From Candidatus Bathyarchaeota archaeon (GTDB taxonomy: Archaea > Thermoproteota > Bathyarchaeia > Bathyarchaeales > Bathycorpusculaceae), in assembly GCA_963733095.1 (NCBI GenBank), contig CAVTBV010000002.1:64001-128000 (forward strand): a stretch of DNA of 64,000 bases, read 5' to 3'. Made by a program: the position numbers and the translations under genes. Every line of letters begins with the position of its first letter. Position 1 is the stretch's first letter. This document shows positions 1 to 64,000 of the stretch, one piece after another. The notes below the pieces were generated by a model. The model had not been told where the DNA came from. It did no database searches and was given only the letters and a program-made list of their open reading frames with translations.

Positions 1-761
1 AGTTGAACCCGTCTGTAGGATTCAAGATTTGGTGGCGATTTAGCTTCCAAAGCTGTTCCGCGGATGGGTGTGAAAGCGAAAAGTGCAGGCAAAACCCCCA
101 TATCAACGCACTTCTGAACCACATCAACCGTCTGCTTCTCTGTTTCGCCTAGCCCAACAATTACATGGGTGCTCACGTTTCCCTCGCCAAAAACATCCAA
201 TGCCTGGCTTAGCTGACGGAATTGGTTTTGCCAAGTGTAGGCTACGCCTGCATCTTTGCCCTTGACCTTATTGAATATCTCTTCTGTTGCGGCGTCCAAA
301 GCGATACCTATCCTGTCTACACCGGCGTTTGATAGGCGGACAATATTTTCTCTGTTAAGGGGTTGGCACGAAACCGAAACTGTGACTGTTGAGCGCTTTT
401 TTATCTCTTTCACAACCGTTTCGAGTTGGATGAAGACTTCTGGGTAGTTTAGGGCTTGGATGCAGACACGCTTGATTTTGCCCTTTTTCACCGATTTAGC
501 CAATGCAGTTAGAAGCTGCAGAGTTTGGAAAGTTGGCCAAGAAACCCGAGAGAGAAGGTCGGTGTTGCTTTTGCTAGCGCGTGCTTGAGGACAGAAACCA
601 CAGTTTGCCGTGCACTTGCCTGTTCTGTACGTCATCAAGTAAGCTGTTGTCGGTTCAGCATCCAGTTTGCCTTCTAAGAGCCCGAGAACAATGGCGGTGC
701 CTAAGGAAACGCGAATCTGCTCGGGCAAGCCCGAAGGATTTGAACATGTCTGTTTTTGCAA
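1..761 (-). CDS. Radical SAM protein, biotin-synthase-related (COG2516 / LipS2-like lipoyl synthase subunit); truncated by window edge
   Basis: Hand translation from TTG at 761: LQKQTCSNPSGLPEQIRVSLGTAIVLGLL...PTTAYLMTYRTGKCTANCGFCPQAR...STHVIVGLGETE...FAFTPIRGT. It has a CxxxCxxC motif and stays open to base 1. Not in the ORF track. Confidence 0.8.
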   Translation of the reverse strand, partial: MQKQTCSNPSGLPEQIRVSLGTAIVLGLLEGKLDAEPTTAYLMTYRTGKCTANCGFCPQARASKSNTDLLSRVSWPTFQTLQLLTALAKSVKKGKIKRVCIQALNYPEVFIQLETVVKEIKKRSTVTVSVSCQPLNRENIVRLSNAGVDRIGIALDAATEEIFNKVKGKDAGVAYTWQNQFRQLSQALDVFGEGNVSTHVIVGLGETEKQTVDVVQKCVDMGVLPALFAFTPIRGTALEAKSPPNLESYRRVQ

Positions 762-801
762 TGAAGGCACCACAATTGTTGAGAAATAGTCTATTTTGGG
801 G

Positions 802-1317
802 CTATTTTAGTATAGTGTGATTTTTTCTAGTCAGGCATACTATACGGCTTGTTATTGAAATCAGAAAGAAACCCACAAATGCATACTGAACAAAAGTGAA
901 CACTGCCAGAATGGGCCAAAGCAAAGTCAACACGATGGCTATGTAGAGGGCGCTTCCGAGATAGCGTCCTACTGGGTCGTAGAATTTTTTGGCATATAAG
1001 CTTGTGATTAAGAACTGAATGAATGCAGCCACGATGAGTAGCAGCAGCCAAAGCGGATAGTTTCCGACAGAGTAAAAAATTATGAAAATTCCAATCATGA
1101 GGATGAAGTCAGTTGTGGCATCGAAGTATCCGCCAAACCTTGTGGTTGCTCTAAATTTTCTGGCGAGGTAGCCGTCGAAGAAGTCTGTGGCTGCACAAAA
1201 AGTAAGCAAACCCAAACATGCGGCTTCGTTTCCCAAGTTGTAGAGGTAAAAGAAAAGGGGTAAAGCTACGATTCGCAGAGAACTTATGAATGTGGGAAGG
1301 GCACTTTGTTTTTTCAT
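802..1317 (-). CDS. CDP-alcohol phosphatidyltransferase family protein
   Basis: TDFFDGYLARKF...FGGYFDATTD matches the DxxDGxxAR...GxxxDxxxD signature; hydrophobic. Confidence 0.9.
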   Translation of the reverse strand: MKKQSALPTFISSLRIVALPLFFYLYNLGNEAACLGLLTFCAATDFFDGYLARKFRATTRFGGYFDATTDFILMIGIFIIFYSVGNYPLWLLLLIVAAFIQFLITSLYAKKFYDPVGRYLGSALYIAIVLTLLWPILAVFTFVQYAFVGFFLISITSRIVCLTRKNHTILK

Positions 1318-1423
1318 GGTTGCACTTTATCAGGTTTTCTTTTTCTGACTCTTCTTTCCCATGAGACTATGGTTGCATTGCACGCAGTTAGGATATTTAA
1401 AATAGCCCTTGTTAACCACTTGC

Positions 1424-2812
1424 TTACCGCATACACTCAAACGCAAAATCAGTCAAGCGCTCAAAAGGCCAACCCAACACTCCATAAACTGTCTTCCCCA
1501 AGTATTTTCGCCCATGAAATTGCACCTGCGCCTTCCCAATCGCAAACTTTAATTTTCCCTCACTAAAACCCGACGCATACAGCAGCTTGTGACGGATTAA
1601 GCGGTAGTTTTTGGGTTCCTCCCAATCCTCAATCGAAACGCCATGGTCCTTTACTCGTTCGTAGAGTGGGGTTCCTGGAATTGGGTAAGGCAGGGTGAAG
1701 GATAAATAGTCAAGCGGCAAATGCGACGCAAAACGTAGAGTATCGAGGACTGTTTTGTTGTTCTCGCCGGGATATCCGACTATGAAGAAGGCACCGACAT
1801 TTAGTCCCGCCGCTTTAGCTGCGTTGACGGCTCGTTGAGCTTGCGCGGTCGTGATTTTTTTCTTCATTAGACCCAAGATTGAATCGTTGCCCGATTCGAT
1901 TCCGAAGAAAACCCCGATGCAACATGCGCGTTTCATGCCCTCCGCAACTTCAGTATCCATCGTGTCAACACGCGACAAGCACTCCCAACCAATATCCAAA
2001 CGGCGCCGGACAATTTCATTGCACACATCCAAAACGTGATTGCGGTTCAATGTAAAGCAGTCATCTGCAAACCAAACACGGTCATATCCTAACGCCGCAA
2101 TTTGCTCCACTTCATCAACTATGTTGGTGACAGAACGGGTTCGCATGTCGGCGCCGAAGATGGGTCTGCTGCAGAAATCGCAGGAGAAGGGACACCCGCG
2201 CGAAGTAATCATTGATGTGATTGAGTAGCCAAAGCGGTCGCGGTAGTACTTTTGGTAGGCTTTATTATCAAACAGGTCGCGGGTTGGAAAATCTAAGTTG
2301 TTGAGGTTTTCGATAAATTGTCTGGGAGCATTTTTGATAGTGCGTTCGCCATCTTTGAAGACCAAGCCCTTGACGCCCGACAAACCTTTGTGCTGATCAA
2401 CACAGTCCGCCATCTCTAACATGGTTTGTTCACCTTCGCCCACCGCAACCACATCAAAAACACCCAGAAAACCTTCAGGCTCCCAAGAGGGCAAAGGACC
2501 ACCAACCACAAACAAAGAATCCCTCAAACCCTCATCCCTAAGAACTTGAGCTAATTCTAAAGTAGTTTTTTTCATCGAAAACATCGAATAGAACCCTACA
2601 ATGTGCGGTTTGGCGTGTTTTACGCGTTCTACGGCTTCCCTGAACTGCATAAAGGTGCAGTCGACTAACTCAACTTCAGTACCTTGTTTTTTTAGCGCGG
2701 CAGCTATATATCCTAATCCTAAGGGTGGAAAACGAAAAATAGAATTATCGTTTCCCGGATGAAAATAAGGATAAACTAAAGCAACTTTAACGGTCATTTG
2801 TTTTTTAGCCAC
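1424..2812 (-). CDS. Cobalamin-binding (class B) radical SAM enzyme
   Basis: N-terminal B12-binding domain (PPLGLGYIAA...VVGGP...GEGE); SRGCPFSCDFC cluster motif; GIESG and GYPGE. Confidence 0.9.
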   Translation of the reverse strand: MAKKQMTVKVALVYPYFHPGNDNSIFRFPPLGLGYIAAALKKQGTEVELVDCTFMQFREAVERVKHAKPHIVGFYSMFSMKKTTLELAQVLRDEGLRDSLFVVGGPLPSWEPEGFLGVFDVVAVGEGEQTMLEMADCVDQHKGLSGVKGLVFKDGERTIKNAPRQFIENLNNLDFPTRDLFDNKAYQKYYRDRFGYSITSMITSRGCPFSCDFCSRPIFGADMRTRSVTNIVDEVEQIAALGYDRVWFADDCFTLNRNHVLDVCNEIVRRRLDIGWECLSRVDTMDTEVAEGMKRACCIGVFFGIESGNDSILGLMKKKITTAQAQRAVNAAKAAGLNVGAFFIVGYPGENNKTVLDTLRFASHLPLDYLSFTLPYPIPGTPLYERVKDHGVSIEDWEEPKNYRLIRHKLLYASGFSEGKLKFAIGKAQVQFHGRKYLGKTVYGVLGWPFERLTDFAFECMR

Positions 2813-3022
2813 CGAAAAACATCGGGTATTCCAAAGGGGTCCTTAAAACTTGTCTTATTGAATAATCGTTTGTTTGCTTAAAAACCTTCTACAACTTGTC
2901 AACTGAGAGAATATTTTATTTTGCTAGAAGGTTTGTTTGGCAAAACTTTATTATTCGACTGTGAAAATTTACATTCGGTTGAAAAAAGGTGTTCATGACC
3001 TTCTAACGTACCTTGGGTTGGT

Positions 3023-3676
3023 TTGATGGTTGACTTAACCGATTTGGGTTTCTTGAAAGGTAAAATTTTTGAGGTCATAGTCTCAACCTACAACATGGAT
3101 TGGACTCCAAACGCAGCACCCATGGGCACCACAATGCAAAACCCCCAAACCATCAGCCTAAACATCTTCAATTCCTCACAAACAAGCCGCAACCTGAAAA
3201 CAAACAAATGCGGCATCATCAACTTGACAAATAATATAGAATTTTTCTATAAAGCCGCCTTCAAAGAAGCAAACCCTGATATGAAGCCACCGCAAGACTG
3301 GTTCGAGGAGGCAGAAACGGTAAACGCACCAAAACTAAGGTTGGCAGATGCAACCCTCGAAGTTACAGTAGCCGAATTAGAGCCGATTGGGACAGAGAAA
3401 ACCCGATTCTCCTGCAACGTCGAGCAAATAAATGCACGCAAGATGCTTCCGCAGGTTTACTGCCGTGCCATGCCTGCAGCCCTTGAAGCTATCCTCCACG
3501 CAACCCGATTAAAAGTCTTCGCCAAACAAGAAAAGAAGATGCAACAGGTCAGCCAGCTTTTAGGATTGATTGAAAACTGCAACGAAGTAGTAAACCGCAC
3601 GGCTCCAGATTCTGTATACTCTGCGGTTATGGCTGATTTAAGGAAAAGAACCGATTCGTGGAGCAACAGGCTTTGA
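3023..3676 (+). CDS. DUF447 family FMN-binding split-barrel protein
   Basis: EVIVSTYN...PNAAPMG...SQTSRNL...NRA-like/ALEAILHATR pattern; TTGA overlap with the downstream DHPS-like gene. Confidence 0.8.
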   Translation: MMVDLTDLGFLKGKIFEVIVSTYNMDWTPNAAPMGTTMQNPQTISLNIFNSSQTSRNLKTNKCGIINLTNNIEFFYKAAFKEANPDMKPPQDWFEEAETVNAPKLRLADATLEVTVAELEPIGTEKTRFSCNVEQINARKMLPQVYCRAMPAALEAILHATRLKVFAKQEKKMQQVSQLLGLIENCNEVVNRTAPDSVYSAVMADLRKRTDSWSNRL

Positions 3677-5235
3677 AAGTACTCTTGGTTACAGGCACGC
3701 TTGCAGAGGACACCGTTAAAGGTTACGCCAAAGAAAGTATCGTCGAAACAGAAACGTTGGCGCTCAAGATGGCCGTAGCCGCCCTTTTAACTCCACAAAA
3801 CATCACAAACGCCCTCAAAAGCGCAAAATTATCTGATTTTAACATGATTTTAATTCCTGGTTTAGTTAGGGGTGATGCCACTGTAATCTCAAAAGCGGTT
3901 GGTGTTCCAGCTTTTAAGGGTCCAAGGTATGCGGCTGACTTGCCGACTGTTCTAGATTCACTTTGCGAAATTCAACTTTCACCCCTTGTGCCAGCTGACG
4001 ATTTGTTGAGGGAAAAACTCCAGCAAAAAGCATTGGCGGAAATCAAGAAAGTAGAACAAAAACGTGAGGAACTCATCAAGAAACCTGGCAACATGGTGAT
4101 TGGAACTCTGGCAGTTGGCAAAGACTTTCCTATGAGGGTACTTGCGGAAATTGTCGATGCAGCAACGATGGATAAAGAAGCAATCCAGCAAACCGCAAAA
4201 CGCTTTGTCGCTGCAGGCGCAGACATCATCGACGTCGGCATGGTTGCAGGCGAATCTCAACCTGAAAAAGCCAAGCGTATGGTTAAGTGGGTTAAACAGG
4301 TTGTAGCCGTGCCTGTGAGCATAGATACGCTTGACCCAGCCGAAATAAAAGCAGCCGTAGAGGCAGGAGCAGACCTCGTTTTAAGCGGCGATTCAGGAAA
4401 CATTGAAGAAATAGCACCTTTCGTTTCCAAAGTAACAGTGGTCGTTATACCCACTAACCAGCAGCAAGGTTACTTCCCAAAAAAAGCTCAAAAACGTGTC
4501 ACATACCTTGAAGAAACAATAGAAAAAGCAAAAAAGTTGGGCGTGGCAAGGTGTATTGCGGATCTAATTCTTGATCCATGTGACGTTCTGGAATCTTTTG
4601 TTGCTTTCAAGGAGTTTGCGGCAAGAAATCCCGCGGTACCGCTCTTTGTAGGCGTTTCCAACGTCACTGAACTCATTGATGCAGACTCGGTGGGCGTTAA
4701 TGCTGTTCTTGCCAAATTATCCTCGGAGGCGGGTGCATGTATGCTTTTGGCTACTGAGAAAAGCGACAAAGCAAAGGGCACGGTCGCTGAAGAGGTTGCA
4801 GCCTCCAAAATGATGTTTCTTGCCAAGAAACGTGGGTCAGTTCCAAAAGACCTCGGAATAGACCTTCTTGTCCTGAAGGATAAGCGCAATCGCGAAGAGC
4901 CATACGAAAAAACTTTGGAGCAGAAAACCCGTGTTTTGCAGGCTGGGGGCAAAGAGAAGTATGCTGAATTGGATAAGGCAGGGTCTTTTAGGCTTTTTAT
5001 CGACCGCCAAGAACAAAATCTTGTGGCTGAACATTTCGCCTTAACGGATGCTGCGACTCCGACAATGATTGTTAAGGGCAAAACAGCGGAGCAGGTTTAC
5101 AGTCAGATTGTTGAGCGTGGTTTACTTTCAAAGCTTGACCATGCGGCTTACTTGGGCAGTGAGTTGGCGAAAGCCGAAATCGCCTTGCGAACAGGAAAAG
5201 AATACGTCCAAGATAAGAGTATGTTTAAGGAATAA
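3673..5235 (+). CDS. Dihydropteroate synthase-related protein (MJ0107/Orf20-like, C-terminal DUF4346)
   Basis: KVLLVTGTLA N-terminal domain; pterin-binding barrel (RVLAEIVDA, GADIIDVG, SIDT, GVSNVTELIDADSVG); C-terminal HAAYLGSELAKAEIAL...YVQD. The start is probably TTG at 3673. Confidence 0.88.
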   Translation: MKVLLVTGTLAEDTVKGYAKESIVETETLALKMAVAALLTPQNITNALKSAKLSDFNMILIPGLVRGDATVISKAVGVPAFKGPRYAADLPTVLDSLCEIQLSPLVPADDLLREKLQQKALAEIKKVEQKREELIKKPGNMVIGTLAVGKDFPMRVLAEIVDAATMDKEAIQQTAKRFVAAGADIIDVGMVAGESQPEKAKRMVKWVKQVVAVPVSIDTLDPAEIKAAVEAGADLVLSGDSGNIEEIAPFVSKVTVVVIPTNQQQGYFPKKAQKRVTYLEETIEKAKKLGVARCIADLILDPCDVLESFVAFKEFAARNPAVPLFVGVSNVTELIDADSVGVNAVLAKLSSEAGACMLLATEKSDKAKGTVAEEVAASKMMFLAKKRGSVPKDLGIDLLVLKDKRNREEPYEKTLEQKTRVLQAGGKEKYAELDKAGSFRLFIDRQEQNLVAEHFALTDAATPTMIVKGKTAEQVYSQIVERGLLSKLDHAAYLGSELAKAEIALRTGKEYVQDKSMFKE

Positions 5236-5289
5236 TCAACATCCAAGTCGTCTAAAAGCTATTAAACAATTAAAGGTAAATGCCAAGTT

Positions 5290-5608
5290 ATGTCTCGGTT
5301 ATCAAAATGGCTTGGAATAATAGTCGCTTTGAATACTGTTTTGATTTTGTTTTTTGTTTTTAACTGAATATGGAATCGGGTATGAATTGAATCGTTATCC
5401 TGGCGATTTACATTATATTTGTTGGAGTCCTTTTTTGATTCAAGATTCGCATGCTGTTATTTTTTTAAATGGTAATTGGGTGGGCGTAGGCGCCGACGTT
5501 TTAATGTTAAACCTTCCTTTCTGGTTATTCTTTGCATCAACTGCACTGAACTTGTTCTTTATCATAAAACTCTTAAGAGATAAAGAAAAACAGAAGCCTA
5601 AAAAATAG
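5290..5608 (+). pseudogene. Small membrane protein, frameshifted in a T-rich tract
   Basis: ATG at 5290 gives MSRLSKWLGIIVALNTVLILFFVFN*. The reading continues in another frame (ORF 5354..5608) and ends in a TM helix plus basic tail. Confidence 0.5.
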
Positions 5609-5640
5609 GCTTAGATTAAGCCGCAAAAGGCGAAGCGTTG

Positions 5641-6792
5641 TTATAGTTTTTTGAACTGGCTCAATCCTTCAGTGACCTTCTCTCCAAGGTAAAGGTTGCT
5701 AAAGACTGTTCCCTCACTTTCTCCGAGTCGCATAGCGTCTATGAGTTGTTTGTATTTGCCTCCAGCTAAACCATTAGCGAACACCGCGGCGCCCTCCGCT
5801 GCCTGCTTAGTTACAGCTGCTTTGCTCTCAAGAACAATAATATCCACTTTCAAACCCATTTCAGAAAAGAAACCTGAAAGCGCACCCTTCATTGCTGCCA
5901 AAAACTCAGGTATCCGCGTGAATCTTCCGCTGAGCACTATTTCCTTTGGTTTAACATTTGGCAACAGTGAGCCTACATCTTTGACTATGGCTTCCAGCAT
6001 CATGTCGTAGCCTTGTTTGGCTTGCTGTTCGGTTTTTGCCTCTTTGAGAAATTCCTCCAAAGGCTTAGAGGCATCGATTCCTGCAAAAGATGCTACTCCA
6101 CCAGCGAAGAGAAGTTGCTTGGAAAAATCGTCGGTGGCGTTGGCTACGGCGTAAGCTACTTCTGAATCCCAAAAGCCGCTGCCAAGAAACGACGGAAACC
6201 CGGCAGTACCAGCCATGGCATCGATTATTTGTCCGTTTTTAACGGCGATTGCTGAGGTGTATCCGAATCCGACTTCAACAAGAATCAAAGAAGTTTTATC
6301 ATAAGGAATTTTTAACCTTTCAGCTTGATCCTTCACTGCCAAAACAACACTTAAAACCTTGTCCGAGGTTCCCATATCAATTCTATTCGCTTTTCGATAT
6401 TTCGGCACGGTCTTTAGGTGGATGACTCCCTGAGTAAAATGCGTGTTCAAATCATCCGCGTTTCGGAGCAGTTGCATGAGTTCTCTTAGCCCGATGATTC
6501 TTAGTCGTCTTTTAATGTCAGCAACTGTAACAAAGGTTGCCGACGCAATATCCTCATCGGATGCATCCTTGGCTTTTTTGAGGTGCATTCCATAACCCGA
6601 CGGTCCCACGATGGCGTCGATTTTTCCAAATTGTTCTTGGGCTTCCCGAATTTTTTCAACCACGAGTCTAGCGCTTTTAGTTATCTCGTCTCTAGGAATA
6701 GCCACGTCAATTATGATGCTTCCGTCTTTGTCGTCGAAGCCAAAAATATCCATAGTTTTTGTTCCAGAGTCAATCCCTATGGATTTAACCAA
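5641..6792 (-). CDS. DUF1464 family protein (ASKHA/butyrate-kinase-like ATPase fold)
   Basis: IGIDSGTKT (phosphate-1), GPSGYG, RKANRIDMGTSDK, LVEVGFGYT (phosphate-2), IVLSGRF, KQAAEGAA. Confidence 0.85.
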   Translation of the reverse strand: MVKSIGIDSGTKTMDIFGFDDKDGSIIIDVAIPRDEITKSARLVVEKIREAQEQFGKIDAIVGPSGYGMHLKKAKDASDEDIASATFVTVADIKRRLRIIGLRELMQLLRNADDLNTHFTQGVIHLKTVPKYRKANRIDMGTSDKVLSVVLAVKDQAERLKIPYDKTSLILVEVGFGYTSAIAVKNGQIIDAMAGTAGFPSFLGSGFWDSEVAYAVANATDDFSKQLLFAGGVASFAGIDASKPLEEFLKEAKTEQQAKQGYDMMLEAIVKDVGSLLPNVKPKEIVLSGRFTRIPEFLAAMKGALSGFFSEMGLKVDIIVLESKAAVTKQAAEGAAVFANGLAGGKYKQLIDAMRLGESEGTVFSNLYLGEKVTEGLSQFKKL

Positions 6793-6794
6793 GA

Positions 6795-7772
6795 CTACTT
6801 GCCCCCGATGACTGCTCCAACATTGTTAGCTTTAGTGACGAAGACTTCTCCTCCGCCATTCTTCGCCAAGTATGTGCTAAGTTCCTTTGAGAGAGTTTCA
6901 GCTTCGCTTTGGTGGTCCATTATGCCATAGATTGTTGGTCCCCAAGAAGTCTGGCAAGCACAAGTGCTTCTGTGCAGCATAATTTTTATAGCCTCTTCAA
7001 CGACGGGGTGGCAGTATGTTCTGCCACATTGGTATTCATTCCAGAATTTGCCCAATTCAGAATTGAACGCTGTTAAGCCTTCTCCGAAGGATTTGAGGTC
7101 GCATTCAACAATGGAGGGTATGATTTTGACCAGTACGATTCGTGAGAGCATGTCTGAGGTTTCTTTAGGCATCAGCTTGAGGTTTCGCAGGATGTGGTCC
7201 TCGTTTTCCCTCATTTTAACGATTTTCTCTTGAGGCTCGTTTGCAATGGCGATGACAAAGTGCCAGTTGTTCGGAACGTCCTGATGGAAGATTAATGGAG
7301 GAATCATCTTTTCTCTTTCTTTAACTCGAAAACCACCTTCAACAATGAATCCGCCGACTTTGAAAGCATGAACGCCAAGGCTCGTGATGGCTCCCCGCTT
7401 CATAGCCAAGGCGATTTCTTCAGTGGTTAACTTTAATCCATACAATTTAGCTAAAGCACTCCCGATCGAAAGCGCAAGAGTTGTGTGGTATCCCATGCCC
7501 ACAAACTTTGGAATACTCTTCTTAACCTTGACTTCTGCGCCTGCTAAATCAAAAGTTTCTGCAAAACGTTTAGTGAAAATGTATGCCGCATCATCTTCCG
7601 CTTTAACTTCATCAGCTTTGGCAACTTCAATTTCAAGACACCTATCGACTGCGAAACCGACGGTTCCATACAGTCTTCCAAGGTCTCCGGTCATGTCAAA
7701 ATTTCCAGTGTGAAGATGAGCAGGGGCAACTACTTTCACTTTGTTAGTTTCTTGCATTAAGTTCCACTGCAT
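6795..7772 (-). CDS. Beta-RFAP synthase-like GHMP-fold protein, divergent paralogue
   Basis: APAHLHTG, GRLYGTVG, GGFIVEGG, QTSWGPT, ANNVGA. The GHMP loop is GMGYHTT instead of GLGSGTQ. Confidence 0.8.
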   Translation of the reverse strand: MQWNLMQETNKVKVVAPAHLHTGNFDMTGDLGRLYGTVGFAVDRCLEIEVAKADEVKAEDDAAYIFTKRFAETFDLAGAEVKVKKSIPKFVGMGYHTTLALSIGSALAKLYGLKLTTEEIALAMKRGAITSLGVHAFKVGGFIVEGGFRVKEREKMIPPLIFHQDVPNNWHFVIAIANEPQEKIVKMRENEDHILRNLKLMPKETSDMLSRIVLVKIIPSIVECDLKSFGEGLTAFNSELGKFWNEYQCGRTYCHPVVEEAIKIMLHRSTCACQTSWGPTIYGIMDHQSEAETLSKELSTYLAKNGGGEVFVTKANNVGAVIGGK

Positions 7773-7807
7773 CGCAGTGCCGTTTGCAGAATTATAAGTT
7801 TTTCGTT

Positions 7808-8779
7808 TCAGTTTTTGTAGACTCTTATTACTGCTCCCCGATTACGGACCTTGGCAACAAACACGTTCCCGCCAACGTCCCCATCGAGGAAAGCCTGAGT
7901 TTTAGCCCGAACCCCTTCAGATTCGTTGCTTTTCACTATGCCATAAACCGCAGGTCCCCAAGAACTCTGCCCAGCTCCGCAAGCTCTATTTTCAAGCATA
8001 AACCCAATAGTCTGGGCTGCTGGAGAACTTGAGAATCGTCCACCTTGGGCCTTTGCAAAACTGTCGCCCACAATGTTCTGAATCTGCGTCACGGCTGCTC
8101 CAAAATTTTCTATCTCTTTTTCAGCTAGGGCTGGTAGAAGCTTCATCATTATCAACCTGCAGATTTTGCCCACCTCTTGGGCTGGCATCGGCGGAAGTCT
8201 TTTGAACGCTACAGTTTCAGCTTCTTTTGCTAACCCCTTTTTTGTATTGGGAATTGCAACTACAAATCGCCATTCATTGGGGAAAGGTTGACGACAGATA
8301 AGTGGGGTAATCTTGTGGTTGGGATTTTGTGTGTTCTTTCCAGATTCAACAACCAATCCCCCCTGCGCGAACACAGCGGTGCCCACGCCAGACTGCGTAG
8401 TTCTCCCCAAAACGGCAGCCCATTCATGTGGCGAAGCCTTTACATCAAACAAACGTGAAATTGAAGCTGCAACAGCTAAAGCCAACTGAGTTCCAGACCC
8501 TAATCCTGCATGCTCAGGAATTACCTGTTTCACTTCAATCGCCACGTTTTCTTTTATTTTGTAGGCTTCCAAGAATCTGGCAGCTAGGTTTTGGGTTAAT
8601 TCAGCCTTTTCTCCTTTGACAGTTAACGTTTGCGACTTTTGGGCTTCGAGAATCACGTTGGGGTGATCAATGGCTACGCCTAAACCACCATAAATCCTGC
8701 CTAAATCACCGTTCAAATCTATAAGTCCCAAATGTAATCTTGCTGGAGTTTTCACGTAGATTTTAATGTTTTTTCTCAT
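7808..8779 (-). CDS. mptG: Beta-ribofuranosylaminobenzene 5'-phosphate synthase
   Basis: TPARLHLGLIDLNG, PEHAGLGSGTQLALA, SGVGTAVF.QGG, GQSSWGP, RNRGA. Confidence 0.88.
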   Translation of the reverse strand: MRKNIKIYVKTPARLHLGLIDLNGDLGRIYGGLGVAIDHPNVILEAQKSQTLTVKGEKAELTQNLAARFLEAYKIKENVAIEVKQVIPEHAGLGSGTQLALAVAASISRLFDVKASPHEWAAVLGRTTQSGVGTAVFAQGGLVVESGKNTQNPNHKITPLICRQPFPNEWRFVVAIPNTKKGLAKEAETVAFKRLPPMPAQEVGKICRLIMMKLLPALAEKEIENFGAAVTQIQNIVGDSFAKAQGGRFSSSPAAQTIGFMLENRACGAGQSSWGPAVYGIVKSNESEGVRAKTQAFLDGDVGGNVFVAKVRNRGAVIRVYKN

Positions 8780-8794
8780 GCCCTAACACCGAAA

Positions 8795-9277
8795 TTATGA
8801 CTTGGGTTTGATTTCTGATTTATCGTACTTTAGTTCAGAGAGAAGGTGAGAAACGGTTTTTTTGTAGGTAGGGTGGATGAAGTCTGGCTCAATTTCAGCC
8901 AAAGGAACCAAAACGAAGGCTCTTTCCTGAATTTTCGGATGTGGTATGTGCAAATCGTTCTCATCTACAATCTGGTCTCCGTAGAATAGGATGTCCAGGT
9001 CAATTATTCTAGGTCCGTTTCTTCCCCCTTCTTTTCTGCCCATTTTCTTTTCCGTACTTTTTAAAAAGTCAAGAAGTTCTCTTGGTTTCAATTCTGTTTC
9101 TACTTTAGCGGACCCGTTCAAGAACCAATCTTGATTTTCCAAATACATCGGCTTAGTTTCATAGAACGAGGATGTCTTGATTAGTTTTATTTTTTGTTTT
9201 AAAATTCCTAGTGCCCTGTTTATGTTTGCTTTTCTGTCTCCGATGTTGGACCCAAATGCGATGTATGCCTCAACCAT
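8795..9277 (-). CDS. folK: 6-hydroxymethyl-7,8-dihydropterin pyrophosphokinase (bacterial-type HPPK)
   Basis: AYIAFGSNIGD, SSFYETKP, QDWFLN, GPRIIDLDIL, IPHP.IQERAFVLVPL. Confidence 0.95.
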   Translation of the reverse strand: MVEAYIAFGSNIGDRKANINRALGILKQKIKLIKTSSFYETKPMYLENQDWFLNGSAKVETELKPRELLDFLKSTEKKMGRKEGGRNGPRIIDLDILFYGDQIVDENDLHIPHPKIQERAFVLVPLAEIEPDFIHPTYKKTVSHLLSELKYDKSEIKPKS

Positions 9278-9626
9278 TTCGGTCCCTTGTAATCTCAATT
9301 CCCATTTCTGGAGTTTTCCCGTATTTCTCTTTTTTTACGGCTACTGTTACTTTAAAGGTGAGGGAATTATTCAAGATGAGGGATGCAATGGTTTGTGCGA
9401 GGCTTTCTAAGAGTCTGAATTCGCCCTTTGTGACTGCGATGGTTACTTGTTCTTTGACTTGAGCGTAGTCTATGGATTTAGTTAGGTCGTCTGTTGTTCC
9501 TGCTTGGCTTAGGTCACAAAAAATTTCGATGTCTATTATTACGTTTTGTTTTTTTTCCCGTTCCTCTTTAGTAACGCCGATTGTGCAGGGTAAAACTAAA
9601 TTTTTGATTAAGACCTTATCCTTCAA
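9270..9626 (-). CDS. folB: Dihydroneopterin aldolase (bacterial-type)
   Basis: DKVLIKNL...IGV..EER...Q.VIIDIE...DDL..SIDY...F.LLESLA...V.V.K. Confidence 0.93.
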   Translation of the reverse strand: MKDKVLIKNLVLPCTIGVTKEEREKKQNVIIDIEIFCDLSQAGTTDDLTKSIDYAQVKEQVTIAVTKGEFRLLESLAQTIASLILNNSLTFKVTVAVKKEKYGKTPEMGIEITRDRNG

Positions 9627-9978
9627 AATATTCGCACCAACTTTTGGGGGTCTCCCAAACTCTGGTCTTCTCTAAGGTGACTTCATTAGGCAAATTATCT
9701 TTCATGTTTTTATAAATATACCTAGAAATGTTCTCCACGGATGGATTGCCCAATTCTTTGATATCATTAAGAAAACTGTGGTCAAGCCGTTCAGTTATCT
9801 GCCGAAGTTTTTCTTTCAGTAATCTGAGGTCAAATGAAATTCCAATCGAACCCAACTCTTTTGTAACCACGAAAACCTCAACTTTGTAGCTGTGACCATG
9901 AAGCCGCGCGCATTTTCCCTCGTAACCCTCTATTTTGTGGGCAGCGTCGAATTCTGATTCGATTCTTAGTCTGTACAT
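9616..9978 (-). CDS. queD: 6-carboxy-5,6,7,8-tetrahydropterin synthase (PTPS-I)
   Basis: FDAAH, CARLHGHSY (Cx3HGH, QueD type), LDHSFLN, NPSVENI, VWETP. Confidence 0.92.
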   Translation of the reverse strand: MYRLRIESEFDAAHKIEGYEGKCARLHGHSYKVEVFVVTKELGSIGISFDLRLLKEKLRQITERLDHSFLNDIKELGNPSVENISRYIYKNMKDNLPNEVTLEKTRVWETPKSWCEYFEG

Positions 9979-9990
9979 TTTGATCGCCGT

Positions 9991-10755
9991 CTAAAGAGTT
10001 CCTCGCCATTCAGAGTAAGCATTATGGTCGTGGATAGACTCGAAACTGACACATTTAACTGCGCAATACCTGTTGGGGTACTTTTCTCTTAGAGACTTGA
10101 CGCATTTTCTGACGACGTCTTCAACAAACCTAGCATTGTGGTGCATCTGTTCGACCAACTTCTTTTCTTCGGGACGCTTCAGGATTGAATATGTTGGGGA
10201 GCTAAAACTTTCGCTGCAAACGTTGGTTATATCTGAGAGTTCGATGCCACCTTTTGAAACATCTATCTCAACGCTTAGGTTTCCTCTTTGGTTATGAGTC
10301 AAACCGCCGCACATTTCTTTTGAACAGGGGCAGGCGAGTGCGCCATTGATAGAGATGCCAAGGGACTTGTGTTTGGTGTGCGTCGAGTATTTTGCGAACA
10401 TTTGGCCTATTCCGTTTTCTTTTTCGCCGTTTGGTCGGGTTCGCTCGAATGGAAATTCACAGAACACTTTGGTGCAACAGTCAAAATGATGTTTAGCAAG
10501 GGAGGTTTCAGAGATTTTTTCCGCCAAGTCCTGAATTGATTTTGTTTCCTCGGGAATTTCGTCGATAGACTCTGCAAACCTGCTCATATGTACTCCACGG
10601 CGATCTGAAGGCAATTTGATGTAACTGTTTATTGTAACTATGGTATGATAGCTTGTCGTGGGGCTTTTAACTACAACATATTTTCTTAAGCCTTCCACTC
10701 CAACTTTGTTTAGTTCAATCTCGTTTTCAGGCTTTTCATTTTGGACGTCTTTCAA
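9991..10755 (-). CDS. folE2: GTP cyclohydrolase IB / MptA family
   Basis: DVQ, KVGV, RGVHMSRF, ACPCS, THNQRG, LKRPEE, FVEDVVR, ESIHDHNA. Confidence 0.92.
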   Translation of the reverse strand: MKDVQNEKPENEIELNKVGVEGLRKYVVVKSPTTSYHTIVTINSYIKLPSDRRGVHMSRFAESIDEIPEETKSIQDLAEKISETSLAKHHFDCCTKVFCEFPFERTRPNGEKENGIGQMFAKYSTHTKHKSLGISINGALACPCSKEMCGGLTHNQRGNLSVEIDVSKGGIELSDITNVCSESFSSPTYSILKRPEEKKLVEQMHHNARFVEDVVRKCVKSLREKYPNRYCAVKCVSFESIHDHNAYSEWRGTL

Positions 10756-11172
10756 CTTTTTTACCTCGTTGTCCGAAAGGGATGCCTTTTTGTGTGAGAA
10801 ACATTGGTTTGTGGCAAAACTTGTGCTTTATTTCAAGCTTCAGTTTTGCGATTAGAGTAATCTATTGCTTCAATGCTTCGCTGTTGGTTTGAATATTTTT
10901 TCAAGGCTGTGTAATTTTTTACAATGCGCGGCTATAAAAGACTTTCCGCAAAAGAACAAAGTCTGAAACAAGCCCTCGCTATTAACAAATAAATGTAAAA
11001 AATGTATTGCTGCAAAAACATCTCGAAAACAGGTTAAGTATTTATCCATTTTTAGGCTTATTTTCATTATAGCACCCGTTTTTGGGTCGTTTTAACAGTT
11101 GAGGCAGGCACTTTAGGCATTAGTAAATTTTAAATACAAAATGAAGCCAATTGTACCTTTGAGGTTATTAGC

Positions 11173-11223
11173 GTGGCTAAGACTGCCAAAAAGGTAACTA
11201 AAAAGGTTAAAAAGAAAAAATAG
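11173..11223 (+). CDS. 16-aa lysine-rich micropeptide MAKTAKKVTKKVKKKK
   Basis: GTG start with a GAGGT RBS at 11161, TTTAAATA TATA about 40 nt upstream, and a T-rich terminator-like tract after the TAG. Confidence 0.55.
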   Translation: MAKTAKKVTKKVKKKK

Positions 11224-11395
11224 GGCTTTTTCAAGTTCGCCCAAACCCTCATTTTTCTTTTTTCACTAAGCGAAACTCCCAATATACCTGCTTCACAAAT
11301 TGACATAAAAGCGCTCACTTCCAACTCTTTTCTTAATGCCCACAAAATGTGCTAAAAAACCTTTATCTTACTAAAGTGTTAACCTAGATTGTACG

Positions 11396-12325
11396 GTGAA
11401 TTATTTGGAAAGCAATCCGTTAAGCATAAGTTTTGCCGGTTTGAAATTGGCGAACCCGACGATTCTGGCTTCAGGAATCTTGGGGTACTCTACTGCATCA
11501 CTTAGTCGCATGGCGAAGGGCGGTGCTGGAGCGGTAGTTACAAAATCCGTAGGCATCGAACCCCGAGTGGGTTATTCTAACCCAACGGTGGTTCAAGCTG
11601 AAGCTGGGTTGATTAACGCGATGGGTTTGCCCAATCCGGGTATCGACGTTTACGCTGAAGAAATAAAGTTTTCCAAGACCATCCTACATGTGCCCGTTAT
11701 CGTGAGTGTTTTCGGTTATTCGGCAGAAGAATATGCCACGGTCGCGAAAAAAGCGGTTAATGCAGGCGCCGATGCAATTGAACTCAACGTTTCCTGTCCG
11801 CATGTTCGCCAGACAGGTGCTGAAATCGGTCAGAGCCCAAAATTCCTCTCTGAGGTTGTGTTACAGGTTAAGGCAGCCATCAACAAACCATTGATAGTAA
11901 AGTTGTCACCAAACGTTTCAGATATTGCTGCGTTGGCTCGGACGGCTGTTGAGTCGGGGGCTGATGCGTTGACCGCAGTGAATACGCTTAAGGCAATGGC
12001 GATTGACTCTGAAACAACGCTTCCACTCCTCAGCAACGTAAAAGGCGGATTGTCGGGACCAGCAGTTAAGCCAGTCGCTTTGCGGTGCGTTTACGATATA
12101 CATGAAGCATTGAATGATATCCCCATTATCGGCTGCGGAGGAATATCAAGTTGGCAGGATGCCGTCGAGTTTTTCTTGGCGGGTGCATCTGCGGTTCAGA
12201 TTGGCACAGCAGTTGCCGTTGACGCGGAAGTTTTCCAAACCATAAATAAAGGCGTAGAAGTATATTTGAGACGAAAGCATTTTAGGAGTGTAAAAGAAAT
12301 TGTCGGCCTTGCACACCACAAATAA
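11396..12325 (+). CDS. pyrD: Dihydroorotate dehydrogenase class 1B, catalytic subunit
   Basis: NPTILASG, VVTKS, INAMGLPNPG, ELNVSCPH, KLSPNV, GGLSGP. Confidence 0.95.
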   Translation: MNYLESNPLSISFAGLKLANPTILASGILGYSTASLSRMAKGGAGAVVTKSVGIEPRVGYSNPTVVQAEAGLINAMGLPNPGIDVYAEEIKFSKTILHVPVIVSVFGYSAEEYATVAKKAVNAGADAIELNVSCPHVRQTGAEIGQSPKFLSEVVLQVKAAINKPLIVKLSPNVSDIAALARTAVESGADALTAVNTLKAMAIDSETTLPLLSNVKGGLSGPAVKPVALRCVYDIHEALNDIPIIGCGGISSWQDAVEFFLAGASAVQIGTAVAVDAEVFQTINKGVEVYLRRKHFRSVKEIVGLAHHK

Positions 12326-13118
12326 TTCTCTGCGAACAACGCAGATTGTTCGAATTCAAAATGAGAGTCCAACAGTTAAAACCTTCACGTTTACCGATAA
12401 ACTGTGCAGCAAAGCCAAGCCAGGGCAATTTTTGATGCTGTGGATTCCGGGTATAGATGAGATTCCTCTGAGCATTCTGGATGCAGGCGACAATTTGGTC
12501 TCGGTCTCTGTTAAAGCCGTTGGAGATGCAACACGGCACCTTCACAACTTGGACGCAGGGGCAACCATCGGAGTCCGTGGACCATTCGGAAATAACTTCA
12601 CGGAAAGCCGCGGTAGAGTCCTCTTAGTTGGCGGCGGAACAGGCACAGCCCCCTTGCTGTTCTTAGCAAAACAACTGGAAGCAAAAACAGAGCGGCTCTC
12701 GTTTGTAGAGGGCGCTAAAACCAAAGAAGAACTGCTCTTTGTGCATGAATTAGGCGGAATTTGTAGAGAGAAAAATCTAATCACAACAACTGAGGATGGC
12801 ACCGCGGGTTTGCAGTGCCTTGTCACCCAGCCGCTTGCCGAGCTTTTGGACAAAGAACACCTTGACATGATTTACACATGTGGTCCCGAAGTTATGGTCA
12901 AGAAAATCTTTGAAATGACTGAGCAGCGCAAGTTGCCGTTGGAAGCAAGTTTGGAGCGGCTGATGCGATGCGGGATTGGTTTGTGCGGAAGCTGCGTCAT
13001 CGGTAAGTACCGGGTTTGCAGGGATGGCCCAGTTTTTACTGCAGCGCAACTGCGCGAAGTCAAAGGAGAGTTGGGCGTTTCAAAGATTGGCTTTGACGGT
13101 TCACGCATCCCCTTTTAA
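12300..13118 (+). CDS. pyrK: Dihydroorotate dehydrogenase electron transfer subunit
   Basis: PGQF, RGPFG, GGGTGTAP, CGPE, MRCGIGLCGSC...VCRDGPVF. Confidence 0.95.
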   Translation: MSALHTTNNSLRTTQIVRIQNESPTVKTFTFTDKLCSKAKPGQFLMLWIPGIDEIPLSILDAGDNLVSVSVKAVGDATRHLHNLDAGATIGVRGPFGNNFTESRGRVLLVGGGTGTAPLLFLAKQLEAKTERLSFVEGAKTKEELLFVHELGGICREKNLITTTEDGTAGLQCLVTQPLAELLDKEHLDMIYTCGPEVMVKKIFEMTEQRKLPLEASLERLMRCGIGLCGSCVIGKYRVCRDGPVFTAAQLREVKGELGVSKIGFDGSRIPF

Positions 13119-13162
13119 CCACCCTTTATTTCCATTTAGTTAGACTTTCTTATTGGCGGAAA

Positions 13163-14182
13163 GTGGCTAAGAAAAAAGATTGTGAGGAAAGTACAATGGA
13201 AAATTTGGCAATTGAAAGCAAAGATGTTTCTTGGACTGTTGACGGTATCAGTGTTTATGGAACAATTACGGCTCCTGCAAATTTAGCGTCTAGTTGTGGG
13301 GCTGTTTTTGTAGCTGGGAGTGGCCCAACTGACCGCGATTGGTGTTCTCCCCTTTTGCCTGGAACTAACGGAAGCGGGAAATTGTTGGCTGAGTTGTTGG
13401 CTCAAGAGGGGTTTGTTACTCTGCGTTATGATAAGCGTGCTTCTGGACCTCATGTCATGGAGAACATATCTAAGTTAATCGGCAAAATTAGCATGCAAAG
13501 CCACATAGACGAATTGTCAGGAGCTGTGGAAACACTGATTTCCGAGGGGCATGTTAGGGACGATTGTGTTTTTGCCATTACAAACAGCGAAGGAGCAATT
13601 CATGCCTTGAACTATCAGATGCAGTCTAAGAGTCGTCATTTCAAGGGGTTGGTGCTTACGGGTGCTCCCGGAAGGTCCATTGGAGCAGTCGGTCGGAGCC
13701 AGATTTTAGCGCAGGTTAAGGCTTTACCAAACGGCGACGACATCATGAAGCGTTATGATGAGGCAATCGTGGCGTTTGTGGCTGGCAAGCCTGTGGTACC
13801 CGAAGTTGGTTTTCCCGAGGACATTCGTCAGTTGCTTTTGAGTTTGGTAAGCCCCGCCAATTTGCCGTTTGCCCGGGAACTCTGGTTATATGACCCTTCT
13901 GAAGTCATCGCAAAAGTGAACGAGCCCATCTTGGTAGTTATTGGAAAGAAAGATAACCAAGTTGACTGGCAAGCCGACGGCAAAGTCCTCCAGAAGGCAA
14001 CCGCCCAAAAAACCAACATAGCTTTCGTTTACCCAGAAAACGCCAACCACGTCCTAAAACACGACAAGACACCAAGAGAACAACTCACTGCACAAGCATC
14101 GTTAAACTATAACGCGCCAGATACGAAACTTGACCAAGAAACTGCCGAAACGATAATTAACTGGCTTAAAAAACAAACCTAA
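13163..14182 (+). CDS. Alpha/beta hydrolase
   Basis: AGSGPTDRD, RYDKR, nucleophile elbow TNSEG, GKKDNQV, NHVLK. Confidence 0.85.
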   Translation: MAKKKDCEESTMENLAIESKDVSWTVDGISVYGTITAPANLASSCGAVFVAGSGPTDRDWCSPLLPGTNGSGKLLAELLAQEGFVTLRYDKRASGPHVMENISKLIGKISMQSHIDELSGAVETLISEGHVRDDCVFAITNSEGAIHALNYQMQSKSRHFKGLVLTGAPGRSIGAVGRSQILAQVKALPNGDDIMKRYDEAIVAFVAGKPVVPEVGFPEDIRQLLLSLVSPANLPFARELWLYDPSEVIAKVNEPILVVIGKKDNQVDWQADGKVLQKATAQKTNIAFVYPENANHVLKHDKTPREQLTAQASLNYNAPDTKLDQETAETIINWLKKQT

Positions 14183-14305
14183 TGTCTCAAGCGGTAGAGT
14201 AGTAAAAAAATTAGGGGCTATTCTGAGAAGTATTCAACCGTTTCCTATTAGTATGTTCAGGCAAAACAGGCTTGGTTTTAGCTAAAGAGTTAAACCACTC
14301 ATTCT

Positions 14306-17218
14306 ATGAGTATTTTAGGCAGGAAAATGCAAATAGAAAGTATCAATTCCGTTTTCGAATTACTCGCCAAACCCGTCCGGAAAGCCTTAGCCCAGCTTGG
14401 ATTCACCGCGCCAACCCTGCCCCAGACATTGTCTTTTCCGCCAATTCTCAAGGGCAAAAACGTGCTTTTGATAGCGCCCACTGGAACAGGAAAGACAGAG
14501 GCGGTTCTCTTGCCAATTTTTTCTAAGCTAATCGAACAGAAAAACCAGGACCAGAGCGGCATCCAAGTAATCTACATCACGCCATTAAGAGCACTCAACC
14601 GTGATATGTTCAAGCGCTTGACGTTTTGGAGCCAACAACTAGACATAACCGTTGAGGTTCGCCATGGAGACACTGAAATGAAAATCCGCCGAAAACAAGC
14701 ACTAAAACCGCCTCAAATCCTCGTCACCACACCAGAGACTTTGCAGGCGATTTTGCCCGGTTCACAGATGCGCCGACACCTCAGCAACATGCAATGCGTA
14801 ATAATCGATGAGGTGCATGATTTGGCAGAGAGCAAACGGGGTGCACAACTGACTATTGCACTTGAACGTATGGTTGAGGCAACTGGGAAAGATTTTCAGA
14901 GGATTGGCTTATCTGCTACTGTTGGCAATCCCGAGGAAGTTGGACGTTTCATTGTTGGTGCAAGCCGAGAAATCAGCGTTGTGCAGGCGGTTTTGGCTAA
15001 GAATTACCGTTACCGTGTTGAGTTTTTAATGCCCTCTGAGAAGGATTATGAGTTGGCGGCTAAACTGGAAACTTCGCCTGAAGCGTCGGCGAGAATTCGT
15101 CGATTGTCTGAATTGATTGATTCGCACAAATCGACTTTGGTTTTCGTGAATAGCCGTACTATCGCTGAACTTTTGGGACACCGCTTTGACCAACTTAACC
15201 TGACAGATATAGCGGTGCATCATGGTTCGTTATCTCGCGAAGAACGTGTGCTGACCGAGGATGCTTTCAAAGCAGGAACCCTGAAAGCAATTATTTGCAC
15301 CAGTACGCTAGAGTTGGGCATAGACATAGGCAATGTGGACTTGGTTATTCAGTATATGTCTCCGCGGCAAGTAAGCAGCCTCATTCAAAGGGTAGGTCGA
15401 AGCGGCCACAGTTTGGAGAGGCTTTCAGAAGGCATTATCGTTACGGCTTTCCCAGATGACACTTTGGAATCCATGGCGGCAGTCGCAAACGCCAAAGCCA
15501 ACAAGATTGAACCAGTAATCTTCCATAAGAACGCCTTAGATGTTTTGGCGCATCAAATCGCAGGTATCCTCATGGATAAAGAAAGTATCACCCAACAAGA
15601 ACTCTTAACGCTGATTCAAAGGGCTTACCCATACAGCACGCTAACTGAAGAAAAACTTCGGGATGTAGTGCAGTTTTTGGAAAGCCTCCGCAAACTAAGA
15701 ACCGAACAAGAGGGGAAAGTTTTGAAGAAAACTGGACGAACACGTGAATACTACTACAGCAACCTGTCTATGATTCCCGACGAGAAACGTTATCCCGTCA
15801 TAAACATAATCAGCGACCGAAAAATCGGCACCTTAGGCGACGAATTCATGACCCTGCATGCACGCGTGGGTCTGCATTTTGTTATGCGTGGAAAGGTTTG
15901 GCGCATCGTCCAAATTGAGGATGAAACGGGAACCGTGCATGTTTTGCCTGCGGAAGACCCTTCAGCGGCTATTCCAGGGTGGGATGGCGAGATTTTGCCT
16001 GTGCCATTTGATCTTGCACAGCAGACTGGCGTAATGCGTGAAAAAGTTGCGAATTTACTCAAAGAGGGCAAAAAGCCTGAGGTAGCGGCTGAAGAGTTAG
16101 CGTTGGAGATGAAGACTGACAAGGGAACGCTCGTTGATACGGCTTTGGAGATTGCTGAGCAACTTAAAGAGGGAGCTCCGTTGCCTACGCAGAACCGCAT
16201 AGTCATAGAGGTTTTAGACCGCTACATCGTCGTTCACGCGTGTTTTGGCGAGTTGGTCAACCGTACATTCGGTGGAATCTTTGATTCGGTTCTCTCAGAA
16301 CGTGAAGCAATTACTGGTTGGTGGACAGATGGCTACAGAATCCTAATCGAGACCAGCCATAAACCATCAATGCAAGAAGTTGGCGGCTTGGCGAAAGAGC
16401 TTTTTGATTTATCGGATGAGAGGGTAGCTGAGGCTTTCTTGAATCATGTGAACTCAAAATTCCCGTTCGTTAGCCGAATGAAGGCTATTGCGGAACGCTT
16501 TGGAGCTTTGCCACGGGGAAAAACCTTAGCTCACTCCGACCGCGCCGAAAAGCTCAAAGCCGCCTTCGAAGGCACACCCATTTACGATGAAACTCTGCGG
16601 GAAGTCATGATGGATAAAGTCGACTTGCCCCAAGTTAGAAGAATAATTCACGACATAAAAGAAGGAAAAATCACGGTCAACACCGTTACCCGCGAAAAAC
16701 CGTCGCCACTGGCTTACCACATCCTGATGCAGTATGCAGACACCGCCGAACTCATGGCTCCCGAACGCCTGCTCTTAACCAACATCGACCGCATGAAACA
16801 CTCCATCGAGGCCCGAGTCGCCAAACTGCTCTGCATGAATTGCGGCGCTTGGACCAAACAAATCCGAATAAAAGACTTAGCTCAGGAACCTGAATGCGAA
16901 AACTGCTACTCTCATCTCATAACGCTGCTGTACTTCAGCCAAGATGCGGATAAGCTGGTAGAGGATTTGCAGAAGCGTCGGGAAGGCAAAGAACTAACGC
17001 CCGAAGAACTCAAAGAACTCAGCAACGCCAGACGCAAGGCTGATTTGATTTTGAGTTATGGAAAACAGGCGGTTCGTGCCTTGCAGGTGAAGGGTGTTGG
17101 TCCAGAGACAGCTTCAAGGATTCTGGGCAGGATGCATCCTGACGAAGACACATTCTATATGGATTTGCTTAAAGCCAAGGTTCAGTATTTGCGCACAAGA
17201 GAATTCTGGGACAAGTAA
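14306..17218 (+). CDS. lhr: Lhr-family SF2 helicase with C-terminal Zn finger and HhH
   Basis: APTGTGKT, TPLRALNRD, DEVH, SAT, HHGSL, TSTLELGID, QRVGRSGH; CxxC...CxxC; GVGPETA. Confidence 0.92.
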   Translation: MSILGRKMQIESINSVFELLAKPVRKALAQLGFTAPTLPQTLSFPPILKGKNVLLIAPTGTGKTEAVLLPIFSKLIEQKNQDQSGIQVIYITPLRALNRDMFKRLTFWSQQLDITVEVRHGDTEMKIRRKQALKPPQILVTTPETLQAILPGSQMRRHLSNMQCVIIDEVHDLAESKRGAQLTIALERMVEATGKDFQRIGLSATVGNPEEVGRFIVGASREISVVQAVLAKNYRYRVEFLMPSEKDYELAAKLETSPEASARIRRLSELIDSHKSTLVFVNSRTIAELLGHRFDQLNLTDIAVHHGSLSREERVLTEDAFKAGTLKAIICTSTLELGIDIGNVDLVIQYMSPRQVSSLIQRVGRSGHSLERLSEGIIVTAFPDDTLESMAAVANAKANKIEPVIFHKNALDVLAHQIAGILMDKESITQQELLTLIQRAYPYSTLTEEKLRDVVQFLESLRKLRTEQEGKVLKKTGRTREYYYSNLSMIPDEKRYPVINIISDRKIGTLGDEFMTLHARVGLHFVMRGKVWRIVQIEDETGTVHVLPAEDPSAAIPGWDGEILPVPFDLAQQTGVMREKVANLLKEGKKPEVAAEELALEMKTDKGTLVDTALEIAEQLKEGAPLPTQNRIVIEVLDRYIVVHACFGELVNRTFGGIFDSVLSEREAITGWWTDGYRILIETSHKPSMQEVGGLAKELFDLSDERVAEAFLNHVNSKFPFVSRMKAIAERFGALPRGKTLAHSDRAEKLKAAFEGTPIYDETLREVMMDKVDLPQVRRIIHDIKEGKITVNTVTREKPSPLAYHILMQYADTAELMAPERLLLTNIDRMKHSIEARVAKLLCMNCGAWTKQIRIKDLAQEPECENCYSHLITLLYFSQDADKLVEDLQKRREGKELTPEELKELSNARRKADLILSYGKQAVRALQVKGVGPETASRILGRMHPDEDTFYMDLLKAKVQYLRTREFWDK

Positions 17219-17277
17219 CAACTTGTGGATTGATCGACATTTCATAATGAAAATATAAAAATTTTTAAAATTTTTGT

Positions 17278-18058
17278 TTAAAACACGTTTGTTTTAGGCA
17301 ACTTACGGTTGAGCTTTATCGCTACAAATGTTGAGGCTACTAAAGTAATGAGCACCAAAAAGACTGTGGGGTATTATTGAACGGTGCTGTAAACGTTTGA
17401 TTCCGCAAGTGCTACGTTAATTGATATGTCTGCGTTGACTTGGTCTGATCGAGTTACCATCGTATAAGACATTTCTAACAGGGAACCAGTCTGTTGATCC
17501 CAGTATGTGTTTTGCGTGTTGGGTTGTTGTAGAGGACCAGTTATCCCCAAACCTGCGAGTTCATCCTGAGTTACCTCGTAGTACATTGTGATGATTTCAT
17601 GGTTAACCTGTCTGTCCCCCGATGGGCAGGTTCTGGTTATTGTTTCGTTGATTACTTCGTTACCTTTTCCTTGGTAGATTTGGTCGTTTGGGTTAAGGTT
17701 AGCGGCAATGAGAAACATGGTGAGGTTGCCTTGTCCCGTTAATACGTCGGTTATGCCTGTGTCTAATTGTTGGGTGACGTTCTTGAATAAGGTTAGCATT
17801 TGTGCTGTCACTTCGGTTCCGGAGACTTGAGTGATTGTTTCTTGAACCCAATCGATGGGTGTAGCTTGGTTAATTAAGGGTTGAAGAAAGTCTGGAAGAG
17901 TAATGGGCATCCGTCGTGTTAATGTCGAGTGTGTATGTGTATTTGAAGCTGTTGCCTACTTCGACTCCGGGTACACGGGTTTGAGCGAGTGCTTTGCTTG
18001 AAATTACGCTAAGCATGATTGCGATTACAAGGATTCCGATGATTTTCAGATTTTTCAT
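17278..18058 (-). pseudogene. Secreted cell-surface protein with C-terminal anchor, disrupted
   Basis: The signal peptide ORF (17870..18058) frameshifts near 17910 into ORF 17374..17910. After its TAA the same frame continues YPTVFLVLITLVASTFVAIKLNRK (TM plus basic tail) to a stop at 17278. Confidence 0.75.
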
Positions 18059-18288
18059 TTACGTAACTTGTGACATACTACAGGATATCGCTTAGTATTT
18101 ATTTCCTCTTAATCGCTGAAAAGTAAAATTAGAAGAAATTAAGGGACTGGACAAATTTAGAAGCTTAAATCCTGTTCAAGATGCGTTTTCTGATCGAGGA
18201 AAACATTTGAAATGCTCCAAACATAATTGGTGCTTACAAGCTTTTAATAAGCAATTCAATTGAATCTTTCAATCAACAGTGACAACCA

Positions 18289-19578
18289 ATGGAAAAGAAA
18301 GAACCCCAAAGACTGAAACGTTCGATTGGTTTATGGAGTGCCGTAGCCATCAATGTTGGCGCAATCATAGGAGGCGGAATCTTCGTTGTCACCGGCATCG
18401 TGGCAGGCTACGCTGGCTCAGCACTAGTCATATCCATGGTTATCGCTGGGGTCATCGCTTTCTTCACTGCATTGAGCTTTGCAAAACTAACCGCTTGGCA
18501 ACCTGTCGAAGGCAGCGTCTACGAGTACGGGCGCCAACTAGTTTCGCCTTATGCGGGGTTTTTGGCAGGTTGGATGTGGATTGTAGCGAACACGTTTACT
18601 GGAGCTGCGGTTTCATTGGGGTTTGCGTATTATTTGGCTGCGGCTTTTCCTGGTTTACCTGTAGGTTACGTTGCAGCTGCCCTCTGTTTGGCATTTACAG
18701 CCCTAAATCTAATCGGTGCAAGACAATCCGCAAGCGTAAACAATGTCCTTGTCACCATCAAACTTGCAATTCTCGGATTCTTCGTTGCGTTCGGCGTTTT
18801 CCACGTGAACACAGGCAATTTCATACCCTTCATTCCCTTATCAAACGGGGTACTCTACGGTACCTTCTTCATTTTCTTTGCTTATGGCGGGTTCGCACGT
18901 GTTGCGGTTGTTGCTGAGGAAATCAAAGATGCCAAACGAAATGTACCTCGCGCGATGCTTTTGTCGTTGGGGATTTCAATGGGGGTCTACGTTTTAGTTG
19001 GGCTGGTCGCCGTTGGTTTGCTGGGTCCCATTGGGCTTGCAGTTTCTCCTTCACCTTTAAGCACCGCCATGGGCACCACAGGTAATTATCTGGCTGTCCA
19101 AATCATCGCGGTTGGAGGTTTGGTGGCAACGGCAAGTGTTTTGTTGACTTCGATTTTAGGGGTTTCCCGTATGGCATATTCGATGGCACGGCGCAACGAC
19201 TTGCCCTTGCTGTTGTCTAGGTTACATAGCCGGTTTTTCACTCCATACTACGCGATTTTAGGCAGCGGTGTGTTGATGGCTGTTTTGGTACTGTTCGTAG
19301 ATTTGAATCGTGTAGTTGCTATTAGCACCTTTGCCCTTCTGTTTAATTATTCAATCACAAACTTTGCAGCTTTCAAACTCAAGAACGGAGGCGGCTGGAT
19401 GCGGTTTGTGCCTTTGATAGGGTTGGCTACCTGCTTTTTGTTGTTGGTGTTTATCCTTTTAGCTTCATTCGATGCATGGATTATTGGTGTTGTTTTCCTA
19501 ATTGCAGGAACCTCCTTCTACACAGCGCGTAGAAAACTGAAAGGACAAGATGTGAAAAATTCTTTTAGGCTGCGATAA
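18289..19578 (+). CDS. APC family amino acid permease
   Basis: GAIIGGGIF, EGSVYEY, FFAYGGF...AEEIKD; about 12 TM helices. Confidence 0.92.
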   Translation: MEKKEPQRLKRSIGLWSAVAINVGAIIGGGIFVVTGIVAGYAGSALVISMVIAGVIAFFTALSFAKLTAWQPVEGSVYEYGRQLVSPYAGFLAGWMWIVANTFTGAAVSLGFAYYLAAAFPGLPVGYVAAALCLAFTALNLIGARQSASVNNVLVTIKLAILGFFVAFGVFHVNTGNFIPFIPLSNGVLYGTFFIFFAYGGFARVAVVAEEIKDAKRNVPRAMLLSLGISMGVYVLVGLVAVGLLGPIGLAVSPSPLSTAMGTTGNYLAVQIIAVGGLVATASVLLTSILGVSRMAYSMARRNDLPLLLSRLHSRFFTPYYAILGSGVLMAVLVLFVDLNRVVAISTFALLFNYSITNFAAFKLKNGGGWMRFVPLIGLATCFLLLVFILLASFDAWIIGVVFLIAGTSFYTARRKLKGQDVKNSFRLR

Positions 19579-19614
19579 GAATTTTAAGCTTCAACAAACC
19601 TTAAAGTTAGGAAA

Positions 19615-20340
19615 ATGAAAATGCCCCTCAAAGCCGTCTTATTTGACATGTTCGATACCCTTATGCTTATAGAAAAAAACCATGAATTCTACAGTCCATC
19701 CTTGCTGAGAATGTACGGGTACCTAAACAAAAACGGCATAGATGTCACATTCGAAAAATTCAACACAGCATACATTGAAGCACGCGACTGCCTCTATGCC
19801 AAGGCAGATTTGAATTGGGAAGAACCACACTTCAACGTTCGCGTTTCTGAGGCTCTGAAAAGTTTAGGCTACAACTATGACGTTTCAAGCCCTCTCGTTG
19901 CAGATGCGACAAACGAGTTTTGTGAGGAGTTCATGAAGTACGTTCACATCGACAAGAACGCGGCGGCAATGCTGAAGGAGTTGCATGGAAAATACAAGTT
20001 AGGCGTTGTTTCCAACTTTGCCATTCCCGAATGTGTAGTTAAACTGCTCAGAGCAGACCATTTAGATGGTTTGTTTGATGTGGTTGTGGTTTCTGCTGCA
20101 ATTAACAAACGTAAGCCCAGCCCAGAAATCTTCCAAAACGCCCTTAAAGCTCTGGGAGTTTTGGCATCTGAGGCTGTTTTCGTTGGTGATACCATAGATG
20201 CAGACATAGAAGGTCCCAAAGCTATTGGCATGAAAACCATCTACATCGAGCGTCGCGTGCAGAAAGCTTCTAAGTGGTTTTGTCCCGACCAAATTATAAA
20301 AAGCCTCAGTGAATTATCGCTGGCGCTTACGCGCTGCTGA
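19615..20340 (+). CDS. HAD-family hydrolase
   Basis: FDMFDTL, VVSN, KPSPEIF, VGDT..ADI.G. Confidence 0.9.
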   Translation: MKMPLKAVLFDMFDTLMLIEKNHEFYSPSLLRMYGYLNKNGIDVTFEKFNTAYIEARDCLYAKADLNWEEPHFNVRVSEALKSLGYNYDVSSPLVADATNEFCEEFMKYVHIDKNAAAMLKELHGKYKLGVVSNFAIPECVVKLLRADHLDGLFDVVVVSAAINKRKPSPEIFQNALKALGVLASEAVFVGDTIDADIEGPKAIGMKTIYIERRVQKASKWFCPDQIIKSLSELSLALTRC

Positions 20341-20667
20341 ATGGGTGTTAGAGCTTTTTAGACTTGTCTGGAGACAAACGTTGGTTTTTTTGATGTTGCC
20401 ATAATTTTTTAGCAACTGCAATAGTTCATTATGTTTTTGGAGAAAGTCTAAGCCTTGCGGTGTGACAACATAGCCTTCTCTGCCTTCTATGATTGTTTGG
20501 GTCATCAAGTTGTTGTTTAGCAAAAAATCTATGTAATTGTTTAGTTGTGTGAAGCTTAGGTTTGCTTTGTACATTATTTGGGTTTTGAGGGTGCCTTCTT
20601 TGGCTATTTCTATGATGTTTGCCGTTATGCTTAGTTTGTCTCTTCTGTTAGGTTTAGCGCTTGTTAT
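20314..20667 (-). CDS. Winged-helix transcription regulator (RRDK...KTQIMYKANLS type); possible ATA start
   Basis: The frame extends 31 codons upstream of the ATG at 20574 through RRDKLSITANIIEIAKEGTLKTQI. An in-frame TGA lies just upstream, and the best start candidate is ATA at 20667. Confidence 0.7.
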   Translation of the reverse strand: MTSAKPNRRDKLSITANIIEIAKEGTLKTQIMYKANLSFTQLNNYIDFLLNNNLMTQTIIEGREGYVVTPQGLDFLQKHNELLQLLKNYGNIKKTNVCLQTSLKSSNTHSAARKRQR

Positions 20668-20851
20668 TGTTGTTCACTTCTGCTTTTCTCTTTAAAGCTG
20701 GTTTTCTTTTTAAGGTTTTAATTTTTGGTATGGTTGTTTTTCACGCGTTAAGGTTTTTGGAGTGCGGTGATTCAAATACTTAGTTTCGTATGAGACACTA
20801 AACACTAAACCTTTAATTCTATAGCTGAGAAAAAACAACGTGTGAGCAGAT

Positions 20852-21349
20852 ATGTTAATTGGTGCAATTTCAGATTCGCATGATAATTTGCCGCAAATAG
20901 AAAAAGCCGTAAAGATTCTAACTGAGCAAAAGGTGGGTTTGGTGATGCATGCTGGCGACTACGTCGCAGGTTTTGTAATCCCCAAATTCAAAGCATTAAA
21001 CTGCCAACTCATCGGCGTATTTGGCAACAACGATGGCGACCACGAACTCTTAAAAAAACGATTCAACGAAACCACCAACTGCACCATCCATGACCGCTTC
21101 ACCCAAATAACCGTTGAGGGCTACAGAATTGCCCTGCTCCATGGGCATGAAACTGAACTTTTGAGCGCCATAATCAACAGCGGATATTTTGATGCTGTAA
21201 TCCATGGGCACTCCCACAACTTGGGTATTGAGCGCAAGGGCAAAACTTTGGTCATTAATCCGGGTGAGCTTTGTGGGTATCTGACTGGAAAGTCTACTTT
21301 GGCGTTGTTGGATACCTTGAAGCGTGAGGCAAAAATTGTAGAAGTTTAA
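20852..21349 (+). CDS. Metallophosphoesterase, YfcE/MJ0936 family
   Basis: SDSHDN, HAGD, GNND, HG, HGHSH, NPGE. Confidence 0.92.
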   Translation: MLIGAISDSHDNLPQIEKAVKILTEQKVGLVMHAGDYVAGFVIPKFKALNCQLIGVFGNNDGDHELLKKRFNETTNCTIHDRFTQITVEGYRIALLHGHETELLSAIINSGYFDAVIHGHSHNLGIERKGKTLVINPGELCGYLTGKSTLALLDTLKREAKIVEV

Positions 21350-21460
21350 GCGCTTTAGTTTGAGCTGCGTTTTGTGTCTGTTTCAAAGGCTTAACAGTGT
21401 TATAGGAAATATTTTAACAAAGCTTTTAAACAAATAACGCCGTTATCGCTTTTTAATAAC

Positions 21461-21685
21461 GTGACTTGTATGGAAAAACAAAAACAAAATAAAAAACAAA
21501 CAATGCTAGACAAAATAGACCTAAAAGTCATGAACCTACTCCAAAAAGAACGAAACGAACTAACCCTTCAGGAAATAGCCTGCAAAGTCGGCGAAACACC
21601 TCCAAAAATTGCAGTTTCACTACTAAGACTCTTCCTTCAAAACGAAAAATTGCAAAATGAAAGACTGCTTCAAATTTCACTCTAA
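21461..21685 (+). CDS. Small helix-turn-helix protein
   Basis: LDKIDLKVMNLL...LTLQEIACKVGET resembles an Lrp/wHTH N-terminus. Confidence 0.45.
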   Translation: MTCMEKQKQNKKQTMLDKIDLKVMNLLQKERNELTLQEIACKVGETPPKIAVSLLRLFLQNEKLQNERLLQISL

Positions 21686-21691
21686 AACATT

Positions 21692-22624
21692 TTACAGTTT
21701 GTTATATGGTTCTCTGAGTAAGTTGGCTTTCAGAAATAATTGTTTAAGTTCTTCGTCGTTTGCTCCTTCGCGGATAGGAGTAAGTATATCGGTTAGGTTG
21801 TCGTTTCTCATCAGGCAGGGTTTCAGTTTTCCATCGCTGGTAACACGCATCCTCGTACAGTGCATGCAGAAGTCCGTGTTCTCTATGGGTTTAACAACTT
21901 CGACTGTTGCGTTTGGAAGATGGTAGATTAAGCGGTTATGCATGTAAGGCCTTTTTTCGACGGAGACGGCTTGTTCGCGGAGCATCTGTTCCTGTTCTTC
22001 TAAGCTACGGTGATGTTCAGTGTAATATTTGTCGCCAACGTTTACTGGGTCCAACTCGATTAGCTGCAAAACAAGGTTGTTTCGTCCTGCGTAGGCTATC
22101 AGGTCGGGCACATCGCCAACGTTTACATCTTTTAGTACTACCGTGTTAAGTTTAACTGGGCAAAAATCTGCTTCAATCGCCGCCTTGATCCCTTCCAATG
22201 AAGCCTCCAGTTTTCCACCCGTCAATTCATGGTATGTTTTGGGGTTAAGGGAAGGCAAACTAATATTCACTCGTTTAAGACCGCAGTTACGCAGTTTTTT
22301 TGCCATACTCCCGCCAAGCAAAAGCCCGTTGGTGGTTAACGATAAATCCCTCAAGCCAGGCACTCTGGCAATGCCTGAAACGATTTCAGGCAGGTCCTCG
22401 CGCATCAACGGTTCGCCGCCAGTCAACTTTATCCGCACAATTCCCAAACTGACGGCTATTTTTGCGATCCGAACAATTTCTTCAACAGTCATGAACTCTG
22501 AGGAGCGATTAGCACGTTGCACTTCGCCTTCTTTGTGGCAGTAGGCACAGCGATAGTTGCACCGCTGGGTAATCGAAATCCTTAGGTTAAGTAGGGGTCT
22601 GCCGCAGTTGTCTGTTAAACTCAT
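21692..22624 (-). CDS. moaA: GTP 3',8-cyclase
   Basis: LRISITQRCNYRCAYCH, TGGEP, FCMHCTRMRVTSDGKLKPCL. Confidence 0.95.
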   Translation of the reverse strand: MSLTDNCGRPLLNLRISITQRCNYRCAYCHKEGEVQRANRSSEFMTVEEIVRIAKIAVSLGIVRIKLTGGEPLMREDLPEIVSGIARVPGLRDLSLTTNGLLLGGSMAKKLRNCGLKRVNISLPSLNPKTYHELTGGKLEASLEGIKAAIEADFCPVKLNTVVLKDVNVGDVPDLIAYAGRNNLVLQLIELDPVNVGDKYYTEHHRSLEEQEQMLREQAVSVEKRPYMHNRLIYHLPNATVEVVKPIENTDFCMHCTRMRVTSDGKLKPCLMRNDNLTDILTPIREGANDEELKQLFLKANLLREPYNKL

Positions 22625-22626
22625 CG

Positions 22627-23160
22627 TTATTCACGTGCGTGCTTAACGATGTGAGGAGCCTCGGGCAAAATAAGCATTTCGAGCGCAGTTTTCACAGCGT
22701 CAGGGGAACCTGGAATGCAAAAGATAGCCTTACCCTTCGCTACTCCAGCAACAGCACGCGACAAAACCGCCGCGGAACCTACACGGTCAAAGCTAATTCT
22801 GCGGAAAAACTCGCCAAACCCCGGCAAGACTTTATCGAGGAAAGGTAAAACCGTCTCAATCGTAATATCCGAGGGCGTAATTCCTGTTCCACCTGAGAAA
22901 ATTGCAACATCCAAAGCTGACAAACCCATAACATACATTACGGCGTCTTGAATCATCGTTTCGTCGTCGGCAACGATTTTTTTGAAGAGAACTTTCTGGC
23001 CAGCTTTCTCGAGCAGGTTCACTATTGTTTCACCGCCGGTGTCGCCGACTTCTTTTTCGCCCGCCTCGATTTGTTCGTAGCGTGAGGTACTGCAGATGTA
23101 GACCCCAAAATTCAGGGTTTTGGGTGCTTTTGATTTGTGTACTTTGGAGGTTTCACTCAT
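22627..23160 (-). CDS. moaB: Molybdopterin adenylyltransferase MoaB/MogA
   Basis: GGTGITPSDIT, PGFGEFFR, LSRAVAG, PGSP. Confidence 0.93.
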   Translation of the reverse strand: MSETSKVHKSKAPKTLNFGVYICSTSRYEQIEAGEKEVGDTGGETIVNLLEKAGQKVLFKKIVADDETMIQDAVMYVMGLSALDVAIFSGGTGITPSDITIETVLPFLDKVLPGFGEFFRRISFDRVGSAAVLSRAVAGVAKGKAIFCIPGSPDAVKTALEMLILPEAPHIVKHARE

Positions 23161-23162
23161 AA

Positions 23163-23600
23163 TTATGCCTGCTTAAATTTTTTGACTACATGAATGTTCT
23201 CGATTGCTGTAGAAGGGTATTGCCCTGCGGAGTCTTTTTCGTACTGTTTGGTCATGTCCCAAACCGTTAACAGTGCCACGGAGACAGCGGTTAGAGCTTC
23301 CATTTCCACGCCCGTCTGTGCTCTGGTTTTCACAGTAGCGGTTGCGGATACTATTCCTTGGACTGAGACTTTCACATCCACCTCTACGTTGGTTAACGGC
23401 AGAGGATGGCAAAGCGGGATTAGATCGCTTGTTCGTTTAGCTGCCAAAACGCCAGCAATCTTGGCGGTGTAGAGGGGGTCGCCTTTCGCGATTTTTCCGC
23501 TGTTAATCAAATCGATTGTTTGCGTCTTGAGCTTTATCGTTCCTGTCGCGGTTGCTTCCCTAAAAATCTCTGCTTTATCCGAAACATCAACCATAGCCAA
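23163..23600 (-). CDS. moaC: Cyclic pyranopterin monophosphate synthase
   Basis: MVDVSDK, KGD, LIPLCHP, TGVEMEAL. Confidence 0.95.
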   Translation of the reverse strand: MAMVDVSDKAEIFREATATGTIKLKTQTIDLINSGKIAKGDPLYTAKIAGVLAAKRTSDLIPLCHPLPLTNVEVDVKVSVQGIVSATATVKTRAQTGVEMEALTAVSVALLTVWDMTKQYEKDSAGQYPSTAIENIHVVKKFKQA

Positions 23601-23965
23601 ATTTTTTCCTTCCTCAGTGCTTGGTATAGTTTGTTTACCTTCTTTTATTTATTGATGCAAGTTGCTCTTCGGCAACACTATTGGGCTTATTTGGGTCTTA
23701 ATCTTCAACCCTTGCACTGCACCTATAGACAGGTAGGTGGCACCAACCATTTGATCTTGTTAGAAACTCTACGCAAAAACCAATATTGGGTTGGCAGTTC
23801 ACTAAGGGTAAATCCGTCCTTGAGGGCTGAAAAACAGGCGCGTTAGCAAGTTGAAATCAGCACGATCCCAGTCAAAAAGACGGGTAAACCAAAAATGCAT
23901 AAACCCTTTAAAACAGCAATCTACTAATCAACGCAGAAAAAGGGGAACATCTGGGGCTTACCAGT

Positions 23966-25168
23966 TTGAAGGCGTTTAGCTTTGTCCACGCAGCGGATTT
24001 GCATTTGGGGTATTCGCAGTATGGTTTAGAAGCAAGAAGGCAAGACTTTGATGATGCTTTCAAGGAACTGGTAGACAAGACAATCGAGTTGAGACCTAAT
24101 TTTATGATTATTGCAGGTGATGTCTTTCATCAGGCAAGGCCATCCAACCACACGTTAGAGAACACCATCAGAAGTTTTAAGAGGCTCAAGGACGCCGGCA
24201 TCCCTGTCTTAACAGTTGATGGTTCACACGACTCTGCCCCAAACACGATAACCAGCACCATCCTCTACCCTCTCGACAGCGCAGGGCTCATCATTCATCT
24301 GCCAAGGCACCAAGGTGCATGCTGGAGCAAACCAGATTGCTGCTACGTCTACGGTATTCCAACCTACCATAACCGCCATAAAACTCAAGAAGCATTGCCA
24401 AAATTCATGGAAGATAACCCACCAACACCCAAAGCCGATGTAGCCAACATTTTTGTTTTCCATGGTGCACTGGATTTGGCGGAGGTTAAAGGACCTTTTG
24501 AAGCAGAAATCTTGCCCGACGAGTTGCCAGCGGGCTTTTGTTATTATGCGGCTGGGCACTTGCATCAACGGTTTGTGGGAAAATTTAAAGAAGGCATTTT
24601 AGTTTACAGCGGTTGCACGGAAACGGTGAGTTATGATGAAGGCAAATTCACAAAAGGCTTCTACCACGTCAAAGTTAACGCGGCAGGACAGGTTAAACCG
24701 GAACTAATCGAGTTAACGACCCCGCGCAGGTTTGTTGTAGTGGAACAAGATTTCTCGGGTATGCAATCTGCCAAAATCACAGAGTTAGCTACTCAAATGG
24801 TGAGGGATGCCGATTCTGAAGGTGCATTAGTGATTCCCGTGTTGAAAGGAACGTTGCCGTCGGAAGCAAGCCGCACAGAAATCGATATAGCAAAAATTCG
24901 CTCTGCAGGGGAAAGAGCACTGCTTGTCCACCCTATAGTATTGCTTAAAGAAACCGTGGTTTCAGACGAAATCGTGCGTTCCATATTTGAGGGCGGCTTC
25001 AAGGACTTGAAAACCAAAGCCTTCGAGTACTTCCTCCAAATCTTCTCAGACCGCTATGGCAAAGAAGAAGCCGAAAAAATCGCAAGAGGTGCAATCAGCT
25101 TAATAGAACCCTTAACCCGAAAACAAGACGAAAAAGTCAAGCAAATTATCGAGGGACTCGCCAAATGA
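23966..25168 (+). CDS. mre11: DNA double-strand break repair nuclease Mre11
   Basis: ADLHLG, AGDVF, GSHD, FHG, GHLH, YSG; overlaps rad50. Confidence 0.9.
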   Translation: MKAFSFVHAADLHLGYSQYGLEARRQDFDDAFKELVDKTIELRPNFMIIAGDVFHQARPSNHTLENTIRSFKRLKDAGIPVLTVDGSHDSAPNTITSTILYPLDSAGLIIHLPRHQGACWSKPDCCYVYGIPTYHNRHKTQEALPKFMEDNPPTPKADVANIFVFHGALDLAEVKGPFEAEILPDELPAGFCYYAAGHLHQRFVGKFKEGILVYSGCTETVSYDEGKFTKGFYHVKVNAAGQVKPELIELTTPRRFVVVEQDFSGMQSAKITELATQMVRDADSEGALVIPVLKGTLPSEASRTEIDIAKIRSAGERALLVHPIVLLKETVVSDEIVRSIFEGGFKDLKTKAFEYFLQIFSDRYGKEEAEKIARGAISLIEPLTRKQDEKVKQIIEGLAK

Positions 25169-27255
25169 AGCTTGAAATTGTCCAGTTGGAAAACATCCGC
25201 AGCCACACCAAATCTACGGTACCTTTCACCCGCGGATTTAACTGTTTAGTTGGCGGCGTAGGTCGCGGTAAATCCAGCGTCTTATACGCAGTGGATTTTG
25301 TGTTGTTCGGTGACACGATTGGCAGTCGAAGTTTTGAGTATTTGATGCGGGAAGACGCTGACTGGTGCAGGGTTACACTGCAGTTTACGCATAATGGCAA
25401 AACCTACAAGCTAACACGGGGATTGAGGCGGAAAGGCAAAAACATCAACCAAGATTTTGAGCAGCTCAAGCTGTATGAAGATGAAAAGCTTATTGCCAGC
25501 ATGAAAACCGATGCCATCACTGAACAATTAAAGGCAGTCACAGGTTTAGACAGGGATCTTTACCGTGAAATCGTCTGGTTTAGGCAAGAACACCTCAAGG
25601 AGCTTTTGGATGCTAAACCACGCGATAGACAAACACGCTTAGACGGGCTGTTTGGTTTGTCAGATTATGAAGTTGCATGGAGCAACATTGCACAGTACCA
25701 ACGCGACTATGACACAGAGAAACGAATTTTCGAAAAAGATCCCGATGTTATAGGTTTAGAGAAACTCAGCAACGAGTACAACAGGGCAAGCGAAGAATTC
25801 ACCTTCTTGGAGATGGATTTAGAAACCTTAACTCAGAAACTGTCCGTTGCTAAGCGAGTGCTGGATGAAGCAAACGCAGAACTCAATCGACTCGAAGAGA
25901 AAAAATTGGCTGTAGAAGAGCTCAAGCTCAAAGAAACCCGAATAAACACTAACATAGCCAACATGACCAACACATTGGCGTCACTCACCCAACGTATAGA
26001 AGATAAAAAAACAGTAATTAACAATTTGAGGCTACGCCAGAGCTCTCTTGACGCTCAAACCAAAATTTGTTTGGGCAAACTTGATCAAGCAGGATTACCC
26101 ACCAACCAGTCCATGGACCAGTTGGGTTCTTGTTTGGCAGGGTTTGACGACAAAATCAGTAGTTTGAAAGCGGAACAGGAATCTACTTCGAGAAGCATGC
26201 AAACCGACAAGAAAAGAGCAGGCGAATTGGCTGAAGAAAGCAAGTGTCCGCTTTGTGTTCAACCTTTAACTGGCGAATACAAGACTGGTTTGATACAGAG
26301 GATTCAGCAAGAGAATATTGAACGGGAAAAAACAATTAACCAGCTTAGACTTGAAGTGGTGACTCTGCAAAAAACCAAAGCGGTCGCCCAAGAAGCATAT
26401 TCTAACCTGCAAACCTGCATTACTCGCAATGCCGATTTGAATGCGCGAATTCTTGAAGAAGAAAACAACCTCACTCGCCTTACATCCGAACTGGGCGAGA
26501 AACAAAAGATGGAGACCGATTTGCTGGCTCAATTAGAGGTGGTGGTGTTAGAAATTGCCAAATTCAACCTCTTAGACGTAGAAGAAGCCCGTGCTCAACG
26601 GGAACGCGCTTTCAAGCAATATTATGTTGTAGAATCAGATTTACGCACTAAAGAGAACCGCAAAAAGGACCTCGCCCAACGCTTAGATGACGCTAAAGAC
26701 CGCATCAACCTTGCACAGGAAAAACTAGAGCGAATAGAGAAAATTCGCAAGACTATCGAAGTTCTCGGTGCTATCCGAGATGCTTATCGCAGTATTCAGC
26801 CTAAACTGAGAAGCGAGTTTGTGAAAGTTCTACGTAACTTTGTCCAGCAGGTTCTCGACGGGTTAGTTGGAGGAGAGACACCGATGCTTAATGTTGTCAT
26901 CGATGAGACTTATACACCGTATGTGAAGAGTGAGACAGGAGTGGACCGGGAAGTCAGTAACCTCTCAGGCGGTGAACGCACGCTTTTGGCGTTTGCTTAC
27001 CGTTTAGGTTTGGGACAGTTGATTATGCAATCACGGACGGGGCATGGCTTGGGCATGCTGATGCTTGATGAACCCACGGAGAACTTGGGAAGCGAAGATG
27101 GCAGTATCGAGCGGTTAGCTGAAGCCATCAGCAGATTTAAAGCCATAGAACAAATAATCGCTGTTACTCATAGTGAAGCGTTTGCGGCAAAAGCCGACCA
27201 CGTAATTATCCTTGAGAAAGAGGCTGGAATTAGCAAAATCTCCATCGAACGCTAA
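25165..27255 (+). CDS. rad50: Rad50 ATPase
   Basis: Walker A GRGKSS, coiled coils, Zn hook CPLC, signature LSGGE, Walker B LMLDEP, VTH. Confidence 0.92.
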   Translation: MKLEIVQLENIRSHTKSTVPFTRGFNCLVGGVGRGKSSVLYAVDFVLFGDTIGSRSFEYLMREDADWCRVTLQFTHNGKTYKLTRGLRRKGKNINQDFEQLKLYEDEKLIASMKTDAITEQLKAVTGLDRDLYREIVWFRQEHLKELLDAKPRDRQTRLDGLFGLSDYEVAWSNIAQYQRDYDTEKRIFEKDPDVIGLEKLSNEYNRASEEFTFLEMDLETLTQKLSVAKRVLDEANAELNRLEEKKLAVEELKLKETRINTNIANMTNTLASLTQRIEDKKTVINNLRLRQSSLDAQTKICLGKLDQAGLPTNQSMDQLGSCLAGFDDKISSLKAEQESTSRSMQTDKKRAGELAEESKCPLCVQPLTGEYKTGLIQRIQQENIEREKTINQLRLEVVTLQKTKAVAQEAYSNLQTCITRNADLNARILEEENNLTRLTSELGEKQKMETDLLAQLEVVVLEIAKFNLLDVEEARAQRERAFKQYYVVESDLRTKENRKKDLAQRLDDAKDRINLAQEKLERIEKIRKTIEVLGAIRDAYRSIQPKLRSEFVKVLRNFVQQVLDGLVGGETPMLNVVIDETYTPYVKSETGVDREVSNLSGGERTLLAFAYRLGLGQLIMQSRTGHGLGMLMLDEPTENLGSEDGSIERLAEAISRFKAIEQIIAVTHSEAFAAKADHVIILEKEAGISKISIER

Positions 27256-27446
27256 AACGCACAATTAAGAATAGTCCTTCTTTTATTTCTTTTTCATGAT
27301 AATTGTCTATTTCTCAAAGCTACTTTCCAATTCTATTTGTTAAGTCAATTTAAAAACTTGAAATTTTATCGATTTCTAAAATAGACCTGATCATCTCTTG
27401 GAAAAGCTTATATCTTTTTTAATATTATGAGGTATTTGGTAATTCA

Positions 27447-28205
27447 ATGAAGACATCAAATAACTTTAAGTTTTTAGCTCTGTTTTTGATCTCGTCAATA
27501 ATTCTGGTAACTGCAGCAAGTACCACTACGTCTGTGAATGCGCAATCCCAAGCTTCCGTTTATGTCTACAACTCTCAAGGTGGAAACGTAAGTGCTAATG
27601 GAACACAACTAACGCCAGCCACTACCTCCGATTATGCCGACGGTGACACTGTCGTTTACACAGCAACTCCTGGGGCTGGGTTTGCTTTCTTATGTTGGAA
27701 TTGGATCAGCAGTTCAGCTCCAACGACTTCCATTGAAAGCACACTTACAGAGACACTCTCGGCATCAGACGCCTGCGCTATACAGGCATTATTCGTCCCA
27801 ATCACAAACGCAACTCAAATGCCATCAGGATCCGGATCAGCAACTGTCGTCATGCTACTTCCAGCAGGCGGAACCACAAGTCCTGAATCAGGGACTGCGA
27901 CAGAATCTTCAAGCTCATACACAAACTACACTATTGGAGAAGCTTCTACTTTTACAGCTACCCCAAGCACTGACTTTAAATTCTTATATTGGCTAGTCGT
28001 CAGCTCAGAAGGCAGTTCCTACTTTACTGATAGTACAATCTCCTTGTACGTCCCTGCCAGCGAAGTTGCAATGCAAGCGTTCTTTGTTCCAAGCAGCAGC
28101 ACCGTCGTAATAGATGAGTACTCAAACGTTGCAATAGCCATCCTCGCCGTAGTATTAGCTATAAGCGCATTCGGCGTCTTTGCGTTCAAAAGAAGAGCTA
28201 AATAA
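27447..28205 (+). CDS. Secreted Ser/Thr-rich protein with two InlB-B-like repeats and C-terminal anchor
   Basis: Signal peptide; duplicated GG...TATP..F.FL.W...A.FVP unit; IDEY followed by TM and KRRAK. Confidence 0.75.
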   Translation: MKTSNNFKFLALFLISSIILVTAASTTTSVNAQSQASVYVYNSQGGNVSANGTQLTPATTSDYADGDTVVYTATPGAGFAFLCWNWISSSAPTTSIESTLTETLSASDACAIQALFVPITNATQMPSGSGSATVVMLLPAGGTTSPESGTATESSSSYTNYTIGEASTFTATPSTDFKFLYWLVVSSEGSSYFTDSTISLYVPASEVAMQAFFVPSSSTVVIDEYSNVAIAILAVVLAISAFGVFAFKRRAK

Positions 28206-28230
28206 TAATTTAAATTCTCTTTTTCTTTTT

Positions 28231-29073
28231 TTATTTTTCTTCGACCATTTGTGCATCTTTTACTTCATAGGTTACTTCAGCGCTAGTTTTCATGTTAATT
28301 TGGTCTATTTCCTGTATCATTCGGTTCACCATTCTGCCAACTACCAGAACGAACACATTTAAGCCTCTTGAAGCAGCGATGGCAGCTGAACGGCTAATTC
28401 CGAATTCGATGTCTGCTTTAAGCTCCAGTTTGTTGAGGGCAGCTCTGCCCACTGCGCCCATGACGCCGATTCGGTCGGGTTTGAATTCGTCATAGAAACC
28501 TTTGACTTTTGCCAAGTCTGCAGCGCGTGAGCCGCCTTTGCGTATACTGGGTAGTCTAACGATGAGAATTTTTCCCTTTTTCACTTTGACCTTGCCATGC
28601 AAATCTCTCAACCCCAAGTCTTCACCCACCTTGGCATCAACGAGTGCTGTGCCCTTCGCTTCTGTTAGTTCGCTGTCTGGGCGAACGGTGTACATGACTC
28701 CTTCTTTCATAATCAAGCCGATTTCTTGTCCTGCTTTGATGGGTTGGGTAGCGATGGCTGGCCATGCGTGTTCGATTTTTATGTCGTGTTTTAATTCGGT
28801 GACATAGTTTTCGAGGTTTCGTATGTCTTCCCGTAGTTTAGTTACAGCTTTTGGGGTTAGGTGGTAGTCGGCTCTTTCGGACCCAGCTTCTATTAGACCT
28901 TCTTTTGCTAGTTTTTTGAAGTATTTAGATATGGCTTGGATAGTTATGCCTAGTTTGTTGCTTATGTCTTTTTGTTTGATGTGGGGTTGATTCCGCATGA
29001 TTTCGAGGAGGATTTGGAATTTGGTGAATTCACCTTTGTCACGTAAAAGGATGGTTTGCTGTTTTTTGTACAC
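28231..29073 (-). CDS. MarR-type winged-helix transcription regulator with C-terminal domain (COG1497-like)
   Basis: TKFQILLEI...QKDISNKLGITIQAISKYFKKL..EGLI; divergent from cbiM. Confidence 0.85.
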   Translation of the reverse strand: MYKKQQTILLRDKGEFTKFQILLEIMRNQPHIKQKDISNKLGITIQAISKYFKKLAKEGLIEAGSERADYHLTPKAVTKLREDIRNLENYVTELKHDIKIEHAWPAIATQPIKAGQEIGLIMKEGVMYTVRPDSELTEAKGTALVDAKVGEDLGLRDLHGKVKVKKGKILIVRLPSIRKGGSRAADLAKVKGFYDEFKPDRIGVMGAVGRAALNKLELKADIEFGISRSAAIAASRGLNVFVLVVGRMVNRMIQEIDQINMKTSAEVTYEVKDAQMVEEK

Positions 29074-29090
29074 AGTTAATTCAACCTGAC

Positions 29091-29106
29091 TTTAACTTTA
29101 GTTAAA
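29091..29106. promoter_or_regulatory. Palindromic operator TTTAACT-N2-AGTTAAA beside a bidirectional TATA (29113-29120)
   Basis: Perfect 7-bp inverted repeat in the 83-bp regulator/cbiM intergenic region. Confidence 0.6.
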
Positions 29107-29156
29107 CAAATGTTAATAAGTATTCGGATGGGTAAGCCAACACAAGAGGGGTAGAA

Positions 29157-29804
29157 ATGCACATCTCAGACGGAATACTCACACCACAATGGTGCATAGC
29201 TTGGTACATTTTAGCAGCAATTTTCGTAGCAGTAGGAGCAAGAGAAATTTCCAAAAGACGCAAAATCAACCCAGCATTCATGTCTATGGTTGGTCTTATG
29301 GGCGCAGCAGTCTTTGTAATTTCAGTATGGCACATCCCCGTACCAGTCACAGGGTCATGTTCACACCCAGCAGGAACAGCTATGGCCGCAATGATAATTG
29401 GTCCATTCCCAACAGTAGTAATCTCCGCAATCGCTTTGTTCTTCCAAACATTCATTGGCCATGGCGGAATAACCACCATCGGCGCAAATACGATATCCAT
29501 GGGAATCGTTGGAACCTTCACAGGGTACTTCACCTTCCGAGGCATGAAAAAGGCCGGTGCCTCAATTTGGCTCTCAGCAGGCTTAGGTGGATTAGTCGGC
29601 GATTTAATGACTTATGTAACGGCAGCTTTTGAACTTGCAATTTCAATACATCCCTCAAACCTATTTACGTGGTGGGGGGTATTCACGCTGGGATATTTAC
29701 CAACTCAAATTCCCCTCGCAATCTTGGAGTTCGGGTTCACAGCGGCAGCAGTACAATACATTGCAAATCATAGACCCGAACTGTTGAAATGGTGGTTGAA
29801 ATAA
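29157..29804 (+). CDS. cbiM: Cobalt ECF transporter S component
   Basis: MHISDG N-terminus, GSCSHP, HGGITTIGAN, TQIPLAILE. Confidence 0.95.
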   Translation: MHISDGILTPQWCIAWYILAAIFVAVGAREISKRRKINPAFMSMVGLMGAAVFVISVWHIPVPVTGSCSHPAGTAMAAMIIGPFPTVVISAIALFFQTFIGHGGITTIGANTISMGIVGTFTGYFTFRGMKKAGASIWLSAGLGGLVGDLMTYVTAAFELAISIHPSNLFTWWGVFTLGYLPTQIPLAILEFGFTAAAVQYIANHRPELLKWWLK

Positions 29805-30092
29805 ATGGATAAGTTCACAAAATACGCTTTATTGACTATGGTCTTGATTGTAGCAATCATGACTGTCAGCGCCTACATTGGTTTCATAGTAGGCGGAAAT
29901 GCAGCAACTGATGACAAAGTAAATAACATGGCAGGAGGAGGCACAGCCTATTCGCCATTAGACATTTCTAAATTGGGTTTAACAGGAGAATACGCTGGCT
30001 TCTTTACAGCGGCTGCCGTCGGCGGGTTAATAGTAGGCTACCTCTTTCCTTCGGTATTTAGTAATAATGTCGTTTCAAGGAGGGAAAACTAA
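29805..30092 (+). CDS. cbiN: CbiN-like cobalt transport protein
   Basis: Two TM helices flanking an ATDD loop, followed by EY..F..AA.VGG.IVGY; lies directly after cbiM. Confidence 0.75.
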   Translation: MDKFTKYALLTMVLIVAIMTVSAYIGFIVGGNAATDDKVNNMAGGGTAYSPLDISKLGLTGEYAGFFTAAAVGGLIVGYLFPSVFSNNVVSRREN

Positions 30093-30208
30093 TGCTGGAA
30101 TGGCTATCAGGAGACCCTTTAGTTGGAATATTGATCACAATAGGTTTCTTTACTTTCCTCATTATCGGAAGAAGCATGAAACTTAGAAAAATGAATCGAA
30201 AAAGATGA
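30092..30208 (+). CDS. 38-aa single-TM peptide inside the cbiMNQO operon
   Basis: MLEWLSGDPLVGILITIGFFTFLIIGRSMKLRKMNRKR; AGGAGG RBS; TAATG overlap upstream and ATGA overlap downstream. Confidence 0.7.
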   Translation: MLEWLSGDPLVGILITIGFFTFLIIGRSMKLRKMNRKR

Positions 30209-30996
30209 ATGTAATGTATCACGTAAATCTTGAAGAATACACCGAAGGAAGCTCTGCACTGCACAGATTGGATGCTAGAATTAAGGTCATATGTGCAGTG
30301 ACCACGGTTTTCTGTATAGTATTTTTAGCTCATTGGTATGTTCCATTGCTTTTCTTTGCAACTTGTTTTGGACTAGTTCTTTACTCAAGAGCGTCGTTGA
30401 AAGTTTATTACCGAAGGCTTCTCATGCCAATTTCCCTCGTTGCATTCGTCGCTGTAATTATGCCCTTCACTTACGGGTCAATAGTGATTGCCAGAGTTCC
30501 AGGGCTAATGATTCCTATCTATTCAGACGGCATCTACTTTGGCGTCCTTGTGTTTATGCGTTGTATTGCAGCCGTTTCTGTTCTGAATTTGCTTATTCTT
30601 GTCACGCCCATCACAACGGTTATGGATTCACTAGCATGGTTCCGTGTTCCATCAGTAATTATAGATACGATGATGTTGATGTTTAGGTACATTGGCATTC
30701 TTTCCGAGGAGAGCACAAGAATGTATAGAGCGCAGCAGTCACGATGTGGGCATTCACGCTCCGTAAGTTACCTAAAAAAAGTAGCTAATTACGGCAACAT
30801 CGCAGGCGCACTTCTTTTAAGATCATTTGACAGAGCTATAAAAGTTGGCAACGCAATGACTTCAAGAGCATACACTGGAAAATATACGCTGTTTACCTAT
30901 GAGAAAAAGAAGCTTCCTAAGTGGGACATTCTTGTAGGTTCATTAGTCGTAATTGCTAGTGTAAGCGTAGTTCTCATTGATGCGTTTATTCTGTAA
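30205..30996 (+). CDS. cbiQ: Cobalt ECF transporter T component
   Basis: LHRLDARIK, FRYI, AQQSR, RSFDRA..AMTSR. Confidence 0.93.
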   Translation: MNVMYHVNLEEYTEGSSALHRLDARIKVICAVTTVFCIVFLAHWYVPLLFFATCFGLVLYSRASLKVYYRRLLMPISLVAFVAVIMPFTYGSIVIARVPGLMIPIYSDGIYFGVLVFMRCIAAVSVLNLLILVTPITTVMDSLAWFRVPSVIIDTMMLMFRYIGILSEESTRMYRAQQSRCGHSRSVSYLKKVANYGNIAGALLLRSFDRAIKVGNAMTSRAYTGKYTLFTYEKKKLPKWDILVGSLVVIASVSVVLIDAFIL

Positions 30997-31886
30997 TGGA
31001 GCAAAGAATCTTGAAAGCAATTGAAACAATCGATTTAACCTACACATATCACGATGGAACAAAAGCCTTGAACAACATAAACTTCATGGTTGAAAAAGGC
31101 GAAAACATGGCCATTCTTGGACCAAATGGCGCTGGCAAATCAACGTTACTTCACCACTTTAACGGACTACTGATGCCTACCTCGGGAAAAGTCCTTGTTC
31201 TAGAAAAACAAGTTGCCACTTCAGACCTTGACTGGGTAAGACAAAAAGTCGGTTTAGTGTTTCAAGACCCAGATGACCAATTATTCGCTCGTACTGTGGG
31301 CTTAGATGTTGCCTTTGGACCAGTAAACTTGGGTTTTCCACCTGCAGAGGTAAAGGCTCGAGTGAAATGGGCTCTGGAAGCCACCGAAATAGCGGATTTA
31401 GAAAATAAATCCCCTCAAAATTTGAGCACTGGACAGAAGAAGCGTGCGGCGATAGCTGGTGTGTTAGCTATGAAACCTGAGATAATAGTTTTAGATGAAC
31501 CGATGGCTAACCTTGACCCTCGTACTGCGAGCAAAATTCTCAAGTTGCTTCTTCAGCTTAATCAGGAGTTAGGCTTAACATTGATTATAGCCACCCACGA
31601 CGTTGATTTGGTTCCGCTCTTCGCAAACAAGATATGCATCTTAAACAAGGGACAAATCGTTCTCCAAGGCCCCCCTCAAGCGGTCTTCTCTCAAGCGGAC
31701 GTTTTAAGAAGCATGGATTTGCGCCTTCCAAGAATAACTCACCTCTTTGAGATATTAGGCAAGAGGAATAGCTTATTTACCAGCAATAATTACCCGCTTA
31801 CTATCGGAGAAGCACGAAGAGAAATAATGGAGCGCATAAAACCAAAAATGGATACAGCATCCCCTGACAACACGAATACAGTGTAG
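30996..31886 (+). CDS. cbiO: Cobalt ECF transporter ATPase
   Basis: [34 protein letters not shown]. Confidence 0.93.
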
Positions 31887-31897
31887 GATAGTTAATT

Positions 31898-32710
31898 ATG
31901 ACCCATCACTGGGGCTATGTCGGAGCAATCGCGTCTGCCCTCCTTTTCGGGAAAAGTACCACTTTAAACAAGATAGCCTCAACCAATGTTAATCCATCAA
32001 TCGTGGCAGGGTTAATCTACCTTTTCGCTGGCCTCTTATTAGCAGCAATTCGTTTATCGCCGCTTCGCGGTCAAGTTATGCGGTTAATTAAGACTCTGAC
32101 AAAAACTGAGCCAAAGTTATGAAGAAAAGAAGGCGTTTTTTGGGAGTTAGTGGTGCTTTCAGGCTCAATTATAGCGCCTTTAATGTACTGTTTACTGTTT
32201 TAAATGCGCTCGTTTTCTTAAGAGAACACTGCAAACCCGAAAGAATGAATAGGCATAACCTTGTTAATAGCAGGCGCTATTTTCTTGGCAACTAACGCAC
32301 AATTCACCAGTCATTTTAGGCGCATGCTTGTTTTGGGGCACAGACAACAACCTCAGTAAGTTTCTTTGTAATAAGAAGGATTTAATTTTGGTGACAGCTT
32401 TAAAATGCTTGATTGGCGGCGGATGCCTTTTACTTCTGGCTTTTGTGCTTGGCTTGAGTTTTTATGTTCCGCTTTAAGCTTTTCCCTACATCATTTCGGT
32501 TGGCGCATTTAGCAATAGTTTTTCGATTCTGTTCTTAATTGTGGGTTTGAAAGAAATTGGCTCCATAAGAACGGGAACCATCTATTCTACTTCAGCACTG
32601 TTTGGAGTTGTCTTCGCCTTGAAAGTCCTCAAGGAAACCATATCGGTTGTGCCGGCACTTGCTGGTTTAGTTATGGTTTAGGAATTTGCGTTCTTTACAA
32701 GAAGAAATGA
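31898..32710 (+). pseudogene. EamA/DMT transporter, multiply disrupted
   Basis: WGYVGAIASALLFG N-terminus, then fragments in shifting frames (G.IIAPL, DNNLSK, LKEIGSIRTGTIYSTSALFGV.FA..VLKE) with in-frame stops. Confidence 0.8.
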
Positions 32711-32874
32711 ATCTATCTCCGTCGCGTTTATTTCTTTTTGTTAGGTAGTTTTGGTGAAGTGGTTCCTTAGGCACAACAAAAACCAGCTGGCAGGGAAGAC
32801 TTTACCTTTTCTGTTTTGGAGTTTGGTTTGGGCTGCTTTCTGATTGTCCACGCTACAAGCAGAAGCGAAAAGAA

Positions 32875-33705
32875 TTAATTAGAAAGGTCGTAGCCTCGGG
32901 CAGTAACCATTTTATCGTTGATCACCTTGGTTGCCAAGTTGCCGACGACGATTGTTGTTACCATGTCAATTTCGCAGTTAAGCATATCTTTGAGCGTTGT
33001 TATAACGGCGCTCTCCCCCTCTCTACCTGCCTGCCTAACGATGCCAACGGGCGTATCAGGCCTAATGTGCTTTAGCATTATTTCATAAGCCTTCGCCAAC
33101 GGCTCAATTCTTCCCTGGCTCCGAGGGTTGTAGAGAACAATTGAGAAATCTGCAGATGCTGCGGCATCGATCCGGCGTTCAATTTTTTCCCAAGGAGTCA
33201 ACAAATCGCTAAGACTGATTACCACAAAATCGCTGACTAACGGTGCTCCAAGGATTGCGGATGCAGCGGTGGCGGCAGTGACTCCTGGAACAATCTCAAC
33301 TTTCACGGGAGTTTTGTTTTTTGCGGCAACTTCTAAAACTACACCTGCCATGCCATAGACGCCGGGGTCTCCGCTACTGACAATTACAACGAGTTTGTCC
33401 TCTTTCGCTTTGTCCACTGCAATTTGGGCGCGTTCAACTTCTTTACCCATTGTGCCAGAAACAACTTCAGCTTTCTTTTTCACAATGGATTGGATAAGTT
33501 TGATGTATGTTCCATAACCTACAACTACGTCGGCATTCTCAATTTCTCTTCGAGCTTTAGGGGTTAAATGTTCAAGGCTCCCGGGTCCAATGCCGACAAC
33601 GCTTATTCGCCCTCGGCCACTGCCACCGTTACCCCGTTTAACTTGGTTTTTTTGAGTAGTAGTTTTGAGTTTTTTCCCGCTATCAGTAGTGCTGCTCGTT
33701 CGCAT
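32875..33705 (-). CDS. cbiH: Cobalt-precorrin-3B C17-methyltransferase
   Basis: VVGIGPG, SSGDPGVYGMA, ISLSDLLTPWEKIE, LYNPRS, TARGY. The start is uncertain (see findings). Confidence 0.93.
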   Translation of the reverse strand: MRTSSTTDSGKKLKTTTQKNQVKRGNGGSGRGRISVVGIGPGSLEHLTPKARREIENADVVVGYGTYIKLIQSIVKKKAEVVSGTMGKEVERAQIAVDKAKEDKLVVIVSSGDPGVYGMAGVVLEVAAKNKTPVKVEIVPGVTAATAASAILGAPLVSDFVVISLSDLLTPWEKIERRIDAAASADFSIVLYNPRSQGRIEPLAKAYEIMLKHIRPDTPVGIVRQAGREGESAVITTLKDMLNCEIDMVTTIVVGNLATKVINDKMVTARGYDLSN

Positions 33706-34688
33706 ACTCCTCCAACACCGATTTTTTCCTGAACCATCGCTGAGTCAGGCGAAAGATCCTGGTGATTTAAAGAACGAAGTGCATCGACACTTAAAAACTC
33801 AAGCGGCGCCCCCAACCGCTTTACAGCTTCCACCATGGGCTTTGAGGTTTTTTTGATGTCGACGGTGGCAAAAGCGTTAACCCGCTCCAAGGGAATGCGG
33901 ATTCGCTCTAACACTGTGTCGACTGCTTCGACTATGCTGTCGGTGGTAGAATCTTTGCGTGCACCCAACCCAACAACGATAGATTTGGTTTTGAGTATAG
34001 TGAATGGTTTGACGAACTTTACAATCGACAAGGGCTTGTCGGTAATTATTATACCCGCATCGTAGTCGTTAATGATTTCCAGCGCTTGAACGCCATTCTC
34101 GGCTTTTTTGATATCATAGCAGCTGAGTTGGTTTGTTGGGATTTTGACGTCATCAGTTAACACGACAATCAATCGGTCGCCGTTCACTATGGCAGCGTTA
34201 ACTGCGATGAGGCTTTCGGGGTTTTCGATGGTTAGATGCAGGTTTTTTGCGATTTCGTCAGTGCTCGTTTTGCCTGTGACCTCGGAGGCGGTGGTGATTA
34301 CGGGTGTTGCTCCTATGCCTTTGGCGATTGTTCGCGATAGTTCGTTTGCGCCGCCGTAATGTCCTGACAGCAGGCTTATGACGAATTTTCCTGTAGCGTC
34401 TACACCGACTACTGCGGGGTCAGTTAGTTTGCTTTCCAGAAGGGGTGCAACTGCCCTAATAGTTATGCCGGTTGCCATCACAGAAACAAATGCATCCACG
34501 GAACTGTAATTGTCTTTAACAAATTCACCGAATTTTTTTTCTAAAATTACAACACCGTTTTGGCTGTATTTCTTTGGGGCATATACCCTCGCATTCAAAC
34601 CAGAGGCATCCAACGCTTCCCTAATCTTTAGCGCAGTATCTACGCCGCGTCTTGTAATTGCAACAACAGCAATCCCTTTGGCATACAT
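33603..34688 (-). CDS. cbiG: Cobalt-precorrin-5A hydrolase
   Basis: MATGI..R, K.TDPAV, SLLSGHYGGAN, VITTAS, GVCERAAL. Confidence 0.93.
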   Translation of the reverse strand: MYAKGIAVVAITRRGVDTALKIREALDASGLNARVYAPKKYSQNGVVILEKKFGEFVKDNYSSVDAFVSVMATGITIRAVAPLLESKLTDPAVVGVDATGKFVISLLSGHYGGANELSRTIAKGIGATPVITTASEVTGKTSTDEIAKNLHLTIENPESLIAVNAAIVNGDRLIVVLTDDVKIPTNQLSCYDIKKAENGVQALEIINDYDAGIIITDKPLSIVKFVKPFTILKTKSIVVGLGARKDSTTDSIVEAVDTVLERIRIPLERVNAFATVDIKKTSKPMVEAVKRLGAPLEFLSVDALRSLNHQDLSPDSAMVQEKIGVGGVCERAALLIAGKNSKLLLKKTKLNGVTVAVAEGE

Positions 34689-35453
34689 CTATGCTTCGCC
34701 TTTACGGAACCCCGTCGTAAACTTGGGGTCATAGAGCTTAGATAAATCATACGCTTGCGGATCAAGCACTTTGCCGACAAAAATCAGCGCGGTCTCCGTG
34801 ATGCCTTCGGCTTTAACTTTGCTAACTATATCGGCGAGGGTGCCTTTAACAACTTTCTGCTCTGGCCAAGTCGCCTTGTAGACGACTTGGCAGGGCGTGT
34901 CTTTGGGGTAGCCGCCCTTCTGCAGTTCCTCGATGACGCGGGCGATGTGGGGTGTACCTAAGAAGATGACCATGGTGGCTTGGTGGACTGCGAGTTTTTG
35001 GATGCTTTCAGCTTCGGGAACGGAAGTTCTTCCTGCCGGTCGGGTAATGATAACTGTTTGGCTGATATTTGGCAGGGTTAATTCACGGTTAAGTGCTGCT
35101 GCGCCGCCGAGCAAGCAACTGATTCCGGGAATGCGGAAGTACTCTATGCCTTCCTTGTCGAGAGCGGTCATTACCTCTTGGATTGCACCATAAAAGCTCG
35201 GGTCCCCATCATGGAGGCGCACGACAAGTTTGCCTGCTTTGACACTTGCAATCATGACTTTGAGCATTTCGGGAAGACCCATTTTAGCGCTGTCATGGAG
35301 CTCCACATCTTTCTTGCAGTACTTGAGGTATTCGGGGTTAAGCAGGCTGCCCGCGTAAACAACGACGTCGGCTTGCTCTAGCCATCGTTTGCCTTTAAGC
35401 GTGATGAGTTCGGGGTCTCCTGGTCCAGCGCCTATGAAAACAACTTTATTCAT
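34689..35453 (-). CDS. cbiF: Cobalt-precorrin-4 C11-methyltransferase
   Basis: FIGAGPGDPELIT, YAGSL, RLHDGDP, SQTVIITR, ATWP, SKLYD..F. Confidence 0.95.
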   Translation of the reverse strand: MNKVVFIGAGPGDPELITLKGKRWLEQADVVVYAGSLLNPEYLKYCKKDVELHDSAKMGLPEMLKVMIASVKAGKLVVRLHDGDPSFYGAIQEVMTALDKEGIEYFRIPGISCLLGGAAALNRELTLPNISQTVIITRPAGRTSVPEAESIQKLAVHQATMVIFLGTPHIARVIEELQKGGYPKDTPCQVVYKATWPEQKVVKGTLADIVSKVKAEGITETALIFVGKVLDPQAYDLSKLYDPKFTTGFRKGEA

Positions 35454-36231
35454 GTTTCCCACCCTTACCGTTGCCGTTTCCATTCTGTTTCCAATGAATA
35501 GGAACCTGACTTTTCTTCACAATGGCCACCGAGAAATAATCCTCAGTTATATCCCAACTATCCACATCGCCAAGTTTGCCTACCAGAACTTTCTCTTCAG
35601 GCAACGTACACCTTTTCACCAGTGCAATGGTGGAGTTTTTGGTGAAACCTGACTTTAAGAGAATTGGAATGAACTCTTTAATGTGGAAGGCACACTTCAT
35701 GAATACCAGGTTGTCGGCGTGTTTAGCAGCGTCTTCCAGATGGGCAGGGTTGAGATCTGAGGGAACAATCGTCACGACTTCTTCTTTCTCCGCCAAAGGC
35801 AATCTGCTGCTTGCGGCGGCGGCTGTCACGGAAGTTACGCCTGGGATAATTTCAAGTTCTATTTCTGGATAGGTCTCTTTAATGCATTCGTAAAGATAAA
35901 GAAAAGTACTATAGAGCATTGGGTCGCCCAAAGTGATGAAAGCGACGTCACATTCCTTGGCTTTCGCAGCTACTATTGCCGCGTTTTCTACCCAAAGTTT
36001 TCTGTTATTGAGTTCATCTTTTGTCATGGGAAAAACTAATTCAAGAATCTGGGCAGGTTTTTTGCGTTCAGCCAAAATTTGTTTAACCATGCGAAGCGCC
36101 ATACTGGGTTTTTTCGCGTGAGATTTCGGAACGCAGATAATGTCTACCGTTTTGAGGGCTTTTGCAGCTTTTAACGTAATGAGTTCTGGGTCGCCGGGAC
36201 CAACGCCGATGCCTATGAATGTTCCTGCCAA
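35446..36231 (-). CDS. cbiL: Cobalt-precorrin-2 C20-methyltransferase
   Basis: GIGVGPGDPELITLKA, FPMT, TLGDPMLYST, IPGVTS, YFS. Confidence 0.93.
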   Translation of the reverse strand: MAGTFIGIGVGPGDPELITLKAAKALKTVDIICVPKSHAKKPSMALRMVKQILAERKKPAQILELVFPMTKDELNNRKLWVENAAIVAAKAKECDVAFITLGDPMLYSTFLYLYECIKETYPEIELEIIPGVTSVTAAAASSRLPLAEKEEVVTIVPSDLNPAHLEDAAKHADNLVFMKCAFHIKEFIPILLKSGFTKNSTIALVKRCTLPEEKVLVGKLGDVDSWDITEDYFSVAIVKKSQVPIHWKQNGNGNGKGGKHE

Positions 36232-36242
36232 ATCGTTTTCAC

Positions 36243-36848
36243 CTAAGGTTTTGTCGCTGAGACTATTGTTATTGGATTTCTTGCCATCATCATTGTTCCG
36301 CTGTTTATTTGTTTTCCCTTCGCGACCGAAATATATGCAATATCGATATCTTTGAAGCCCAGAGATTTCATTTCGGAAATTGCCAGGGTTGCGGTTTCTA
36401 AAAGTATAGCGTTTACGACTATTCTTCCATTGATGTTGAGCTTGGCGCTGGCAATTTGAAGGATTGCTCTAAGGGAAACTCCACCTCCACCAATAAGGAT
36501 GGCATCCGCGTTTGGAAGGGTTAGCAGTGCTTGAGGTGCTTTACCGCTGCAGACGGAGACATTGCCTTTAACCCCGAATTTTTCTGCATTACTATTTGTT
36601 AGCTTGATTGCGGCTTGGTCCTCATCGATTGCGTAAACTTTGCCCTTCGGCGCAATCTGCAATGCAGCTTCAACTGTCAAACCTCCCGTTCCGCAGCCCA
36701 CATCTATAACAACGTCGCCTTCACATAGGCGTGCTTTGGATATCGTTATAACTCTGATTTCTTCTTTGGTTGGACCGGGAACCTCGTCGCTTTGATTAAA
36801 TGCCTCGTCAGGTATTCCTGGCGTCTTGTACACCCATTCTTTAGCCAT
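36243..36848 (-). CDS. cbiT: Cobalt-precorrin-6B C15-methyltransferase (decarboxylating)
   Basis: PGIPDEAF, PTKEEIR, DVGCGTG, ARNPI. Confidence 0.95.
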   Translation of the reverse strand: MAKEWVYKTPGIPDEAFNQSDEVPGPTKEEIRVITISKARLCEGDVVIDVGCGTGGLTVEAALQIAPKGKVYAIDEDQAAIKLTNSNAEKFGVKGNVSVCSGKAPQALLTLPNADAILIGGGGVSLRAILQIASAKLNINGRIVVNAILLETATLAISEMKSLGFKDIDIAYISVAKGKQINSGTMMMARNPITIVSATKP

Positions 36849-36865
36849 TCGAATTCAACTTAATG

Positions 36866-37543
36866 TTAGTTAACGGTTTGCTTGATAACCATTACGCATA
36901 GCGCCCCAAAGGTCTGCCCACAAACTTTCTCTAACGTGCTTGAGGTAATGTTCTCGTTTTCTAAGGTTACGTTCTCGCATATGAAAACGGGTGTTTTCTT
37001 GTCTGACCCTGATTTGATTAGTAAACTTGCTATGTCTTTGGGTGCGAAGGCTCGGGAGTCTGGCAGGAGTAGAATATTGCAACCCCTCTTAACCGCTGCC
37101 GCCAATTCCTGTTTTTCTTCTTCAGGAACCTTGCCATCATGGAAAGTAAACAGACGTGCGGTATCCCAACTAATGTTTAAACGTGCAGCACAAGCCTGAA
37201 TTGAACTTACTCCTGCAACAACATTAATGTCTTCAGCTTTGAATAACTCGCTTTCCAAAACTGTGTGCAACAGCCCCGAAAAACCAGGGTCACCAGTTGA
37301 GAGCAAAACAACACTTTTTCCGCTATTAACAGATTCCGCTGCCAGTTTGAGGGTGTCTTTGAGGTTTTTTGCGATTAAAACTATCCGTTCCCCTCTTCCT
37401 TCAGCTGGAAAGAGGTTTAGGCTTCTTTGCGCGCCAATAACAATGTCTGCTTGTGCCACAGTTCTTTTTGCAGCTGGGGTAACGTAGTCTGGGTTGCCCG
37501 GTCCAACGCCGACTATGTTAATTCTAGCCAAGGCTGGTTGCAC
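36866..37543 (-). CDS. cbiE: Cobalt-precorrin-7 C5-methyltransferase
   Basis: IVGVGPG, STGDPGFSG, GVSSIQ.CAAR, CEN. Confidence 0.92.
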   Translation of the reverse strand: MQPALARINIVGVGPGNPDYVTPAAKRTVAQADIVIGAQRSLNLFPAEGRGERIVLIAKNLKDTLKLAAESVNSGKSVVLLSTGDPGFSGLLHTVLESELFKAEDINVVAGVSSIQACAARLNISWDTARLFTFHDGKVPEEEKQELAAAVKRGCNILLLPDSRAFAPKDIASLLIKSGSDKKTPVFICENVTLENENITSSTLEKVCGQTFGALCVMVIKQTVN

Positions 37544-38613
37544 CTAGCGTTCTCATCCATTCCAAGAACTTTGCCATCCATGGCAACGATTACGACGCTT
37601 ATCTTTATCTTATTTTCCACTCGGTCACTAACACGTTGGTTGACTCGAGCAGCAATTTTGTTGTATGTGGCTTCTAAGAGGTTGGCTTGTTTTAGAATTT
37701 CTGTGGCTTCATCTGTGGTGTTTGCTGTTAACAATTCGTTGATGGTTTTTGTGTTTGCTCCAACTGCTCCTGCATACGAAGCGATGACTTCGTTGCGTGC
37801 ATCTCCAACCTTGTGGTGAGTATTGAAGATGTTAGCTGCCAATTTTACCAATTTCCCTGAGTGACCAAGAACGATAATTTCTCTGATTCCTTTTTCAACG
37901 GCTTTGTCGAGCATGTAGCCAACGAAGTCGCCTGTTTGGATGATCGCGTCTTCGGGGACTCCAAACTGCTGTTTTGCGATTCGTTCGCCAATGTTGCCTG
38001 GAACAAATAGGATGCGTTTGTATCCTCTTGCGATTGCGACGTCGATTTGGGGAACTAACGAGCGGCGGCATGCTTCAAGAGACAAGGGCTTGACTACTCC
38101 TGTGGTGCCCAATATTGAAACGCCTCCAGTGATGCCTAATTTGGCGTTCATGGTTTTCTTAGCAATATTTGCCCCCTCAGGGGCGCTGATCAGGATTTCA
38201 ACGCCTTTGCCTTCGGGCAGTGCTTCTTTGACGGCTTCCGTAATCATGCTCTTAGGCACAGGGTTGATTGCGCCTTCGCCGATGGGAACTTGCAAGCCGG
38301 GTTTTGTAACTTTGCCGATGCCTATGCCGCTTTTTATGGTGATTTTGCCGTCGTCGGTTAGTTTTATGGTGGCGGTGATTTCCATTTTGTCTGTTACGTC
38401 GATGTCTTGTCCTGCGTCCTTAACTGTGACTGCTTCGGCGGCGTCTTTGGCGAGTTTTCTACTGGATTTAATCGGCACTTCAAAACGTAGACCGATAGGA
38501 GTTGGGATAACTACTCGGTCAACGGGTTCTTTAAGCGCTGCGATTACAGCGGCTTTGGCTGCCGCTGCGGCGGTTGCGCCTGTTGTTATACCGTATTTCA
38601 AAAACCGAGCCAT
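37513..38613 (-). CDS. cbiD: Cobalt-precorrin-5B C1-methyltransferase
   Basis: GITTGATAAAAAKAA, KDAG.D.DVT, AINPVP, GGVSILGTTG, GH.GKLVKLA. Confidence 0.95.
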   Translation of the reverse strand: MARFLKYGITTGATAAAAAKAAVIAALKEPVDRVVIPTPIGLRFEVPIKSSRKLAKDAAEAVTVKDAGQDIDVTDKMEITATIKLTDDGKITIKSGIGIGKVTKPGLQVPIGEGAINPVPKSMITEAVKEALPEGKGVEILISAPEGANIAKKTMNAKLGITGGVSILGTTGVVKPLSLEACRRSLVPQIDVAIARGYKRILFVPGNIGERIAKQQFGVPEDAIIQTGDFVGYMLDKAVEKGIREIIVLGHSGKLVKLAANIFNTHHKVGDARNEVIASYAGAVGANTKTINELLTANTTDEATEILKQANLLEATYNKIAARVNQRVSDRVENKIKISVVIVAMDGKVLGMDENARCNQPWLELT

Positions 38614-38625
38614 TTAGCTATCACT

Positions 38626-39702
38626 TTAACCGTAACGTTTGCCTTCAGCCATAGACAGTAACGCGTTGAAAACGGCAACTGCAATCGTGCTGCCGCCTTT
38701 GCGTCCTCTCGTAATCACGTAAGGAACTGGAAGCTTGGCGACAACCTCTTTGGATTCCGCGGCACCCACAAACCCAACGGGAACCGCTACGATTAGGGCT
38801 GGCTTAACTTTTCCCATCTTTATCTGGTCTGCCAACTCGAATGCGGCCGTAGGAGCGTTGCCGATGAGAACGATGGCTCCGTCTAAACCGTCTTTGATAG
38901 CTAAGCGCATGGCAGCGGCTGACCGCGTCAAGGATTCTTTCTTGGCGAGGTCCATTGTTCGTTCATCGTTCATGTAGGTGGAGATTTTGCTGCCAAATTT
39001 TTTGAGTCTAGCATCGTTGATGCCTGCCCTAATCATCTTGACGTCTGATACTACCTTGGCGCCTGCCTTAATCGCCTTTACCCCTGCCTCCACGGCATCG
39101 TCGCTGATGATAAGAATTTTGGCAAATTCAGGGTCGGCAGTGGTATGGACAACTCGCTCGACGATAGGAACCTTATCTTTTGGCAATTTCGCCAAGTCGT
39201 CGCCGATGGCCTCACGGATAAGCATCATGCTTTTGTCAACGATTTTTCCTGCCTCAGCAACAGAGTAAGCGTCAACAACTTCGCTGTCTTTCTTAACCTC
39301 CTGCCCCAGCGCTTTTAGGGCTTTTTCCTCGAGGATATCGGCTATGCGTTCGTCGCTGCCTATTGGTTCGCCATAAACCAATTCGATACCGAGCGTTTTA
39401 AGGTTAGGCTGTTTTTCTTTAACTCCGATTAACTCAGGAATCTCTTGAGTCGTGTGGACGCCTGGAGCAAGGAAAGCCGGAACCAAAACAATCTTTGACA
39501 AATCCTTCTTTGCCATCGCGTCGATTGCCTCGGCGATGGTGGGGGTGTCGCGTATCATAAAAGCGATTTCTACAGTTTTGAATTTGCTGCGACTACGGAG
39601 AATATCTGCTAGTTTTTCGAGGTTTTCTCGGTTATGGGGTAGTTTGCTTCCATGCCCAATTAAAATTAAACCTGCCTTATCTAAGGCTACTGCTTCTGCC
39701 AA
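38626..39702 (-). CDS. cbiXC: Fusion of sirohydrochlorin cobaltochelatase (CbiX) and cobalt-precorrin-8 methylmutase (CbiC)
   Basis: N-terminal part: LIGHGS, FLAPGVH...IP, GEPIG.D. C-terminal part: RVVHTTAD, TRSAAA, IGNAPTA, PVGFVGAAESK, GRKGGS. Confidence 0.9.
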   Translation of the reverse strand: MAEAVALDKAGLILIGHGSKLPHNRENLEKLADILRSRSKFKTVEIAFMIRDTPTIAEAIDAMAKKDLSKIVLVPAFLAPGVHTTQEIPELIGVKEKQPNLKTLGIELVYGEPIGSDERIADILEEKALKALGQEVKKDSEVVDAYSVAEAGKIVDKSMMLIREAIGDDLAKLPKDKVPIVERVVHTTADPEFAKILIISDDAVEAGVKAIKAGAKVVSDVKMIRAGINDARLKKFGSKISTYMNDERTMDLAKKESLTRSAAAMRLAIKDGLDGAIVLIGNAPTAAFELADQIKMGKVKPALIVAVPVGFVGAAESKEVVAKLPVPYVITRGRKGGSTIAVAVFNALLSMAEGKRYG

Positions 39703-39703
39703 A

Positions 39704-40990
39704 TTATTTTTTCTCCCGTTTCTCAAACAGTTTAACCGCTACTTCAATGACTTCCGTGTCATCGTTCTTTGCGGCTAAACGCAAATTCTCAACAATAGGA
39801 ATAAAGGTTTGCTTGAGTAAAATGGAAGTTAAATCTTCCAGTATGTGTTTTTGTTTCTCGTCAAGATTGCCTAGCATGTTGAGTGCGGTGGCGAGTTCTT
39901 TTTGGCGTATTTCTTCTGCTTGAGAAAGAAGTGAAGAAATAATCAATCGAACTGAGAGGCTTTTCATGTCGTCGTTTAAGATTATGAGTTCTTCTTCTAA
40001 GATTTTGACGGCTTTTTCTATGCTTTTTTCGCGTTGTTGCTTGTTCTTGTCGGCAATTAGCTGTAAGTCATCTATGTTGTATAGTTTTGTTGAGGCTACC
40101 TCCGCCACTGCTTTTTCGACGTTGCGTGGGTTCGAAATGTCTATGATTATTAGGTTACCATTGTTTACGCGTTGGTTCATCAGGCGGGAAACAATTTCTT
40201 TGGTTAGTAGGTAGTGGGGTGCTGCAGTTGAGCAAATCACGACGTCTGCGTTGACGAGGACTTCTTCAAACTGGTTAAACTTTACGGCTTCCCCCGAGAG
40301 GTCTTCTGCCAACTTTACCGCACGGTCATAGGTTCGATTGGCGATGAAAATCGGGCTTAGGCATCGTCTGGCTAAGGCTTTTGCAACAAGGGTTCCTATT
40401 TCTCCAGCACCCATGACTAAGATTTTCTTGTCTTCTAAGCTGCCCAACAGATTCACAGCCAACTCGACAGCTGCGGAACCGATGGAAACGGCGCCCTTGT
40501 TTATTCCAGTTTCATTTCTTACTCGCCTACCCACAATCATTGCGCGGTTAAACAGATGCTTTAGGATTGGTCCCAAAGTTTTGGCGTTGTCCGCCACCAG
40601 ATAAGCGTCCCAAACCTGATTAAGAACTTGGTCTTCACCTATAACCATGGATTCTAAGCCTGAGGTGACTCTTAAAAGATGATTAAAGGTGTCATGGTCG
40701 ATTGAGACTTCTATGGCTTTGGCGGCTTCCTCAGCATTTGCCCCTGCCCTTTTAGCTAAAAAATCCTTAGCTATCTCAGCTGTCTTTTCAGCTTCTTCTG
40801 ATACAATGAAAATTTCGATGCGGTTGCATGTCTGCAGAATTAGGCATTCTTCAATGTTTTCAAAGGAGCGTAACTCGGCAACCGCTTTTTCCTTCTCCTT
40901 AAACGATACCGCCTCCATTAACGGCACCCGGGCTGTTTTATGCGTTATTCTGACGTTTATGACATGGTCTGTCTTTGCCGAGGAAAGCAT
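39704..40990 (-). CDS. hemA: Glutamyl-tRNA reductase
   Basis: LQTCNRIE, GLESMVIGEDQV, GAGEIG, ANRT, DISNPRNV. Confidence 0.95.
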   Translation of the reverse strand: MLSSAKTDHVINVRITHKTARVPLMEAVSFKEKEKAVAELRSFENIEECLILQTCNRIEIFIVSEEAEKTAEIAKDFLAKRAGANAEEAAKAIEVSIDHDTFNHLLRVTSGLESMVIGEDQVLNQVWDAYLVADNAKTLGPILKHLFNRAMIVGRRVRNETGINKGAVSIGSAAVELAVNLLGSLEDKKILVMGAGEIGTLVAKALARRCLSPIFIANRTYDRAVKLAEDLSGEAVKFNQFEEVLVNADVVICSTAAPHYLLTKEIVSRLMNQRVNNGNLIIIDISNPRNVEKAVAEVASTKLYNIDDLQLIADKNKQQREKSIEKAVKILEEELIILNDDMKSLSVRLIISSLLSQAEEIRQKELATALNMLGNLDEKQKHILEDLTSILLKQTFIPIVENLRLAAKNDDTEVIEVAVKLFEKREKK

Positions 40991-41054
40991 GGATGGATAA
41001 ACCATGCGGCTTAAATATAAGGTTTACCGTAAAATAGCGTCGGGGCTCTTTGGG
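40991..41054. promoter_or_regulatory. Compact bidirectional promoter (TTAAATATAA at 41011-41020) for both arms of the corrin/tetrapyrrole cluster
   Basis: A single AT box sits between the likely hemA ATG (40990) and the amidase ATG (41055). Confidence 0.5.
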
Positions 41055-42620
41055 ATGCAATTACGTCACAGAATCGGTTTAGTTTATCTTCCAGGGGCTC
41101 TGCCATGCTTTGAAGACTTCGGGAACCTTCCAACCGACCTGGTTTGTGCCGACGGGCTTGTGGATGGCAAGCCAGCTTCCGAAATCTTAGACATGTTAAT
41201 CATTCCGGGCGGCAGTCTCGTCGAATCCCAAAGCGTCAATGAAACGGTTACCCGAGAAATAATAAAAATGGCGGAATCAGGCAAGTTTGTCCTCGGCGTC
41301 TGTTCCGGTTTCCAAGTTCTCGCTAAAGAAACCGACGTTGGACGCCTATCATCTATTCCCATAACCCGCGAAGGCTTGGGATTATTGGATGCGGAGTTCA
41401 AGCCGCTGATATGCACTGATCGAGTGACCGCTACAGTGGTTGACAAAAGCTTCATAACCCAAGAAGTCGGCAAAGAAGTTTCAGGCTTCCACTGCCATAC
41501 CTACGGCAAGATTGTCCTCAACAAAGAAGCCAAACCCATCATAATCACCCACGCCAAGCGGGTCAACTACAAAAAAGACCCCCAAGACCTGATTTCAGGA
41601 GTCGCTAACAAACAAGGCAACGTGGTTGGCGTTTTTATTCATGGTCTACTGGACCAGAACCCAACAATTCTAAAGAGCATCACTCAATCGTTGGACATAA
41701 ACCAGATAGAACTTGACGCAATACGGCAGGCAAACGCGAAACTTTTAATTCAAATCAAATGTGAAGTCGGAATCGCAACCAACATACACCAGCAAACAAC
41801 TGCAGAACAGAAAGAGCCACGGTTGCTTTTAGTGACGGCGACCGGGAGTGGTTCAGGAAAAACATTCGTAGTGACAGGCATCGCTGGTGCCTTAAAGAAA
41901 AGAGGCTTCAAAGTCGGAGTCATAAAAATCGGTGGAGACATACGGGACGCTGTACCAGCCCTCTACCTGATTAAAGAGCCTATAAAGCCATATTCGTCTA
42001 TAAGAATTGGGGAAAGCGGCTGGAAACCCCTCGAGCAAGCTGTACAGGAAGCTATCCAAAACCACGATTTTCTCTTAGTTGAAGGCGCCATGAGCACTTT
42101 CACAGGTTTACTAAACGACAACTATAAGCGACCGATGTCCACAGCAGAAGTCGCCGCAGCCTTAGGTGCGTCAACTGTTCTTGTGGTCGGTTGCGATAAA
42201 GAAGGAATCGAAGGCGCCCTAATCAGCACCCTAAACTACGTAAACATCCTAAAACGCCTCGGCGTAAATGTCACTGGCGTAATCCTAAACAAACTACGCG
42301 TCAGCTACATAACCGACGAAATACGCCAAACAATGAAAACCGCTTTCCAAAATGTCGGTATTGAGCTGTTGGGGATGCTTCCACGACTGGATTTGGAAGC
42401 CAGAGGCATGATACCTGAAATCGAAATCCGGTACGATGATTTTGGCGCTCAAGCCATCGATGCCGCGGAAAAATATGTTGATTTGGATTTGTTGGCTAAG
42501 GTTGCCCTGCCACCTATGCAAGTTGATGTTGATTACAGGGCTTTTATGGAAAAGTTCAAGAATTTACTAACCCATTATAGCCTTAATGCTTCGGAAGGTG
42601 GCAAACCAAAAAATTGCTAG
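41055..42620 (+). CDS. Cobyrinate amidase with N-terminal CobQ-like GATase and C-terminal CbiA ATPase domain (PRK06278-like)
   Basis: LPCFEDFGNLPT, IPGGS, GVCSGFQ, FIHG; then TGSGSGKT, VEGAM, GVILNK. Confidence 0.85.
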   Translation: MQLRHRIGLVYLPGALPCFEDFGNLPTDLVCADGLVDGKPASEILDMLIIPGGSLVESQSVNETVTREIIKMAESGKFVLGVCSGFQVLAKETDVGRLSSIPITREGLGLLDAEFKPLICTDRVTATVVDKSFITQEVGKEVSGFHCHTYGKIVLNKEAKPIIITHAKRVNYKKDPQDLISGVANKQGNVVGVFIHGLLDQNPTILKSITQSLDINQIELDAIRQANAKLLIQIKCEVGIATNIHQQTTAEQKEPRLLLVTATGSGSGKTFVVTGIAGALKKRGFKVGVIKIGGDIRDAVPALYLIKEPIKPYSSIRIGESGWKPLEQAVQEAIQNHDFLLVEGAMSTFTGLLNDNYKRPMSTAEVAAALGASTVLVVGCDKEGIEGALISTLNYVNILKRLGVNVTGVILNKLRVSYITDEIRQTMKTAFQNVGIELLGMLPRLDLEARGMIPEIEIRYDDFGAQAIDAAEKYVDLDLLAKVALPPMQVDVDYRAFMEKFKNLLTHYSLNASEGGKPKNC

Positions 42621-43264
42621 TAGACCTCAAACTTGACGGAAAAACCGTTATGGTAGTCGGCGGAGGTGCAGAAAGCTACCGCAAAACACAGAGCTTCCTG
42701 GATTCTGGCGCAACGATTTGGGTGGTAAGCAAGGGTTTCTTAGAAGGTATTCAGAAACTTGGTGATGAAAAGAAAGTTGCTCTACTTAAAACAGAGGTTA
42801 AGGATGCTAAATCTTTTATTGACAGTCTGAGTCCCAAGCCAGACGTGTTCTTAGCGGTGACGAATGATGCTACACTGAACTTTGAGTTGGTGAATGCCGC
42901 AAAAGCTTTTGGATGCATGGTTTATGCGGTTGATAACCCCGCGCTGAGCGATTTTATTTTGCCAGCAATCGCGAAAGTTGGCGACGTTAAAGTTGCGGTT
43001 TCCACGGGAGGCAAAAGCCCCGCCATGGCACACGTGCTCCGAGAGAGAATAGAGAAGATAGTTACGCCTCAAGACTTGCTGGAGATTGAATTGCAAGCTA
43101 ACATGCGGGGCATAATCAAAGAAAGCATCGCTGATGCTAAAGAACGCAGCAAATTGTTATACGAGATACTTAATAACGATAACATCAAAGAGGCTCTAAA
43201 TGAAGGTAAACTTCAAGAGGCTCAAGAACTAGCCATGAAACTCATGGAAAAAAGGGAGAAATGA
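42614..43264 (+). CDS. sirC: Precorrin-2 dehydrogenase (SirC/CysG N-terminal)
   Basis: VVGGG...RK, VDNP..SDF..PA, STGGKSP.MA..LR. Confidence 0.9.
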   Translation: MLVDLKLDGKTVMVVGGGAESYRKTQSFLDSGATIWVVSKGFLEGIQKLGDEKKVALLKTEVKDAKSFIDSLSPKPDVFLAVTNDATLNFELVNAAKAFGCMVYAVDNPALSDFILPAIAKVGDVKVAVSTGGKSPAMAHVLRERIEKIVTPQDLLEIELQANMRGIIKESIADAKERSKLLYEILNNDNIKEALNEGKLQEAQELAMKLMEKREK

Positions 43265-43267
43265 CAA

Positions 43268-44248
43268 GTGAGTTTTCCAACCGTGCGAATGAGAAGGTTG
43301 CGCAGAACCGCAGCGTTACGCGAAATGTTAAACCAAGTGTGTTTACAACCAAGTAACCTAATTTACCCGATTTTTGTTGAAGAAGGCGTCAAAAAACCTG
43401 TTCCCATAGCATCCATGCCTGGATACAGCAGATTACCAATAACGGAAGTTGTAAATGAGGGCAAAAAGGCACTTGCACAAGGCGTTAAAAGCGTTCTGCT
43501 CTTCGGTATCCCAGCCAAAAAAGATGAAGCAGGTACAAGTGCATTCGCAAAAGACGGTATCGTACAAAAAGCAATCCGCGAACTCAAAGAAGCGTTCGTT
43601 GAAGAACTCGTTATTATCGGAGATGTTTGCCTCTGCGAATATATGAGCCATGGTCACTGCGGCATAATCAACGATGCGGAAGTCCAGAACGATGCAACTC
43701 TTGAGTTACTTGGAAAGATAGCTGTTAGTTATGCTGAAGCTGGCGTGGACATTGTTGCACCCTCTGCCATGATGGACGGTCAAGTCGGCACGATCCGAGA
43801 AGCGTTGGATGATGCAGGATTTGAGCAGGTTCCAATTATGGTATACTCGGCAAAGTATGCGTCGGGCTTTTATGGTCCATTCAGAGAAGCGGCTGAGTCT
43901 ACTCCGAAGTTTGGGAACCGCCGTAGCTATCAGATGAGCCAAGGCAGACAGCAAGAAGCAATGCGCGAAATCGAACTTGACATCGCCGAAGGCGCAGACA
44001 TGATAATTGTAAAGCCCGCCTTAGCTTACTTAGACATAATCGCATTGGCGAAAGCCAACTTTAACGTGCCCATAGTCGCCTACAACGTCAGCGGCGAATA
44101 TAGCATGGTTAAAGCTGCTGCCCAAAAGGGCTGGATAGACGAAAAAACTGTAACCCGAGAAATCCTGACCGGCATCAAACGAGCAGGCGCCGACCTAATA
44201 ATAACTTACCACGCTAAAGATGCACAAGAATGGTTGAACCAACCTTGA
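43268..44248 (+). CDS. hemB: Porphobilinogen synthase
   Basis: RMRRLR, DVCLCEY.SHGHCG, SAMMDG, FYGPFR, VKP, YNVSGEY. Confidence 0.97.
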   Translation: MSFPTVRMRRLRRTAALREMLNQVCLQPSNLIYPIFVEEGVKKPVPIASMPGYSRLPITEVVNEGKKALAQGVKSVLLFGIPAKKDEAGTSAFAKDGIVQKAIRELKEAFVEELVIIGDVCLCEYMSHGHCGIINDAEVQNDATLELLGKIAVSYAEAGVDIVAPSAMMDGQVGTIREALDDAGFEQVPIMVYSAKYASGFYGPFREAAESTPKFGNRRSYQMSQGRQQEAMREIELDIAEGADMIIVKPALAYLDIIALAKANFNVPIVAYNVSGEYSMVKAAAQKGWIDEKTVTREILTGIKRAGADLIITYHAKDAQEWLNQP

Positions 44249-45543
44249 ACAGCAAATCAGAAAAACTCTTTGAGAGAGCAAAAAAAATCCTACCCGGCGG
44301 CGTGAACAGCCCCGTCCGAGCGTTCGAGCCATACCCCTTTTTCGTGGAATACGCTCAGGGCTCAAAAATGCATGATGCCGACGGCAAATCTTATGTTGAT
44401 TACTGTATGGCTTATGGCGCGTTGCTTTTGGGGCATGCAAACGCCGAAATCCTCGATGCAGTTAAAAAGCAGTTTACTCTGGGAACACTTTACGGTGCTC
44501 CAACCGAGCGTGAAGTGGAATTTGCCGAACTTATCTCTAAAGCTTCACCCTGTATGGAGATGATGCGTCTAGTAAACAGCGGCACCGAAGCCACAATGCA
44601 TGCTATCCGCACAGCAAGAGGCTACACGGGGCGGAAGAAAATCATCAAATTCGAAGGGTGCTTCCATGGCTCCCACGATAGTGTGCTTGTCAAGGCAGGG
44701 TCAGGAGCCGCAACTTTCGGAGCGCCAAACTCATTGGGGGTACCAGAGGAAACCACACAGAACACGATTGTTCTGCCCTACAACAGCGCTGAAGCACTGG
44801 AAGCTACATTTAAGAGTGTGGGCAACCAAATCGCCGCAGTTATCGTTGAGCCCGTTTTGGCTAATGTTGGCTTGATTTTACCCACAAAAGATTACCTGAG
44901 TTATCTGAGAAAAATAACCAGCCAGCACGGGGCGGTTTTGATTTTTGACGAAATCATCACTGGTTTTCGCTTAGCTTTGGGCGGCGCACAGGAATACTTT
45001 GGCGTTACCCCTGACATGGCGACGCTTGGCAAGGTGCTTGGCGGCGGCTTCCCGTTGGCAGCATTTGGCGGCAAAAAAGAAATCATGCAGAATATTTCTC
45101 CAGTCGGCAGAGTCTACCAAGCGGGAACCTTTAGCGGCAACCCTGTCTCAGCAACAGCTGGTTTCACAATTCTTAACATCCTAAGACAAAAGAAAAACCA
45201 AATTTACCCACAACTCGAAAAGAACGCCGCAGAGCTCGCAAAAGCCCTAACCGACCAAGCCCAAGCCTACAAGTTGCCCGCTCAAGTCTATAACATCGCA
45301 TCTATGTACCAGATATTCTTCACCAAAGACCAAGTTCTCGATTACACCTGCGCTAAACACTCAGATACAGCCATGTTCGCAGCTTACTTCAGGGAACTGC
45401 TACGTCAAGGAGTGTTTATTCCTCCCTCCCAGTTTGAAACGTGCTTTATTTCAGCCGCCCACACCGAGGAAGACTTTAGATTCACTGCCAACGCATTTGA
45501 AAAAGCTCTTGCAGCGGCAGCGAAAACGAGGAATCCTCAATGA
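44230..45543 (+). CDS. hemL: Glutamate-1-semialdehyde 2,1-aminomutase
   Basis: PGGVNSPVRAF, SGTEA, FDEIITGFR, GKVLGGG, YQAGTFSGNP, PSQFE. Confidence 0.97.
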   Translation: MVEPTLNSKSEKLFERAKKILPGGVNSPVRAFEPYPFFVEYAQGSKMHDADGKSYVDYCMAYGALLLGHANAEILDAVKKQFTLGTLYGAPTEREVEFAELISKASPCMEMMRLVNSGTEATMHAIRTARGYTGRKKIIKFEGCFHGSHDSVLVKAGSGAATFGAPNSLGVPEETTQNTIVLPYNSAEALEATFKSVGNQIAAVIVEPVLANVGLILPTKDYLSYLRKITSQHGAVLIFDEIITGFRLALGGAQEYFGVTPDMATLGKVLGGGFPLAAFGGKKEIMQNISPVGRVYQAGTFSGNPVSATAGFTILNILRQKKNQIYPQLEKNAAELAKALTDQAQAYKLPAQVYNIASMYQIFFTKDQVLDYTCAKHSDTAMFAAYFRELLRQGVFIPPSQFETCFISAAHTEEDFRFTANAFEKALAAAAKTRNPQ

Positions 45544-46475
45544 AACTTGTCGTCGGCACAAGAGGCAGCAAACTCGCCCTCGCCCAAACCAACCGCACCC
45601 TAAACCAAATTAAACAAAAATGTCCCGACATAAATTTTGAGTTGAAAATCATCAAGACCACAGGCGACAAAGAACATGGCAAACCCCTCTTTTCGATAGA
45701 TTGCAAGGGCATCTTTGAGAAGGAAATTGATCAGGAAGTTGTCAGCGGCAAAGTTGATTTGGCTGTACACAGCTTGAAAGACGTGCCTATTGTTGAACAG
45801 CAGACTGGTACGGTTTTGGCTTCAATTCCGAAGAGAGATTCGCCATGCGATGTTTTCATTTCTAAGGATAAAATTCACCTCAGCGCGCTGCCGAAAGGTG
45901 CAGTCGTTGGAACTGGTAGCCTGAGACGACTAGCCGAAATCAAATTCATTCGCCCAGATTTAGATGTTGAACCCATCAGGGGAAATGTGGACACAAGAAT
46001 CGGCAAAGTCAAAAAAGGAGAATTGGCAGGCATAATCATTGCGGAAGCCGGTTTAGAGAGAATGGATCTAACAAGTGAAATCACTGAGCGCCTCCTACTT
46101 GACCAATTTCCATCCGCAGCTGGACAAGGGGCAATAGCAATCGTGGCAAAAGAAGGCAGCACCGCCGTCATAGACGTTTTACATTCAGTGGAGGACAAAG
46201 CTACCCGCGCCGAAATAACAGCAGAACGTCGTTTGGTGCTTGAATTGGAAGGTGGATGCCGCGTACCTATAGGCGCTGTCGGACAGGCAAAAGGTAACAA
46301 CCTTTCGTTGTTTGGCTGCATTTTCTCGTTAACAGAGCAAAAGAAAATCAGTGCGTCCGCTAAAGGAACATTAGCCCAAGCCGATGAATTAGGCAAAAAA
46401 GTGGGCGAAGACCTAATCAAGATGGGTGCTAAAGACTTGGAGAAGGAATGGAGAGAAAAATATGGTGTATGGTAA
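45540..46475 (+). CDS. hemC: Hydroxymethylbilane synthase
   Basis: GTRGSKLAL.Q, AVHSLKD, GTGSLRR, RGNVDTR, GGCRVP. Confidence 0.97.
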   Translation: MKLVVGTRGSKLALAQTNRTLNQIKQKCPDINFELKIIKTTGDKEHGKPLFSIDCKGIFEKEIDQEVVSGKVDLAVHSLKDVPIVEQQTGTVLASIPKRDSPCDVFISKDKIHLSALPKGAVVGTGSLRRLAEIKFIRPDLDVEPIRGNVDTRIGKVKKGELAGIIIAEAGLERMDLTSEITERLLLDQFPSAAGQGAIAIVAKEGSTAVIDVLHSVEDKATRAEITAERRLVLELEGGCRVPIGAVGQAKGNNLSLFGCIFSLTEQKKISASAKGTLAQADELGKKVGEDLIKMGAKDLEKEWREKYGVW

Positions 46476-47217
46476 AGTTTACCTTGTTGGTGCCGGTCCA
46501 GGCGACCCCCAACTGCTCACGATTAAAGCGGTTAAGGTGCTAAAAGAAGCAGATGTAGTTATCTACGATAGGCTCGTTGGAGAAGAAATACTCTGCTTAG
46601 CACCTGAAGGCGCCGAGATGATCTATGTTGGTAAGCGCACAGGTAAACATGAGGTACCCCAAGACAAGATTACTGAGTTAATAGTTGAGAAAGCGCAGAG
46701 CGGCGGCAAGATTGTTCGACTCAAAGGTGGCGACCCGTTTATTTTTGGGAGAGGCGGTGAAGAAGCCGAAGCGTTGGTTGAGAAAGGCATCGCGTTTGAA
46801 GTTGTTCCTGGTGTGAGCTCATCTGTGGCAGCTCCAATGTACGCAGGAATACCCTTGACCCACCGAGACTATGCAGCATCAGTCGCGATAATTACCGGTC
46901 ACCGAGCAGGCGATGCAGAGAAACCCATCGATTGGGTAAGAATCGCTAATGCTGTCGACACTATGGTCATTCTTATGGGCGTAGAATCCCTTGAAGGCAT
47001 AGTCGGCAAGCTACTGGAAGGTGGTATAAGCGTAGACAAACCAGTCGCCATGGTCGAATCCGGAACCTACCCAAAACAGAGAGCCCTTATCAGTACTTTG
47101 GGCAAAATCATCAAAGACGCCAAAAGCAAACAAATCAAGCCACCATCCGTTATAGTTATCGGAGAAGTCGCAACTTTAGGCAGGAAACTCGCATGGTTCA
47201 AAAAACCCCTAACTTAG
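46462..47217 (+). CDS. cobA: Uroporphyrinogen-III C-methyltransferase
   Basis: VGAGPGDP, YDRLV, RLKGGDPFIFGRGGEE, GIPLTHR. Confidence 0.97.
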   Translation: MVYGKVYLVGAGPGDPQLLTIKAVKVLKEADVVIYDRLVGEEILCLAPEGAEMIYVGKRTGKHEVPQDKITELIVEKAQSGGKIVRLKGGDPFIFGRGGEEAEALVEKGIAFEVVPGVSSSVAAPMYAGIPLTHRDYAASVAIITGHRAGDAEKPIDWVRIANAVDTMVILMGVESLEGIVGKLLEGGISVDKPVAMVESGTYPKQRALISTLGKIIKDAKSKQIKPPSVIVIGEVATLGRKLAWFKKPLT

Positions 47218-48017
47218 TCGGCAAAACCATAGCTATCACACGCCCTGCGGGACAAGCCGAAGAAGCAGGCGCAATCATCAAGCAGAAGGGCGGCATACCC
47301 TACTATATTCCCGCAATAGAAATCAAGGCTCTAAGCAACCCAGTTGCTCTAAAAAAGTTTATTCGGGAACTTCACGAGCGTCAAGTGGACTATGTCATTT
47401 TTATGAGTACCAATGGAGTTAAGTATCTTTTTAGTGCAGCTCAAAATTTTAACCTGCAAATGTTGCTCTATGAAGGTCTTAAATGTACGTTTGTAATCGC
47501 GGTCGGTCCAAAGACAGCTGAAGCCATGGAGGAATGCAATGTTCGCGTGGATATAGTTCCCGAAAAATATAGTTCTGAAGGCTTACTAAAGGCGTTGGAA
47601 GGCAAAGATTTGGCGGGCAAAAAAATCCGCATCCCTCGAACCAGCAATGCCACTCCCACCTTAACCAATAAACTCAGGGAAATGGGTGCAGACGTAGAGG
47701 AAATCTACGTTTACGAGTCAGGGTTGCCAGTAGACCAAAAACTAAAAACAAAGTTCTATGAAGACTTAACCAGCGGAAAGATTGACGCTATAGTTTTCGG
47801 CAGCGGCTTGAGTGCCAAGAACATTTTTAAGATGCTCACTGAAAAAGCTCCCATGGAAACTCTAAGAAATTTTGTAAACTCCAAAGTGACAACAGTGGCT
47901 ATTGGTCCCACTACTGCCGAAGCTCTAACGGAAATGGATATAAAAGTTAACGTCGTCCCCAAGGACTACTTGTTCGAAGAAGCGTTAACTGCTTTAGAGG
48001 CGTTCTGGAAACACTAA
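47193..48017 (+). CDS. hemD: Uroporphyrinogen-III synthase
   Basis: ITRP, FMSTNGV, AVGPKTA, YSSEGL, VYE, IGPTTA. Confidence 0.93.
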   Translation: MVQKTPNLVGKTIAITRPAGQAEEAGAIIKQKGGIPYYIPAIEIKALSNPVALKKFIRELHERQVDYVIFMSTNGVKYLFSAAQNFNLQMLLYEGLKCTFVIAVGPKTAEAMEECNVRVDIVPEKYSSEGLLKALEGKDLAGKKIRIPRTSNATPTLTNKLREMGADVEEIYVYESGLPVDQKLKTKFYEDLTSGKIDAIVFGSGLSAKNIFKMLTEKAPMETLRNFVNSKVTTVAIGPTTAEALTEMDIKVNVVPKDYLFEEALTALEAFWKH

Positions 48018-48137
48018 GTAAAAAATTAATGTAGTAGTGCAGGCACAGCCACTTACCTTTAAAACACCCCTGATTTACCTTATTAACAGAGTAACCGCCT
48101 GTTTTTCGGTTAGATTTTGTGTTGGAGGTGAAATTTT

Positions 48138-48341
48138 ATGGAAGCAACAGACAAGAGTGGTAAAGTAAAGTTTACTTTTGAAATGGAATTAAACCAGCCC
48201 ATAATGGACCTCGTTAGGCAAGACATCGATGTGATGATGGATCTTGCTTCTCAAGGTGCAGACATTTGGAGAAAGAATGTGGGTGAAAGAAGAAAGATGG
48301 GCCACGGTATGGGCATGATGATGCACCATGGCCAAGAATAA
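48138..48341 (+). CDS. Small protein with His/Met-rich C-terminus
   Basis: Strong GGAGGTGA RBS; ends in MGHGMGMMMHHGQE. Confidence 0.75.
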   Translation: MEATDKSGKVKFTFEMELNQPIMDLVRQDIDVMMDLASQGADIWRKNVGERRKMGHGMGMMMHHGQE

Positions 48342-48351
48342 AACTTTAGCC

Positions 48352-49128
48352 TTAAAGAAAGTCTGGGCTAAATTGTGGTTCATTAGCAACCGAAGCAATA
48401 ATCTGCTCGGCAAATTCCTCTTGTTCTTTTTCGCCGGTGACGGCAATCCAGCATGCGCCTTCTGCGCCGCAAACGCCGCCGGCAGCGATTAACTCCACCT
48501 CGGCGGCTGTTAGCACCCTTAACGCATCCAATTCAGTGAAGACTTCTCCTGGGACGGGCAACAAACGGTATCCGCCTGCACCTGGAGCATTTAACTTCTC
48601 GGCTAAGGCGTTCAAGTTACCGTCTATACGTTTCTCTAAACCTACCGGAATTATAAGTCTCACCCGACGACCCACAACAGCGGGCAAAGCCAAACCTATC
48701 GTTCCGGCTTTGGGGTGGCCAATCAAAATAGCTGCTTGCCTGTGGGTTAAATCTAACGCGTTGGCTCCTTTCAAAATGACATCACCCTCCGTGAGGTTGT
48801 CAATTACGTCAGCGATTGTTTTTCCTTCTTGCCAAACACCATTAGTTATTACCAAATCCCCCGGAAACTTACTCTCATCCGTCAGTCTGCCTTCGGCAGT
48901 TACATTCTTATCTGGAGGAATGGTTATGCCGCGGAAGAAATGTTTTCTTGAGAAATCATTTGCTATTTTGTGGGTTTTTAGGATTTCTTCAGCTACATAA
49001 CCGTTGGTGGTTCCCGCAATAATTACAAGTGTTCCATTTTTTAGTGCTTTGCGTATGGCTGGGTGATTTGCGATGGTTTTGGCGATTAAACGTTTACCTG
49101 TTTGAGGTGTGATCAGGAACTGTTTCAT
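48352..49128 (-). CDS. Conserved hypothetical protein (possibly RpiA/CoA-transferase-like fold)
   Basis: 258-aa ORF with [36 protein letters not shown]. Confidence 0.7.
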
Positions 49129-49257
49129 ATGGCATCTCTTTGCTTCATTAATCGTTAAGTGTAATAAATGTTTTAATCGTCAGCTTATCCATCATAAGGC
49201 CATAAAATTTTCCTAAGGGTCTGAATAGCACAGCTTTAAAAGCAAGCACGCCTATGA

Positions 49258-49551
49258 ATGGGAGGTTTAATGGTGAGTATTTTGGCTCAAAAAGTTCGTG
49301 GAAGAATAACTAATTACCGCACAGGACCCAAAGAACAAACATCAAACGAGTGCTTAATTGAATTTGAAAATGTTGCATCTGCAGGCTCAGCAAGCAAACT
49401 AATTGGGCAAAAGGTTACTTGGAAAAACGGAAAAACAAAGCTTACTGGAAAAATCAGGGGCGCGCACGGCAAGAATGGAATGGTTCGAGCAAGGTTTAAG
49501 CGTGGAGTTCCTGGCCAAGCAATCGGTTCAGTTGTTGAACTGATAAGCTAA
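49258..49551 (+). CDS. rpl35ae: 50S ribosomal protein L35Ae (eL33)
   Basis: G.I.NYR.G...Q, LIG.KV.W, GKI...HG.NG.V.ARF..G.PGQAIG. Confidence 0.93.
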   Translation: MGGLMVSILAQKVRGRITNYRTGPKEQTSNECLIEFENVASAGSASKLIGQKVTWKNGKTKLTGKIRGAHGKNGMVRARFKRGVPGQAIGSVVELIS

Positions 49552-49594
49552 TTATCTTCTAAAAATATTTATAATTTTTCAAAAAAAAACTGTT

Positions 49595-49765
49595 TTATAA
49601 TTCGCCCACATCAGGACCTTCGTAGACGTATTCAATTATTTCGGTATTTCCGTCTTTAACAATTACTTGGTAATCTGCTTCGCATATTGGACAGGCGACT
49701 ATTTCGCCGTCTTTTAAGCCGTCTCGTTTGAAGGTGTTCCCGCATTCAGTACATTTAAGAATAAT
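49595..49765 (-). CDS. LysW-like zinc-ribbon protein without canonical start codon
   Basis: IILKCTECGNTFKRDGLKDGEIVACPICEADYQVIVKDGNTEIIEYVYEGPDVGEL. GGAGG lies 8 nt before ATT at 49765, and the frame is in frame with the aIF1A TAG. Confidence 0.75.
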   Translation of the reverse strand: MILKCTECGNTFKRDGLKDGEIVACPICEADYQVIVKDGNTEIIEYVYEGPDVGEL

Positions 49766-49777
49766 AGCTTTAGCCTC

Positions 49778-50086
49778 CTACTCCATTTTGAGGTAGTTGT
49801 GGCTTCGGAGCCAGTCGGATTGGTTTTTGCGGTACCGCCAGAATATGTCCCCATGTGTGTCGGATTGGAAATCCCATGGCGATACCAATACGATATCGCC
49901 TTCTCTGATCCAAACTCGCCTTTTCAGTTTGCCGCGGACTCGGCACATTCGTTCTTTCCCATCTTGGCATTTAACCGTGATTCTTTCGGCGCCAAGCATC
50001 TTAACCGCTACACCCAATACGTCGTTTGAGGAAGGTAAGACCATGCTATCGAGGCTACCCTCGTTTGTTATTTTTCGTTTACCCAT
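49778..50086 (-). CDS. eif1a: Translation initiation factor aIF1A
   Basis: MLGA.RI.V.C.DGK.R.CR.RGKLKRRVWIREGD.V.VSPWDFQ...GDI.WRY. Confidence 0.96.
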   Translation of the reverse strand: MGKRKITNEGSLDSMVLPSSNDVLGVAVKMLGAERITVKCQDGKERMCRVRGKLKRRVWIREGDIVLVSPWDFQSDTHGDIFWRYRKNQSDWLRSHNYLKME

Positions 50087-50573
50087 TTTTTACACCTTTG
50101 GCTTACGCCAATTTTATATCAGAATAGTTTTGAGAAAAAGCGGATAAGTGGTCTAACTCTTCCTCTAAATAATTCTAACTACATCAATAAGGAACGCAAC
50201 AGGTATATTAGTTTAGCTTAGTTTGTAAGGTTTTTTTTCATGGTTTTTAGATATTTTCTAATAATAATTTTTCTAATGACTTGTTTTGCAGAAAACGGCT
50301 CGGAAATTACTCCTTTTTTCAAAAACATTTCTTCATCATTCCCTTCTCTTTATGGTGGGAAGCTCTTTCACGTTGAAGATTTTTTATTCTTCTTAGAATA
50401 ATCTGATTTAAACATGTGTGTTAAAAACGTGGACTTTTTGCTTATAAACAACCTGATGCGTTTGTGGAGTAATTTTAAATAAAAACCCGGAATATTGGGG
50501 ATTTTCGTTTTCAAAAGATAATAAAAAATAAAAAAGAAAATTGTTAAAGATTTTATGATGCTTAGCTAAATGC

Positions 50574-50714
50574 TTAGTATCTTCGTGGTGGTCTACGTTT
50601 TGAGTAGCACTCTCGGCAGTAAACTGGCCTTGTACCGTCTGGCTTGAAAGGAACTTCACATTCTTTTCCGCAGTCAGCGCAAGTTGCCTTGTGCATCTCT
50701 TTGTTATTATACAT
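50574..50714 (-). CDS. CxxC-x17-CxxC domain protein (46 aa)
   Basis: MYNNKEMHKATCADCGKECEVPFKPDGTRPVYCRECYSKRRPPRRY; AGGAG RBS and TTTATAAG TATA; below the ORF-track cutoff. Confidence 0.9.
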   Translation of the reverse strand: MYNNKEMHKATCADCGKECEVPFKPDGTRPVYCRECYSKRRPPRRY

Positions 50715-51054
50715 TCGCTATTTCAACTCCTACTACTTTGGCTATGCAAAAGTCTCTTTCGCACAGTACCATCTAACTATTCGTCGATGCTTATAAATTG
50801 AGTGCTTGTGCATTCCTGATTAACCATCTGTCCCCTAGTGAGCAACCAGTCTCAATGAGGTTTTCCACAATCATCAGATAACCCCTTTTACTCAATAGCC
50901 AAAGCTGAAAATGACCAACTAATTTTTATCGTCAACCTAATATAGTTAACATTATATTATTAAGTAAATATTCGGGGTAAATGAGAAAAAGTGTGAAATA
51001 GCATCTCTGCAGTTGCTTTTTCTCGTACTTTGACCATAATTTGAGAGGGGTAAT

Positions 51055-51711
51055 TTGAGACAGAAAAAATCAACATTAGGCGAACATCTTGCGCTTCTTT
51101 CGGTAAAATATAACATTTACCCAAACGAAGTTTTCCAAGCATTAATCTCAGCAAGGAACAATGAGAAAGCTGTCTGCGGCAACCTTACAGTGGAATACCG
51201 CGGCAAAGTAAAGGGTGAAACAATTTTCCTAATAACAAAAGACAGCAGCGTTGTTGCTCAGTTCCGTGTTGGTGAAGAGTTCCTCCTAAGAAAAGATAAC
51301 CCCTTCGAGAGTTGGATGAGCACAGATAAGATTCGCAAGAAAATCGCTAAACAAAACACCGAATCAATCTACACATCCATCCACGATTTGAGAGCAGGCA
51401 TGAAACGAGTCAACTTGAAAGCCGAAGTCATAGAGATTCCTAAACCCGCCCAAGTTCACACACAATTCGGCAACACAGTCATGGTAGTCAATGCGTTGGT
51501 TGGGGATGACACTGGAAAAACCAAACTCTGTCTCTGGGAAGGACAAATCGGCTGTATTGCTGTGGGAAACAACATCGAGCTGAAGAATGCACAGGTCTGT
51601 GTTTTTAGGGGCGAGAGGCAGCTGCGGCTAGGGAAGAACGGTGTTCTTAACGTGTTGTCAAACTCTACTGATGATGCAAAGCAACAGCTGGCAACAGCTG
51701 CAGTTAGATAA
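51055..51711 (+). CDS. OB-fold (RPA/SSB-like) nucleic-acid-binding protein with unknown N-terminal domain
   Basis: C-terminal I.DLRAGMKRVNLKAEV...VGDDTG.TKLCLW....I..G..I...NA.V..FRGE.QL.LG. Confidence 0.8.
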   Translation: MRQKKSTLGEHLALLSVKYNIYPNEVFQALISARNNEKAVCGNLTVEYRGKVKGETIFLITKDSSVVAQFRVGEEFLLRKDNPFESWMSTDKIRKKIAKQNTESIYTSIHDLRAGMKRVNLKAEVIEIPKPAQVHTQFGNTVMVVNALVGDDTGKTKLCLWEGQIGCIAVGNNIELKNAQVCVFRGERQLRLGKNGVLNVLSNSTDDAKQQLATAAVR

Positions 51712-51755
51712 AAATATTTTTTTTTTAAAAAAAAGTAAAATAATTATTTTTTTAG

Positions 51756-51971
51756 TTATTTCCAGTTGGTTCTTCGTCTGGACCAAGCTTGTTCTTTGTT
51801 AGAATCAGAGCTTGACGCTTTATGTTCGGTACTTCCATGAGTACTGTGTTTGGCTAAGCATTCTCTACAGTAAACGGGTTTACCTGCTGTTGGTTTAAAG
51901 GGAACAGTTGCGGATTTGCCGCAGTCACTGCATTTAATTTCGGTTACATTTACATTTGATCTTTGAGACAT
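51756..51971 (-). CDS. CxxC-x17-CxxC domain protein
   Basis: CSDCGKSATVPFKPTAGKPVYCREC. Confidence 0.88.
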   Translation of the reverse strand: MSQRSNVNVTEIKCSDCGKSATVPFKPTAGKPVYCRECLAKHSTHGSTEHKASSSDSNKEQAWSRRRTNWK

Positions 51972-52106
51972 TAAATTACTCCATATTATGTGAAAATTGG
52001 GGAAAAAGTTCCTTATTTTTCGAATATTTAAGGGTGGAACGTTGACTTAAACGTTTCCATCACTTCAAACGCTGAATCAGGCTAATTGTCTTTGTTTTCA
52101 CTGTTT

Positions 52107-52272
52107 TTAAATTGGTTTTTTTCTTCGATGCAGCGTTTCCCTTATCAAACTTATCTCTTTCGCGTAATCCATAAAAAGCCATCCGCACAGCTCCACTCTC
52201 ACTCGCCTCAAAACGTATTGACAGCTTCATTAGGATTTCCATCTGCTCCTTACTCAATATAACTTTTACCAC
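52107..52272 (-). pseudogene. Small ribbon-helix-helix-like protein with +1 frameshift
   Basis: MVKVILSKEQMEIL...SESGAVRMAF is followed by one extra T. Removing it gives MDYAKEISLIRETLHRRKKPI*. Confidence 0.5.
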
Positions 52273-52511
52273 ATATTTCCTAATTTTTTCATTATCCCTT
52301 AAACGCCCTCACGATGGTCTTAGATTATTCGTCGCATGGTCTAATTGCTGTGCAATTCGACTTTTCATTTTGGGCTGTATATTAGCTGGGTGTTGGTCGT
52401 GTGAGGGATAGAAAGAATGTCAAGCAAAACAATCATAAAACGGAGGAAAAACAAACCCGGCAAAAGAGCATGTTTTTGGCTCGGGTTTTTAAGGCAGCAC
52501 ATGCTAGATGA

Positions 52512-52967
52512 TTGTTGGGTACTATCTTGGAATCAAGCGAAGAACTTAATGCGTCAACTTTTCAGACCTACATGTACCTTGTGAAGGTTGGGAAGCCTGT
52601 GGGGCCCAGAGATGTTATGCGTGGAGCCAACTTGAGCAGCCCAAGCGTGGCATACAGAAACCTCCAGAAGCTCATAGACTTAGGCTTAGTGGTAAAAGAC
52701 GAATACAACAATTATGTGGTCAAGGAAAAAGTAAGCAAGAAAGGCTACGTTTGGATTGGAAAAACTCTCATGCCCAGCTTTGTCATCGTCGGCTTCATTT
52801 TTCTAGGAATCTTGATCGGTGAGATAGCTGTCTTGATTCCCCACTTGGTCCGAGGTGCTCCAATTCAGGAGTCGTTTTGGTTCTGGATTCTAACAACCAC
52901 CGTTGCCGCCTTGATTTTCTTGGTTGAAGCAATCCGATTCAGGATGAAACCTAAGCACTCAACATAG
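52512..52967 (+). CDS. Membrane-anchored winged-helix regulator
   Basis: TFQTYMYL...GPRDVMRGANLSSPSVAYRNLQKL..LGLV followed by two TM helices. Confidence 0.82.
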   Translation: MLGTILESSEELNASTFQTYMYLVKVGKPVGPRDVMRGANLSSPSVAYRNLQKLIDLGLVVKDEYNNYVVKEKVSKKGYVWIGKTLMPSFVIVGFIFLGILIGEIAVLIPHLVRGAPIQESFWFWILTTTVAALIFLVEAIRFRMKPKHST

Positions 52968-53050
52968 AAAAAAACGTCTGCTTCAAGAAAAGATGCAAAC
53001 TGTTAAAAGCCATTTTCAATGAATAATGACATGCCAAAGGAAGAGACGCC

Positions 53051-54277
53051 TTGAAGAATTCATTGGTAGTTGTGTTTGCTGCAATTTTGTTTTCATCAAT
53101 TGTTATTTCAGGAGTTTGTTCTGCACAGCAGGGTTCTGGTGATTGGCCGATGTTCCGCGGAAACCTCTCCCATACAGGTGTAGGCTCGGGAAGCCCAGTG
53201 TTAAACGCTAGTTTGCTCTGGAACTTTAGCACGGGCGGCCAAATTTATTCGTCTCCATCAGTCGTGGACGGCGTAGTTTTCGTGGGCTCTTTAGATGGGA
53301 ACATTTTTGCGTTAAAAGCGGACAGTGGGACACGACTATGGAATTACAGTACTGGCAGTCAAGTTTATTCTTGTCCCGCAGTCGTCGAAGGCGTTGTCTA
53401 CGTTGGTTCGGTCGATGGGAAAGTTTACGCTCTAAGCGCTACGAGCGGTGACAAACTTTGGAGTTTAAACACGGGCGGCGAGGTTGATTCTTCACCCGCT
53501 ATCTCAAACGGCGTTGTCTATGTGGGTTCATACGACAACAATGTTTATGCCTTAAACGCCAGTGACGGCGCAAAACTATGGGTTTTCAGTACCCTTGCTC
53601 CAATCTGGTCCTCTCCCGCCGTGGTTGCAGGAGCTCTTTACATAGGCTCAACAGATGGCTACACTTATGCATTGGATGCCTCAAGCGGTGGCGAACTGTG
53701 GAATTTCACTAATGGCTACCCGACAGAGTCCTCACCAACAATCATAGGCGATCAGGTTTATACTGCGTATGATAATGGAAGCGTTTACGCTTTAAACATA
53801 CTTGACGGCACCCAAGTCTGGAGCTACGCAACGGGCAACATCATCAAATCTTCTCCTGCCGTTGTGGGCGGGGTCGTCTATATTGGTTCCTTGGATGACA
53901 ACTTTTATGCATTAAACGCATCTGATGGGGCAAAACTTTGGAGTTTCACTACTGGCGGCACGGTTTATTCAGCTCCTTCAATCGTTGACGGCGTTGTCTA
54001 TGTGGGTTCAGCGGATTCAAACATATATGCATTGAACGCGTCAAGCGGTTCTAAGCTTTGGAGCTACCCCACCGGCGGGTTTGTTGAATCGTCCCCTGTA
54101 GTCGTCAACGGAGTGGTCTACGTTGGCTCCTTGGACGGCAATATCTATGCGTTAACTAATAGTGCTCCGATAACCAGCGAGTTTCCAGTCTCTTTTTTTG
54201 CTGTAGCTATAGGAATTATTTTTTCAACAATAGTCGCTTTCATACTTGTAAAGAAAGGAAACAAAACTCGTTCTTAA
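53051..54277 (+). CDS. Secreted PQQ-type beta-propeller repeat protein with SEFP-TM-basic C-terminal anchor
   Basis: Signal peptide, WPMFRG, eight 40-aa repeats (W.F.TGG.V.SSP.V.DG.VYVGS.D..YAL.A..G), then SEFP, TM and KK. Confidence 0.92.
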   Translation: MKNSLVVVFAAILFSSIVISGVCSAQQGSGDWPMFRGNLSHTGVGSGSPVLNASLLWNFSTGGQIYSSPSVVDGVVFVGSLDGNIFALKADSGTRLWNYSTGSQVYSCPAVVEGVVYVGSVDGKVYALSATSGDKLWSLNTGGEVDSSPAISNGVVYVGSYDNNVYALNASDGAKLWVFSTLAPIWSSPAVVAGALYIGSTDGYTYALDASSGGELWNFTNGYPTESSPTIIGDQVYTAYDNGSVYALNILDGTQVWSYATGNIIKSSPAVVGGVVYIGSLDDNFYALNASDGAKLWSFTTGGTVYSAPSIVDGVVYVGSADSNIYALNASSGSKLWSYPTGGFVESSPVVVNGVVYVGSLDGNIYALTNSAPITSEFPVSFFAVAIGIIFSTIVAFILVKKGNKTRS

Positions 54278-54282
54278 TGCCA

Positions 54283-54321
54283 ATGTTCCAGTTTTGGAAC
54301 GCTATGTTCCATGCGTAGAAC
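54283..54321. promoter_or_regulatory. Tandem palindromic sites GTTCCA-N4-T(G/A)GAAC, 21-bp period
   Basis: ATGTTCCAgtttTGGAAC at 54283-54300 and ATGTTCCAtgcgTAGAAC at 54304-54321, upstream of the methyltransferase gene. Confidence 0.6.
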
Positions 54322-54361
54322 TAAGAGCTACTTCTTGCCTTTTAGATTGTAGGTGTGATGG

Positions 54362-55135
54362 ATGCAGAAAAACCAATTACCCGAGCCCACAAGGGGCAAA
54401 ATCAAACTCGTTTTATTGGTAACCATAGTCACCGTCGCCGTCGGCATTTTCATGTACTACTTTACCTTCACCTCTTACGGCTACAGTAACTGGACATTTG
54501 TCATAATGAATATCATTCTCTTCAGCGTCTTCTTCTTGCTCTCGGGCTTTAGAAAGAAACTCAACCGCCTCCCAAACAGCGTCTATGTAGCCTTCATCGT
54601 GGCATTGTTCGCAGAAATGTATGGCATACCCCTAACCATGTACTTTTTCGCTGGGTTCTTCGGCTATAACCACATATTCAGCTTAGAGTTCCTTTTAACC
54701 CAAGTATTCGGGCAGCAACCCTTCTACATCGTCTACCACTACTGGGTCTTTCCCGCCTCAAAAATCATAATCGGCGCAGGCTTACTTCTTGTCATATTTG
54801 GCTGGTACCAAATCTTCAAAGCCAAAGGCAAACTCGTAACTACAGGCCTCTACAAATATACACGCAACCCACAATACATCGGGTTTCTGATGATAACAGG
54901 CGGCTTAAACGTCCAATGGCTAACAATCATCACCACGGCAATATGGCCTGTCCTGGCGCTTCTGTACTGGCGGCTGGCAAAAATTGAGGAGCGCGAAGCC
55001 TTAGCAAAATACGGAGAAGAATTCCTAAAATACAAAGACTCTACACCCCGTTTCATTCCCCGCCTAAGAAGACACCAAATCAAAGCAGCGCAAAATCTTC
55101 AAATTACTGTGGAGACAAAGCCTAACCCCTTATAG
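54362..55135 (+). CDS. Isoprenylcysteine carboxyl methyltransferase / PEMT-family membrane protein
   Basis: FIVALFAEMYG.PLT, LVTTGLYKYTRNPQY.G, EE......YG.E...Y....PRFIP. Confidence 0.88.
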   Translation: MQKNQLPEPTRGKIKLVLLVTIVTVAVGIFMYYFTFTSYGYSNWTFVIMNIILFSVFFLLSGFRKKLNRLPNSVYVAFIVALFAEMYGIPLTMYFFAGFFGYNHIFSLEFLLTQVFGQQPFYIVYHYWVFPASKIIIGAGLLLVIFGWYQIFKAKGKLVTTGLYKYTRNPQYIGFLMITGGLNVQWLTIITTAIWPVLALLYWRLAKIEEREALAKYGEEFLKYKDSTPRFIPRLRRHQIKAAQNLQITVETKPNPL

Positions 55136-55424
55136 CAACCTTAATTTCTTCCAAATCCTTTTTTATGGTTAGCGATTTTACAATTGTTTGTATCAATGTT
55201 CTTAATTGCACTAAAGTTAAAGCATCAAAAGAGCTCTGCTTAACTCAGGGGCGTTTTTCCAATCAATTATTACAGTCGATTTTTTTAGGGGAAAACTCGC
55301 GGTTGCCGATGCTGCTTCAGCCCAAAAAATTTGGTTTCCCACTTTGTTTGTTTCGTTTTAGGAAGACAGTTTTTATATCTGTATGAAGTATTGGGTTGGA
55401 TAAGAGAAGAGAGGATAGCGTTAA

Positions 55425-56081
55425 TTGACTCTTATAGTGGATGACGCGGGCAGCGGCGATTTGCTGTTCGGCGTTGTAGTCGGCGCCTACCATGAACCAA
55501 CAGGCGAATTCAAATACGACTTAATCGATGTCCGATTCTATCAGGATATCTTTAAAGAGAAAGAGTACCTGCAGGAATCCAGTCGCGTCGTCTCCAAACT
55601 TGTCTCAAAATTTAACCTCTCACCTGAAGAAGAAATTCACATCTGCCAAGGCTGCATCTTCGACGTTGCCGCAGAAGAACTCCAAAAAGTCTACGGCGAA
55701 GACCGCGTCAAACGCATTCGCGTAGTCGGAGAAACGCAACGGCTCGTAGAAATCGCCTACTTAGATGAAATTCGCAACTTAGGCTACGAACCACTGGAAG
55801 AGAGGGAAGAGAAACGGGGCAAGAGCTTTTTCCACATGATGCGGTGGCTAAAAGACAACCCGGAGATGCTGCGCTACGCCAAAACAGGTTGGCCGCGCCT
55901 AAAGAACTATCAGATGTTCAGGCCGTTCCATGCCCAACAAGCCTTCAATGCTGTCTGTAGCGAATGCGGAACCGAATGTGAAGTTCCCTTCAAACCCAAA
56001 GCTGAAAAACCTGTCTACTGTCGCAAATGTTGGTCAAACCATAAACCTTCTCACAGAAAAGGAAAAGCAGTAAAACACTAA
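55425..56081 (+). CDS. Uncharacterised protein: RNase HII-like DDAGSG N-terminus plus C-terminal CxxC-x17-CxxC
   Basis: LIVDDAGSGDLLFGVVVG...KTGW; CSECGTECEVPFKPKAEKPVYCRKC. Confidence 0.75.
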   Translation: MTLIVDDAGSGDLLFGVVVGAYHEPTGEFKYDLIDVRFYQDIFKEKEYLQESSRVVSKLVSKFNLSPEEEIHICQGCIFDVAAEELQKVYGEDRVKRIRVVGETQRLVEIAYLDEIRNLGYEPLEEREEKRGKSFFHMMRWLKDNPEMLRYAKTGWPRLKNYQMFRPFHAQQAFNAVCSECGTECEVPFKPKAEKPVYCRKCWSNHKPSHRKGKAVKH

Positions 56082-56085
56082 AACT

Positions 56086-56430
56086 TTGGTAACAAACATG
56101 AATGTATTTTTAGATTATAACTCAAATTGGTACGTACTCCTGTTCGCATTCTTAGCGGCGTGGGCAATTCTTTTCGCTGTCCGCCGCAAATGGGTAGCAA
56201 AACAGGAGATTAAACAACAAGTCTTCCTTGCTTTCGGCGGCATGTGTTCATTAGCACTTATGGAGTTCTTTGCAGTCTCCACTGGCCTTTGGAACTATAC
56301 CCCGGGCAATTGGCCGGTGATTCTGTGGCCCACCTACTTTGCAGCCATACTCTTCGGGTACCAACTTCTCCGTTCAATCGAAAGCTTATTCCCCCACAGA
56401 CCCCACGCTGATTTAAGCTTGAAGACTTAA
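56086..56430 (+). CDS. Small membrane protein
   Basis: Three hydrophobic segments; E.FAVS.GLWNY. Confidence 0.65.
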   Translation: MVTNMNVFLDYNSNWYVLLFAFLAAWAILFAVRRKWVAKQEIKQQVFLAFGGMCSLALMEFFAVSTGLWNYTPGNWPVILWPTYFAAILFGYQLLRSIESLFPHRPHADLSLKT

Positions 56431-56470
56431 ATACCGACTTCACCACTTTTTTTCTAGTGGTCTTCTTAGT

Positions 56471-56986
56471 TTGACTTCCAACGGTAAACCAGTTTCCCAC
56501 AGCGACGTTGTTTGGCTGGGTAAGCCCTGGATTGTTCCAGCCTCCATCATCCGAATCATCACCTTCTTTGTAGTCGCGGTTGTTTTTCTTTGGCTCGAAC
56601 TCTTTTCTGGTGTGGCCTCCGACGATTTGTTAGGTTTACCTGTTTGGATATGGACTTTTCTTGTGATTGCAATAATTTGGCTTATCAGTATGCTTGAGCT
56701 TCTGATTTTTCGAGCCTCCCACACCTACATCCTGCGGCGGGACGGCTTAGAGATTAAACGCGGCATCCTCGGGCTGCACTCGTTTGTCGTTACACCCTCA
56801 GGCTTTGGCGACTTGCTGGTCTACCAGTCGGTTGGGGGCAGAATCTTTGGTTACGGTGACTTTACGGTTAACTCGCAGGGTGAACGGGAAACTAAATTGC
56901 TCCTTGTTCGCCACCCCTTCCAAGTAGCCGACACCCTGCGCGATATTATGGGTAACCCCATCGTTCGCGTTGAGAGCCACATTTAG
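56471..56986 (+). CDS. Bacterial PH-domain (bPH_2) membrane protein
   Basis: Two TMs followed by Y.L...L.IKRGIL...QS..GRIFGYGD..V.S.G. Confidence 0.78.
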   Translation: MTSNGKPVSHSDVVWLGKPWIVPASIIRIITFFVVAVVFLWLELFSGVASDDLLGLPVWIWTFLVIAIIWLISMLELLIFRASHTYILRRDGLEIKRGILGLHSFVVTPSGFGDLLVYQSVGGRIFGYGDFTVNSQGERETKLLLVRHPFQVADTLRDIMGNPIVRVESHI

Positions 56987-57291
56987 AACATGCCGTTTTT
57001 GCTAGCCGCCTGCAATGGAGCGGGCTGCATCACACATCAATGCTCCACGAGTTTGTCGTCTCTACTCGGAAAATGTCGATGATCGCTCTCCCCAATCGAA
57101 GGAGTTTGGTTTTAAGAAACTGTACGGCGACAAGGTCGCCTTCTGCTACTATGCGTTTGAATTCGAGACACAGGTTGAGGTTGGCGTTTAGGTATCCTTG
57201 ATGTAGGCAACGATCCCGCTTGGTCGTCGGTGGAGTTGGGGTTGTGTTATCGGTAGTTGGCTTCGCGTTTGTTTTGGGACAGGTTGTTCAT
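56983..57291 (-). pseudogene. SnoaL/NTF2-like protein remnant
   Basis: Fragments HNP, LEFKRIVAEGDLVAV, AIIDIFRV, KLVEH*..MQPAP...KNGMF* in shifting frames. Confidence 0.7.
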
Positions 57292-57569
57292 TTGTGCTTG
57301 CGTAGGTTTTGTCTCCATCTTTTACGTTTGCGGGTGGCGAGATGAGGGTGTGTAGCTGCGAGGTGTTGACAACGATGGATGAGGCTGTTCCGCTGCATGT
57401 TTAATTGCTTAGTTTTCTGTTGTAAATCTATGCGTTTATTCGCTTGGCACATTTATTGGTTGATTTTTGCTTATGTTTTATTAAATATTGTGAACATTTC
57501 TTAAAACCCTTTAAATCTCCAGATGCCCGATCAGATGTTCAGAGCAAAACAAAACATGGTGGAAATGGT

Positions 57570-57692
57570 ATGTTGGATTTAGTAACCCAAGACATGGCAT
57601 ATATGGGCTTACCCGCCTTACCCTTCCAATTAACAGGGTACGTTCGGTTCCACGTTCGCCAAGCCCTCAAAGCAGTAAACAAGGAGGAGTAA
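57570..57692 (+). CDS. 40-aa hypothetical microprotein
   Basis: MLDLVTQDMAYMGLPALPFQLTGYVRFHVRQALKAVNKEE; TTTAAAT box upstream; GGTGG RBS-like sequence. Confidence 0.4.
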   Translation: MLDLVTQDMAYMGLPALPFQLTGYVRFHVRQALKAVNKEE

Positions 57693-57694
57693 GC

Positions 57695-57847
57695 ATGTAC
57701 AGCACCATAATCCTTGATTGCCAAACCAAAACAACCACCCCCTGCTCCCACGACTGCATCACCTACAAAACCTGTCACGCACCCACAAAAAAACCTAACT
57801 GCGTATACACAAGCATGTTACATATCCTTATAAGCCAAAATCACTGA
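57695..57847 (+). CDS. 50-aa Cys-rich microprotein
   Basis: AGGAGG RBS; MYSTIILDCQTKTTTPCSHDCITYKTCHAPTKKPNCVYTSMLHILISQNH. Confidence 0.45.
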   Translation: MYSTIILDCQTKTTTPCSHDCITYKTCHAPTKKPNCVYTSMLHILISQNH

Positions 57848-57882
57848 TGAACAATGCCCCAGTAGGAGGCGAAAAAAAAGTG

Positions 57883-58005
57883 TTGAGTAGAGACTGCGAC
57901 GGATGCACCCTTCTGCATATGTGCAGTGAAAGGTACAGAAAAGTCGGCAAAGACGAGAAAGTCTACTGTCCAGACGGAACCGCACACCTAGTAGACCAAA
58001 ACTAA
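57883..58005 (+). CDS. 40-aa Cys/His microprotein (CxxC-x5-C...CPDGxxH)
   Basis: AGGAGG RBS, CTTATAAG TATA and T-tract downstream; MSRDCDGCTLLHMCSERYRKVGKDEKVYCPDGTAHLVDQN. Confidence 0.65.
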   Translation: MSRDCDGCTLLHMCSERYRKVGKDEKVYCPDGTAHLVDQN

Positions 58006-58209
58006 CCCCCTCCCCAATTTTTTGTTGACTTGCCTATTATGAAGAGTTATTAGTTCGGGGTTTTCTGTATAGTTTCCAGAGGGTCTTTATGGCAGGCAAA
58101 CTTGAATCCGAAAAGAAATCGGAAGCTTCAAAAGTCAATTCTAAGCAAAAGAAATGGGGGCAAGAACACTTTTATAGATTCAGGGGAAGCCGCGTTCGGT
58201 GAGTAATTA

Positions 58210-58740
58210 ATGAATAAAGCCGATTTTCTCCTCTGGAGCCGCAAGTACGATAAGGCGTTTGGTTGGCAAGCGCAGCGGGAGCGGGAACTCGGCGCAAAAT
58301 TCCGCAAGAACAAGGCTTTGACCTGCAAGGATTTGGCGTCGATTGTTGAATGGAAATTTAAAGATGACACTGAGCGGCAAGTGCGCAGTTTAGCGTTGGT
58401 GGCTCGAAATGACGAAGCAACCGTCAATAGGCTCACAAGCCAAGCCCTAAGCATACCTGGCAGCGAAGACGGTTACCGCATGAACTGTCTAACATTGCTT
58501 GAAGGCGTAAGCCCCATTCTTGCCAGCATCATTCTTTCATTCTTTGACCCCAAAGTCTACTGCATCCTCGACGCCCACACCTGGAAAGCGCTCCTCGGCA
58601 ACGTTCCCCCAAACATGCAAACAACGCAGAACTACCTCAAACTCCTTGCCGTCATCAGAAAAACCGCTGCCAAACAAAACCTCGACGTACGAGTCATCGA
58701 CAAAGCATTCTACAAAAAAGGCGTCGACCAAACCAGCTAA
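58210..58740 (+). CDS. Hypothetical protein with HhH-GPD-like motif
   Basis: IVEWK...LTLLEGVSPILASIIL.FFDP..Y.ILD.H; R..DKA. Confidence 0.65.
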   Translation: MNKADFLLWSRKYDKAFGWQAQRERELGAKFRKNKALTCKDLASIVEWKFKDDTERQVRSLALVARNDEATVNRLTSQALSIPGSEDGYRMNCLTLLEGVSPILASIILSFFDPKVYCILDAHTWKALLGNVPPNMQTTQNYLKLLAVIRKTAAKQNLDVRVIDKAFYKKGVDQTS

Positions 58741-58805
58741 ACCAAATTTTGACAGAAACAGATGTACCTAAAAAAAAACAATTACCGATGTGTTTTGTTT
58801 GTGTC

Positions 58806-59257
58806 ATGGCAAATTTTAGATGAAAACACCCTAAACAAGATAAAACAACAAAAGAATTTTGAAGATCAAACCGCCAAAAAACTCGCCCCCCTCTACGAAG
58901 CCGCAAAAAACCCTATAATCAAACTCCGTTCACCGCATCATCCTAGACACCCAAAAACACTGCGATACCTACCAAATCCTACTTGAAATGAACAACCGAG
59001 CTATGATGGGTCCAGAAAGCAAGGCACTGGGTGAGGCAGAAATCAAAAGTCACATAGCCGAAGAAGCCAAAATGCTAAAGTTAACCACAGAAATCAGCCA
59101 AACCCTCAAAGACAAAAAAACAAAACAAATCATCGACAGCATCGTAGAAGACGAAAAACGACACCACCGTGACCTACTCAAACTCTTAGAACTCCTCAAA
59201 AAAGAAGCCCGAGAATGGGACACCTACCTCTACGACCTCATAACAGGCTTCCCCTAA
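58806..59257 (+). pseudogene. Ferritin-like four-helix protein, two frameshifts
   Basis: ATG at 58806 shifts frame immediately, with a second shift near 58927. Restored, it reads ...FE...AKKL..LY...HRIILDT.KH...EE...EDEKRHH. Confidence 0.7.
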
Positions 59258-59285
59258 AACCACTTGCCCAAACTAGACCCAGCTG

Positions 59286-60899
59286 CTAAAGGGGTAGTTT
59301 AATCAGAAATTTTGTGCCCTTCCCAGCCTTGCTCTCAAAGCCTATGCTGCCGCCCTCAGCCTCCACCAAACGCTTAACCACTGCTAACCCTAAACCTTGA
59401 CCTTTAGCTTTAGTGGTAAACATAGGTGTGAAAACTTTAGCTTTAACTTCCTCAGATATGCCCACGCCGGTGTCTGCGATGGATAGGTTGATGCTGTCTT
59501 CTTGTCGGTAGCCCTCGATTGTGAGTTGGCCGCCGTCTGGCATGGCTTGGAGGGCGTTGTTGATTAGGTTAGTGAGTGCCCGTCTGGTAAAGGTGGGGTC
59601 GAGACGTACAGGTGGGAGAGGCTTAATGTTGATTGAGAGTTTTATGTTGCTGGGGACGGCGATTGTTTTGAATACATCATCGATTAGATTCGCCAAATCA
59701 TCCTGCTTATATTCGGGGGTTAGCTGTCTTGAATAATCCTGCAGGTCCGCAACTATTTTGTTAATGTAGCCTATGCCCTGCTCTATATCATCTAGACTTT
59801 CGTTGATGCCCTGTTTTGCTTTAGTCTGCGGCATGTTGGCTACTTCCGTTTTTATTAGGTAGACATCACTTGTCAGCGCCTGCAGTGGATTACGTATGTC
59901 ATGGCCGACCATTCCCGCGGTTTGACCGATAGCTGCAAGACGCTCGTAAGCAACCAACTGCTTAGTGCGTTCTTTCACTAGTTCTTCGAGGTGCTTGCTG
60001 TATTGCTCTATTTTTTCTTGGTCCTGTTTCCGCTGGGTGATGTCGCGGATGCCGCCGATAAACAACATCGTTTTGCCACTGCTGTCTTTTATTGCTTTCG
60101 CGGTGTCTTTAACGATGATGTAGCCGCCGTTTTTATGCCGTAAGCGGTATTCGATCGAGTATCTGTCAATCTTTGGGTTGTTTCTTACCTCATCCCATTT
60201 AGCCAGCACATACGAGACATCATCGGGATGCATACGACTCAAAGCCCAATCGATCGTGCGGTCCTCCCCCTCCTCTGGCTTAAACCCCACCAGCTCCTCC
60301 TCGCCCCTAACAATGTGAACCTTTCCCGTCACAAGATCAGACTCATAAACCAACACGTTAGCAGCTTCAGCCACCGCCCGAAAACGCTCCTCACTACGCC
60401 TTAGCGCCTCCTCAGCTAGTTTCTGCTCCGTCACATCTTGATCCACACCCACGACAACTCTGGCTTTGCCGTCACCTGTAACCTCTCTTACTTGACGCTG
60501 AGAATGAAGAATCCGAACCGAACCATCACGCCTGATAATTCGGTAATCAAAGTTCTCCCTATGGTTCAAACTAGCGTTCAGCATAGTCTCCATGTTTTTG
60601 GCTGCCATAGCCAAGTCATCTGGATGAATGAAGCTCGTGTACTCTTCCCAAGTGAGACCTTCGATTTTGGGTTCTATCCCAAAAATATGAAACATCTCCT
60701 CGGACCAAATAGCTCTTGACTGGGATGTATTGAATTCCCAGCTGCCAAAATGAGCTAGCTGCTCAGCTAGGGCAAGCAGTTTAGTGTTTTGGTCCGATAT
60801 TTTGCATGGTGCCTTCTGCTTTTTTGTTGAAAGTAATTGAGAATCAGACGTAGAGGCAGACAAGACATTTGCCCCATAAATAACTAAACCCGAAAACAA
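59286..60899 (-). CDS. PAS-domain sensor histidine kinase
   Basis: Two PAS_3 domains (IHPDD/MHPDD), GHDIRNPL, NLINNA, DTGVG, GQGLGL. Confidence 0.93.
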   Translation of the reverse strand: MFSGLVIYGANVLSASTSDSQLLSTKKQKAPCKISDQNTKLLALAEQLAHFGSWEFNTSQSRAIWSEEMFHIFGIEPKIEGLTWEEYTSFIHPDDLAMAAKNMETMLNASLNHRENFDYRIIRRDGSVRILHSQRQVREVTGDGKARVVVGVDQDVTEQKLAEEALRRSEERFRAVAEAANVLVYESDLVTGKVHIVRGEEELVGFKPEEGEDRTIDWALSRMHPDDVSYVLAKWDEVRNNPKIDRYSIEYRLRHKNGGYIIVKDTAKAIKDSSGKTMLFIGGIRDITQRKQDQEKIEQYSKHLEELVKERTKQLVAYERLAAIGQTAGMVGHDIRNPLQALTSDVYLIKTEVANMPQTKAKQGINESLDDIEQGIGYINKIVADLQDYSRQLTPEYKQDDLANLIDDVFKTIAVPSNIKLSINIKPLPPVRLDPTFTRRALTNLINNALQAMPDGGQLTIEGYRQEDSINLSIADTGVGISEEVKAKVFTPMFTTKAKGQGLGLAVVKRLVEAEGGSIGFESKAGKGTKFLIKLPL

Positions 60900-61003
60900 C
60901 TAATAAGACTTTTCAACCAATCAGAAAAATTAGAAAGCTAAACCAACACGAGAAAGACCACAAAAGAAGAGAAAGAAACCCTGTAGTAGTCGTAGCAGTA
61001 GCC

Positions 61004-61113
61004 ATGAAGTCAATAAAGGATATAACCACCACCATCGAAGATCTAAAACCACAACTCAGAGAACTTTTTAAAGTGAAAACCATCGGTTTATTCGGCTCTT
61101 AAGTTCACGGCGA
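61004..61113 (+). pseudogene. Minimal nucleotidyltransferase (MNT antitoxin) fragment
   Basis: MKSIKDITTTIEDLKPQLRELFKVKTIGLFGS*VHGE has the GLFGSY.RGE motif with a nonsense codon and is then truncated. Confidence 0.7.
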
Positions 61114-61469
61114 AACTTTTAATCAAGGTTTACCTCTAAAATCTCTTCAAGTTTGATTTTTTGACTTTTTGGAATCTTCTTAGCTATGCATGCATCGATG
61201 TGCCCGTGAAGAGCTGGGGCGTCTTCGTTGGCGTGTTGGGTGTGAAGCGTGAGCATGTGATTTTGGCTCAGATTGCTTTTTGCTACAGTGATGGGCTCTT
61301 TTACATTGATTATACGGCGGTGCCGTCGCCTTGGGCGACAAGTGCAACATTGTTCGAGGAGGGACATGTTGATACCGAGCAAGCTAAATGTGGGTTGCTT
61401 GACCTTTTGATAAGTTTTATATGATTCTGTATGCCTATTTTATTGTTTCAAGGGAGTTAGTACCCAATA

Positions 61470-63968
61470 ATGGATGAGTTTTCCCGTAAGCATTCCATGA
61501 ACGCTACGTCTAACGCTAATTGCACGAATGCTGAAGAGAAACTCAATGCAAGCGAAGAACGTTACCACTCCCTGTTCTCGAACATGATAGATGGCTTTGC
61601 TTTCTGCCAGATGATCTTTGATGAAGAAAACAAGCCAATCGACTTTGTTTACTTAGAAATTAATGACGCTTTTGAGCGGATAACTGGGATGAAAAGGGCA
61701 CTAGTCATCGGAAAGAAAGTGACGCAAGTTATTCCTGGAATCAAAGAAGCAAACCCAGAATTATTCGAAATCTACGGCAGAGTTGCCTTATTTTGCAAAG
61801 AAGAAAAGTTTGAAACATTCTTTAAGCCCCTAAGTTTGTGGCTGTCCATATCCGTTTATTGTCCACAAAAAGGTTACTTTGCCGCCATATTCGAAGACAT
61901 TACAAAACGCAAACAAGCCCAGGAGGCATTGGTGGAAAACGAGAAACGCCTCAACCGAAGCCAAGAAATTGCGCATCTGGGAAGCTGGGAACTTGACCTA
62001 ACTAATAATCAGCTTACGTGGTCTGATGAAGTTTACCGAATCTTCGGGTTGAAACCCCGAGAATTCGGTGCCACCTATGAAGCTTTTCTTAGCGCGGTAC
62101 ACCCTGACGATAGGGCAGCAGTTGACGCAGTATACTCACGTTCGTTGCTTGAGGGAAGAGATTCATATGAGATTGAGCATCGGGTTGTAAGAAAAAACAC
62201 AGGCGAAATACGGGTGGTTTACGAGAAATGCGAGCATTTTCGAGATGAATCTGGCAAGATTATCCGCTCAGTCGGTATGGTTCATGATATAACAGAACAA
62301 AAGAAAGCTGAGCAGGAGCTTTGGAGGGCAAAGCAAGATTGGGAACGCACATTTGACAGCGTCCCAGATTTAATAGCGGTTTTGGATAATGATTTTAGGA
62401 TTCTTCGGGCTAATCGCGCTATGGCGCAGCAGTTGGGGGTATCTAAGGAGGCTGCGGTTGGGTTGTTCTGTTATGAATGCGTGCATGGATTGGAAGGTCC
62501 GCCTGATTTTTGTCCTCACGCCCAAACCGTGAATGATGGCAAAGAGCACAGGGCTGAAGTACATGAGCCTCGTTTGGGAGGTGACTTCTTGGTTAGTACA
62601 ACGCCGCTTAGAGATGACCAAGGAAACCTTGTGGGCACCGTTCATGTTGCCAGGAACATCACTGAACGCAAAAAATCTGAGAAAGCATTAAGCAACCTCA
62701 ACCGTCACTTAAGAGCCATCAGCAACAGCAACCAAGCCCTTATACATGCAACTGATCAGAATGACTTAACCCAAGAAGTATGCAACATAATTATCCACGA
62801 TTGTGGCTACCCTCTTGTTTGGGTGGGAATGGCGGAACATGACAAAAACAAAACGGTGCGCCCAGTAGCCTATGCTGGATTTGACAAAGAATACATCGAC
62901 CAGTTGAAAATAACTTGGGCAGACAAACCGCGCGGACGCGGACCCACAGGAAAAGTAATCCGAACAGGAAAACCCTACGTTTGCAAGAGCTTAAAAACGG
63001 ATCCTAACTTTGCGCCATGGCGTGAACTTGCAATGAAAAGAAAATACACCGCAACCCTTGTCCTACCTTTAAATTCGTTTGAGGGTAAAACCTTCGGTGC
63101 CCTAAACATCTACAGCCAAGGGCCAGATCCATTCCCTGAAGAAGAAATCAAACTCTTAACTGAACTTGCAAACGACTTTGCTTATGGGATTGAGCTTTTG
63201 AGGCTTCGCAAAGAACGAGAACAATCGACTTCTCAACTAGAAAAATACGCTAACCAAATGGAAGAGCTTGCTAATGAAAGAGCAAAACAACTCAAAGAAA
63301 ACATGCGGCTTGTGGTCATCGGGCAAACAGCTGGCATGGTTGGGCATGATATCCGTAATCCGCTGCAAGCCATAGTTGGAGAACTTTATCTTGCAAGGGA
63401 CGAAGTGGCTTCAATGCCCAGTGGCGATGCAAAACGGAACCTTCAAGAAAACATTTCGGCTATCGAGGAAAACCTGTTCTACATCGACAAAATAGTTGCA
63501 GACCTACAAGATTACACCAAACCACTCAAACCCAACAAAGAAAAAATCGCCGTCGAAAAAGCCATCGAAGAAGCATTACTCATAGTTGCTATCCCAAGTA
63601 ACCTCCAGGTAAACATAGAAATTGAAAAGAACTATCCAAACCTCACCGCCGATCTTGCAATGCTAAAGCGGGCACTAATGAACTTAATCCAAAACGCTGT
63701 ACAAGCGATGCCAAACGGTGGATTATTAAAGATAAATGCAAAGTACACCGCAAATTACGCTTACATCATTGTTGAAGATACAGGCGAAGGCATCCCCCAA
63801 GAAGTAAAAGACAAACTTTTCACCCCCCTGTTTACCACAAAATCAAAAGGTCAAGGTTTTGGATTAGCAGTCGTGAAACGCTTAATTGAAGCTCAAGATG
63901 GTTCAATAACTTTTGAGAGCCAACTGGGCAATGGTACAACCTTCACCATAAAGTTGCCCTTAACCTAA
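61470..63968 (+). CDS. PAS/GAF sensor histidine kinase
   Basis: Three PAS domains, GAF (GRGPTG..IRTG), GHDIRNPL, NLIQNA, DTGEG, GQGFGL. Confidence 0.93.
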   Translation: MDEFSRKHSMNATSNANCTNAEEKLNASEERYHSLFSNMIDGFAFCQMIFDEENKPIDFVYLEINDAFERITGMKRALVIGKKVTQVIPGIKEANPELFEIYGRVALFCKEEKFETFFKPLSLWLSISVYCPQKGYFAAIFEDITKRKQAQEALVENEKRLNRSQEIAHLGSWELDLTNNQLTWSDEVYRIFGLKPREFGATYEAFLSAVHPDDRAAVDAVYSRSLLEGRDSYEIEHRVVRKNTGEIRVVYEKCEHFRDESGKIIRSVGMVHDITEQKKAEQELWRAKQDWERTFDSVPDLIAVLDNDFRILRANRAMAQQLGVSKEAAVGLFCYECVHGLEGPPDFCPHAQTVNDGKEHRAEVHEPRLGGDFLVSTTPLRDDQGNLVGTVHVARNITERKKSEKALSNLNRHLRAISNSNQALIHATDQNDLTQEVCNIIIHDCGYPLVWVGMAEHDKNKTVRPVAYAGFDKEYIDQLKITWADKPRGRGPTGKVIRTGKPYVCKSLKTDPNFAPWRELAMKRKYTATLVLPLNSFEGKTFGALNIYSQGPDPFPEEEIKLLTELANDFAYGIELLRLRKEREQSTSQLEKYANQMEELANERAKQLKENMRLVVIGQTAGMVGHDIRNPLQAIVGELYLARDEVASMPSGDAKRNLQENISAIEENLFYIDKIVADLQDYTKPLKPNKEKIAVEKAIEEALLIVAIPSNLQVNIEIEKNYPNLTADLAMLKRALMNLIQNAVQAMPNGGLLKINAKYTANYAYIIVEDTGEGIPQEVKDKLFTPLFTTKSKGQGFGLAVVKRLIEAQDGSITFESQLGNGTTFTIKLPLT

Positions 63969-64000
63969 CTTTTTCTAAATAAAACAAGTAGCGGTGGACC

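Follow-up and report, generated by a model that had tools for sequence, protein, structure and literature searches.

Nine closely packed genes lie at positions 3023 to 10755 of the window, the whole 64,000-nucleotide stretch of a Candidatus Bathyarchaeota archaeon contig analyzed here. All nine were recovered with profile matches far above chance and, as originally described, form two convergent operons, one consisting of DUF447 and a DHPS-like gene and the other running from folE2 to DUF1464. They are listed here with the gene upstream of DUF447.

1424..2812, minus strand: B12-binding radical SAM methyltransferase-like gene (B12-binding and Radical_SAM domains), upstream of DUF447
3023..3676, plus strand: DUF447 protein, putative FMN split-barrel enzyme (PF04289, E value of 1.9e-16; 217 aa)
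3658..5235, plus strand: DHPS-like protein, TIGR00284 (MJ0107-type) family (TIGR00284, 410 bits; cut-off, 257)
5641..6792, minus strand: DUF1464 protein, type A, putative ASKHA-fold ATPase/kinase (PF07318, 298 bits)
6795..7772, minus strand: MptG', clade II beta-RFAP-synthase paralogue (TIGR00144, 150 bits; cut-off, 113.5)
7808..8779, minus strand: MptG, clade I beta-RFAP synthase family (TIGR00144, 221 bits)
8795..9298, minus strand: FolK (HPPK) (TIGR01498, 148 bits; cut-off, 54)
9270..9626, minus strand: FolB-family dihydroneopterin aldolase (PF02152, 97 bits; TIGR00526, 90.5 bits)
9616..9978, minus strand: QueD/PTPS-family protein (PF01242, 130 bits; TIGR03367, 94.7 bits; cut-off, 89.25)
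9991..10755, minus strand: GTP cyclohydrolase IB, FolE2/MptA family (PF02649, 208 bits)

The two plus-strand genes overlap by 19 nt. On the minus strand, the gaps or overlaps between the seven genes (10755 to 5641) are at most 35 nt, and these genes therefore constitute a single operon; the spacer between the converging operons is 405 nt (5236 to 5640). The DUF447 start may lie one codon later, since a database homologue that is identical across its full length has 216 aa. An origin in Bathyarchaeia agrees with the names under which close homologues are listed in public sources.

Pterin arm, presumed coupling enzyme, and DUF447

The cyclohydrolase scored below both subfamily cut-offs (TIGR00294 MptA, 185.7 bits with a cut-off of 220; NF010200 FolE2, 158.6 bits with a cut-off of 215), and by these scores it is a GCYH-IB enzyme of the FolE2/MptA family that is not placed within either subfamily. 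FolB fell slightly below the TIGR00525 equivalog cut-off (70.5 bits; cut-off, 72.15). The QueD/PTPS protein could be either a 6-carboxytetrahydropterin synthase or a PTPS-III-like bypass of FolB, and QueD-like genes were found repeatedly in related pterin clusters. Judging from family membership, the cyclohydrolase, FolB (and/or the QueD/PTPS paralogue), and FolK would produce 6-hydroxymethyl-dihydropterin diphosphate, while MptG would convert PRPP and a para-substituted benzoate to an aryl-C-ribosyl 5'-phosphate. The DHPS-like protein, with the domain order DUF6513, Pterin_bind, and PterinBD-DUF4346, is presumed to join the two products.

This logic is shared with the methanopterin route of methanogens (MptA/B/D/E; MptG as MJ1427/AF2089/MTH0830; DHPS-type coupling), in which a pterin diphosphate is likewise combined with an MptG-made aryl-C-ribosyl phosphate. 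In a further likeness to methanopterin systems, H4MPT-type enzymes are encoded elsewhere in the same genome (Mch and two copies of Ftr); a profile search of this genome found no FolD or Mer above the family cut-off. In contrast to the methanogen route, and with respect to the cluster genes only, the pterin arm is of the bacterial type (FolB and FolK) and the coupling enzyme belongs to the TIGR00284 family. The cluster further contains a gene of a second MptG clade and DUF1464, in place of which methanogens have methanogenesis marker 12.

DUF447 is related to PDB entries 2nr4, 2iml, and 2ptf, and its close homologues also match Flavin_Reduct and PNPOx-like models. Among 301 Thermoproteota genomes, 87 carry DUF447, of which 86 also have an MptG-family gene, within 1 kb in 34/87 and within 10 kb in 54/87, although such counts overstate statistical weight because related genomes are not independent. 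DUF447 adjoins MptG and the DHPS-like gene in a compact trio that is kept in four relatives from the genus or order (four checked) that lack MptG' and DUF1464, and several bacterial loci (Caldisericota, Chloroflexota, and one deltaproteobacterial genome) hold most or all of DUF447, MptG, FolK, FolE2, (QueD), the DHPS-like gene, and DUF1464. The original proposal that this flavin split-barrel protein converts the ribofuranosyl ring to ribityl is thus a reasonable one: DUF447 may well use flavin to catalyze the step after coupling, which is most likely this reduction, though we hold the assignment with slightly less than even confidence.

MptG' and its pairing with DUF1464

Both MptG and MptG' passed the TIGR00144 subfamily cut-off and missed the NF040726 equivalog cut-off, MptG scoring 252 bits against 328. 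The family tree splits into two clades (SH-aLRT, 100%), with MptG in clade I and MptG' in clade II, and judging from this tree, MptG' represents a separate, old clade. MptG' retains the invariant D26 and R33 and the GxG..T loop, while a small set of other positions is altered; the changes fixed in clade II are H19 (Arg in clade I), N24, T37, F40, N237, W244, and C273. According to the available text of PMC6787355, the equivalents of D26 and R33 in MTH0830, D19 and R26, are needed for pABA binding. Within the beta-RFAP synthase/ForT family of GHMP-fold C-glycoside synthases, MptG and MptG' thus share the Asp/Arg pair implicated in pABA binding and the phosphate loop (PMC6787355, same text), whereas MptG' stands apart by its own clade, its fixed changes, and a DUF1464 gene that almost always comes after it. 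Because the residues conserved in RFAP synthases that C-ribosylate (Asp, Arg, and the phosphate loop) are retained, MptG' looks like a C-ribosyltransferase and shows no hint of having turned to O-ribosylation, which argues against its original assignment to the second ribosylation.

The link to DUF1464 is tight. With the window's own member left out, 34/35 clade II members adjoin DUF1464, and an MptG'-centered search of 77 loci found DUF1464 directly downstream in 71, a contig edge in 4, and DUF1464 at a distance of 1.3 or 3.2 kb in 2. In the DUF1464 tree, a type A clade (100%) mirrors clade II, and 35/43 type A members adjoin MptG'. The clade I MptG is also present in 5/5 diverse archaea that have the pair, so the pair adds to MptG and does not replace it. 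Within the genus, MptG' and DUF1464 are an accessory pair, found in 8/25 genomes, with DUF1464 broken in one of the eight.

A strong DUF1464 match was obtained in 77/301 Thermoproteota genomes, 76 of which contain an MptG-family gene, within 3 kb in 35/77 and across 11/18 GTDB families; the gene set is not uniform, as 19/77 carriers have no DUF447 match at an E value of ≤1e-6. DUF1464 also pairs with an ordinary MptG in genomes holding a single MptG-family gene, and its role would therefore follow an MptG-type reaction and not a second ribosylation.

These observations bear on the original mapping as a whole, by which DUF447 converts the ring to ribitol, MptG' adds a PRPP-derived ribosyl phosphate, and DUF1464 caps the side chain in a near-complete route. 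Part of it holds: by neighborhood and co-occurrence in many lineages, including bacteria, the three leftover genes do track MptG and the pterin genes. The PRPP-type phosphate loop of MptG', the complete set of ASKHA nucleotide-binding motifs in DUF1464, and the roughly seven methanopterin enzymes unassigned as of 2011 (PMC3087415, in the part of the article available) are also in its favor. The one-to-one match to three late steps does not hold, however, since the pair is absent from 17/25 genus genomes, yet DUF447 is retained in 22/25 and the trio persists in the four relatives. DUF1464 pairs with a sole MptG-family gene in many genomes and in bacterial clusters, MptG' keeps its aryl-acid-binding residues, and a CitG-like gene described below competes for the second ribosylation. 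Nor does the cluster have a gene shown to serve capping, pterin reduction, or an MJ0619-type methylation. We therefore regard this mapping as very unlikely.

It is also conceivable that the product of the pair is some other C-ribosylated aromatic compound (a metabolite or a cofactor) unrelated to pterins and that the pair is clustered here through shared precursors (PRPP and aryl acids) or regulation. Outside Bathyarchaeia, the pair mostly stands alone amid unrelated neighbors, clade I MptG always accompanies it where checked, C-nucleoside antibiotics are products of ForT-type MptG relatives (PDB 6yqq and 8ap0), and the MptG'-specific residues suggest an altered acceptor pocket. However, type B DUF1464 genes lie inside complete pterin clusters or, in ammonia-oxidizer-like genomes, adjoin an archaeal dihydroneopterin aldolase, and at one locus (L055) DUF447 immediately precedes MptG' and DUF1464. 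The MptG-family gene in all but one of the DUF1464 carriers and the relationship to marker 12 set out below also speak against such a product, which we consider improbable.

DUF1464 and methanogenesis marker 12

DUF1464, for which an AlphaFold2 model was obtained (pLDDT, 95.7), contains all nucleotide-binding motifs of an ASKHA ATPase. The PDB folds nearest to the model are butyrate, acetate, and propionate kinases (Foldseek E values of 1e-14 to 1e-11; TM scores of 0.57 to 0.65), but a modeled resemblance to these carboxylate kinases at a TM score of about 0.6 and 12 to 17% identity says little about the substrate. A comparison with the sequences of solved structures gave nothing significant (best E value, 0.041).

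As a new lead, DUF1464 was found to be homologous over its full length to methanogenesis marker 12 (TIGR03281; hhalign probability, 96.1%; E value, 3.3e-9; 302 columns), both proteins being uncharacterized. It is not a member of that family (21.8 bits; cut-off, 180.85). The two never co-occur among 101 genomes from the class that contains Methanoperedens, of which 98 have marker 12, 2 have DUF1464, and one, 0.8 Mb in size, has neither. This exclusion suggests a function required by methanogens. No MptG was seen near marker 12 in four loci inspected out to about 1.5 kb on either side, and none of 41 relatives had marker 12 above the cut-off. Since 17/25 genus genomes lack DUF1464 and marker 12 does not take its place in these relatives, the step appears to be dispensable or replaced in the genus.

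Such patchiness, together with the broken copy, would suit a kinase that salvages or repairs dephosphorylated aryl-ribosides or a protein that uses ATP to assist the assembly or regulation of MptG-type enzymes, and the co-diversification of DUF1464 with its MptG partner would be expected of a protein that recognizes this partner or its product. Nevertheless, DUF1464 is near-universal in several Thermoproteota families (10/10, 6/6, and 5/5), and the prevalence of marker 12 in the Methanoperedens class is a better fit to a core step. We accordingly judge a salvage or helper role to be unlikely.

Proposed pathway and late steps

On balance, we lean toward reading the region as a supercluster for the biosynthesis of a pterin cofactor of the methanopterin type, which contains APDR. 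In this pathway, DUF447 would act next after coupling, and MptG' and DUF1464 would constitute an ancient, self-contained module of two genes that supplies the arylamine arm and does not complete the side chain. MptG' may C-ribosylate a different aryl acid, for which 4-hydroxybenzoate is the most plausible choice, and our best guess for DUF1464 is an ATP-dependent enzyme that acts on the product of an MptG-type enzyme. According to the available text of PMC3261824, citing White 2011, phosphorylated beta-RFH-P is converted to beta-RFSA-P, which PurB then converts to beta-RFA-P. PurB is the only enzyme that this text ties to that part of the route, so a kinase step would be available for DUF1464. 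The specific proposal that DUF1464 phosphorylates beta-RFH-P ahead of the aspartate-dependent amination to beta-RFA-P is tentative and rather doubtful. The patchiness of DUF1464 in the genus would fit a choice between pABA and hydroxybenzoate. Among the neighbors scanned, no aspartate-ligase or PurB-like gene was found beside DUF1464. Methanosarcina acetivorans has two RFAP-synthase paralogues (PMC6787355, available text), and DUF1464 is absent from this control genome, which counts against our reading of the pair.

The genes for the second ribose and the capping more probably lie elsewhere; one example would be a CitG-like gene outside the window, 4.3 kb from mch. The product of CitG is an alpha-ribosyl O-glycoside with a 5-triphosphate, and for this reason its chemistry would suit the addition of a second ribose and a phosphodiester cap. 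Despite this likeness to the CitG/CitX system (triphosphoribosyl-dephospho-CoA synthase and transferase), the gene scores far under the thresholds that define true CitG or MdcB, and its role here is a prediction. In other Thermoproteota, the CitG-like gene is immediately adjacent to DUF447 (at least 19 genomes) or, in 10/10 genomes of one family, separated from DUF1464 by about 0.9 kb, with a nucleotidyltransferase-like gene in between where checked. It is present in 139/301 genomes, compared with 110/301 for MptG, and both occur in the same four archaeal control genomes. By chemistry and context, it is a better candidate than MptG' for the second ribosylation.

Finally, the radical SAM gene at 1424..2812 is a possible, weakly indicated member of the cluster. 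No link between this gene and DUF447 was seen outside the genus, and locus L139 has only a short fragment match, but a full-length B12-binding radical SAM gene adjoins DUF447 in the loci of three close relatives (L044 to L046).

Gene content of the pterin cluster

Family HMM matches recovered all nine genes that the original prediction had placed in a pterin cluster, each at its predicted position. They form two convergent operons with a 405-nt spacer at the point of convergence and, together with their flanks, are arranged as follows.

Features of the cluster and its flanks
3-773, minus strand: LipS2-type lipoyl synthase (flank, appears unrelated to the cluster)
802-1317, minus strand: CDP-alcohol phosphatidyltransferase (flank, appears unrelated to the cluster)
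1424-2812, minus strand: B12-binding radical SAM methyltransferase-like gene, adjoining DUF447
3023-3676, plus strand: DUF447, with a 19-nt overlap with the start of the DHPS-like gene
3658-5235, plus strand: TIGR00284 DHPS-like protein of 525 aa (domains DUF6513, Pterin_bind and PterinBD-DUF4346)
10755 to 5641, minus strand: seven-gene head-to-tail run, neighbours separated or overlapping by no more than 35 nt
11396-13118, plus strand: PyrD and its electron-transfer subunit (flank, appears unrelated to the cluster)
14306-17218, plus strand: Lhr-type helicase (flank, appears unrelated to the cluster)

The order along the minus strand is GCYH-IB cyclohydrolase, QueD/PTPS, FolB, FolK, MptG (a clade I beta-RFAP synthase), MptG' (its clade II paralogue) and DUF1464. 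A scan for promoter and terminator sites in 2700-11500, in which the promoter model was a bacterial one, gave no excess over shuffled sequence. The DHPS-like protein scored 410.1 bits against TIGR00284 (cut-off, 256.65) and has the three-domain architecture of that family; among the control genomes, seven had a TIGR00284 match, three of them above the cut-off, and the matches included M. jannaschii, S. acidocaldarius and M. acetivorans. The cyclohydrolase exceeded the cut-off only for the common Pfam GCHY-1 family and fell below those of both MptA (TIGR00294, 185.7 bits; cut-off, 220) and FolE2 (NF010200, 158.6 bits; cut-off, 215), so that these two assignments are not separated. Close homologues of the cluster's proteins are named "Candidatus Bathyarchaeota archaeon" or "Candidatus Bathyarchaeia archaeon" in the source databases. 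The genome from which the window comes, which is 95% complete, encodes Mch and two copies of Ftr, and neither FolD nor Mer was found in it at the family cut-off, which makes an H4MPT-type carrier plausible.

The B12-binding radical SAM gene next to DUF447 could encode a pterin C-methylase. Its identity with the pterin methylase MJ0619 was not supported, as its best NCBIfam matches were to other class B methylases, all below their cut-offs, and it adjoins DUF447 in close relatives only; MJ0619 itself is HemN-like and of a different class. A full-length copy lies at DUF447 in the loci of three close relatives (L044 to L046), and the match at a further locus, L139, is a short fragment only.

Distribution of the cluster genes

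In an evenly drawn sample of 301 Thermoproteota genomes, 110 carried an MptG-family gene (E ≤ 1e-15), 87 carried DUF447 (E ≤ 1e-6) and 81 carried DUF1464, the last number becoming 77 once four weak or fragmentary rows were removed (three had E values between 1e-8 and 1e-10, and the fourth was a fragment containing stops). An MptG-family gene was present in 76 of these 77 DUF1464 genomes and in 86 of the 87 DUF447 genomes, and the sole exception was in both cases the same genome, which is 76% complete. All genomes with at least two MptG-family genes have DUF1464 (15/15). DUF1464 and an MptG-family gene are at most 3 kb apart in 35 of 77 genomes, spread over 11 of 18 GTDB families, and DUF447 lies within 1 kb of an MptG-family gene in 34 of 87 genomes and within 10 kb in 54. 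The set is not uniform: 19 of the 77 DUF1464 carriers were without a DUF447 match, and in 29 genomes MptG and DUF447 occur in the absence of DUF1464. Since related genomes are not independent, these counts show a pattern and are not statistics.

A DUF1464 profile scan with one genome per species yielded 79 loci, which were compared with the window's proteins by tblastn. MptG' was found directly upstream in 33 of them, from Bathyarchaeota, Thermococcus, Methanophagales (ANME-1), Methanosarcinales, Archaeoglobales, Altiarchaeota, Desulfurococcales, Thermofilaceae, Nitrososphaerota and others. At 12 loci other cluster genes were close by, and at 34 none of the window cluster's genes was detected at E ≤ 1e-6. 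Several bacterial loci among these 12, belonging to Caldisericota, Chloroflexota and one deltaproteobacterial genome, carry most or all of a DUF447-MptG-FolK-FolE2-(QueD)-DHPS-like-DUF1464 cluster, and in one Thermoproteota family, DUF1464 adjoins an archaeal dihydroneopterin aldolase (PF04038). The co-occurrence of DUF447, DUF1464 and MptG' with pterin or MptG genes, on which the original prediction depended, is thus seen in many lineages, bacteria included. No methylotrophs were among the matches of a bacterial DUF447 scan; orf7 of Methylobacterium presumably encodes a DUF447 protein.

Closer to the window, 41 genomes were compared, 25 from the same genus (the window's genome included) and 16 from the other families of the order. 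DUF447 was present in 24 of the 41 and in 22 of the 25 within the genus, the three genus members without it being 91%, 58% and 65% complete. DUF1464 was found in nine, eight of the genus and one of another family, and a second MptG paralogue (139 to 151 bits) occurred in exactly these nine genomes, adjoining DUF1464; in the ninth it is a fragment at a contig edge. The genomes without this pair that we examined (three of the genus and one of the same order) have a compact DUF447-MptG-DHPS-like trio, with no folE2-queD-folB-folK genes within 8 to 10 kb of it. The trio is therefore the conserved core, to which the MptG'-DUF1464 module is an accessory.

Two irregular gene forms were noted in the genus. 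At one locus (L011/L012, G001:C5:66805-67885), DUF1464 is broken into two frames, with an internal TAA, and the neighbouring MptG' is intact. In three genomes (G003:C1:1346678-1347609, G004:C13:14520-15474 and G005:C16:36593-37478, L139 being among these loci), the main MptG reads as two adjacent, roughly half-length ORFs; the split could be natural, or it could come from a frameshift or a misassembly.

Paired clades of MptG' and DUF1464 and the relationship to marker 12

A tree of 60 MptG-family proteins separated into two clades with 100% SH-aLRT support. Clade I comprises MptG from the window and from the bacterial clusters, together with the second copies found in Thermococcus, Archaeoglobales, Methanosarcinales, ANME-1 and Altiarchaeales. 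Clade II corresponds to MptG', and 34 of its 35 nonwindow members adjoin DUF1464. As these loci had been gathered starting from DUF1464 and were thus subject to ascertainment bias, the test was redone starting from MptG'. Of the 79 loci obtained, 77 were of the MptG' type; 71 of these have DUF1464 directly downstream, four end at a contig edge, and in the remaining two DUF1464 lies at 1.3 and 3.2 kb. A clade I MptG is encoded elsewhere in the genome in all five of the diverse archaea with the pair that were checked. Groups of RFAP-synthase paralogues, with two copies in Methanosarcina, have already been described (PMC6787355).

DUF1464 itself divides in a corresponding manner. In a FastTree tree of 105 rows, a type A clade had 100% support, and 35 of its 43 nonwindow members follow MptG'; the remainder, type B, includes neighbours of clade I MptG and members of the bacterial clusters. 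At three loci (L061, L066 and L068), MptG' is followed by two tandem DUF1464 paralogues, one of each type. From these trees, the genes for an MptG-type enzyme and for the DUF1464 protein paired with it seem to have been duplicated jointly and to have diverged in step, which argues for DUF1464 acting on a product or a substrate of the MptG-type enzyme.

Both MptG (221.3 bits) and MptG' (150.2 bits) belong to the TIGR00144 subfamily (cut-off, 113.5), and neither reached the NF040726 equivalog cut-off of 328 (252 and 165.9 bits, respectively). Mutagenesis of MTH0830 from Methanothermobacter, as reported in PMC6787355, shows that D19 and R26 are important for pABA binding. MptG' retains nearly all of the residues that are invariant in clade I, including the equivalents of these two and the glycine-rich phosphate loop; D26, R33 and G92/G94/T97 were invariant among 23 MptG' sequences. 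Clade I shares the conserved Arg and phosphate loop, and the translated MptG of the window has an Asp seven residues ahead of the Arg. About 10 positions are fixed differently in MptG', among them the residue that opens the conserved N-terminal motif, which is His in MptG' and Arg in clade I, and two others at which Trp replaces Phe and Cys replaces Gly. This pattern would fit a C-ribosyltransferase with an altered acceptor pocket; nothing in it points to a switch to O-ribosylation, and the proposal that MptG' adds the second ribose is not borne out.

DUF1464 matched PF07318 at 297.8 bits (cut-off, 23.5) and has the ASKHA fold. The closest solved folds to its AlphaFold2 model (pLDDT, 95.7) in a Foldseek search were butyrate, acetate and propionate kinases, with ROK and GlcNAc kinases next. 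Two other roles were considered and discarded. Activators of the HgdC/BcrAD type, in which the ASKHA fold carries a bridging 4Fe-4S cluster, require conserved cluster-binding cysteines, and since 50 DUF1464 sequences contained no invariant or near-invariant Cys, an Fe-S activator was ruled out. A role as an HPPK substitute was discarded because FolK is found in the same clusters.

The only named family that DUF1464 touched was TIGR03281, methanogenesis marker protein 12, at 21.8 bits, well below the cut-off of 180.85. Aligned profile to profile with hhalign, the two families matched over their full length (302 columns) with 96.1% probability and an E value of 3.3e-9; DUF1464 is thus, by profile-profile comparison only, a marker 12 homologue. 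The two are distributed in a mutually exclusive manner. Among 14 control genomes, DUF1464 matched in Sulfolobus acidocaldarius only and marker 12 in M. jannaschii and M. acetivorans only, and MptG, DUF447 and TIGR00284 were present in all three of these species. In the class that holds Methanoperedens, 98 of 101 genomes have marker 12 and two have DUF1464 (G337 and G395), and the three without marker 12 are these two carriers and one 0.8-Mb genome. Likewise, none of five DUF1464 genomes labelled Methanosarcinales, ANME-1, Methanoperedenaceae, Methanocellales and Archaeoglobales had marker 12 above the cut-off. Given this homology and mutual exclusion, the objection that methanogens make methanopterin without DUF1464 falls, and the distribution suggests that the two families are functional counterparts. 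The passages on marker 12 that we consulted give no function for it. Marker 12 was found in none of the 41 Bathyarchaeia relatives, and hence the 17 genus genomes that lack DUF1464 have neither protein, which counts against a universal role.

Candidate genes for the arylamine arm and the late steps

Methanogenesis, anaerobic methane oxidation and archaeal acetogenesis all use methanopterin-type cofactors as carriers of C1 units, and most Thermoproteota use a modified form. To our knowledge, several steps of methanopterin biosynthesis have been without a gene for decades; a 2011 review counts about seven unknown proteins (PMC3087415). By family membership, the cluster would supply a pterin arm (cyclohydrolase, FolB and/or QueD/PTPS, and FolK), MptG and the DHPS-like coupling enzyme. 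We propose that MptG'-DUF1464 forms a second entry into the arylamine arm. This overall reading seems to us slightly better than an even bet.

DUF1464 would then be a kinase on the direct product of an MptG-type enzyme. Such a role would account for the adjacency of the two genes, for their co-divergence and for the fold, and it may also explain why the module is dispensable where pABA is available. According to passages of PMC3261824, which cites White 2011, beta-RFSA-P is made from phosphorylated beta-RFH-P and is then converted to beta-RFA-P by PurB, the sole enzyme that those passages tie to the route from beta-RFH-P to beta-RFA-P. Phosphorylation of beta-RFH-P is a possible, if somewhat doubtful, placement for DUF1464. 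The wider proposal that DUF1464 and marker 12 are two branches of one family phosphorylating beta-RFH-P, with MptG' as the partner for a hydroxybenzoate-type substrate, is rather unlikely; if true, it would provide a function for a "methanogenesis marker" and close one of the pathway's oldest gaps.

DUF447 is a putative flavin-dependent enzyme for the step directly after coupling, at which the ribofuranosyl ring would most likely be opened and reduced to ribityl. Its N-domain scored 60.4 bits against PF04289 (cut-off, 24), and its C-domain was below the PF20766 cut-off (18.1 bits; cut-off, 24.8). The sequence matches three structural-genomics entries (PDB 2nr4, 2iml and 2ptf), and close homologues have weak Flavin_Reduct or PNPOx-like Pfam matches; the solved DUF447 structures are, we assume, FMN bound. 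In the literature searched, we found nothing tying DUF447 or DUF1464 to pterins; earlier predictions may exist.

The locus and its relatives offer concrete candidates. DUF447 may act directly after coupling, an ATP-dependent reaction on the product of MptG may fall to DUF1464 or marker 12, and a CitG-like enzyme may add the second ribose; the second clade of MptG is a further candidate. Through its mutual exclusion with DUF1464, marker 12, otherwise no more than a signature protein of methanogens, is linked to the synthesis of the cofactor, and this link can be addressed in methanogens with existing genetic tools. RFAP synthase is already a target for methane-mitigation inhibitors, and the candidate enzymes are possible further targets.

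CitG chemistry produces an alpha-ribosyl O-glycoside with a 5-triphosphate and would suit a second ribose with a phosphodiester cap better than a clade II MptG. In the window's genome, the CitG-like gene is on another contig, 4.3 kb from mch (C8:72206-79340, corresponding to 8183-15341 of locus L135). Between the two lie four ORFs (200, 420, 438 and 237 aa) that matched neither Pfam nor NCBIfam, and a further ORF, likewise unmatched, follows the CitG-like gene and is cut by the contig end. Among the controls, the family matched in E. coli and in the same four archaea as MptG. The Methylobacterium gene orf17 was rejected as a CitG-like candidate, since its product is HisA/HisF-like and is needed for methylofuran and not for H4MPT (PMC8141765). 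In the Thermoproteota sample, CitG-like genes occurred in 139 of 301 genomes, more than MptG. In at least 19 genomes from four families, about 420 bp or less separates them from DUF447, and in all 10 genomes of one family they lie about 0.9 kb from DUF1464. Loci of this last family (L013, L014, L016, L022 and L037) have a run of a CitG-like gene, a gene of about 300 aa and a short DUF1464 (about 300 aa), flanked by unmatched ORFs. The middle gene matched a Pfam nucleotidyltransferase domain in three of the four loci scanned, and the ORF layout of L014 is the same as that of L013.
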